Part shown: positions 1-64,000 of the stretch, in pieces
Layout: every line of letters starts with the position of its first letter
How positions within the stretch are numbered: position 1 is the first letter of the stretch
Assembly: GCF_964204645.1 (NCBI RefSeq)
Contig: NC_134025.1
Location: forward strand, 25,152,299 to 25,216,298
Direction of reading: 5' to 3'
DNA length: 64,000 nt
Source of the DNA: Tubulanus polymorphus
Taxonomy: Eukaryota > Animalia > Nemertea
Notes under the pieces: model-generated
Database searches by the model: none
Seen by the model: only the letters and a program-made list of their open reading frames with translations
Told to the model about the DNA's origin: nothing
Made by a program: the position numbers and the translations under genes

Positions 1-65
1 GTTAAATGTCGTATAAAAACTGACCATTGAACCCTTTGATAGTAGTATAATATGATATAATTTGT

Positions 66-1466
66 TTATTTCAGCATATCTTTCAAGTACTGGCGGGCGA
101 CTAATCTCTGTTTATGAAACAAATTCATGACGTCTTCAGCAAACTTAGATGGCATCTGATCATATTCGGTGTCGACCTCTGTCAGCCTTTCGACGGCCGC
201 TTCTTTATCGAATTTCTGACAGACCTCATTATTGTAAACGTCCATCGCTTTTCCCTTCAATCCCTTGCGTTTACACAACTCAAAAGCTAATCTGGACTCG
301 TCTATCTGACCGACACACTCGAACGCGTTGTGCTTTCCTAAACCCAGCATTTGGCGATAGTACACTTGATTTTCAGGCAGGTCCAGCAGGTTTTCCTTGA
401 ATATCGAGTCGACCAGATTTGTCGGCAGGTATGCCATATATTCTAGCCAAACGTAGGCGCACTTTGCGCATCTTTTGCACCATGGTTTCACCACGTTACA
501 CGAATGAGTATAAGGCAGGTGAACAGCACCAAACGAATTCAGCATAGTAAATATCAATACATCATTAATTGGTTTGAGAATACTGAAATATTTGAAGTTA
601 GAAATCAGGTTATCTCTAATGTAAGAATCAAACATCATCTCTTCTTCCTGACTCTTGCAATATTGATGATTAATGGGTAGTCCATTCTTCTCCCAAATCA
701 AATTCGGGTGTTCGGCGCTCTTTTCGTGGCCCAAGTTCATGTAGCGATATCGATATTGAAGAATGACTGGCAGCGATCCAAACACCGCACGAAGCGTTTC
801 ATCTTCTTGCAAGGTTTTTATACCCACATCATTCATGTGGACAATCGGACAATCTAAGAAGTCATCGTACATCGATATTTGATGATGTTTGCGCGATTTG
901 GTGCAATTATTTACTTGATCGCGAATAAGTCGAAGTTGTAAAGGTGAAGTGCCATAAATAGTGCCGCTATAACCAAGCGTGCCGTACTCGACTCCAACTT
1001 TTTCTAAAATGGTAGTGCACATCAGACTATCTTTACCTCCACCGTTCAAAGACAGCATCTCGGGCCCATCAGGTGGTGACATCTCAACGGGCACAGGAGA
1101 GCAACCACTTGGTTTATTCAAAAATGTTGGGCCTTTATAATCAGGGAGATCATTCTCGTACAACCATTGGGAATACGCACCCATGAAATGTTTTAGCCAC
1201 ATTTTCTCGAATGCTACCGTATGGTAGTGTTCATAACAACCCAGGTCGATTAACTTCGGTTTTAAACTTTGCAGTTTGCTCATCTCAAACGCAGCGATAT
1301 GGAAATACACCCTATCCATGTATTCTTTTCCGTACGTATCTTCCAGTTCGTAGAAATTGACATCGTGGTACCACAGTGATGTTGTAAATTGTAGATCACC
1401 AACACCATACACCATACTAATTTGGTGTTTGGCGCGGTTGTAACACTTCAACAAAACAACGGCCAT
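66..1466 (-). CDS. MurL-like (UDP-N-acetylmuramoyl-L-alanyl-L-glutamate epimerase-like) PP-loop ATP-dependent enzyme, tandem copy 1
   Basis: Intact uninterrupted 466-aa ORF. Motifs LNGGGKDS (PP-loop), HEKSAE..N, NHQYCKS, HSCN, WCKRCAKC and KHNAFECVG occur in the order recalled for bacterial MurL. Splice acceptor tatttcag lies 4 nt before the ATG. Confidence 0.8.
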   Translation of the reverse strand: MAVVLLKCYNRAKHQISMVYGVGDLQFTTSLWYHDVNFYELEDTYGKEYMDRVYFHIAAFEMSKLQSLKPKLIDLGCYEHYHTVAFEKMWLKHFMGAYSQWLYENDLPDYKGPTFLNKPSGCSPVPVEMSPPDGPEMLSLNGGGKDSLMCTTILEKVGVEYGTLGYSGTIYGTSPLQLRLIRDQVNNCTKSRKHHQISMYDDFLDCPIVHMNDVGIKTLQEDETLRAVFGSLPVILQYRYRYMNLGHEKSAEHPNLIWEKNGLPINHQYCKSQEEEMMFDSYIRDNLISNFKYFSILKPINDVLIFTMLNSFGAVHLPYTHSCNVVKPWCKRCAKCAYVWLEYMAYLPTNLVDSIFKENLLDLPENQVYYRQMLGLGKHNAFECVGQIDESRLAFELCKRKGLKGKAMDVYNNEVCQKFDKEAAVERLTEVDTEYDQMPSKFAEDVMNLFHKQRLVARQYLKDMLK

Positions 1467-1906
1467 GATACTGAAATATAAAATCCAGATTTCATGAATT
1501 CATGTTCTGTGATATATACCTTTGACGATAAAAACGGTATTCACACCAACATATATAATTGTACATATTGTAGTGTCAACCCTCACTATCTGCCACATCG
1601 GCCTTCTGCCAAATATGTTGAGTTGCCAGGTTTGGAAAATTTAGTTCATCGTACGTCTGTTAATTATATGGATCGTACTGCCCAATATGCGTCAAGCCTC
1701 CCAAATCCATATGGATTGATTGACATATCAAATGAAATCCATCTGTAAATTACTTGTATTCATTCATGTCCTTATTACATGAAATAACACACATATACAA
1801 CGCATGTATAGAGCATAGCCTAACGATCCAAGTAAACCCATTACGGCTAGAAATGACAAGACCATTTATCGGCCATCTTGAATCTGGTTGACCCACTTGC
1901 GTTTTT

Positions 1907-1996
1907 TATACATCCAGGGATGAAAAGTTACCTCAACGACTTGAATACAATGGAAAGGTTAGGGTTTCGGGAGGTAACCTTTCGTTCCTGGATATA
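1907..1996. mobile_element. Short fold-back (MITE-like) insertion
   Basis: Imperfect inverted arms atacatccagggatgaaaagttacctc / gaggtaacctttcgttcctggatata. Not seen in the homologous region upstream of copy 2 (~5000-5150). Confidence 0.45.
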
Positions 1997-2397
1997 CCAT
2001 AGCCCCCAACTAAATCGAAACTATTAAATCATGGTTGAATTACCGAATTCAAACTAGTTGAATATGGCCCCCAAATGCTGGAAAAACGCATCTGAGCACT
2101 TGAAATATAATTTTTTTCCGGGGGAGTGCCCCCGTCCACGTCCCTGAAGTGGGCTCGCGCCTTTGGCGCTCGTTTTCTGAGCACCGCCATGCTTTAAATT
2201 CGACCTAGCGAAAACACTGCATTATTATAGAGAAGATTATTAATACGTATGAAATGATGCTATAGCAATATTGTGTAATAGGCATCAGAGTTAATATTGT
2301 GATCCGTATTGGAGTGAACCAAAGATCCGTGAAAATAAATTGTATGTCTGATTATATGGGTCCTATATGCGTGCTAAAGAAACGTTGTTTTACCTAC

Positions 2398-2452
2398 CTT
2401 CACTTTATTCCAACTAAACTCCCTTTGCCTACTGGTACTAGCTCTATATATA
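2398..2452 (-). promoter_or_regulatory. Putative TATA box and non-coding first exon of MurL-like copy 1
   Basis: On - strand: TATATATA at 2445-2452, then consensus donor AAG|GTAGGT at 2398/2397. A homologous donor AAG|GTATGT lies at 5285/5284 for copy 2. Confidence 0.45.
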
Positions 2453-3167
2453 GATGTCTGGTGTTCTGACCTTTGTAGTGAGTTAGTCCTTTTAGTTCAT
2501 GGTGGCGCTAGCTGCATATACATGCCTTTATGCCTATTTTACTGAGAAAGACGCTAACAAAGAAGCCATATCTTTTTTTAGAACAGGAACCACGTCTATT
2601 TATTACTATAATCTATCAGTTCATAAATTCACAGCAGTGGTGTGTGTACTTTTAATAATCATAATGGCCAATGCTCTTTATATATTTATGTGGACTGCAT
2701 TAAACCTATCGGATTTTCATTTCGCTGTGAGCAATACATATTCAATCTATGATTCAAAATCGAATGTCGATATATCGCAATACGTTTAAAATGAAACCAG
2801 GTCCTCATTTCCTCAGGTTCATCTGATGTTTTGTGCCGAGATCGAGAGCGGGGCCATGGAAGTGCCCACAGACTATGTTCGTTTTTAATGGTGCGCACCA
2901 AACTTCCCGGTATAAATTTTTCCTTGATTTCAACACCGACATTGCAATGAGTTTCTTCATGTACATCGTTATATTCAAGTCAAAACGTTTTGAAGATACT
3001 ACTAAAAAGTTTTAATCAAAAAGCTAAAATCTAAATAAATTCAAATTAGATATGATACAAATTATTTGTAATATGTAAGTAACATTCAAGATGCAATCCA
3101 CCGACAAATTTGAGGGTTAATGTTGTTTTAGAAACTGACTATTAAATCTTATACGATATATACTTGT

Positions 3168-4568
3168 TTATTTCAGCATATCTTTCAAGTACTGGCGGGC
3201 GACTAATCTCTGTTTCTGAAACAGATTCATGACGTCTTCGGCAAATTTAGATGGTATCCGATCATATTCGGTGTCGACCTCTGTCAGCCTTTCCACGGCC
3301 GCTTCTTTATCGAATTTCTGACAGACCTCATTATTGTAAACGTCCATCGCTTTTCCCTTCAATCCCTTGCGTTTACACAACTCAAAAGCTAATCTGGACT
3401 CGTCGATCTGACCGACACACTCGAACGCGTTGTGCTTCCCTAAACCCAGCATTTGGCGATAGTACACTTGATTTTCAGGCAGGTCCAGCAGGTTTTCCTT
3501 GAATATCGAGTCGACCAGATTCGTCGGGAGATATGCCATATATTCTAGCCAAACATAGGCGCACTTTGCGCATCTTTTGCACCATGGTTTCGCTATGTTA
3601 CACGAATGAGTATAAGGCAGATGAACAGCATCAAACGAATTCAGCATGCTGAATATCAATACATCATTAATTGGTTTGAGAACGCTGAAGAACTTGAAGT
3701 TGGAAATCAGGTTATTTCTAATGTAAGAATCAAACATCATCTCTTCTTCCTGACTCTTGCAATATTGATGATTAATGGGTAGTCCATTCTTCTCCCAAAT
3801 TAAATTCGGGTATTCGGCGCTCTTTTCGTGGCCCAAGTTCATGTAGCGATATCGATACTGAAGAATGGCGGGCAGCGATCCAAACACCGCACGAAGCGTT
3901 TCATCTTCCTTCAGAGTTTTTGAACCGATAGCTTTCATGAAGAGAATCGGACAATCTAAGAAGTCATCGTACATCGATATTTGATGATGTTTGTGCGATT
4001 TGCTGCAATTATTTACTTGATCGCGAATAAGTCGATGTTGCAAAGGGGAAGTGCCGTAGACAGTATTGCTATAACCGAGCGTGTTGAACTCAACTCCAAC
4101 CTTCTCCAAAATGGTCGTGCACATCAGACTATCTTTACCTCCACCATTCAAAGACAGCATCTCAGGCCCATCAGGTGGTGACATCTGAACTGGCACAGGA
4201 GTGGAACCACTTGGTTTATTCAGAAACGTGGGTCCTTTATAATCAGGGAGATCATTTTCGTACAACCATTGGGAAAACGCACCCATGAAATGTTTTAGCC
4301 ACATTTTCTCGAATGCTTCCGTGTGGTAGTGTTCATAACAACCCAGGTCGATAAACTTCGGTTTTAAACTTTGTAACTTGTTCATCTCAAACGCAGCGAT
4401 ATGGAAATACAACCTATCCATGTATTCTTTTCCGTACGTATCTTCCAGTTCGTAGAAATTGACATCGTGGTACCACAGTGATGTTGTAAATTGTAGATCA
4501 CCAACACCATACACCATACTAATTTGGTGTTTGGCGCGATTGTAAGACTTCAACAAAACGACAGCCAT
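3168..4568 (-). CDS. MurL-like PP-loop ATP-dependent enzyme, tandem copy 2
   Basis: 466-aa ORF colinear with copy 1 and carrying the same motifs. Acceptor tatttcag lies 4 nt upstream of the ATG. Confidence 0.8.
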   Translation of the reverse strand: MAVVLLKSYNRAKHQISMVYGVGDLQFTTSLWYHDVNFYELEDTYGKEYMDRLYFHIAAFEMNKLQSLKPKFIDLGCYEHYHTEAFEKMWLKHFMGAFSQWLYENDLPDYKGPTFLNKPSGSTPVPVQMSPPDGPEMLSLNGGGKDSLMCTTILEKVGVEFNTLGYSNTVYGTSPLQHRLIRDQVNNCSKSHKHHQISMYDDFLDCPILFMKAIGSKTLKEDETLRAVFGSLPAILQYRYRYMNLGHEKSAEYPNLIWEKNGLPINHQYCKSQEEEMMFDSYIRNNLISNFKFFSVLKPINDVLIFSMLNSFDAVHLPYTHSCNIAKPWCKRCAKCAYVWLEYMAYLPTNLVDSIFKENLLDLPENQVYYRQMLGLGKHNAFECVGQIDESRLAFELCKRKGLKGKAMDVYNNEVCQKFDKEAAVERLTEVDTEYDRIPSKFAEDVMNLFQKQRLVARQYLKDMLK

Positions 4569-6031
4569 GATTCTGAAATAGACAATCCAGATATTTTGAA
4601 TTTCATGTTCTGCAATATATATTTGACGATAAGGTCATGAAAGCAATATACACGCATTATAATTGTATTTGTATATTGGACAGCTAACCCCCAATTACCT
4701 GCCACATCTGTCTCCCGCCCAAAATGCTGAATTCCCAATAAGAAAAATTACTTAGTTTATTAGGTAAGTGATGTTCGGTTTCTCAGCCTCCCTCCTATGC
4801 ATCCCCTATAGCAGTGGCATTAGTAAAAATGTACCAATTCATATAGATCGACATAATGAAATCCGTGTGTAAATTATTCGTATTAATCCCTGTCCTCATT
4901 ACATAGAATATCATATACAGCATAGCCTAACAACCAATGTAATCCCAAATTTCAGGCTAGAAACAAGACCATCTGGTCATCCATCTTGAATCTGAATGAG
5001 CCAATTGTTTTTGACGATGTAACTGAAACAAAATTATGGTTATGTCCAATATTCGTCTTCTGAAATATAGTTGATTTTACAAATAAAATGATGCCGAAAC
5101 ATTTTAATCATTCCTGATGATGTTGGCGGGAGAGATGTTTAGACAGGCCTGCTGTGTTAACCTTTCGATGTCTAAATCGGATATGAACCAAAGAAATATC
5201 CGATAGTGAAACTATTCAAGCGTATGTGTGACTATGTAGATATGTGCCCAGTATGCATGCACGAGAAATGTTCTTTACACATACCTTCCCCTTCTTGCAA
5301 CAATCCCGTCGACTACAATATTAGCTAATGTTCCGATGTTGGCAGTGAGTTTGCCGTTTAATACATGGTGGCGCTAGCTGTAATCTACGAGCAATTATCT
5401 AATTGTTAGATAATTGCTAGTAGCTGTAATAGGTATGCCTATTTATGTCACTAGACATGCCTACTTGGATAAACGTTAAAAAAGGTCACCGGTCTTCTTG
5501 TTTGCAAGAAGGAACCACGTCGATTTATGACATAGGCTATCAGTTCATTAATTCACAGCAGTGTGCGTGCACGTATAATAATCACATACGTTTTTTATTT
5601 ATTCGTAAACTGCATAAATCTGTTTTAACCATTTTGTTGGTGGAGAGCAATAATCGTTGGATCTTAATTCAAACAGAATGTCGATATACGTTTACAACGA
5701 AATTGTGTCCTCGTTTGCTGTAAAGAATTGCGGCATTTTGGTCCAGGTTATGATGTCCTGTGTACCACGGATTGACTGATAGTGAGAGCCGGGCCGTGTC
5801 CACAATGGCTTGTTCGTTTTAAGCACCGCAGGCCAAAATTCCCGCACTAAATCTAGAAAATTCAATATCTATAGTAAAACAAAGGTATTATTAACACCAG
5901 AATTATTCATTTCATAAGTATTATGTATTTGCCATCTATATATGCACTTGACATTCACAGGTTATCAATTTGGAATCGATTAATGGGAATTGTTTATCTA
6001 TTCTATTCGAGCCGTTGATCCCTGCGTTTCG

Positions 6032-7432
6032 TTATTTCAGCATTTCTCTAAAGTACTCTCGGGCAATTAATTTCTGCTTCTGATAGAGGTCCATGACGCC
6101 TTCAGCGAATTCAGATGGTATCCGATCATATTCGGTGTCGACCTCTGTCAGCCTTTCCACGGCCGATTCTTTATCGAAGTTCTGACAAACCTCGTTGATG
6201 TAGTCGTCCATCGCTTTTCCCTTCAATCCCTTACGTCTACACAACTCAAAGGCTAATTTGGATTCCTTGATCTGACCAATACACTCGAACGCATTGTGCT
6301 TCCCTAAACCCAGCATTTGGCGATAGTATACTTGATTTTCGGGCAGGTCCAGCAAGTTTTCCTTGAATATCGAGTCGACCAGATTCGTCGGCAGATATGC
6401 CATGTATCCTAACCAAACGTAGGCACACTTTGCGCATCTTTTGCACCATGGTTTCACCACGTTACACGAATGAGTATAAGGCAGGTGAACAGCATGAAAT
6501 GAATTCAGCATGCTGAATATCAATACATCATTAATTGGTTTGAGAATGCTGAAGAACTTGAAGTTGGAAATCAGGTTATCTCTAATGTAAGAATCAAACA
6601 TCATTTCTTCTTTCTGACTCTTGCAATATTGATGATTAATGGGTAGTCCATTCTTCTCCCAAATTAAATTCGGGTATTCGGCGCTCTTTTCGTGGCCCAT
6701 GTTCATGTAGCGATATCGATATTGAAGAATGACGGGCAGTGATCCAAAAACAGCAGGGAGCGTTTCATCTTCTGCTAATGTTCTTACACCGAAATCGTTC
6801 ATGTGGACAATCGGACAATCTAAGAAGTCATCGTACATTGATATTTGATGGTGTTTGTGCGATTTGCTGCAATTATTTACTTGATCGCGAATAAGTTTAA
6901 GTTGCAAAGGTGAAGTGCCGTAAATAGTACCGCTAAAACCAAGCGTGCCGTACTCGACTCCAGCCTTCTCAAAAATCGTCATGCATAGCAGACTATCTTT
7001 ACCTCCACCGTTCAAAGACAGTATCTCGGGCCCATCAGGTGGTGGCATCTCAACTGGCACAGAAGTGGAACCATTCGGTTTATTCAAAAATGTTGGGCCT
7101 TTATAATCAGGGAGATCATTCTCGTACAACCATTGGGCATAAGCACCCATGAAATGTTTTAGCCACATTTCCTCGAATGCTTCCGTATGGTAGTGTTCAT
7201 AACAACCCAGGTCGATAAACTTCGGTTTTAAACTTTGCAGTTTGTTCATCTCGAACGCAGCAACATTGAAATACACCCTATCCATGTATTCTTTTCCGTA
7301 TGCATCTTCCAGTTCGTAGAAATTGACATCGTGGTACCACAGTGATGTTGTAAATTGTAGATCATCGACACCATACACTATGCTAAGTTGATGTTTGGCG
7401 CGATTGTAAGATTTCAACAAAAGAACGGCCAT
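6032..7432 (-). CDS. MurL-like PP-loop ATP-dependent enzyme, tandem copy 3
   Basis: 466-aa ORF colinear with copies 1 and 2 but more diverged at the termini. Acceptor ttttag lies 12 nt upstream of the ATG. Confidence 0.8.
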   Translation of the reverse strand: MAVLLLKSYNRAKHQLSIVYGVDDLQFTTSLWYHDVNFYELEDAYGKEYMDRVYFNVAAFEMNKLQSLKPKFIDLGCYEHYHTEAFEEMWLKHFMGAYAQWLYENDLPDYKGPTFLNKPNGSTSVPVEMPPPDGPEILSLNGGGKDSLLCMTIFEKAGVEYGTLGFSGTIYGTSPLQLKLIRDQVNNCSKSHKHHQISMYDDFLDCPIVHMNDFGVRTLAEDETLPAVFGSLPVILQYRYRYMNMGHEKSAEYPNLIWEKNGLPINHQYCKSQKEEMMFDSYIRDNLISNFKFFSILKPINDVLIFSMLNSFHAVHLPYTHSCNVVKPWCKRCAKCAYVWLGYMAYLPTNLVDSIFKENLLDLPENQVYYRQMLGLGKHNAFECIGQIKESKLAFELCRRKGLKGKAMDDYINEVCQNFDKESAVERLTEVDTEYDRIPSEFAEGVMDLYQKQKLIAREYFREMLK

Positions 7433-8984
7433 GATTCATTCGATCTAAAATATAAAATTCACAAAAATTACCAAATACATAGTTATCCATGAGTATCAAT
7501 GGTTCTGTTCCTGTATATAAACGTACCATTAATTAGAACCCAATATGTCAGTCATCCGGCGCGCAAAAATGCGTTCTAACTGTGACTGAAATTCTTATCT
7601 CCCTCGTCACCGAAGGTCGTGCCCTGTGTATGCCTAGTAATATTCAATAATGACAGAACAGAATAAGAGCAGTTGAAAAGTTCACATGAAAGGTATTAAA
7701 ATGCATCGAGATTATCTTTCCAACTGCATAAAAGGCTTTTCCAAGATTGGCAGTGGCATACATTTTTTCGATGTCCAATATTGAAGCCTGCATCTCTGGC
7801 ACTGTCAAGACCCAACCATTACGAAGGAAATGTATCGTTGATACTATAGCAACTAGTAACTTCACTGACGAAGTGATATATTGCAGAGCTTTATTGAAAA
7901 CTATACATCGATACATTGTTACTGATTAAACGTTGTAACTGCATCAAATCTGACGTCAATGGAAGTTCATTGATCTTTGGCCAATCTTATACAACGTATA
8001 CGTGGTCGCAATACAGGAATTGGATTTGAATACACCGGCTAAACCAGTTATATTATATACACCTGTTCATAAAATATTCCGATATAAGGAGTTTTTGTTT
8101 TGTTTCATATTTGAGGCAATCCATATTCAAATATTATTTCACTAGACAATTTCGTTGTCAGTATATTCTAAGGTTTTACAATACCACTAGACATACCGCG
8201 TTGGAAAGATATCTTTCCATTAAAAAAAGGAAAAATGTATATGAAATTTGCTTTGGAAATGGGCGCACATTTACGTGCTACGTGATTATCAATGTCGGAA
8301 AAAATACCTTGACGTTTTCCTTACATTTTCAGATAAGGGCAGAAATTCCATTCTGCTTGAGCTCGGAGACGCGAAAAGAATGAAATGGCCTTATGAATAA
8401 AAAAGTGTTCACTATGTTTTGTCACTTCTTTCTACAACTTATTTACATGTTTTGCAGGGTAAATCATTTTCAGATTATTCTTTTTCCATTCATGATATTT
8501 CAATCGTGAATATGATTCTATCATTTGAGTGTAGACACGTTACCAAGGAATTAAATCCGTCTTTAATTCCTCCGTAACAACGTGGATTTGTATCAGGGGA
8601 TTGGATTACAACCGCGCCAGTACTGACAGCACAGAGCTATCAGTACGATATATTTTAATCTCAGTGTGCTTGTTGCTGTTGTTTTCTTAAATCCCCATTC
8701 ATTTGCGTTTGCAATCAACTATAAACGGTAGAACAGGCCCATTATTTCTCGACGGGGATTATTATTGTCATTCGGGTGGCTTGTATTGATCACGGTCTAA
8801 GCACCGCAAGACTGAAAACCGCGGTGAACGTAGCTATAGTACTGAGAGAGCTACCCGTGTTAATAAAGATATCATTAAGATATTCATTAGACGGAAATCA
8901 ACAAATTCATATTTCGGTGGCGAATTGGAATATAAAATTACTGTTCTAGGGTGTAAATCGATTTGCTTGGTGTTTCTGGTTAGA

Positions 8985-11900
8985 ATGGCCTCGGATTATC
9001 CAACGTTTGATGTCCCTCCAGAAACAGAGAAGGTAAATCTTAGTACATAAATGTCGTTACTAAGTGTTTAGCAGCAACTTCTGTACTCATCTCTGCATAG
9101 CAAACATCAATACTAAAATAACAAGTAATGTATTTTTATTTCTCAAAATTGTTGTTTTTCTTTTCGTGAAATTAGGTAGATCGTACGTACGGCAATTCAC
9201 CGAATTATCCAAGAACTGGGAATATTTCACCGGCAAAATTCCAAAGGACGTCTTCCACCACTCCCAGAAACAATCGGCACAGATCGGAGGATTCGGTAAA
9301 CGATGCCGATGACATCACTTCTGATAATGAAGATTCGAATATATTTTTGACGGAAATTGATTTCGTGCGAGAAGCACAAAAGGAGGAACAGTCGAGAATT
9401 GATGACGTAGTGCCGTCTGCTCCGAATGAATTCGACGAAGATGAAGTTTCGGACGCCGATACAGATTTGTCAGAATGCGAAGGTGCGTGACAACACGATT
9501 TCCTCAATATTTATATCGATGATTCATGAATGAAAAAGTGCAGGACCTTGTTCCACAGACATGAACTACATTTAACGACATATTCAGTAAAGATTAGATC
9601 TTCCAGTTATCAAACAGTGAAACTGGGTCCTGAATTCCGTCCTGAAAATGGGTTTTTGATTTTTTGAATCGCAAGACATTGGATCTCGACTAGATTTCTT
9701 AAAGATGAAATTTCAATTTCTATCTTATGGTCCGTTTCGAGATTTTCTCACTTGTGCAAAAATATCTGTGTATTTATATTTCGCAATATCATCATTTGTG
9801 ATAAGAAATTGCGTTACACATTTGAAATGCGTTATAGATATGTTTGACTTGCTTTGATTTTTGATCAAATCAAATGCATTTGATCATTAACTTTACATAT
9901 ATATTCTCTCACATGTCATGCTGTATTCAATCAATATGGCCATAATATGATATGAACCTAAATCACAAATAGACTTTAGTGCGGTTAATTGAAGTACGCA
10001 TGATAGAGTGTACACCAGTTATAAAACGGATTAAGATAATAGCGTAAAGCCCATTGTACGTGCTCAGGATCAATTAATCGTTAGTGCACGGATCGGCAGA
10101 CGAATTGAATTGAATTTACTACGAATAAATTCCGGCCAAAAACCGTTTAAGTTTATTCTGAAAATATTCCTTATTTGTACAGAAATAATAGAAAAATACC
10201 AACGTTAAATCGTATTCATTTGTGATCACAATCTATATTCAACGATGTTCTCAGGGTTGTACAGGTAGTTCGAGAAAAGGTCATGATTCTGATAAGCGAA
10301 GTACGTATATTCATCTACAGGCCTACCAAATAACCTTTTTGAAACATAAATGCATTTATACGTTAAACCGCCAAAGTCCAGATCGACAGTAGAAAACAAT
10401 AGAATATTGGACTATGGAAATTACATTTTGAAATTTTGTTTCCAAAGACTAAGCAGCTTATCTATTGACCCCTTAACCTATCACTGTTATCTACTTTGGA
10501 GCCTTTATCTTTATTTTTTCATATCCCATACTTGAATATTGAACTGTCTAGGTCATACCTTGGTGTAATCGGACTGATTACTCCGATGTCGTACTTAATT
10601 CATGTCTGAATTATTAAAAAATCGAACTACATTCAAAGGACTCTGAACTAATTTTCTAGCTATTCTTTCTTGTCTTTCTCCCTTTACTGCAGATTTTAAT
10701 CCGGACAAAAAAGAAGTCGACCTCAGCGGTTTAACCGGGTATATTGAAAAGTGTGAAGAACTGGGGGTCGTTCCGATTACTCCTTTTATCAAAAAGATGA
10801 ACCTGGAAACAATGGACATAAAGCACTACTGCTGTGGACCGGTTGGTGCCGAGGCAATGTCCCAGCCATTGATGGTAAATATTCAGACAAGTCGTAAACC
10901 ATTACGCCATCTATCAGACATCAGACATGATCGAAAAGTTTATGACTTTCAGATAAATACAACCTTGACAAAATTGAATCTCGAAGATAATGCTGTCGGA
11001 GCTGAAGGGGTGAAACATTTAGCAAAAATGCTATTAGAAAATTGTTATATATCGGAACTAGTAAGTGTATTCAGCCTTGTTCTGATGAAATATACATCTG
11101 TATATAAAATTCTTCATTTTTCTTGATTAGAATTTAGCGGGAAACGATCTTCGTAGTAACGGCGCTGAAGAACTCTGTACGGCGTTAAAAGCTAATCAGT
11201 TCATTACGAAGCTCAATGTTTCAGGTAAATAAAACGTTAGAAAATTGTTAAATTTATTTTCTAGCATTTGAAACGTCCTGGTTTTGACCCTTTGATTGCG
11301 ATTTGAAATTGAAGTTAATCTTTTTCTCAATTCAGGAAACCATCTCATAGACAGCGATGCAGATTTATTTGTTGAAGTATTAGAGGTATGCACTCAGCTT
11401 TCCTGTGTCATTACCAAAATTTTTCCATTTGAAAAACCTCCTAATTCGTACATTTGTAGGAAAACCGAGCATTACGAGAACTAGACCTGAGTCACAATGA
11501 ACTAGGAGATGCAGCCGGCGAAGAACTCGGAGAAGCCATAGGTAATGAACCGATACAACAAAGAGTGTTCACATTCTAACTTTATATAAGAAAAAAACGT
11601 ATTCATGTCTATAGAATACGGTATATTGTCGCGCATCTTTTATGACGGTATTGAGTCTTTCAATGAGCAATGACATAAACTGCCACGTGTCACCACCACG
11701 AGCCAATCTCATATGATATACCGCATGAAATAGAGATAAAAAGTCAATAAACTCTGATAAGATGTTCGCATGTGTGTGAAAAGTTCATTTTTCGGTTTCT
11801 GTGAAATTACTGCTTACATTGGGAGTGTCGCTGAGGATCGGCTTCACACTCAACATCTATCGGAATCTGTTGCTTCTTCTAATAAGAGTCAGGTGATAGA

Positions 11901-13284
11901 TACAAAATATAAAGAAAAAAAAATATTTCCTCTGCCTGTTTTGTTACTACCGGCTGTATAGAGATAAAAAGTCAATAAACTCTGATAAGATGTTCGCATG
12001 TGTGTGAAAAGTTCATTTTTCGGTTTCTGTGAAATTACTGCTTACATTGGGAGTGTCGCTGAGGATCGGCTTCACACTCAACATCTATCGGAATCTGTTG
12101 CTTCTTCTAATAAGAGTCAGGTGATAGATACAAAATATAAAGAAAAAAAAATATTTTCTCTGCCTGTTTTGTTACTACCGGCTGTATCGATTGAAGTAAA
12201 AAAAATTGTATTCGTAATTACTTTAAATGTTATGATTTACGCTTCTACCTAGCTCAAAATGATACCTTAGAAGTTCTGGATCTAAGTTGGAATCACATTC
12301 GTAGGGCTGGAGGAATCGCATTAGCCGAGGGACTGCAGGTATACACTAACAAACCCGATAACACACCTTGTTCATCTTATTGCAATTTCAAAACAAATTT
12401 CAACTTAATTGTTTGCTATAGGAAAATGTACGGCTGAAGAAGGTGAATTTAGCATGGAATGGTTTTGGCACTGAAGGTGGTGTAGCTATCGGTAAGGCTC
12501 TGATGGATAACCGAACACTTCTAGAACTCGATATCACAAGTAATCGCATGGATAACGAAGCAGCTGAAACTATCGCTAAGGCAATCAAAGTAAATGATAC
12601 TTTGGAAACATTGAAGGTAAAAAGGCCATCCGCCAATGCGTATATAGTTTTGAAAATGCTCAAGTAGCGATAATAATTCTTGAAATTATTTTTGCAGATC
12701 AGCGATAATGCATTTGATCATATTGCTGCAAACTCCCTTTTAGCGGCACTCCTAAAAAATGACTCATCTCAATTACAGTTACTTGATTTAAGGGTAGGTA
12801 CACGTAGAAGATCATCTCAGATACAAAATCAATCTATTCATTGATTCTTCTACTATAAAGAGTGATATTTCTTTTGATATCTAATCAATATTCATATTCT
12901 GACTGAATAAAACGAGACGTGATGAAGGGATCTAACTGAAATCCCCTCGGTTATAAATAATCTCTTCTAAAACTGAACATGATACCTCCCCGTAACAACC
13001 ATTGTTGATTTTATTGTCGGTAGAGTCCTTCTGTCACCAGACAGCCATTTTTCTATTCAATTCATCATTTTTGATCGTTGACACGGTCCTTTCAGAGCCA
13101 CGTCGTAAAAGATGAATTCATCTATATGTTGGAAGACTTGCACGAGGTCCTGCCGAAAATAAAGGTGCTGTATCGCTTTATATCAAGACTCCGGCCGCGA
13201 CCGCAGCCAGTGGCAGCATCTGGTGGATGTTGCGCCGGATGCAAGAATCCGATGGAAACGTCTGGAAATATCGTCGCCGAATGA
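8985..13284 (+). CDS. LRRC74: Leucine-rich repeat protein, LRRC74A/B-like (spliced)
   Basis: GT-AG exons in frame: 8985-9032, 9176-9482, 10693-10874, 10953-11060, 11131-11224, 11336-11385, 11460-11541, 12253-12338, 12422-12616, 12698-12793, 13096-13284. Acidic N-terminus with DTDL, then CEELGVVP and RI-type LRRs (LNLEDN, LDLSHN, LDLSWN, VNLAWNGFG). An optional small exon near 10256-10300 is uncertain. Confidence 0.8.
10558..10584. repeat. Short palindromic dispersed repeat, family A (CCTTGGAGTAATCGGACTGATTACTCC)
   Basis: Related copies at 23360-23382 and 28274-28298. Confidence 0.55.
11731..12186. repeat. Near-perfect 228-bp tandem duplication inside an LRRC74 intron
   Basis: Units 11731-11958 and 11959-12186. 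One substitution seen (tttcctctg vs ttttctctg). The ORF track shows identical peptides offset by 228. Confidence 0.9.
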
Positions 13285-13846
13285 GATTAATGATCTGACT
13301 TCGTCACGTGCTTCAAATATTTGTCCCGTGTAAACAAAAAAATGCCACGCACACACAAAAAATGAACTCGATTCAAAAACCACGCGCGTGGCCGACATGA
13401 GACGTCTAAACGAAAACGTGTCTAAGCCAACCGCACGGGGACGCTTCGTGTACATAAAATAGTGTATATATAATGATAATATATTATAGAAAATAAGTAT
13501 AATACATTCGACAGTATGTGTATGTATTTTCACAAATTTTTGATATTCTTAGTTTCTACTGATTTGAAATTATGATGGAGTCTCTTTTTAAAATGTTGTA
13601 ACGAAAAATGTCCACAACCTGCAGGCTCACCATCAATTTGAATTGCAAATTCGGGTCTTTCGTTCGATAAAGCTATGTATTTTATATAAATGCTCACAAG
13701 ACTTTTGACTAGACAGTTGAGAAAATCTTGTTCTATCCTCACTTGATAATTCCGTAAACACGAATCGCGAAACGGGCACACAAACGCAACAATCCTGGTT
13801 TCGTAACAGTTTACTAAATGAAAGTCTTATAGAAGTTCTGTAACAG

Positions 13847-15131
13847 TCAGAAATGCAGTGTAGAATCTAAAATGGGAATCGGCGATGTTCTCCTGTTCAT
13901 CATATTTACCTGCAAAATAGAAGGATTGAAATTTTCAGACAACGAATAAAAATCTTAATGAATATGGGAATCGAATGGAATGCAAGAATATTTCTAATTA
14001 GAATTGAAAGCTAACCAACCTAAATTTCGATTCAGAACAAAAGAAATGCTTTCATAATTTCTTTTTTCAAGTAGAATTACAAGAAATATTTAACATCATT
14101 CAGATATGTATTTCTATAATTCTAGTTTTCACCTTCATGATACTTTAAAATTGAGCTTTATTAACTCAGGCAGCACAATATTCAAATGTACAAAATGTTC
14201 ATATATTATTTGTAACTTATACATAAATGAATTTTGCCTAGTGCAAAAAACCGTCTGCCAAGAAAACAACTTATCTCAGATAAAATAAAATTACCGATAT
14301 ATAAGATGTTATAACAATCTGTAAGTTAAGCCAGTATGTATTACATGGTGCATTGTTCTACGATGGAATCAAAAGAAGTAGGAAAAATTCATTTCCAGGA
14401 GAGACGGGTGGCCTAAATCAAACAAGCGTAAACTCTCAAAATACAAAAACAAATATTGAAACATCTATCTTTTCATTATAATAAAGATTTCTAATTAAAA
14501 ATGGAATGAGAAAAGAGTCCATATTCATGTCAAAACTTACATTTTCGAATGAAATCCAGCGGACAGCATTTTCTTTGGTTGTTTGTAATTCCATCATGCG
14601 GACAGTTCGATTTTCAGAACAAGACCACTGTTCCTCGACCGGTAATCGCTGCATGTTCATCACATCGTGATCTTTGATCATTTCTTTCAGTTTGTTTATG
14701 TAATCGATTGCGACCCTCAGCGTTTTCACTTTTGACAGACGTTTGTGTTTGTTTTCGTACGGCACATGTCTTCGAAGTCGTATGAATGCGTTGTTGACCG
14801 CCTGCACGCGCCGTCTTTCACGGGCGTTCCGTTTTGCCACTAAATGCGGTGCTTTCTCTTTATGAGGAATATGTTTATAATTTGATTTTCCTCTCTTTTC
14901 CTTTTTTGATTGTTTTCCACTAGATTTCATCGAATTTTTCATCGCACAGCCGTCCTTTTCTTTTAAGTGCATGCACGAACCTCCGTTGTTGTTACCGCTT
15001 ATGGCGAACTCGTTGTTGGTTTCTCCGTGAGCGAAAGTTGCCATTTGGGACGAAATGTAACCGACACGTTTATCCAGCATTTCGGAAAACATGCAACTTC
15101 TTGGCGAACCCGGAGCCAACAAACTTTGCAT
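13847..15131 (-). CDS. Divergent achaete-scute family bHLH transcription factor (non-ASCa; ASCb/c or HLH-4-like)
   Basis: bHLH VAKRNARERRRVQAVNNAFIRLRRHVPYENKHKRLSKVKTLRVAIDYI. Main exon 15131-14541 ends at donor AAT|GTAAGT. Likely terminal exon 13909-13847 (tttgcag acceptor, VNMMNRR...LHF*); alternative 14412-14389 (ATRLSWK*). The unspliced ORF reads on to 14436. Confidence 0.8.
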
Positions 15132-15676
15132 TCTGTCGCTTATTTCCGTCGATTAAAAAAACTGCGTTATTGAAACTCCTTGCGACGCGTCGGAGCGCTT
15201 GAGTATATTAATTACAAGATGAAAAATGATGGTTTTTTAGCGAGCGTCAACTTCGGTGAATTCAAATCAGAGATTATGAGAGTGTAACATGCAGTAAAGG
15301 CGTGCAGATGATAATATTTTAAGCTGTGCTGCCACCCAGGGCTATATATCTCGCACAGTGCTGCGACGCATCTTCATTTTGGCGGTAATAAATTAATCTT
15401 CTTCCAGATCTCGCAGTAGCACGCAACCAATCACACGATAGAACGCAATCAAACTTGTCAGCCGCATGTGCATAACCATTCATCTGAACCGATACAAGCC
15501 ATCAAACTGATGAACTGGACGTCACTGCAACCGTACAGCAACGCGGACATTAAGAATTCTTGCAAAATAGTTATGAATAAAATCGCGCCATTAGCGAATT
15601 TCGCCTCATAAACAGTTAAGTGTTTATACCCCGGGTAACGTGGCTGGTTCGTGACTGATAATTAATAGTTGTCGGC

Positions 15677-15684
15677 GGCACGCG
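15677..15684. promoter_or_regulatory. Hairy/HES class C site GGCACGCG upstream of the divergent ASC gene
   Basis: Matches the core of the high-affinity Hairy repressor site known upstream of proneural achaete-scute genes. Confidence 0.35.
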
Positions 15685-18121
15685 TTTCCGAGTCGTTTGG
15701 TCCGATTTTGTCCCCGAGTCTTTTAACCGGATGTATGGAAATTGTTCCATCCGCACCAGCAATGGTAACCGGGCTGACGGTCGGACAATGCCGTTTTACT
15801 TCCGGAAATTAGTGGTATTTCATCGGAAATCACAAATAAAATACAAACGTGTCGCCTTTGATGTTACATAATCATATAACAAACAGACTCAATTTTTTAC
15901 GGTGAAGAAAAAACAATAGAACGAAGGGCTTCTGTGTAACAGTTTTGATATAATCTTTACAATATTATCGTTACAATTATCATAATCTCATGCTACGTAT
16001 TTCTGTTTGGCAATGGCTCACAATTTGAAAATGGTTAAACGATTCAGATAAATTATTTTTTCATGTATAAAATATAGAAGGCTCTATTTGTAGGATAAGA
16101 TGTCCTCTTGATTAAGATCACATTGAAAATGCGGTTTTTACAGTGGTGGTCTCCATGTTTTTCTACAATAAATTATAGGATTTATGCAAATGTATGCATA
16201 AATTATTTGGTTGTCGCCAACGAGATGCAGTATCGGTGGATAGCGTGCCAGACACCAGGCACGTGTATTAGCATTCATATTTTACAATCGTCACTTAAGC
16301 TGCTGATGAATTAAGCAAGTACCTGTCAAAACAACCACCGTTCATTAATTATTTTGTCCGCACCGCCGGATATACCAAATAGGTTAACTCATTAAAAGCT
16401 CACGAACTAAGTTAGTAAGGCTTTTTCAGCTTCGGTTTCCGAAAGGCTCTTGAGAAGAGGGGCATTTCTTTTTTATCTTTTGGCACCGGTGAACAGGAAA
16501 TTCCGAATTTAATTGAAAACAATGATATGAAATTAATACACACTATGGCAAAATGCTATGCAACACTTGCTGCTGAAAAGCCAAATCAGTCGCTTGCCAG
16601 TTCAGGCTGGATGGAAGATGGTTTGTAGTTTACCCTGAACTGAAATGTCCATATCAATGTACTTCATTTAAACAAAAAATTATGCTAATTCGACCAAATG
16701 TATTTGTATATGATTAGATTTTGGATCTCAATATCAAACCCTTCGTTTCGCTCCAGTGGGTTGTGTAAGGGACACAAAATCAAATCAAGTCTGCCAACCG
16801 AATAGAAAAGAAGAACAATCCCTCTCTTAGGATAAAAAAAAAACCACACAAAATAGCTGAGGATCGAGATGCACGCGATAAGATATGTACGCCAGTTTTC
16901 GTTGATATACTTAATGTAAAATATCTTCCGCTTGTTTTTATCGTGACAGGTGCTATAATAAACGTTAATTGAATTCTGTCAGTCGGTCCTACGTTTGTGC
17001 ATGTTAAATCCTGCACACTTCACTCGTAATGGGCCTCTTTTATTTCCTCGTGTTTCCTGACAGGAAAATTAAACTGCAGCGAAGAGCGCTATCCATCGAT
17101 GAGATAGGTCTTGTGTCAGAAATCTATTAAATGACAGAATTGATGAGTTAATATAATGTAATTGGTCGCTATCACGTCATCGCTTCATAAGTACATTACA
17201 GTAAACCTAACAGTCACGTAAAATGTCTGATTTGTTTTGAAATGTTTCTCGAATGCATTGTCGGTGTTTTTGTGGCGAGATTTAAGTGGCGCTTGCGAGT
17301 GACGTGCTTGTCGAGGCAGGTGAAAATTCGGAAGGTGTCGATTTAAGTTGACTTCCGGTCGACTTCCTGATCGTCAGTTCGTCTGCCAGTTATCACTTTC
17401 CTATTCACGTGTTTCGGTGATTGCTTTCGGTAACGAGGATGTGCGCTCTCTGTATTCTATCGCTTCTGTATTTCATTTACAATACCTAGATTAATCTATC
17501 AAAAAGATGTATGATTTGAATGGAAAATAATGTTTTTTTTCCTGAGTGAATTTCGATAACGTTTGGTCATAGTTACTATGAATTATTTCGAGTTTATTTG
17601 CAAGTTTTGCAACTGGTACAAAACACACAATATACAAACTTCTCAATATATTCCCAGAATACCATTGCATATAATGTGATATACAATCCCAATTGTAATT
17701 TCGTATATAAAGAAATCAAGAAATCAAAGTGCAATCTTGTTGCAACTAAATAACTCCAAATTCTGACACACGGAATTTCGGCAAACCAAACGATCACAAT
17801 AAGTAAACCCCGCACCCGTCGATCCGTTGCAATGAAGGCCCACATATATATTTACACTGAAAGGGCACGAATTCTCACTGATACTGGTACTAGATCGTCT
17901 AATAAATTTGTATTTATTCTTGTTTTGGCCCAGATGGCCAGATATCAGACGATGAAAATATCAGTGAAGAAAACAAAAGCTAAAAGCGAAGTTCCTTTAT
18001 TATTCCACTATTGAGCTAAAAACGTTTAAAGACTTTCACGTGAGATTTTCAGGATATTCATCATGAAAAAGAACTAAGGATTTGTCGAGTGTAAACAATA
18101 TTGTTTTGAATTTCTTTGCGT

Positions 18122-18133
18122 CACCTGCAGCTG
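18122..18133. promoter_or_regulatory. Tandem proneural E-boxes CACCTG-CAGCTG in the ASC intergenic region
   Basis: Two abutting class A E-boxes. Another GCAGGTG lies at 17316-17322. Confidence 0.3.
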
Positions 18134-20916
18134 GTTGGCTACACTTTACTGCGTAACGGGCGCGTGCCGGGCCTCGCTCGCCCTAGATTCCTTTGTCCGC
18201 TATCTTTCATGGTTTCCCCTCTCTATAAAAGAAGTTTTTTTGATAATAAGTTGATGTCAATAGATTCCCGTCATCCAATACATGTAACCGATATAAAGAG
18301 AGGCACCACGGATGGAATGACGTGAGTTCTCTAAACCATGTCTTTGTTGTGATATAGCGCGATGACAATATCTCGATTCAGTTAAAGACTGCCTTCATGC
18401 GCGGTTTTGCGTGAAAAGTAAAAATATCAGGAAGTCACCGTAGAACAACCTTTGATTAAGTTACTTTGGTCGTACAATAATTTGATTTCTAATCTAAATA
18501 ATCCGAGCCCTTGCGCAGAGTCACGACTCGTATGTACTTATGTACGTAAATCTTATGACCGGTTTTAAATTTTAATATAACTGACCCGGTAACATGGCTC
18601 CTGAATTTGAGGGAGAACGGCTACTGGAGGTATGTTTGTGCGGTTAGTGCGTCCGCAACTCTTACGTGCAACAAATGAAATATATTTCAAGACTGGTGGC
18701 ATCGGAATTGAGCCATTAAATGAGTCCGGAATAATAGGTTTATTGAGTCTTTGTGTAGCGGATATATTTTCTATGATCCATGTACCCAGTGATGCAATTG
18801 CCCTCGGGCACGATCCGCAATATCATTATAATTAAATTGCCGAAGGCGTACATTTTTTTCAAATATGACAATTACAGCACTATGAAAGACCAATGACAAT
18901 CAAATCACGGCTCACGTAACGCCGTTAGTTTGGGGATATTTTGTATTTCTGAATACAATTAGACGAACTATTTGTTGTGGCGCGTGGTTTAAAAAAGTTC
19001 GTGCATTCATTCGATAACCGAGTATAATTGGTTACCACGTGAGTTTTTAAAACACGGTTTGAACCAATAATCAAATGACGAGAAACATTAGTTGAGTTTC
19101 TCAGATGGATTTCGTAGATAAGGTGCTATTTAAGATAATTGGCCCCGAATAATTTATAATCTATTAGACCTGCGTGCTTGTGAAATATCATTCCTCCGAG
19201 TTAATTCAATCGACATCAAACGGACATATTTCAAACTAAAATTTCAACCCATTCAGCGCAATTCAACCCCACTTGGACACGTGCTAATGTGTGACACGGG
19301 AACTACTACGCCGTACGTGAACAAGTGTTAATTTGCCCTGGTCCTGTCTCTTTTGTTTGTGGAGAGTGCGAAATCAGCATCGAGTGTCTCTTGCAGTTCA
19401 ACATAACTCCCCTCATGATTGTGTTAACACGATGATCCGAAATCTCGCTGAGATTGTGAAGACACGAAAATCACAATACCGCTCGTGTGTGACAACTACG
19501 TTACATCTACACACACGGGAAAACAGTTCATATTACACATCCGCATCTCCATCTCTTCGAATCGTTTTTTATAGATATTTTGGGGCATATAGAGAATCCC
19601 AAACCGATATAAAGAGAAAGATCGAGTCCGAAAAGCTTCCTAAAAGCTAATGATTTATTGACTGACTCCATCTTTCTCGTTGTATCAGTGTGGGATTATC
19701 TATACATCGTCACAACACGGACGTAGTGTTTCACCAACTGTTATATGTTGGGATAGCCTACTTATCGTATATTTTCTAATGATTATACTTTTCCTTTGAT
19801 TTCAATGTCAAAATTTAGAAGCCTTCCTTCGATCATGGAATTTATAACGAAGCTTTATAGTCCATGGCTCGATCAATGAGGGTTTGTGAAACGTCGCTGA
19901 GGTTTTCGAAGTGTACCGGGCTATTGCTCCAAAATATAGTACCGTATCTTTGAACATGTATTTGTTTGCCCTGGTCTTGACCAGCGGCGAGTTTAAGATT
20001 TAAAACGTGATGAAGTCAGACTTGAAGTGTTGCGTCAACAACCAAAGCGAAATGCCCTTTTATATTTTACTGACTTTTTTATGGCCTGTGAAATGAATAC
20101 GCTTTTAATGACCAATAATGTCTAACCACGCGCATGCAACAGGCGTGGTTGCTAAGGACGTATTTTACGTCATTGTTTTCGGAACAGGTCACCTAAATCA
20201 AATTCCAGCCGTAATTAATGGCTTCTTTTTGACGTAATGGCGATTGCGTCTACATTAGTTCGCTATTCCCAAGACCCGATACCGCCCAACATGTAATTCA
20301 AACTCATGAAGATGATAATCATCGACAAAATCCTTTGTTGCCTTCGTTAACATATTCTTATGCTGCGTTAAGCTATAAATAATAGCGGTGAAATTTATGA
20401 AAGGGATTTCTCCCGATTCTGACCCAAAAAGGCCATGTCTATATTGAAAGTATTGTTGTGTAACCAAGCTTTTCATGGTGTCTTTAAGCGTCGCTCTTTG
20501 AGTAAGCATCCAGAAAAAAATCCTTATCTCTATTTATCGAAGGCTTTGAATAGATTTCAAAAACGTTTTAAAACGTAATGTATGTCATCAGAGGGTTAGG
20601 TCAGGCACGATGCTTGTTGTGATTGGCTAGCGACACGCGTCGCGCTCGCGACCTCTTGACAACACAACAATGTCGTTCTTGTGCGACGAAGAATGCCAAA
20701 AAACAAGACATCAGACCACCAAACAAAAGATAGCAATACTTCCAAACGTACTCAAAGAGCGACGGCTCATAGACAACAAGTTGGAATTGTTCCAGCAACA
20801 CATTAGCACATCGGAGCAGGAGCACCGAACACGTAAATAAGTTCGGTCGAACGGCATCCGCTCAGTTAATTTGATTCTGTCAACTGGTGTGGTGACCAAA
20901 TGTCGTAAGTTGCAGT

Positions 20917-21678
20917 ATGCAAGCCGCAGATATACTGAGCATTACGTTGTCTCAATTGGCAACAAATCCGAGGCGCATGCAACACAATGCACCGGCTCAG
21001 TATTACCCGTATCACTCGTACGGTACTGGTGAATTCCCGGGATTCAACGAAAGAAGCGACGCTGCTTTTACGCTGGGATCACCAGTCGGTGGTTCATCAG
21101 CCGGCACGACCCCGACGTCGACGCCTTTATCTTCCGATTCGAAAAGATACAAGAAAGTGAGAAATAAGGAATTACTACGCTGTAAACGTCGTCTCGATTT
21201 CAATAATAATTCCGGTCGGTCGGTGCCGACTAAGCCACTGACACCGGCCGTGCAGCGCAGGAATGAAAGAGAACGCAACCGAGTAAGATTGATTAACATG
21301 ACATTCGCCACGCTCAGACAACATTTACCAGGATCGAGTAACAACGGTTCTTCATCACCAGCAACCGTCAACAACGGCGGCGGCGGTCACAATCTACAAA
21401 GGAAACAAAAAATGAGCAAGGTTGACACTCTGAAATCGGCAATAGATTATATCAAGTACATGCAAGAGCTTCTCGACGAAAATGACGCAGTTGACGCAGC
21501 GTTTCGTGCAGGAACAGTAGTTCCGGTCCAGACGACGGCATACCAGCGGCCAGCGATGTTACCATTGTCGCCGACATCGATGTCCGTCAGTTCACCTGGG
21601 TCCGAATCTGCGTCGGATACTGATAACTTCTTGGCGGACGAAGATGACCTATTGGACTTCTCGAGCTGGTTCAATTGA
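20917..21678 (+). CDS. ASCL1: Achaete-scute homolog (ASCa, ASCL1-like) proneural bHLH, paralog 1
   Basis: Single-exon 253-aa ORF with ELLRCKRRL, AVQRRNERERNRVRLIN...KMSKVDTLKSAIDYI and the C-terminal ASCa motif EDDLLDFSSWFN. Confidence 0.92.
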   Translation: MQAADILSITLSQLATNPRRMQHNAPAQYYPYHSYGTGEFPGFNERSDAAFTLGSPVGGSSAGTTPTSTPLSSDSKRYKKVRNKELLRCKRRLDFNNNSGRSVPTKPLTPAVQRRNERERNRVRLINMTFATLRQHLPGSSNNGSSSPATVNNGGGGHNLQRKQKMSKVDTLKSAIDYIKYMQELLDENDAVDAAFRAGTVVPVQTTAYQRPAMLPLSPTSMSVSSPGSESASDTDNFLADEDDLLDFSSWFN

Positions 21679-22220
21679 AATCTAAAAGGTAAGCAGATAA
21701 GTCAAACATCAGTTCGACTGTTCACAAGGTTACGTATGATAACCTTAAAACTGTGTATTCACTAATAATTCAGCATTTTGAACTTCGAATGAATTTCTGT
21801 ATTTCTAAAAGTACTTCTCAACAAAACAAATTGTTTACAGTTCGATGAGTAACACTTCGCCTAAGTTCTTATGTCACGGGCACAAAGGGCGTCTTTTTGA
21901 AAATAATATATTGTCTAATGCCACGCGTTTTACGTACGTACATCTTTTGAAATCGCTCCGTTTAGAATGAAAAGAACCTGTTATATGGCGATGATATTCA
22001 TCACGCGTGACAAAAATAGACAAATGAAAATATTACTCGAATGAGAGTCACAAAAGATAATTCTCAATCGTGGAAATTACTTTAACTTATTTTGTTTATG
22101 TAGGCGACATTTTCGAATGAAACTTATATTGGATGATATTTCCTTAATAGAAATAAAAATATTTTTTCAGAACAACCGATAGAAGAATAAGGACAATCAA
22201 CAATTTGAGAGAAACATCCG

Positions 22221-22238
22221 ACAGCGCCATCTAGTGTA
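22221..22238 (-). promoter_or_regulatory. CTCF-like motif (ACACTAGATGGCGCTG) between the two ASCa CDSs
   Basis: Close match to the CTCF consensus CCASYAGRKGGCRS. Confidence 0.35.
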
Positions 22239-24335
22239 TATATTGACCAGCTAATGATCTATCAACAACCTCTCCGGCAATAAGTTCTATTCATATTTTT
22301 CACTTTATCGATTTATATCATTTTATATCTTTATACCGTATCTATTATGTATGATATTCCACCTAAGTATTTCTAAGATATTTTTATACAGTGGTCGAAG
22401 TGTCCAAACTAACGGACGAAACGTCTGATTTGTATTTATAACAGTATATCGATTGCATTTAAATATAATATTTTGCTCTAGTAGGAATGATAGTATTTGC
22501 AAGTTTTGATAAACTTTTTTTTCATTTGTTCAAGATTTTATTGTTATATATAGAAAGTGTAGTGCTTTCATGAGCCATTAGATGTTTTGTATTCTTTTTG
22601 TAAAAAAAATGTACGAGGTGATTAATAGATATATTTATCTGCACGCGTTTAGCTAGCGACTTTTGTAATTTATCTGATTAAGTATTGATGAAATGAATAA
22701 ATGATTTGAAAATAGATTTAAGAGTTTGTTTTATCTGCATTGCTTATTGATGTCAACTGATGACTCGCGCGCAATCCCAGGCCGTAACGACTGTATGACA
22801 GCGTCGATACCTACCCTCTGCTCAGGCCAGGCAGGCGCGTGAGCTCCCTAGTTGGTCAATCCAGCCTTCGTTTTAGAGTCCATGGTCGATCTCTCTTTAG
22901 TTGAAATTGCAAAAGAAGCAAAAGGATACGATAATAAGACTCGTCACGGTAATGGAGATTTTGTAAAACTGTTTATATTACTCCTTTGATTCCACTCACC
23001 CACTGTTTGAATAGGGTCTATTGATGTTTTCTATCATCTTCCGGGAATGATTGCTCCAAACAAATGAGATATATGCGAGTTCTGGTAATTGATTCTGCAA
23101 GCTTTTTGTGTACCCGTATAAACATCATTAAGACCAATATTCACGATATGTTAGATTATTGTCCAAATCTCCGGCGTAGAGGCGTAAAAGGCATACTTAA
23201 ATGATCTTCAACATCACTAGGAATACACCAATTATGTATTTTAGTTCCATATAACGCATAAAATGGTGATCTTTCCGATTCAGAAAGGTTTCTAAAGGCA
23301 AAGCGGTTTCTCATATCGTACCCAATCCCGGCCAAACTGAAGGATAAATATTGGTTGGACCTTGGAGTAATCGGACTGAATCAGGGGATAAGTCACCTCA
23401 CAGTAGATCCCACGGCTTGACGAACAGTTTGTTTTGGGTTTACTTGGTTCTAACATTTGAAAAAAGAGATCCTTACATTCCAAGGATAGAACCAAAATAA
23501 ACGTGAAATGCACCTCAACCAGCATCGTACGAATTAGACACATTATTTCACCCGCGATGCATGGTCTAACAGGTTTCCGTCATTTGCTGCCGCCTTTTGA
23601 TTACTCTCATTATCGACTATTATTATTGACTATTATATATTTCATCAGGTCTATCAATGATCTATAAAAGATAGTTGATACATCACCGTTAGCCAAGTGG
23701 CTCACAGTGGATATTTCATCATCAGGCCTGCTAATTAGATATTCCCATTCTATTACATATATAGATATGGGCTAGACATTATATTTGCCCCCACAAAAAT
23801 ATGGATTGCAGGAAGTTATTCAACATTTTGAGTCTATAAAGTGTGTGTTTGTGTATCACGTTACTCGTATCCGGCCGCATCATTCGAAATTTCCATGATC
23901 GATATTTCTGTCCCGTTCTCCCCATCGTTTGTTGTGTCATTCAGGTAAAAACTCTTGAAAAATGCCTCTACAAAATAATGGCCGCCCTGTCTCGTTTTAG
24001 CGAGGCTTATGCATTTACATAGACGGTCGCTATTATATTCGGAAACCTATTTTGGGCACTAATAAAAACCACTTCTTGATTTATGAATGGAGTTTATTTG
24101 TCGTTCGTGAAAGCCACGCGCGATGCTTGCGAATGGGAACTGTTCGCGTGATTGGCATGGCGGTACGCGTTCTGGGTGTGGTTTAGGTGACGACGGGCCT
24201 ATCGTGAGACCGCCAGCGCGTGTGTCATTCGCGGGGAATACGATTTTCGTGAAATCGTGTCAAGTCTAGTTTCCGAATTTCGGGTCAGTTGACGGATGCG
24301 CTCTGAGTTTTTAACTAGCATCAGTGGTAACTAAA

Positions 24336-24866
24336 ATGGATCGGTTGCAAGCTAGCGTCGCTTTAACTCCAGATCGACATTTAAATCTATTAGAATCCGT
24401 GTCACCAACGTTGTCAACGTCATCAAAATCTTCAAAAAAGTCACTGAAAGAAAACAACGAGCCAGATTTATTAAGATGTAAAAGGCGAATTGATTTTCCA
24501 CAAACCGCGGTCAAAAGGGCGGCCGTCGCACGAAGAAACGAGCGAGAAAGAAACCGCGTGAAACTGGTCAACTTAGGCTTCGCAACTTTAAGAGATCACG
24601 TGCCACAAGCAGGGAAAAATAAGAAAATGAGCAAAGTAGAAACTCTTCGATCTGCCGTGGACTATATCAAATATCTTAGAGATATATTGACTGACCAACA
24701 CGACGGTGTAAAGGGACTTGCAGCGAAACCCGGTAAAGACATTTCGCCTCCTCACTCAGTAGAAAGTTTGCCATCGCCGGGGTATGCTTCTGATTCGTCA
24801 TTCGATCACCAGGTCACATCGCCAGAAGATGACGAGTTACTGGATTTTGCCAGCTGGTTTCAATGA
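24336..24866 (+). CDS. ASCL1: Achaete-scute homolog (ASCa, ASCL1-like) proneural bHLH, paralog 2
   Basis: ATG at 24336 (the ORF track starts at an upstream GTG). PDLLRCKRRI, AVARRNERERNRVKLVNLGFATLRDHVP..KNKKMSKVETLRSAVDYI and C-terminal PEDDELLDFASWFQ. Confidence 0.92.
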   Translation: MDRLQASVALTPDRHLNLLESVSPTLSTSSKSSKKSLKENNEPDLLRCKRRIDFPQTAVKRAAVARRNERERNRVKLVNLGFATLRDHVPQAGKNKKMSKVETLRSAVDYIKYLRDILTDQHDGVKGLAAKPGKDISPPHSVESLPSPGYASDSSFDHQVTSPEDDELLDFASWFQ

Positions 24867-27800
24867 TTATAGTATTGGTAAGTATTGCAGTAATCTATAC
24901 TGATCTAGTTCATGCTTCGGGATATGTTTAGCGGGGAATGGTCGATGCTGCGAGGTGCGAATATCAGAAATGATCATGTTTTGGTGGATATATCTAGAAA
25001 AATTCTAGAAAACAGTCGAACTGTCCTGTTGAAATAAGATTGCTCTTTTGGGGCCGGAAATTGGTGTATTGACATTTACCAGTCAGCCGTTAACGGTCAA
25101 TCTTAGGCGTAATTAGCGTAATTCATTAAGCAACAATGCATATTGTTTTCAGTAAGACATTAAAACTTACAAATTGCCTTCAGGGATCTTGGCACATCTT
25201 GCCTGGGCAAGAGATAACATCTCGCCACCGGAAATGACAGCGCCCACTGATGAAGGGCCTGCACGCGATTTAGCGGGTGGATAATGACCCATCTGAGGTA
25301 ACACACTTATGACAGATGGCTGTCCTAGTGAGTTCACTTTATAATGACCGCTAGGACTTTGAATTATTTGCAACGATGTGGAAGGGCTCAACATGTTGCT
25401 CGAGCCCAACTGTTAGATATTTCCGCATTCTTGTCGTCGCAATTAACGACTTCATTGTAAATTGCTTTCCGTCAATGGTAAATAACTATTCTGTCTGTAT
25501 TGAAACAACTATTGTGCAACCGGGGTGCCCGCCGGTCGGGCTTGTGGTCTCAAATTACTTTTCAACTGTGAAAATACAACGTTGGGAAACTTGTTTGCAG
25601 AACTTGATCTCGTGTTTTTGCTCTCGGTTATAGATTTGGCTACGAATCCTCATGTTGTAAAGGATGTACAATGTATAAACGAGGTCAATGTTCTTCTATC
25701 ATAATAGGAGATCATGGGAAAACGATGAATACAACCGATTTTTTCGCATAGCCGCAAGGCTCTGGCCCGAGACACGTATGGTACTCTTATATAGACCTGC
25801 TAATTTTCGATATATCACGATCCATACAGATGATATTTCTCATCACATTTATTATATGATATTCATTTTGATACAAGGCTATTATGAATGTATTGTTCTC
25901 TGTCGTAACTAGTCTAATTTCGATGTTCTGTAATCCTTCGCCAAAAGCGTGCATACATAATTAAACATAAATAAGTACATCATATAGGTTTCAATAACAT
26001 ATAGAATTGCGCATGTCGCCCTTAGCATGCCGTCGTTAAATAGGCAAATACCATCACAGATGCCCTATTGAGTCCTCACGGAAATTCGAGTGTTAGGCCA
26101 TGTTGGTCACCATCTGTTACCCCGGTACGCGTCCTTACTTCCGCAAACATATCGCCTATAATTCCGATAGCTGTCGACTTCTCGGTATTAGTTTTATTAC
26201 GACGATGAAAAAAAGTTTCCAAAAACGATTTATCTTTTCCATTGAAAATATGTATATACATCATATATATCTACGCGGAATTGCATTTTTCTAGTAAAAC
26301 ACTACATGCGTAGAAAGGAATTATTGGTCGCGACACTTAAAAGATAGGGAAAAAACTAAATAAGTTTCCTTCCGTTTCATGCGGTGATATTACAACACTC
26401 CATCGCGAGAGTTGTAGACATGGTGCCATGAAGCATCATGCGCAAACAGAATGAGGTCACGCAGGGTCAGCTCTTCATGCACGACACTTACGCAGTTTAC
26501 GACGGAAATTTTAAAGGAAACATTCATACTCGTCCCCGGGGAACAATGCGCCGTGCTCGGTTCATTCACGAAAAAGACTCAACCGAATTTCTTAACCTCG
26601 AAGCCGCCGAAATTAGGTCGAACCAGCGCCCGAAAAAAACGCGTAATGGCACTAGACTCGGGAATTCCATGCGCGCGCAATATGAATGAAAAAATAAGGA
26701 TGAATGGTCAGAAAATCGTTGAATGAATTGTGGAAATTGCAGAAGTCGAGTCTTAAAGACAATTTCAGAATCACATAAGCTACGTATGAAAATTATAATC
26801 GAATTAAAATTTACTATCGGGTAACGGATCATTTATCGCCATTCAGTAAACTATTATCACTATCCAATTATCTCCGTCACATCATTATCACCCGCGAAGT
26901 CCCTAAATCCGCCGGCCCGAAAATACATGCATTCTCACAGATCCAATTTCCACGCACAAAACCCGTTAATCTCTTCGTATAGGTATCGAAGAATTAGCGG
27001 AATAGTTTATGCGCTAGTTCATTGATATCCACGCTCAATATTTCTATAGACGCTTCCTATTTGACCGTTCGACCATTATATATACTAAGCTATAGCTATT
27101 TTTATGTATAGATGATGATAAAGGGTCATATGGCATTATTTTATGCTAAAATTGAACTCGGTCCTCGCGGCAGTCTCAAAGAGTATACCCAGAGTGCCCT
27201 TATAGTAGACGCTACATTAATCTTTTTTGCTCATAGTTTTTTTAGCCCACTATTGTTTACACGACCGGGCGTATTTCCATTTTGTGAGGAGACTGGTTCT
27301 CTATACCTCATTCATCAAGTTAAATTTAGACCTATACATGTGTATAAGTACAATAGCCGCGGATGCACACGGAAGTCTATAGATGTCGATTTTTTAAAAG
27401 ATGCTCAAATTTTTTCTTTGCAGAATCCGAAACCTATTGTAGAAATGTGATCTTGGGACGGTCTTCGTGACCCGGCAACGATCGGATTCGCGTGATGGGA
27501 TGACGCTTTGCCGCTGGGATGCCCTATCGAGTTTATGAAATGACCAAGATAAATGTTCCCACCGACCATATACTGTGATATTTTTAATAGACTGTACACG
27601 TTTAGTGATCGTGTATAAAAAGAGAAGACAATGAATATTATTACTGTGCTATATGTTCTGCCTTATACATACAGACTCTAAGTTATATGTCTTTCCTCTT
27701 GCACACTTTGTATATATGATAATATATATTTTGTACATTTATATATGATGATTTCTGTGAATGAAATTATCCGATTATGATTAGGATATTACGAATTAAC

Positions 27801-28143
27801 AAAACCTGTATTTGTTTCGATTCTACTTAATATAAGAAGAATTAATAGGCGAACGTTGCCGAATTTCATTATGATGGCGAACCTTTGATTGTGTAAGTTA
27901 TTGCAGTGTCTTCCTCATTTTTATATAGTTTGAACTATACTACGTAGTTATTCTTAATTACGCATTAATAAACATGGATAATCTAACTAAATAATGTAAA
28001 TTATATATTATATACTGAAAAATTAGTTGGCTTGTTTAGCGAAATAAAATCTGTTGGTATCGGATAGAGGTATCTGGTTTTGATTTCATGGATTTGGGCA
28101 GACTTTCAGTGACTTCCTTGCGTGCTTTAAGCCCCAGTGCTCT

Positions 28144-28190
28144 ACCATGGACTCTAAAACTCCAACTCTCTTCGTTTAAGAGTCCATGGT
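28144..28190. repeat. Short fold-back repeat, family B (ACCATGGACTCT...AGAGTCCATGGT), MITE-like
   Basis: 12-bp perfect inverted ends. Related partial copies at ~19834-19866, ~22865-22886 and ~32843-32861. Confidence 0.55.
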
Positions 28191-29380
28191 TCTTAAGAAG
28201 AGTTGATTCTCTATAAAATGGAATCAGAATCTGAGTGGTTTTAGTCTATTCCATAAGGACCCATAAGCTTAATCCTTGGAGTAATCAGTCTGATTACTGA
28301 AGCTTAATCAAAATTGTATATTCTTCTAAAACAACTCTTTAATACGTTGTTAAAAATGATGCCAAAAAATATGATGTATATTTGACGATGGTTTTGTATA
28401 AGCATAACTGTTTCAAAAAATCAGAATATACGATCCAGTCAGCCGTGCGGGACACAGTGTGGAATGGAAAGGACCGTGATTCGATAAACAGAGATCGCAA
28501 TGACCAAATATTATCATATAGATCGGATATTCTATATTCTTGATACCAAAAAAGTAACCGGTATATAAAATCGAGGACCATTGTTTACAATGGCGTGTTT
28601 CTTTATCGTAGCGAAAATTCACCGCGGTCAAGAATATGTAATACATTGAATCAAGTAGCACTCGTTTGACGGTGTATACTCTAGTCGAGTGATGGACTCC
28701 TTTTTAGGAGGTTACCCGGTACAGGTAACGCCGAGGCTTTCAAGTATAATAGTTCTACATCCACAATCCATCGTAAATAACGAATAGAGACAGAAAGTAT
28801 CGTATTGCGGTTTCACCTTCTTTATGACATCGTCATAGACGCAATTTCCCAAGATTATTTCGCAGGAGGGGTATTCAACCCGTAATAACACGTAAACCGT
28901 TCTCACCAACAGCTTCTGCGAAGATTCTTTCAAGTTTTCAAAGGTGGGCGTCGCCTTTTTGTCGAAGTGCGCAGTATATTTAATATATTGTAGTCGACGA
29001 AAAAATGCCAGTCATATCAAACGTGGAATCTGCAATTGCCTGGTTTAACGTACTGAATAGACTGACGCGTGCCAAACCCAAATTCAATAGAAAATAGTAT
29101 AAAACACGACTCGTGCTCTCGCGGTCCGGTCCAGGGTCAACAAGATTTGCTTTATTGTCTTCAACAAAACACTGTCATCAAATAAGGTTTAAAAATTTTT
29201 CTCACGAGTTTTTCCAGAAATCGTATTCGGGTGTTCTCGGCCGTCTTCGCTCGTGAGACCGAAGACGTTTGAGCGGTGAACCGCTAAGATTTTATTTTCT
29301 CGTTTTCTTTAAATCGGGTTCCGCAATGTTTGGGAAAAATTACGGCTCTACAAATGCGTGAAGGCGAATGGTTTGATTTA

Positions 29381-29410
29381 CCATGCAACCATGCAACCAT
29401 GCAACCATGC
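29381..29410. repeat. Micro-tandem repeat (CCATGCAA) x ~3.7
   Basis: ccatgcaaccatgcaaccatgcaaccatgc. Confidence 0.7.
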
Positions 29411-31205
29411 TTTTTAACTTTTTTATAAAATGCACATAAACGCACAAGTTAGTAGTTGTAAGGATTCAAATACCTTCTCACATCATATGACGCTTTCTGG
29501 GGAAAATAGTTCCAAAGTGAGCAATTTGGCAAATCTTAAGGTATTAAGAACAATCGTTTAATCGTTATTTATGTCACGCACGCAAGCATAGAAGATTTAT
29601 GTCAGAAATAACTGAATTAACCAACAGATTTTTCAAATCTTGCGCAATATTGGACAACCCATTATACGACGTCGAGCGCCTATCAAAGCGTTTCAGCCTG
29701 CAGCGAAATCAAAATCCGCCCGGGACAAGGTTTTAAAGACAAAAATGGAATCCCGTGAAACACAATACAAGGGACGTAGATCGTAAGATTGGAAAATGCC
29801 CCACAATCTCAAGGGTTTTAATCGTGTTACCCAAAAATCTCAGTAGTCCACTCACACCTGCACTACGTGCACAATATTCAACAAGTTTGAAAGCTTTCAA
29901 TCCCGCGCACGCCGGTTTAAAATTACCAAATATGATAGGAATTTCTTTTCATCTACAATGGATGACGTTCCCCTTCGACTGCCTTGGGATCTTCTCGCAT
30001 GAATTGAACGCGCCTTGTGAAGAAGGTGAACTATTTCAAATAATAATTGCTCACGTAAATCTAGTTTGAACAGTTTCGGTTACCGGCACTGAATTTTGTT
30101 TCAGTACCGTTTTTTTCATTCAATTAGACAATACGGCATTAGACAAGACTGCAACCGTGCGATCGACCATGCAGTTTCAATTAAAAGCAAAATATCGTTG
30201 CGATAACAAATACGCACGATCTTTATAAGTTCCGTATCGTTTTTATGTGTATGGAATCAAATCGGATATATATTCTTCCGGTGCCACGTAGGCCTACTCT
30301 TTGAGAAGATTTGCTCGGACCGGGTGGGTATTCATCAACTGGTGAATGGTGGCCATTAACGTCTAAGTTCAATGGTTATGAAGCCACTCAATGCCGATCG
30401 AATTCATCTAAATCCGCAGGATTATTTTCTTAGTCAAATTATCACCGGTACTCACAGATAATAGACAATTCGAACTAGAACGGGTAATTTGCTTTAGGCA
30501 ACCGACATGTTTCTCCCGCCTCTAAGTCGAGTGACCATCGGAAACCCCAAATTACATAATCATTCTCAAATTTAGGAACACTCAAGAAACAGTTTATTGA
30601 GAGACCTAATGGACTTATTCAATTTCATATGTCCTGGTAGTTTCAGATGTAGGTAAGACAGAATAGACCTGAGCCAATTCGCTGTGCAGTAAGACAATTG
30701 GCTCGGAGGTCCATTGAGAGGATCTATCTCATCAGAGGGATTGCCGGCCGGAGGTAGGGTGTACAAGGCCAACAATTTTGTGACAGTAGAAAAAGTTTGA
30801 AGATTTCTGCAGCTTCGTACGTGTCTAGGGCATCGAACCTGTTACGGAACCATTGCCATGATTTTTCTTCTAAGTCGAAACTCAAAATTTCGAGTGTATT
30901 ACTCGAAATGTCGACTTAATAGACGTGCTTAGTCGAAATAACGACTTCGAAAAAAGAAACATACTTATGCTCAAGTTCAAGTTCAGAAAAGAGTGTGTAA
31001 TATCTACAATTAACCTACAAGATTGAAAAAAATGAACTTAGACTAAAATGTAGGTTACTAAGATGCTAAGAAGAAACTGAATTGGTAATAAATTTACATT
31101 GTTATGATGTAAGACCGCATCAAATCACCGATCAAATCATTATCAGCGGCAACTCGCCAGTGTGTTGGTTTTAAAGAAATGCGACATGCCAAAATTGTCA
31201 GAGTC

Positions 31206-31277
31206 GGGGATGTAGCTCAGTGGTAGAGCGCTCGCTTCGCATGCGAGAGGCCCCGGGTTCGAGCCCCGGCATCTCCA
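31206..31277 (+). tRNA. tRNA-Ala (anticodon CGC)
   Basis: GGGGATG...CATCTCCA acceptor stem with G3:U70, D arm gctcagtggtagagc, anticodon arm ctcgc-ttCGCat-gcgag, T loop gttcgag. Intronless, 72 nt. Confidence 0.97.
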
Positions 31278-31279
31278 CA

Positions 31280-31286
31280 TTTTTTT
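31280..31286 (+). terminator. RNA polymerase III oligo-T terminator
   Basis: Run of 7 T starting 3 nt after the tRNA discriminator base. Confidence 0.75.
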
Positions 31287-34200
31287 GAGATTATTTTTCC
31301 ACAAATTTTGTTGTTTTATGTACGTTCAGTTCTGTTGATAATAATACGTATATCGACAATTAGGGCGCTCTTTTTAAAATTGATCAAGCCGTCAATGGAC
31401 GATTGCGGACTGGCAGTTGTATTACAGTCGTTTCTAATACGTTATATTCTCAACGATCCGAAGTAAGAAAGAATTATATCTTGATTATATATAGCACATT
31501 TATTATACCACATAAAACTTAGCACAATATATATAGATATATGTATATGTATATTTATATTTCATTATATTAATTATGGAATTAACACTTATACTATAAT
31601 ACAATCAAGTGCTATATTAAAATGAACAAAATCATTTTGTGCATGAATTCAACATTTTCATCGGTATTTAAATAGAACTGGCTTCTTACGCCCGGCGCAC
31701 TGTTGTATAAAAAAAACTGCCCTTATATTTAAAAGCTGTTAAAAAGACCTCAAAAAGAATATGCTTTTCTCCCTAACTTACATCTATGCCAAAATATTGA
31801 GAAATTTTTACAAGAGAAACCAAATAAACTTAAAAGCAATTTTTGCAAAAACGCATATCTCTATTGTAAATAAAGACTATGATATCTTCGGTTTTTGAGA
31901 CATTTTTACGGAAAAGTGATTCGTCGAATTTGAAGATATCTTTTTCCAAACATGAAAATCTTCTCATGAGCCCAAAAATACATTTTTATCAAAATCTCAG
32001 GAAAAATATTTTACTGTTGGTTATTAGAGGCAAGAAAAGGCCGAAAAGTATGCAGGAAATCTGTTTTTAAAAGTTTTGGAAACTATGCTAAATCTTGTGA
32101 AACCAGAGTGTTTTTAGTCATGTACTACTATAATAGAATATAATCATAAAATCTATAAGTCGGAGTTCCGCGTACATGTAACAAATTGTAAGTAGAAAAA
32201 CTGCATAGCACCAAAAAGCAGCTATGTGTACACACTGAATAATTCAGTAACAACAAGAGTATTTTTTCCTCTGTGTCACAGACTCAACAGTTCCATCACG
32301 AACAGATTGCATAGCAACCTTCCACTTAAGTGGCATATTGGTCTCAAATATTTCAGTAAAAAATTCTGCCATCCCGCTCCAGTGGCAAAAACCATGTTCC
32401 CACTCATTCGTTCCATTCAACCCTAGGCGAAAAAATCGATACGAAAAACAGTACGGCCTAAATTCTATCGACACTTGTAACATATACCGGTACTAAAACA
32501 TTTTTGACAAACTAAAATAAAATTCGATCCATATTCCATACGGAGGTTAAGTATTTCATGGCTGTAGCTTCTGACTCGTTACAAGAATATTATCAAATTG
32601 TGACTAGATTTTTCCCTTGAGAAAGCGTACGAAAATTCTAAGACGTTAAGATAATTAAAGTACTAAATAAAGGTGTAGCACACAAACTTTTTTGTATTTA
32701 TTATACAGAATGAGGTGTATAAGGTCAGTAAACTGATTCGGGAACAGTGTAATGTAACCCAAACAATTTGTTAGTCACACACCTACTGATTACAATAATT
32801 AAGGCAAGTATTCAAAGCTATCCATATTTATTGTAAAACCGAGGACTCAAGAGTCCATAGGTTAAGAAAAAAAACCCACGTCAAGTTTCTGAGATGAGCT
32901 GGTCCCAATATGTTAGCTGTTGAGGGAGATTCAAAAAGCAGAACAAATAAGATCTTCACAAATAATGATCTCAGAGTACATGTACCTCCGGTACCCCTAT
33001 AACACTATTACCGAAGGTATAGAAATTACTCTCAGTTACAGTGAAAACTCGCTGAACACAGTGAATATCAATTTTAGAAAAATTATTGGTACTCACTGAA
33101 AAATCTTTGATGGGATAAAAGCTTTGCAGAGGCTACAATCTATAGACTATACAATTAATGACAACAAATACTTGGCACCATTTAGTGACGCTGCTAATCT
33201 CAAAAATAATTTTTTTCGAAACTTCGTCTTCAGCCATTTACCATGCGAGTGCTGCGCGTTAACATATTATATATTCACACTATCGAAATTTACTGATGTG
33301 TTAGCTACCTAGATTATCAAAATGATGATACAAAATACACATCAACCTCAAATAGAAATCCTTCATTATTTCACCGAATAATTATGAATCGTGCACAATC
33401 TATCCAGATTCTGAATAGGTAATGAATCAACTCAAGTAAGTAATTCCAACTACTTCAACTGAAATTCATGAGAAATATGAATGAAAAATTTTGATCTAAA
33501 ATCTTTTGATTTTAATTCTAAATGCAGATGTTCCTTTTATAATTCCATTCCATATATTTGTGTTTTAAAATATTGCAGGCTATTACATATATACAATATA
33601 AGTACTTTCGCTGCCATTTAAGTTTATCTTATATACTGAAAATTTTCGAAAAATTATACATCACTCAATACTTGTAAATAATTGTTTGCAAATTTGATTA
33701 TTGTAATACAAAATTATAGCAAAGAAACTGCTATTTATTTTAGTAACCATAAAAGCAGTAGAAATGACTTATTTCTATTAAATCGATGATTACAAATTCA
33801 ACAACCTTCTCAAGCCAGAAATTTTCAACATTCAAGTATACATAGCAACATGTAATACAAGCAACATGAATATAGACTGTGAATTGATAGTTTTTGAGAG
33901 CATTTCCTTTTTATGGAAACGACAGCCATTTCTTGGGTCACCAACATCGTAGTATCGATTTTTCTACTTCAGTGGTGAAGAAACCAAGAACGCGATGCAC
34001 CGTTCACTGCTAGGAAACATTCAGAGGGAGGGGTTTAAGTTATACAGGAAATAGTGCTTCCCAGTTGTACATCGAATAGCAAACCATCCACCCAAAAAAG
34101 CACACACATACATGCGTACATACACCCAGTCCTGCTATTAGTCGAAACCGAACGTCAGAAATGAATTCTGATATGATATAGCATGGATTGGGATATCAAA

Positions 34201-35302
34201 TGTACACCGAATGCTCTGTTTAAAAGCACATGTAATTGACAACATTATTTGGGCTCACGTGGAGCTTCTTACTTTTACACACGAAATTGTTTTCTCTTGA
34301 TTTCAGACACATGAAATTTAAGTTGTTTACGGCGTCATAAACGTTTAAGGAAAGTACAATATTTCGAACATGAAAATTATTCTCGAGATGGATTTTGCTC
34401 GACAAATCACCACCATAAGGTTTGAACGTAACCTATCTCGACAACTGATAATGTCTCATTCGATGATGACAACACAATGATCTTATACACGTCACAATAA
34501 TTCTAAAAGCCCTAGATCTTACGTATCATGATGGTATATTATGCTGCCCTGAGAATGCGAATTTTTTCAATTAAACGATTTATACCGATATCAACATACA
34601 TGCAGTACTTTTACAGATGGAACTCACACAATATGGCAAAAAACTGCGTAATCATCGCTTTAAAAATCAAACATCCAAGCTATGCAGTAAACTGTCAATC
34701 CTTCTTGGACGGAGAGCCACCGATTTTTATCCAAATAAATATTTCCTGATATAAGAATATCTAGTTACTTTTTCCGCCCATACATAAGTTCATAACGAAT
34801 TTTCAAAATCATGAAATTTGGAAAATTTTTTAGAAATATATGAGATTATCCTTCAAATCGATAAAATCCGACTTAGAAATATCGCACCAAGATCCTTACG
34901 ATTCTTAAAATCCGGTACTGCATAACAGAGGCCAGTTTGAAATTCAATCAGCAGAAGTACTTGTAAAAATATATAGATATATATATACATGTACAAACAT
35001 ACAATTCTTTCATAATTCATCTCATTAAGCAGCTTTGTAGTTATGATTGATAATAACCGTGTGTAACTTGCAATTCCTAATTGTCTCGTATATCTTTTAA
35101 TGTACAACCTGGTTGTTTTCAAGGGGTTTCCTCCTTGTATTTAAATGCACTCATTTCAAGTTTGTTCTATATTAGAAGCTTATATTGAAGGCTACACGCG
35201 TACTATTTCTTTCCTTAAACCATAAATCTCGTGTCCCACAAGGGAAGACAATAACTTGTTTCGAATAATATTCTTCTTCGCTCTTGTTAACATGTGGAAT
35301 GA

Positions 35303-55509
<20,207 letters not shown>

Positions 55510-56641
55510 TTTGATGCTATCCAACTGCTCAGTGAAAGAACGAGGAGACCAAGGCATCGTTTTCGCAAGATATTATAATAGCATCATTTGCATGAAAAAC
55601 GCTCAACAGGGGAGCTGCGCGCCGCATCTATAATATCATTACATCACAGGCACGTGACGTAATGTGATGATGATGTTGGTGGTTGCTGAAGCAGTGACAG
55701 CGGTATCGAAATTCAGGACAGACTGGTCAGATAAATCCATTTCAAATAATACAATAATAATCATAGATTTTCAAATCATGACTTTCGCCTTTATTTTTTT
55801 TTCTACAAAATATTCTTTTTTCGGGATTTAATTACAAAATATTGTACAAAACCACACATGGGATAGAATGCTTAATTACAACACATTATATTCATATATG
55901 ACAATTAATTCATCAATTTGAACTAGATCTTTTCAAAACTAATTCAATGGTTGGATCTAATTTATTGCAATGTAACCTTGTTGGGACCCAATTCCACAGA
56001 ACTGGGTAAGAATTTTCAGACTTATGAGTGTCAAATTTTAGTGTTCAAATCAACTCATAAATGTGGAACTTGATCCAGTTTGAGTCTTAACATTTTCTGC
56101 GAGGACAAATGTTTATTCCTTCATTCATTCATTTTCAGCTGATGAGTTCTAGAATTTTTTTAAATTCAAATGAAATATTGAATAACTACTAAATAGTCAT
56201 AATTTACAATTCCAAAATGAATACAGCAGTATCCCTTTAATGAACCTCAAGTAAAAGATTACAATTTTACAAAGGCGTTGTATTATGATATCTTTTCACA
56301 TGACCAACTGATCAGTCCACAAAGTTTATATGATTGTTCATTTATTCATACTCATTCAGTTTTAATTCACAAGAGGTAATCACTTTTTACAACATTCAAT
56401 TTTAGCTTGCATCAAATAAGTGCCCATAATCTAAATATTACTATTATTCAAATTATTCAAATAATAATAATGAACATATATCATAAATGCTCATCAGATC
56501 ATAAGGTATTAAAACTCAGGACTCTGTATAACATATTGATAACACAGGTACGCGTACAGAGTACAACACCTAGAAATCGATACAGATTCTATTGGCTTTA
56601 CATAAATCTTACCAGGTCCTTTCAAATACTCAGGAAATAGT

Positions 56642-59600
56642 TCAAGGCATATGTGTAGCCAATGGTGCCCTTTGAGGCATAGCATATGGAGCACCAAGAA
56701 ACTGATCAGCTATTCGCCCAGCCTCGCGTAGTCCGCTTAACAATGCACCATGTACAGTTGCAGGGTAGTTTCTGATAGTGTGCTCCCCCGCAAAAAACAG
56801 TCTAGGCATATGAGCTGAAGTTGTAGGTTGTCCTGGAATAGGCGGATTTGAGGAAACAGGGCTAGCCATCAGGTCATAGTCATTACCTATAAAATATCAA
56901 CAACGCGTACAGTTTATTCAAGTCGAAAGAATTGCAGGGCCAAAGGAATTCTATTGTATGAAGTAGGACTGATAAGTTTTACCTGAAGAGCCAGCTGCTA
57001 CATAAGAATATGAACCTCTAGACCATGGGTCAGCTCTCCATCTTGTAACAACTGTTTCTTTTGGCTGAAAACGATTAAAATCCAAGAAATGCAATACAGA
57101 AGATGCTCAGAGAACAAGAACTTGATACCAAAATTATACTTGTTTATCTTGGATTGTTAAGAATTCTGACCTGTGGAACTGCATTATTTCCAAATATTCC
57201 TTTCAGTACGGCCAGGGAACGACCAACAATTACATCATCGCTAACATTCTCCATTATGGCAGCTGCTTCTCCTGCCACAAGAGCCAATAATACGGGAGCC
57301 TTGTATAGGTTCCAGAACAAAAACAGTTCGCCTCTACTAGCTGTTGTACTACCAACATGACCAAACAGGTTAGCATTAGGGTCCCAAAATACTCGATCAA
57401 AGCATAAAACAACCTATAAAACACAAAATAAGAGTTCAAGTTATAAGTATAGGTGTATAAAATGTATTTCCAAGAAGCCAGCAATCTCATTATCTACCAG
57501 GCAATCTTTTTTGCTAAATAGATACGTACAAATTAATGAGTATCAAGTTATGAAAAACATTTACCTTATTGAGATTCCCAAAACCCATTCTCTGAACGGC
57601 TGATGTTTTCCACTCGGGTAAAGGAGGAATGAACTGCACTGCATTTACTCCATTGCCGCGTAGGGTTTCCTTCAACACGCCGAGAGGTAGTGTACACAAT
57701 ACTGCATCGCCTTTATAGGAGATCGCGTTCGTGTTACTTCGGGAATGAGTGCAAACAACTTCAACAACTGCAATGATAACAACTGAAATTTGTATTCTGC
57801 TGCACTTTATCCTCAAATCCTATCCATCATTACCCCTTCATAGAGCTCCTATTCTCATCGATATAGGGGTTTTAAGACTCACCGTTTCCGTGATAGATGA
57901 CTTGTCGCACAGCGGTGTTTAACTTGATATCGAGACCTTCGGATAGTGCGACCGGTACGCAGGAATAACCATTTCTCACTAGATATTCAAACAAAATATA
58001 TTTCCAAATTGTCAACATGAATTTTACGAACGCAATTGAAAACTGGAGATACGATACCTGTTAGATGACTTCCAGAAAACTCGAAATCATCATCTTGATC
58101 CCAGTGTTTCAATGACAGTGTTGATAAAGGTGTGGCATTAGCGAATTCCAAATTAGCAAAATGCCAGTCCAGTATTTGGCGGTCCCTTGATGACAAGTAC
58201 ACATCACTGAAATCATGAGCATTTATTCAAAATTTCAGCCATTTCAACAGAATGAGCTAATATTACTACAGATTCCATTCTCACCTCGGAGGCGAATCTT
58301 CTAATTCCTTCAATTTTCCTTCTATTTCCTTCTGTTTTTCAACCAAGATGTCAAATTCCTGGAAAGAATTTTATCATTGATTAAATGCGTGAAAATGCTG
58401 TATGCTTGAAAATTAATCAGAGTGTAGCAGACCTTTCTGAACTTGATACTGATTAGGTCGTCATAAAATATCAAATAAGGTTGAAATTTTCAGTGTAAAA
58501 CGAATAACAAAACAATATGGAAGAATTTAATGGCAAAATCTACTGTATCCTATATTTTCCCCAAAATGACGAAATTACCTTGCATTCAACATTGAGATCC
58601 CGGAGTTTACTACGAACGAGGAATTCTGCTGTGATGTCACGAGGCTGTTTTACATCTTTTGCTTCTTGATATTGTTTCTTTAACTCATTGATTTTCTCTC
58701 GACGTGTGACCATCTGAAAAACAATCATTTCATGTCTCCTGACAATCGACATTCAAATCAGATTCAATCGAATGTAAGAATCAAATTATAAACGTACCTC
58801 ATCTTGACAAGATTTCAGTTTTTCTTGCATTTCGATTATGCTTTTCTGATATTCGATCTGTTTTTCTTTAACATGTTTTTCTTGTAATCTACAGAATTAT
58901 CGATATTCACTTTAAAATACCATCGACTACGCAACGCAATACTGACTCTATAGAACCGATATTTTACATACTTAATGACTAGCTCCAGGGACTGCCCTAA
59001 AGTGACTGGTTTACTGCAGATGAAGTTGAAATCCATTTGATGAGACATATATGACGTTGATTCTAATAATCGATTGAATTCGCGTTCGACCATTTCATCT
59101 TTGTCTTTTGGTACTGTGTTTCCATTAGATTCATAGAGGGGACATTTCTGTTTAATCTTATGCAGAACCATATTCACTTGTTTGCTCAATACGGTTATAG
59201 GATTTCCACCTGTGAATGATTTTGTGAGAAAATGATTATTTTCTCTTAATTTCTTAAAACTAAAAACGCAGTCAATGCGACAAGGCAATTTTACCTAATC
59301 CCGTCACAACCATGGCCCCTAGATCAGCTATGTAGTTATCTTTCCTAAACGTTGCCACTCGACCGCCTACCCTGTCCTGAAATACAAGTATAAACTTGAA
59401 CACTTCTGAAATTTATGGACAATGCATGAATGGCTATGTTTTTACAAGTGGATCAAAAATCAGAAATGGTTACAATCCGATCGCTAGACTGATCAACTGA
59501 AGGTAATGTGGTACTTACCCTCGCTTCAAGTATCACAACTTCCATTCCAAATGACGTTAATTGCCGAGCAGCTTCAAGTCCTGACACTCCTGCTCCAATG

Positions 59601-61058
59601 ATAATCACTTTACCCATCTTCTTAACTAATCAATAAAAAATTTTGGGTTACGATTTTGGCAAACCGGTAGCTCCAAGTACTAAGTAAACATCATCATCCC
59701 CTCGGCAGAGATCCCCTCTGATGACATCGAGACTGACACAGAGTGCAGTGATGCCGTCAGATTCGAATCCCAGCCAAGGGAAGACGAGTTAATATTAGCA
59801 TCATTAATGAATTCAAATATCCCTACTCACCTGGTATTGGCTTCAAACGTTTGAATACTCCAAAATTGATATAGCCGTGACGATCAAGGAAAGCATGTAA
59901 TCTCATCACTAATGGACCATCACCTGATAATACATATACCACATATACCAATGATTTTATTAAACGTGTTAATGCATTAAGTTGTATAACACCTTTTCCA
60001 AGAGGTGAATAAAATTTTTCTTATGACATCATACGAGTGTGGTTTCTGGGATTTCTCAAAAACTATTGAAACAATAGAATATAACTGAATATCTCATAGA
60101 TTTAGAAGTACTTTTGATAGTAATTTGCTCGAATGCCGGTACTTACTATTATATGGAGGATCAATGTTTGGTAATGTGTTTTCTATGATCAGCTGTTGCA
60201 TGGGATTTTCCAACCACAATTGTAACTGTAAGATAAAATTCGAAATGATCATAGCATCGAATATAGGCCTATACATCATACATCGGCCTATACATAGAAT
60301 TCTCAAACCTTCAAATGTATGAGTGGCTTCAAATACGACTTACAATGCGATTTCTGATGTAGAGGAATACTTGTTGAGTTTGTGGGGAACCTTGTGCAAT
60401 ATCAGGGAAAAACGAGGCCTCTTGCGAAGTGAGTTTGTCATGAGGTAATCGGCTTTGAAAAGCAGCTCCTTCTAAACCTGAAAAGATTCCTTTTTTAAAC
60501 AAATACAACCAGGACCAGTTTCCACCATTTAAGGTAGGTTTGTAGGTTTTTATGTTTACCAGTAAGTAATGTATTCATAGGATCATCATTTTCACTTTCA
60601 ACTGGATCCTCAGCAACAGGCGGTGCAACTGGGGTTGGTTTTTCCTCTTTTACAGGCTTTTCTAAAACAGGCTTCGATTTTTTCTCTCCATCCGAGTTTT
60701 CCGCTGCATCATCCGATATGTTGGCATATTCCATAATCTCCTTATACTCGACCTGCAAATGTAACGCGTTAAAGATATCGCAAACATTTTATTTACTGGA
60801 TCAAGAAAAGACAATAGCGGTTAAGTATAGGTCTTAAAAAACTTTAAAAACCTTCGCCTTTTTTCTCTTGCTTCTTCTACTTTGGGCATCAGCATCGTTT
60901 CCATCACTGACACTGCTTTGGCTGTCAGCGTCAGGACTCAGCCTTTTACCGGCAGGTTGTTGCTGCATTTTCTTGGCCTCTTCTTCCTTGTTATTAGACC
61001 CGGCATTATTTTGATTAGAACTGGAAGTGGGGCGTGAAATCGGAACGCTGTTCGACAT
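56642..61058 (-). CDS. KDM1A: Lysine-specific histone demethylase 1A (LSD1), 17 exons
   Basis: Exons approx.: 61058-60852, 60752-60560, 60477-60344, 60225-60147, 59923-59831, 59625-59519, 59376-59295, 59209-58972, 58888-58798, 58713-58579, 58358-58285, 58206-58058, 57978-57883, 57767-57565, 57413-57171, 57064-56983, 56886-56642. LSD1 peptides [90 protein letters not shown]. Confidence 0.96.
59694..59784 (-). ncRNA. Candidate structured RNA: ~90-nt long hairpin in KDM1A intron 5
   Basis: On the KDM1A sense strand, UUCCCUUGGC/GCCGAGGGGA, GGGAUUC/GGAUCUC, UCUGACGGCAUC/GAUGUCAUCAGA, ACUG/CAGU and CAC/GUG pair, with five G-U wobbles that work only on this strand. GC-rich island in an AT-rich intron. 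Confidence 0.5.
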
Positions 61059-61477
61059 TCGGAGTTATGGGAATAATTTCGCGTGAAAGTAGGAAAAGTA
61101 GGAGGCTAACAAAAGATGAAGCCAGTTTTTGTTGCAGCTTGCCGAAGTAACCACAATAGAAAATCGTCAAAATGAAATGTCGAAGAGTATCGGCGATTAT
61201 TAAACCTATTTCAAAGTGATTTTCAATAATTAATGTTATACTTAAATAGTGTAAAATATAGAAAAAATATCATAAATAAATGTTTACATGTATCATTACA
61301 TATCTATCAAATCATAGAATTTCGTTTCGTTTTTACGTCTATGACTAGTAGTGAACGCTATTATTGAATTGGATTGAATCGTCCGCTTATTTTCCGACGT
61401 AAATTACTTCCTGGTGCGGAATTATTCGATAAAACTTGATTTTGTCGCCGTTCTTAACTCAGGATAATCCAGAAAAC
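61059..61477. promoter_or_regulatory. Bidirectional promoter region shared by KDM1A and TRAPPC3
   Basis: Divergent ATGs about 420 bp apart. ETS-like acttcctgg / gcggaa at ~61405-61421. Confidence 0.6.
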
Positions 61478-62636
<1,159 letters not shown>

Positions 62637-63588
62637 AAAATTATCATTCCTTTGTACTGGATTTTTCTATTAACTGCATATGTTGTATGCATAATGCAAA
62701 CTAGTCACCTAATAATTCTGTAACTCAACATCATGAGTGCTATCACAGATTAGTGTTGGACCGATTTGGACAACAGTGGGCTCCTTAAGTTTAGAATTAA
62801 TTTGAGCCTGCTTTAAATGAATGTATTATCGTCATCGATATCATTGATGGAAGCCTGGTAGGGGTCTATTGGTGTCCGGCTCGTTTGGTGATAAATATCT
62901 GTAGGTGACAGGGTTTCTATAAAAACTCTCTCATCAGATTGATACCAATTTCATTAGGAATAATTGATACTTTTTCGATTTATAAAAGTTTAGATTGTGT
63001 ATAGTTTTAGTTGAATTTTATAATAAAAATCTTATCAGTGATAATTTGAATTAAGCATTTTAGGCACAATTGAATTGATTACTAGCCTTTTTTAGATTTC
63101 ACTAAAAGAAAAGAATTTTTGTTTGTCCTCATGAATTTTGATTATCACCTCTAAGTCGGATATGATGCATTATCTACTATATTTGTGATATAATTATGTT
63201 AAATAAAAACTGTTTTATAGAAAATTTACTATTGTTTTTTTAATTGAGTGCGTTGTGGTGCTTATAATTTGACATCCATCATCATGACATAATGACAAAT
63301 GACATAAAGATGAAGTAATTTGGAGGATCATTCAGCAAGACACAAGCTGTTTATTATTAGTAGCAATCATGAATTTAACGCAAGTAACAGGAGCCAATAA
63401 CGTGTCCGTGCATAATTTTCTCGGCTAATTTATTCTCAAAAAGGATTCAATGATTTTATAAGAAAGTAACAATTTGTAAAGACTTGCACTGGTGAGACCA
63501 AAAAATATACTTTGTATAAATAAATTGTGTCGGGCTCGATTGTTGTTTCTGTCGCGCAACATGAAAGGGTTCCGCTTTTCCTAGAATG

Positions 63589-63849
63589 CTACGTCACCGA
63601 TATTCTGACGTCATTGCTTACGTCAGGTTGAAGCATTCTGATTGGTGGTTATTTATTGTCGCGATGTTTATTGGCGTCGAAAATCACGTGCTGTTGCTAA
63701 ATTTAGAAACATGACCTCATCATTCGGTGACTCATTCGGTATATAAGGGACATCGAGAGGTATTCCCTCAAAACGTTCAGGAGAGAATCTCTGTATTTCC
63801 TAGCACTGCGCAACAAAAGCCGACTCGAACCGTACCAGCGCGTGAGTCA
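63589..63849 (+). promoter_or_regulatory. Immediate-early-type promoter: CRE, CCAAT, E-box, AP-1, TATA
   Basis: TGACGTCA 63606-63613, TTACGTCA 63618-63625, ATTGG 63641 and 63670, CACGTG 63685-63690, TGACTCA 63728-63734, TATATAA 63740-63746, TGAGTCA 63843-63849. Confidence 0.7.
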
Positions 63850-63919
63850 TCGTTAGGACTTTCCTGACTAAGTCAACTACTGAACCCAATACTCCAACAT
63901 AATATCAGGAACCGTCACG

Positions 63920-64000
63920 ATGTACAGTTCGCAGAGCAACCATCAAGAAATGAGCGATTCGAAATACACGGTCGCTGATATTTTATCGTCTATGGCCAGT
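63920..64000 (+). CDS. 5' fragment of a protein-coding gene truncated by the window end; possibly Fos-family bZIP
   Basis: ATG about 175 nt after the TATA box and open to the window edge: MYSSQSNHQEMSDSKYTVADILSSMAS. The identity rests on promoter type and a recalled resemblance to spiralian Fos N-termini only. Confidence 0.5.
   Translation, partial: MYSSQSNHQEMSDSKYTVADILSSMAS

Follow-up and report, generated by a model that had tools for sequence, protein, structure and literature searches.

A tandem trio of MurL-like genes of bacterial type in a ribbon worm, with a tentative link to ergothioneine tailoring

QueC, Cap9 and QatC are amide- and nitrile-forming enzymes, and QueC-type enzymes make nitriles or amides on deazaguanines. 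MurL, the only characterised relative that we found for the family described here, converts ATP to AMP and acts one way, from L to D, on the C-terminus of a peptide (PMC8788868), and a review lists distant orthologs only in a fungus, cyanobacteria and an amoeba (PMC5808125). Several thiohistidine tailoring enzymes, i.e., 5-thiohistidine acetyltransferase, AshB, TgiB and RacX, are encoded by accessory genes beside sulfoxide synthases and modify the scaffold; AshB and TgiB are ATP-grasp ligases, and the RacX found beside sulfoxide synthases is uncharacterised (PMC13674229). According to the same paper of October 2026, an acetylase was the only enzyme known to modify scaffolds of the ergothioneine type beyond the canonical pathways (PMC13674229). 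The accepted view of animals is that they take up ergothioneine but do not make it (PMC9516567).

The window analysed here, a 64-kb stretch of the genome of the ribbon worm Tubulanus polymorphus, carries three MurL-like genes (Table 1). The open reading frames confirmed the original prediction of three intact 466-aa paralogs in tandem that adjoin an intron-rich animal gene, and the coding sequence was unbroken in all three. The copies shared 92.5, 87.1 and 86.5% amino-acid identity in pairwise comparison, the dN/dS among them was 0.20-0.26, and the trio is under purifying selection. The motifs GGGKDS (142), HEKSA (247), NHQYCKS (266) and HSCN-x4-WCxxCxxC (321) were kept in 3/3 copies, in agreement with the GGGKDS, EKSA, NHQY.KS and SCN-Cys4 motifs listed beforehand, but the FECVG of that list was not universal, being FECIG in copy 3. 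The Pfam match of the trio to T3SS_NleG (E 0.013-0.09, below the cut-off) was taken as chance, and a PDB sequence search with the trio protein returned chance amylase matches only.

Table 1. Features of the trio and of the adjoining host gene (positions in the window)
Feature	Position	Strand	Remarks
Copy 1 CDS	66..1466	-	466 aa, MurL-like ergothioneine-linked subfamily
Copy 2 CDS	3168..4568	-	466 aa; copy with spliced transcript
Copy 3 CDS	6032..7432	-	466 aa; earliest-branching of the trio; exact sequence absent from the protein collection
5' UTR intron, copy 2	4573..5284	-	712 nt, GT-AG; ends 4 nt before the ATG
Non-coding first exon, copy 2	5285..5495	-	extent is contig reach
3' UTR, copy 2	2679..3167	-	extent is contig reach
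Predicted splice acceptor, copy 1	1471..1472	-	AG after pyrimidine run, 4 nt before the ATG; not seen used
Predicted splice acceptor, copy 3	7445..7446	-	AG, acceptor-like, 12 nt before the ATG; not seen used
Flanking host gene	8985..13341	+	leucine-rich-repeat protein, ten GT-AG introns in spliced contig; head to head with the trio

The coding sequences had been described as intronless, which they are, but the gene of copy 2 has an intron in its 5' UTR. This intron was skipped in contigs of runs X2 (study P1) and X4 (study P2) and was unspliced in X1; the runs have no RNA label on record, and their RNA status was inferred from the spliced contigs. Only short and scattered contig cover was found for copies 1 and 3. 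The use of this GT-AG intron in transcripts from runs of two studies makes copy 2 a host gene and not contamination. The intronless coding sequences, together with the junction 7432-8985, which is bridged by neither one contig nor one long read (the contigs being fragmented), could still be read as bacterial contamination or a chimeric assembly, but this reading is effectively refuted by the spliceosomal intron, by orthologs on contigs of 14-16 Mb of Tubulanus and the trio protein itself on a contig of 32 Mb, by GC and GC3 values of the trio like those of host bHLH genes, and by the depth of run X1, possibly the assembly's own sample, which covered 30/30 bins of positions 1-16000 and stayed at similar levels on either side of the junction.

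Phylogenetic analysis placed the trio and two Tubulanus proteins in one clade nested in bacteria (SH-aLRT support 100), on a long stem (0.61) and sister to Thiotrichaceae-type sequences (SH-aLRT support 97). FastTree and IQ-TREE differed in the exact bacterial sister, so the donor is a lead only, likely a marine bacterium. The copies of bdelloid rotifers fell apart from the ribbon-worm clade, a single animal origin with bdelloids was rejected (p-AU 1e-9), and the named animals in the top 120 rows of each of three sequence searches were Tubulanus and bdelloids only. The nested position and the patchy animal distribution bear out the horizontal origin proposed for the trio, which are animal genes of bacterial type; the proposed tandem amplification is also supported. 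Domesticated bacterial metabolic genes of other animals are alike in being nested in bacteria and patchy, with a gained UTR intron and tandem amplification; the present family differs in that no report of it in animals was found in the literature, subscription journals being mostly uncovered.

The trio contains the Pfam domains MurL_N and MurL_epimerase_C, and the profile comparison of its family with MurL gave a probability of 100 over 356 columns, so that the expected MurL homology over most of the length was recovered; the PP-loop and the catalytic-looking set of E248, S250, NHQxxK, SCN-Cys4, H379 and FEC are common to both. Closeness to peptidoglycan MurL was not recovered. The trio scored 87-95 bits on the MurL equivalog model NF041275 against a cut-off of 700, and its mean identity was about 21% (21-22%) to 12 canonical MurL rows as compared to about 42% (up to 50%) to 31 rows linked to ergothioneine (egt) genes; in 19 columns that separate these two sets, the trio showed the egt-linked state in 10, the MurL state in 1 and neither in 8. 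With pocket residues assigned by alignment, the MurL-specific H58, K66, R196, H223, R298 and K380 and the motifs HxxxGxxYYK, GLGEF and NGH(V/I)P are not kept in the subfamily, in which GLGEF is replaced by VWAQW or A(F/Y)(S/A)QW, NGH(V/I)P by AAETP in bacteria and EDETL/P in the trio, an invariant Glu223 occupies the place of the MurL His, and an extra YSxSxYG insert is present. These alignments place the trio in an uncharacterised sister subfamily of MurL, distinct from peptidoglycan MurL. Most subfamily-diagnostic residues are kept by the trio, including Q100, W101, E223 and H247, and the animal clade departs from the near-invariant bacterial residues R102, A221, A222, P225, W269, G270 and P381, the loop around Glu223 changing from AAETP to EDETL in the animal copies.

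The gene context of the bacterial relatives, counted with tblastn, also differs from that of MurL. We found egtD or egtB in 35/87 subfamily loci and in 23/38 loci with both flanks of at least 1.5 kb; representative egtD and egtB neighbours passed the TIGR03438 and TIGR03440 cut-offs. The loci include near-duplicates (e.g., L068/L069 and L075/L076) and so do not count independently, and the weak egtB matches, at about 130 bits, might represent other proteins of the FGE type. At canonical-type MurL loci (flanks of about 1.4 kb), by contrast, murD was present in 8/10 and egt genes in 0/10. Other neighbours of the subfamily were betaine ABC transporters and the unrelated metallopterin ergothioneine synthase (MES): in G746 and G739, in both of which egtB was not found, the subfamily gene lies between a fusion of molybdopterin and class V aminotransferase domains (the MES architecture) and egtD. 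The egt-linked rows are scattered over many separate branches of the tree. Among 55 genomes of one bacterial order, egtD was above the cut-off in 8/8 carriers versus 10/47 non-carriers (Fisher p 3.6e-5, uncorrected for kinship) and lay within 5 kb of the subfamily gene in 6/8 carriers. In Acidobacteriota the subfamily was found in 3/301 genomes and an EgtD-family gene in 142/301 (a tally including G428, flagged unpublished, with G222 unscored in one scan), and the co-occurrence in 3/3 carriers is uninformative alone. Fifteen of the 38 well-flanked loci had no egt genes, including the whole DUF6600-linked clade, and shared no common alternative context; egtD was absent from G004 and only weakly matched in G232.

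A peptidoglycan role of the MurL type, or the modification of muropeptides that had been suggested, is what the automatic names in NCBI and UniRef and the two Pfam domains would imply, but it is very improbable. Neighbouring murD was found in 0/87 subfamily loci, and thus no murD2 partner; the MurL-specific pocket residues are gone; a glutamate racemase (MurI) was above the cut-off in two of five genomes, G001 and G004 (not found in the incomplete genomes G002, G003 and G005); and G211 has a canonical-type MurL (524 bits) in addition to this subfamily. Muropeptides already contain D-Glu, and MurL is inactive on the D form.

Since the bacterial relatives often stand beside ergothioneine genes and not cell-wall genes, the enzyme likely remodels ergothioneine or a related histidine compound with ATP. 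With somewhat less than even confidence, and with substrate and product taken from bacterial gene context, we propose that the enzyme activates ergothioneine, hercynine or a related thiohistidine by adenylation of its alpha-carboxylate with ATP, and that the alpha-carbon is most likely inverted to the D form. The PP-loop (GGGKDS) and the Cys4 site would act as in MurL and QueC to give acyl-AMP and PPi. Since the gene is found with the oxygen-dependent EgtB as well as with MES, and next to a C-S lyase in some clusters, the substrate would be what the two synthase routes have in common, hercynine or ergothioneine. The alpha-proton of an acyl-adenylate beside a trimethylammonium group and an imidazole is easily lost; the invariant Glu223 would take part in place of the MurL His, and hydrolysis would free the D form and AMP in one direction only. 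The steps that follow adenylation may be different, since the family does not have the His of MurL NGH(V/I)P. The animal could obtain ergothioneine through its diet or from microbes, or itself make ovothiol-type compounds (egtD and egtB queries had no match in the 64-kb window), and a D-type product might escape L-specific microbial transporters and lyases. The animal-specific changes in the likely substrate loop suggest that the animal substrate may differ, being perhaps a less methylated relative. The original guess of a D-configured metabolite thus survives in a more specific form, and its peptide-toxin part is possible but unlikely. For racemases, a co-occurrence of 0.8% with ergothioneine-type synthases has been reported (PMC13674229), and MurL-like genes are missing from the table and supplement of that paper; in the literature we found no D-ergothioneine or D-hercynine, no link of this family to ergothioneine and no description of the proposed reaction. 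The known thiohistidine tailoring enzymes have folds unlike this family. AshB and TgiB, which are not accompanied by egtD, target the free amine of 2-thiohistidine by acylation; for this family, which does occur with egtD, only the carboxylate or the ring would be free.

The fold leaves some room for another outcome on the same class of substrates. In the predicted model of the trio protein (pLDDT 96), the N-terminus is a beta-strand aligning with bacterial N-termini, in line with the predicted cytosolic enzyme with a new job, and the best fold matches (residues 134-350) were QueC (3BL5), Cap9 (9NTO) and QatC (9Y01), with figures of Z 13.4, rmsd 3.7 and 188 aligned residues and Z 13.1, rmsd 2.4 and 175 aligned residues, so the anticipated QueC-like PP-loop fold was found. 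As in those enzymes, the acyl-AMP might be captured by an amine or ammonia to give an amide, a conjugate or a nitrile, which we consider unlikely but worth weighing; the replacement of the MurL His by Glu and the further tailoring genes in the clusters (radical SAM, SAM methyltransferases and GNATs) would fit, but no amine-donor or glutaminase partner was conserved among the scanned neighbours, and the sequence is far nearer MurL than QueC, to which the profile comparison matched over the P-loop only (probability 0.6, on a thin 4-row template). Beyond the PP-loop Rossmann fold and the Cys-rich metal site, QueC, Cap9 and QatC share 13-16% identity with the trio and are without the MurL_N domain and the C-terminal helices, and the trio had no Pfam or NCBIfam QueC match. 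TtuA, ThiI, NcsA and LarE were also among the fold matches (Z 8-9), and class V PLP enzymes and disulfide oxidoreductases among the bacterial neighbours, so insertion or restoration of sulfur on the imidazole ring, from an adenylated oxidised ergothioneine product and sulfide as in TtuA, ThiI and LarE, may be imagined. It is improbable, given that the Cys pattern is of the MurL/QueC type, that the clusters already contain a complete synthase and that the Acidobacteriota counts fit an optional tailoring step.

Whether the animal enzymes left the bacterial substrate is a separate matter. They may epimerise or modify the residue at the C-terminus of a host peptide, or another small acid (a toxin, a neuropeptide or a histidine dipeptide), as the long stem, the changes peculiar to the clade in the pocket and the likely substrate loop, the retained copies (two in Tubulanus and three in the window) and the action of MurL itself on a peptide C-terminus would allow. 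Such a shift also seems unlikely, because most subfamily-diagnostic residues are kept and no peptide precursor was noticed beside the trio in the window; without a signal peptide, moreover, the enzymes would not meet secreted peptides.

The subfamily, named MurL by databases and spread over many bacterial groups, is a concrete candidate ergothioneine-tailoring enzyme. If this role is true, an animal with an acquired, spliced, kept and amplified gene of ergothioneine clusters shows that some animals chemically rework ergothioneine, and an ATP-driven epimerase or ligase is added to animal metabolism. A bolder scenario, which we offer as speculation and think rather doubtful, is that an animal lineage with ribbon worms among its members took over an ATP-driven epimerase of a marine sulfur bacterium, which makes D-ergothioneine or another D-thiohistidine, an undescribed mirror-image antioxidant. 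In this scenario the bacterial enzymes would be a widespread class for tailoring ergothioneine that carries the MurL annotation wrongly, and bdelloids may have captured it separately.

Two ideas of replacement found no support in the bacterial genes. RacX was found in none of 12 egt loci without the subfamily gene (44/85 neighbouring ORFs scanned), so that this racemase was not seen to stand in for the subfamily gene, a result that counts against the proposed inversion; that the subfamily gene replaces the C-S lyase was discarded as L137 and L139 have a class V PLP enzyme in the same cluster and MES clusters need no lyase. One SAM methyltransferase of the clusters resembles the C-terminal methyltransferase of OvoA, below the cut-off.

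The three tandem open reading frames (ORFs) of the original prediction were borne out (see the table), and they belong to an uncharacterised ergothioneine-linked sister family of MurL. The NCBIfam MurL model gave them 87-95 bits, its cut-off being 700, and when their profile was compared to that of ten canonical MurL rows, 356 columns aligned with a probability of 100 and 22% identity; the earlier MurL assignment thus holds for homology and fails for MurL proper. The motifs named before are present, except that FECVG is not found in all copies, copy 3 having FECIG. The AlphaFold model (pLDDT 96) gave QueC, Cap9 and QatC as top fold matches, for residues 134-350 only (QueC: Z 13.4, rmsd 3.7, 188 aligned). 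A long branch parted canonical MurL from the large subfamily containing these proteins both in FastTree (292 rows of 370-560 aa, near-duplicates removed) and in a quick IQ-TREE tree (47 rows). At the 19 diagnostic columns telling 31 egt-linked rows from 12 canonical rows, the trio has the egt-linked state in 10, the canonical state in 1 and neither in 8. The NGH(V/I)P of MurL is replaced by AAETP in the subfamily and by EDETL/P in the trio, and Glu223 is invariant in 123/123 aligned rows. More distant MurL-like proteins are fused with a flavin monooxygenase-like domain (P0241, P0246, P0264 and the L111 region) or with a Mur ligase (P0256, P0273); a cluster of 106 members (P0147) occurs in Planktothrix, and a distant homolog (P0236) comes from the diatom Stephanopyxis.

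Features of the window
Feature	Position	Strand	Remark
Copy 1	66-1466	-	ORF, 466 aa
Copy 2	3168-4568	-	ORF, 466 aa
Copy 3	6032-7432	-	ORF, 466 aa
Leucine-rich-repeat (LRR) gene	8985-13341	+	ten introns; head to head with trio
bHLH ORF, single exon	14436-15152	-	Pfam HLH
bHLH ORF, single exon	20896-21678	+	Pfam HLH
bHLH ORF, single exon	24315-24866	+	Pfam HLH
Inward-rectifier K channel C-terminal domain	58836-59294	-	domain search; weak match below cut-off

The ergothioneine link comes from 87 bacterial subfamily loci (4 genome, 80 metagenome and 3 genome-draw, some near-duplicates). The egtD or egtB gene was present at 35 of them and both at 26, an OpuC/EgtU-type fused permease at 16 and murD at none, whereas canonical-type MurL loci had murD in 8/10 and egt genes in 0/10, nine of them with flanks of only ~1.4 kb. 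Representative EgtD and EgtB proteins exceeded the TIGR03438 and TIGR03440 cut-offs. The egt genes were found at 23/38 loci flanked on each side by 1.5 kb or more and at 12/19 with 5-kb flanks; the other 15 of the 38 showed no common alternative context. In the order of genome G002, the subfamily occurred in 8/55 genomes, and egtD above cut-off was present in 8/8 carriers versus 10/47 non-carriers (p 3.6e-5, kinship uncorrected), within 5 kb of the subfamily gene in 6/8 carriers. Two Thiotrichales-order genomes, G746 (locus L135) and G739 (L136), have a gene run of a molybdopterin and class V aminotransferase protein (1,110-1,160 aa), a P-type ATPase, the MurL-like gene and egtD; no egtB was found in either (26/53 candidates scored in G739). 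Judged by its domains rather than by alignment to the Caldithrix enzyme, the first protein has the complete architecture of the metallopterin ergothioneine synthase, which the abstract of PMC9516567 describes as restricted to anaerobes. As the MurL-like gene accompanies two unrelated synthases, it points to hercynine or ergothioneine as the substrate. In Acidobacteriota, the subfamily was found in 3/301 genomes and an EgtD-family gene in 142/301, so the MurL-like gene is optional alongside EgtD. G211 carries a subfamily member together with a canonical-type MurL, and G001 and G004 carry one together with glutamate racemase.

Other neighbours recur at these loci. A conserved radical SAM protein of 500-570 aa adjoins the MurL-like gene in egt clusters (L001, L002, L007, L008, L011, L025, L026, L031, L136, L138, L139), and its long N-terminal part, where Pfam gave no match, suggests a cobalamin-binding type. 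An atypical P1B-type ATPase lacking the CPC motif accompanies the cluster at L013, L135, L136 and L138 (also L002, L007, L011). An MscS channel lies nearby at L026, L028, L029 and L113, in 3/4 with an OpuC/EgtU-type ABC transporter, which is an osmolyte-like cassette. L140 (G740) and L141 (G744) hold an intermediate subfamily, 29-31% identical to the window's proteins, beside methyltransferases, an ornithine cyclodeaminase-like enzyme and a PALP enzyme. The Saccharibacteria locus L004 (G004) has conjugation genes, a transposase and an iron-containing redox enzyme, and no egtD.

According to PMC8788868 and PMC5808125, MurL turns L into D, in that direction only, at the cost of one ATP and with release of AMP; adenylation of the alpha-carboxylate is a proposal. 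Given the common motifs, the first step would be the same here. The presence of egtD in the cluster would mean a trimethylated amine, with the carboxylate and the ring left as free handles. Histidine derivatives are prone to racemise once activated, and a trimethylammonium group raises the acidity of the alpha-proton, so inversion to the D form would be the simplest carry-over of MurL chemistry; the main alternative is QueC-style formation of an amide or nitrile. Judged by alignment rather than coordinates, the animal copies have extra acidic residues at 221-222 and have lost R102, W269 and P381. This suggests that the pocket was retuned, perhaps to accept a thiohistidine with fewer methyl groups; one example is ovothiol, a compound of marine invertebrates (PMC10903977). 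The whole reading, a bacterial-type ATP enzyme on an ergothioneine- or hercynine-type substrate, likely inverting it to the D form, is tentative, a little short of an even chance.

The Tubulanus proteins already bear the automatic database name "MurL-like". The parts of PMC13674229 consulted, supplement included, tabulate the neighbours of ergothioneine-type synthases with the MurL-like family absent and racemases at 0.8%, and state an acetylase as the sole known modifying enzyme. In article listings that largely leave out subscription journals, and in passages of PMC13547098 and the PMC9516567 supplement, no report was found that joins MurL with ergothioneine or deals with D-ergothioneine or animal MurL.

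The trio is a set of domesticated bacterial genes. Among the best 120 of 560 homologs, the closest were two Tubulanus polymorphus proteins (68% and 52%), followed mainly by unnamed or bacterial proteins at 41-50%, plus Adineta ricciae. The horizontal origin proposed earlier agrees with the quick tree, where a single clade (SH-aLRT 100) unites the trio with both Tubulanus proteins and has Thiotrichaceae, Beggiatoa-like and Kentron rows as its sister (97); FastTree placed these proteins in the same wider group with a different, unsupported immediate sister. The first branch within the clade is the deeper Tubulanus copy, which puts one duplication before the window's organism split off and makes the tandem trio a later product. 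A ribbon worm or a nearby lineage is thus the likely host. No further named animal joined this clade among the best 120 rows of each of three homolog searches. Adineta ricciae, Rotaria socialis and one EukProt transcript (P0112, P0122, P0303, P0300) carry subfamily copies with unaltered bacterial motifs in a separate clade, and since their contigs are only 3-6 kb, contamination may be behind them. Joining the bdelloid copies to the trio clade was rejected (p-AU 1e-9).

At the protein level copies 1 and 2 share 92.5% identity, and copy 3 is 86-87% identical to either. Their dS of 0.19-0.26 and dN/dS of 0.20-0.26 show genuine duplicates under purifying selection and rule out assembly repeats. 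At 6946-7296, a contig of run X3 differs from copy 3 at 12 of 351 nt, as an allele or another copy elsewhere. Read contigs were mapped from four runs over 1-16000 and four (two new) over 1-8600. The transcripts sought for the trio were seen for copy 2: in X2 (study P1), a contig 2,105 nt long matches 2679-4572 and 5285-5495, leaving out 712 nt, and X4 (study P2) has a contig joined at the same points, while X1 retains the segment unspliced. The segment is GT...AG on the minus strand, with 4 nt between its end and the copy 2 ATG. Run kinds being unrecorded, RNA origin was inferred from splicing; X2 also contains the spliced LRR gene with ten GT-AG introns. Similar acceptor sites precede copies 1 and 3, where read cover is scant. 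No single record among the mapped runs bridges the trio-LRR junction; X1, possibly the assembly's own sample, has depth in 30/30 bins, and the trio protein record is placed on a 32-Mb contig. The trio are host genes. One intron of the LRR gene, near 11730-12190, contains a ~230-nt tandem duplicate spotted by eye, and the three bHLH ORFs are presumably, from their motifs, an achaete-scute-type cluster.

What the first reader, a model, noticed from the sequence alone, without database searches (positions are those of the whole stretch)
1467..5330. MurL-like genes look domesticated: 5'UTR intron and TATA promoter duplicated with the gene
Seen: each ATG is preceded at 4-12 nt by a pyrimidine-rich AG acceptor (1471/1472, 4573/4574, 7445/7446). 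Homologous strong donors lie upstream (AAG|GTAGGT at 2397; AAG|GTATGT at 5284), with TATATATA at 2445-2452. Inference: an intronless foreign CDS was captured by splicing onto a host non-coding first exon before the tandem duplication. This argues against bacterial contamination.
Basis: partly seen in the sequence, partly recalled or inferred. Interest (0 to 1): 0.7.

Follow-up and report, generated by a model that had tools for sequence, protein, structure and literature searches.

The report
Bacterial ergothioneine-cluster enzyme tamed by worm
An animal genome, likely a ribbon worm's, carries three tandem copies of a gene of bacterial origin, at least one of which is transcribed and spliced through an intron in its 5' leader; its bacterial relatives sit beside ergothioneine-synthesis genes rather than cell-wall genes, so the worm likely uses it to modify ergothioneine or a related histidine betaine.

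Summary
The 5'UTR intron is real. RNA-type contigs from two studies join 5285 to 4572 exactly as predicted (GT-AG, 712 nt), and DNA contigs are unspliced there. Copy 1's donor and intron are homologous but were not seen spliced. The acceptor is homologous in all three copies, so it predates the triplication. Contamination is excluded.

The TATA claim fails. TATATATA at 2445-2452 has no counterpart in copy 2 and aligns inside copy 2's transcribed exon 1. The duplicated promoter candidate is a conserved block about 140 nt further upstream. Capture of a pre-existing host exon was not shown.

The protein is not a true MurL. It has a QueC/MurL fold. Its bacterial subfamily lies within 5 kb of egtD or egtB in 26 of 38 well-flanked loci and has no Mur ligase nearby (0 of 102 loci), whereas true MurLs have murD adjacent (19 of 20). 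Five animal sequences form one clade (single old transfer); dN/dS is 0.20-0.26.

Best reading: a domesticated ATP-dependent adenylating enzyme, likely an epimerase acting on ergothioneine or hercynine (about 45%). Domestication through a leader intron has precedent (aphid ldcA); I found no paper on the egt-linked family or its animal transfer.

The parts
66..1466 (-). Copy 1 CDS, intronless, 466 aa, QueC/MurL-fold enzyme
   Evidence: identical to P0001; one X3 piece at 912-1070 with 1 difference, where copy 2 differs at 20 places: weak hint of expression
1471..2397 (-). Copy 1 predicted 5'UTR intron, 927 nt (donor AAG|GTAGGT at 2397, acceptor AG at 1472/1471); holds repeat pieces at about 1900-2220
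   Evidence: homologous to the verified copy-2 intron (3' part 79% vs 60% shuffled); splicing not observed
2398..2584 (-). Copy 1 predicted non-coding exon 1; its 5' end is inferred from copy 2
   Evidence: 75% identical to copy-2 exon 1 region vs 60% shuffled
2445..2452 (-).
2492..2514 (-). Conserved exon-1 motif ending in a two-codon uORF (GCCACC-ATG-AAC-TAA)
2585..2661 (-). Conserved block, likely promoter of copy 1; abuts the 3' end of copy-2 transcripts
   Evidence: 88% identical to 5510-5584; X3 contig ends at 2635, X2 at 2679
2635..3167 (-). Copy 2 3'UTR; ATTAAA at 2656-2651 about 20 nt before the X3 contig end
   Evidence: contigs cannot prove an end
3168..4572 (-). Copy 2 exon 2: 4-nt leader plus intact intronless CDS (3168-4568), the expressed copy
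   Evidence: X2 contig of 2105 nt and X3 contig of 1546 nt, 0 differences
4573..5284 (-). Copy 2 5'UTR intron, 712 nt, GT-AG, verified
   Evidence: joint 4572/5285 in X2 and X3; unspliced X1 contig 4509-6142
5285..5495 (-). Copy 2 non-coding exon 1 (at least 211 nt), with uORFs of 13 aa (ATG 5458) and 2 aa (ATG 5366)
5375..5430 (.). Palindromic repeat insertion flanked by a 10-nt direct repeat in copy-2 exon 1, absent from copy 1
5510..5584 (-). Conserved block, likely promoter of copy 2; CATAAAT at 5529-5523 lies 28-34 nt before the contig's 5' end
   Evidence: sub-blocks 26/27 and 19/21 identical to copy 1, next best in the window 19/27 and 14/21; start site itself not shown
6032..7432 (-). 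Copy 3 CDS, intact, 466 aa; this exact protein is not in the protein collection; no spliced contig seen
7445..7460 (-). Copy 3 acceptor, homologous to copy 1's (14/16), 8 nt further from the ATG; the extra bases add an out-of-frame ATG at 7439
8448..11541 (+). Host multi-exon LRR gene, head-to-head with copy 3 (continues to the right)
   Evidence: 6 GT..AG joints in X2; LRR_6; open frame across the joints

Best explanation
These are three tandem copies of a gene of bacterial origin fixed in an animal genome (likely a ribbon worm); copy 2 is transcribed from a non-coding first exon spliced onto the intronless coding exon, and the protein is a predicted ATP-using QueC/MurL-fold enzyme that likely adenylates the carboxylate of ergothioneine or hercynine and likely inverts its alpha-carbon, rather than acting on peptidoglycan. 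SHOWN: splicing of copy 2; homologous acceptor in all three copies; homologous promoter block, exon 1 and donor in copies 1 and 2; one animal clade; purifying selection; egtBD linkage of the bacterial subfamily. INFERRED: a single old transfer, then gain of a leader intron, then tandem duplication (copy 3 split first and lost or replaced its upstream part) with ongoing gene conversion; the promoter is the block at 5510-5584 / 2585-2661; copy-2 transcripts end on copy 1's promoter and may dampen it. INFERRED CHEMISTRY: acyl-AMP formation as proposed for MurL, with the trimethylammonium group acidifying the alpha-H and giving one-way L-to-D conversion (amide formation, as in QueC/Cap9, is the second option). 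Odds: domestication with leader intron 0.97; adenylating enzyme 0.85; the bacterial family acts on ergothioneine/hercynine 0.7; the worm enzyme still does 0.45.
For: Splice joint in 2 of 5 runs laid, from two studies; X2 also splices 6 host introns; X1 is unspliced and X4 (same sample as X2) covers the intron. Acceptor uniqueness. dN/dS 0.20, 0.25, 0.26; GC 0.42 and GC3 0.47-0.50, like the three host bHLH ORFs at 0.39-0.51. Three window proteins plus two Tubulanus-named proteins form one clade, SH-aLRT 100 in three quick trees; the best bacterial hits are 51% identical. AlphaFold pLDDT 96; best fold matches QatC, QueC, Cap9 (QueC 3bl5 Z 13.4, rmsd 3.7, 188 aligned). Copy 2 keeps 38 of 39 positions shared between the subfamily and true MurL (GGGKDS, E248, N266-H267-Q268, K271, S322-C323-N324, C330/C333/C336, E383-C384) and 56 of 68 subfamily-specific positions. 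egtD or egtB within 5 kb in 26 of 38 near-family loci with >=2.5 kb on both flanks and in 18 of 64 shorter loci, vs 0 of 20 distant MurL loci. Neighbours pass the TIGR03438 cut-off (5 of 5 EgtD-like tested) and the TIGR03440 cut-off (5 of 7 EgtB-like tested). In one sample of 401 genomes, all 8 with the near family encode egtD against a background of 185 of 401 (hypergeometric about 0.002, relatedness ignored, one of the 8 was the seed). A tree holding the animals with the Beggiatoa/Kentron-type clade (egt-linked in 5 of 5 loci with context) scored 3.5 lnL higher than the free tree, p-AU 0.57.
Against: No enzyme assay exists; substrate rests on gene neighbourhood alone. 12 of 38 well-flanked near loci have no egt gene within 5 kb, and some of the 26 are close kin. 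The donor lineage is unresolved: free trees put the animals with P0050/P0057 (no context) and L033 (no egt; neighbours are an FAD oxidase, a PhyH dioxygenase and a sulfotransferase), or outside the main clade. Copy 2 has changed 12 of 68 subfamily-specific positions (e.g. R102L, C141N, P225L, S227A, W269Y, G270C), so the substrate may have drifted. No egtD/egtB was seen in the window's ORFs and the host genome could not be searched. Copies 1 and 3 were not seen spliced. Run types are not on record; RNA status is inferred from GT-AG joints. Contigs cannot fix a start site.
Confidence: 0.45

Rival explanations
1. Same domesticated gene, but the worm enzyme has drifted to another substrate: a host amino-acid derivative or peptide C-terminus that it epimerises or amidates (for example a secreted defensive or mucus component).
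For: 12 of 68 subfamily-specific residues changed in copy 2 while the shared catalytic core is kept; long stem branch and deep paralog divergence (51% to P0003); some near loci have other tailoring neighbours (L033; radical-SAM neighbours in 4 of 38).
Against: 56 of 68 subfamily positions are kept; no positive evidence for any alternative substrate.
Confidence: 0.35
2. [quoted passage not shown]
For: Only NCBIfam hit is NF041275; precomputed PF26298/PF26299 and source names say epimerase-like; 38 of 39 shared core positions kept.
Against: 87-95 bits vs cut-off 700, whereas murD-linked genes score 267-823; Mur ligase adjacent in 19 of 20 distant loci and in 0 of 102 near loci; true MurLs form a separate clade, SH-aLRT 100. 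The substrate is a cytoplasmic bacterial precursor (PMC8788868 passages).
Confidence: 0.07
3. On the origin of the leader (independent of function): exon 1 and promoter were captured from a pre-existing host gene or from the divergent promoter of the neighbouring LRR gene, rather than arising from flanking DNA after insertion.
For: Copy 3 lies head-to-head with the LRR gene about 1 kb away; exon 1 carries a conserved motif with a uORF.
Against: The promoter blocks and exon-1 motif occur only twice in the window, both at these genes; no homology to the copy 3/LRR intergenic DNA; the transfer is too old to see the insertion site.
Confidence: 0.25
4. Bacterial contamination or mis-assembly.
For: Intronless CDS with 44-51% identity to bacterial proteins.
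Against: Spliced contigs in two studies; contiguous DNA contigs; animal neighbours; 32-Mb contig; further animal homologs on other long contigs.
Confidence: 0.01

Closest known systems
Aphid ldcA (Wolbachia-like LD-carboxypeptidase transferred to the pea aphid; PMC2662799, passages read)
   Same: Bacterial gene in an animal, two exons, ORF wholly in exon 2, spliceosomal intron ahead of it, polyadenylation signal.
   Different: Different phylum, donor and enzyme; here tandem triplication with conversion and no known endosymbiont link.
[quoted passage not shown]
   Same: Same length and two-domain Pfam architecture; 39 conserved positions shared with the subfamily, including PP-loop and Cys cluster.
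   Different: Far below the family cut-off, separate clade, no murD neighbour; subfamily is egtBD-linked.
QueC and its relatives QatC and Cap9 (PDB 3bl5, 9y01, 9nto)
   Same: Best structural matches for residues about 134-350; adenylation of a carboxylate (recalled chemistry).
   Different: 11-16% identity; extra N- and C-terminal domains; no que or defence-system context among scanned neighbours.
Ergothioneine gene clusters egtB/egtD with ABC betaine-type transporter; metallopterin-dependent synthase MES (PMC9516567, one passage read)
   Same: The bacterial subfamily sits in such clusters; one locus (L025) reads egtD - molybdopterin enzyme - this gene.
   Different: Only 8 of 185 egtD-bearing genomes in the sample carry it, so it is accessory; the text searches and passages read do not mention it.

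Membership tests
MurL (NF041275) | Score above curated cut-off of 700 bits | tested here: not met
   87-95 bits; the model is tuned to Xanthomonadales, but other murD-linked genes still score 267-435
MurL (NF041275) | murD2 adjacent (in bacterial relatives) | tested here: not met
   0 of 102 near-family loci vs 19 of 20 distant loci
MurL (NF041275) | Groups with murD-linked MurLs in a tree | tested here: not met
   six MurLs form their own clade, SH-aLRT 100 (quick tree)
MurL (NF041275) | PP-loop, NHQ-K, SCN, WC-xx-C-x-KC and FEC core | tested here: met
   38 of 39 shared positions kept in copy 2
MurL (NF041275) | [quoted passage not shown] | not testable with these tools
   needs an assay
QueC-like PP-loop adenylating enzymes | QueC-type fold | tested here: met
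   Foldseek E 1e-5 to 1e-3; Z 13.4 and 13.1
QueC-like PP-loop adenylating enzymes | Acyl-adenylate formation; metal bound by the Cys cluster | not testable with these tools
   Cys 323, 330, 333, 336, 384 invariant in 122 sequences; activity untested
Ergothioneine-pathway accessory enzyme (proposed) | Linkage to histidine-specific egtD and egtB in bacteria | tested here: met
Ergothioneine-pathway accessory enzyme (proposed) | Animal clade descends from an egt-linked donor | tested here: inconclusive
   AU test does not reject (p 0.57); free trees differ
Ergothioneine-pathway accessory enzyme (proposed) | Acts on ergothioneine or hercynine | not testable with these tools
   needs an assay
Domesticated bacterial HGT gene in an animal | Flanked by host genes on host DNA | tested here: met
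Domesticated bacterial HGT gene in an animal | Spliceosomal intron in the transcript | tested here: met
   copy 2 only
Domesticated bacterial HGT gene in an animal | Purifying selection and host-like composition | tested here: met
   (Nei-Gojobori between paralogs; conversion affects dS)
Domesticated bacterial HGT gene in an animal | Absent from other animals, present in bacteria | tested here: inconclusive
   only two animal-named hits among the 120 of 558 listed and none among 26 shorter hits; the profile-wide search could not be run; distant homologs in a fungus and an amoeba are mentioned in PMC5808125
TATA-box promoter at 2445-2452 | Conserved between duplicates and about 30 nt upstream of the start | tested here: not met
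   absent in copy 2; aligns inside exon 1; a private short exon in copy 1 is not excluded

The most novel reading that the evidence does not exclude
An undescribed, widely mis-annotated enzyme family converts ergothioneine (or hercynine) into its D-form or an amide in an ATP-dependent step, hiding it from L-specific transporters and degrading enzymes; ribbon worms took this enzyme from marine bacteria once, long ago, wired it into host transcription through a leader intron, and amplified it - an animal that chemically edits ergothioneine.
Probability: 0.3. Interest if true: 0.85.

Novelty: new variant of a known kind. Interest (0 to 1): 0.6.

Why it matters
Gene structure alone would be a new case of a known route (a bacterial ORF made expressible by a non-coding first exon). 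The added value is the donor family. Hundreds of proteins carrying MurL-family domains appear instead to be accessory enzymes of ergothioneine clusters, pointing to an unknown ergothioneine or hercynine derivative. An animal has kept and multiplied the enzyme under purifying selection. Both the bacterial and the worm enzyme can be tested with one simple ATP/ergothioneine assay.

Tried and rejected
No whole genome was held, so host egtD/ovoA, further paralogs left of position 1 and the origin of exon 1 could not be searched. No run is on record as RNA. X5 (guessed RNA, third study) gave only one 36-nt partial piece and no cover of the LRR control: uninformative. Lack of contigs on copies 1 and 3 is no evidence of silence, because contigs drop rare variants. 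The apparent 'variants' on copy 3 are not editing: they equal copy 1/2 alleles. Pfam-A copy: no hit but a sub-threshold NleG stretch, rejected. PDB by sequence: 0 hits. Rfam 1-12000: 0. Viral contigs: none. Bacteroidota sample: 1 of 401, the seed only. Pseudomonadota sample: 19 of 401, of which 18 are distant MurL-type. The molybdopterin genes about 3-4 kb from L010-L012 and L082 were not counted as MES. The careful tree did not finish; all trees are quick trees with SH-aLRT only (one search used 59 of 120 hits; searches used chosen subsets of 52 and 32 rows). Loci L098-L108 were dropped from counts as short duplicates of L003/L109-L117. The EgtD/EgtB HMMs were seeded from 8 and 7 of these loci. 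The representative-protein search never ran (queue full, 7 tries). Literature searches with zero hits: ergothioneine+EgtD+MurL, 4 of 6 terms on EgtB/EgtD/epimerase/PP-loop, ergothioneine+QueC+EgtD, ergothioneine+ovothiol+Nemertea. Listings only, nothing on this gene by title or abstract start: (20 of 36 listed). Passages without mention: PMC11030361, PMC13547098, PMC7738191 (not relevant). No supplements were read; gene-neighbourhood tables in the supplements of the ergothioneine papers may list this family. Most subscription papers are not in the library. Earlier findings: none returned. No complex prediction was sent (enzyme-substrate question).
Full report
WHAT IS THERE. Three intact, intronless 466-aa ORFs lie head-to-tail on the minus strand (66-1466, 3168-4568, 6032-7432), 86-92% identical as proteins. 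To the right are a spliced LRR gene and three bHLH ORFs. The nearest named homolog of the bHLH ORF at 20917 is from the ribbon worm Lineus longissimus (51%), so the host is an animal, likely a nemertean. Copies 1 and 2 are already in NCBI/UniRef as proteins on a 32-Mb contig; copy 3 is not. Public gene models may therefore already show the UTR intron.

CHECK OF THE OBSERVATION. All coordinates given are correct. Laying four runs on 1-12000 gave a joint from 4572 to 5285, ends CT..AC on the plus strand (GT..AG on the gene's strand), in 2 of 4 runs: X2 (2105-nt contig = 5495-5285 + 4572-2679, no differences) and X3 (another study, 32 nt on the short side) (repeated). X2 also splices six introns of the LRR gene, so it behaves as RNA. 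X1 runs unspliced across 4509-6142, and X4, from the same sample as X2, covers the intron, so the joint is not a genomic deletion. No joint was seen for copy 1 or 3; contigs drop rare variants, so this says nothing about silence.

DID THE INTRON PRECEDE THE DUPLICATION? For copies 1 and 2, yes. Upstream block, exon 1, donor, intron and acceptor align (75-88% vs about 60% shuffled for the blocks; local score 376 vs shuffled max 57). For copy 3 only the acceptor is recognisable, but it is convincing: copy 1's 16-nt acceptor is matched at >=14/16 at just three places in 128,000 positions, the three acceptors. Copy 3's donor and promoter could not be identified. It faces the LRR gene head-to-head about 1 kb away and its acceptor shift adds an out-of-frame ATG.

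THE PROMOTER. The best-conserved non-coding DNA is the block 5510-5584 / 2585-2661 (88%; sub-blocks 26/27 and 19/21, unique in the window). It carries CATAAAT (AATAAAT in copy 1) 28-34 nt before the contig's 5' end. This is the likely promoter (inference; contigs cannot show a start). Copy-2 transcripts end at about 2635-2679, on copy 1's block, which might dampen copy 1 (speculation). Nothing shows that exon 1 was an older host exon.

ORIGIN. Of 558 homologs the best 120 were listed: two proteins named from Tubulanus polymorphus (69% and 51%), then bacterial or unnamed metagenomic proteins at <=51%. The five animal sequences form one clade with SH-aLRT 100 (four of them), with deep internal branches, so one old transfer is inferred. 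No Tubulanus hit appeared for the bHLH query, so the two Tubulanus proteins may be dispersed paralogs in the window's own species rather than orthologs in a second one; I cannot tell. No Lineus hit was among the 120 listed. dN/dS is 0.20-0.26 and GC/GC3 resemble the host ORFs. Mosaic alleles in X1 and X4 indicate conversion between copies, so dS understates the age of the duplications.

WHAT THE PROTEIN IS. The only NCBIfam hit is MurL at 87-95 bits against a cut-off of 700. The model (pLDDT 96) matches QatC, QueC and Cap9 best: a PP-loop adenylating fold with an invariant Cys cluster. A profile of the 122 closest sequences splits bacterial hits into a near group (>400 bits) and a far group (100-150 bits). 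The far group is true MurL: murD above cut-off directly downstream in 19 of 20 loci (one contig ends), no egt gene in 20 of 20. The near group has no Mur ligase in 102 of 102 loci. It has egtD or egtB within 5 kb in 26 of 38 loci with at least 2.5 kb on both sides (egtD 24, egtB 26, betaine-type ABC transporter 15) and in 18 of 64 shorter loci, in several gene orders and across clades (starred branches force at least 7 changes of the label). The neighbours pass curated EgtD (5 of 5) and EgtB (5 of 7) cut-offs. Five genomes without adjacent egt genes all encode egtD elsewhere. In one phylum sample, 8 of 8 carriers have egtD against 185 of 401 overall, and only those 8 of the 185 carry the gene: an accessory, downstream enzyme.

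MECHANISM. MurL uses ATP, releases AMP and converts a C-terminal L-Glu one way to D, probably through an acyl-adenylate (passages of PMC8788868 and PMC5808125). The near family shares 39 conserved positions with MurL and has 68 of its own; copy 2 keeps 38 and 56 of them. The simplest reading is the same chemistry on another carboxylate, that of ergothioneine or hercynine, whose trimethylammonium group would acidify the alpha proton (my chemical inference). Amide formation as in QueC/Cap9 (recalled) is the alternative outcome. In the worm the substrate would come from diet or microbes; this step is the weakest, because 12 family-specific residues changed and the donor lineage is unresolved (a tree with the egt-linked Beggiatoa/Kentron-type clade as sister is not rejected and scored higher, p-AU 0.57).

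COMPARISON AND NOVELTY. A bacterial ORF expressed from exon 2 behind a non-coding exon is known from aphid ldcA (passages of PMC2662799). The gene is not a member of MurL by score, clade or context, though it likely works like one. Four searches for a link between this family and ergothioneine, or between ergothioneine and nemerteans, gave no paper; the library lacks most subscription papers and no supplements were read.

VERDICT. Observation partly confirmed (intron verified for copy 2, TATA wrong). Interpretation partly supported (domestication yes, host-exon capture unproven). The more interesting result is the donor family and its likely substrate. Interest 0.6.

Noticed in passing
window 6017-6364 (run X4) and 6294-7364 (run X1): Mosaic alleles: an X4 contig equals copy 3 over 6017-6165 but carries 21 of 21 copy-2 letters over 6166-6355; X1 contigs on copy 3 carry 10 of 10 copy-1 letters. 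Suggests gene conversion or unequal crossing-over polymorphism among the copies.
   Followed up: partly
window 2492-2514 and 5358-5380 (minus strand): A 17-nt identical motif ending in GCCACCATG, followed by one codon and TAA, in exon 1 of both copies and nowhere else in the window: a conserved minimal uORF in strong context, or a protein-binding site (it resembles half a CTCF motif, recalled).
   Followed up: partly
window 5375-5430: Short palindrome flanked by a 10-nt direct repeat inserted in copy-2 exon 1; the element occurs in many other contigs of X1-X4, likely a small transposon footprint.
   Followed up: partly
window 8448-11541 (+): Spliced LRR gene head-to-head with copy 3; possible shared bidirectional promoter.
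   Followed up: partly
window 14436-15131 (-), 20917-21678 (+), 24336-24866 (+): Cluster of three bHLH ORFs; the one at 20917 is achaete-scute-like by search, the other two look similar.
   Followed up: partly
window 11730-12190: Tandem duplication of about 230 nt at 99% identity.
   Followed up: no
window 43386-43527: Long (TA)n microsatellite.
   Followed up: no
L025:45-4595: egtD, a 728-aa molybdopterin enzyme and the MurL-fold gene in one overlapping run: possibly a metallopterin ergothioneine synthase without the fused desulfurase.
   Followed up: partly
L001, L019, L020, L023, L035, L039, L042, L111: An unnamed 500-aa radical-SAM-like protein recurs beside the bacterial gene, sometimes with egtBD and a heavy-metal P-type ATPase (L035 by position and length only): a second candidate tailoring enzyme.
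   Followed up: partly
L018:5-2361; P0024/P0027: Some bacteria also carry the gene as adjacent duplicates (L018; consecutive locus tags in an Ardenticatenaceae record).
   Followed up: no
L116-L135: murL-murD pairs occur in two Myxococcota genomes (G111, G146) besides Pseudomonadota, a group not named in the passages read on MurL's range.
   Followed up: no
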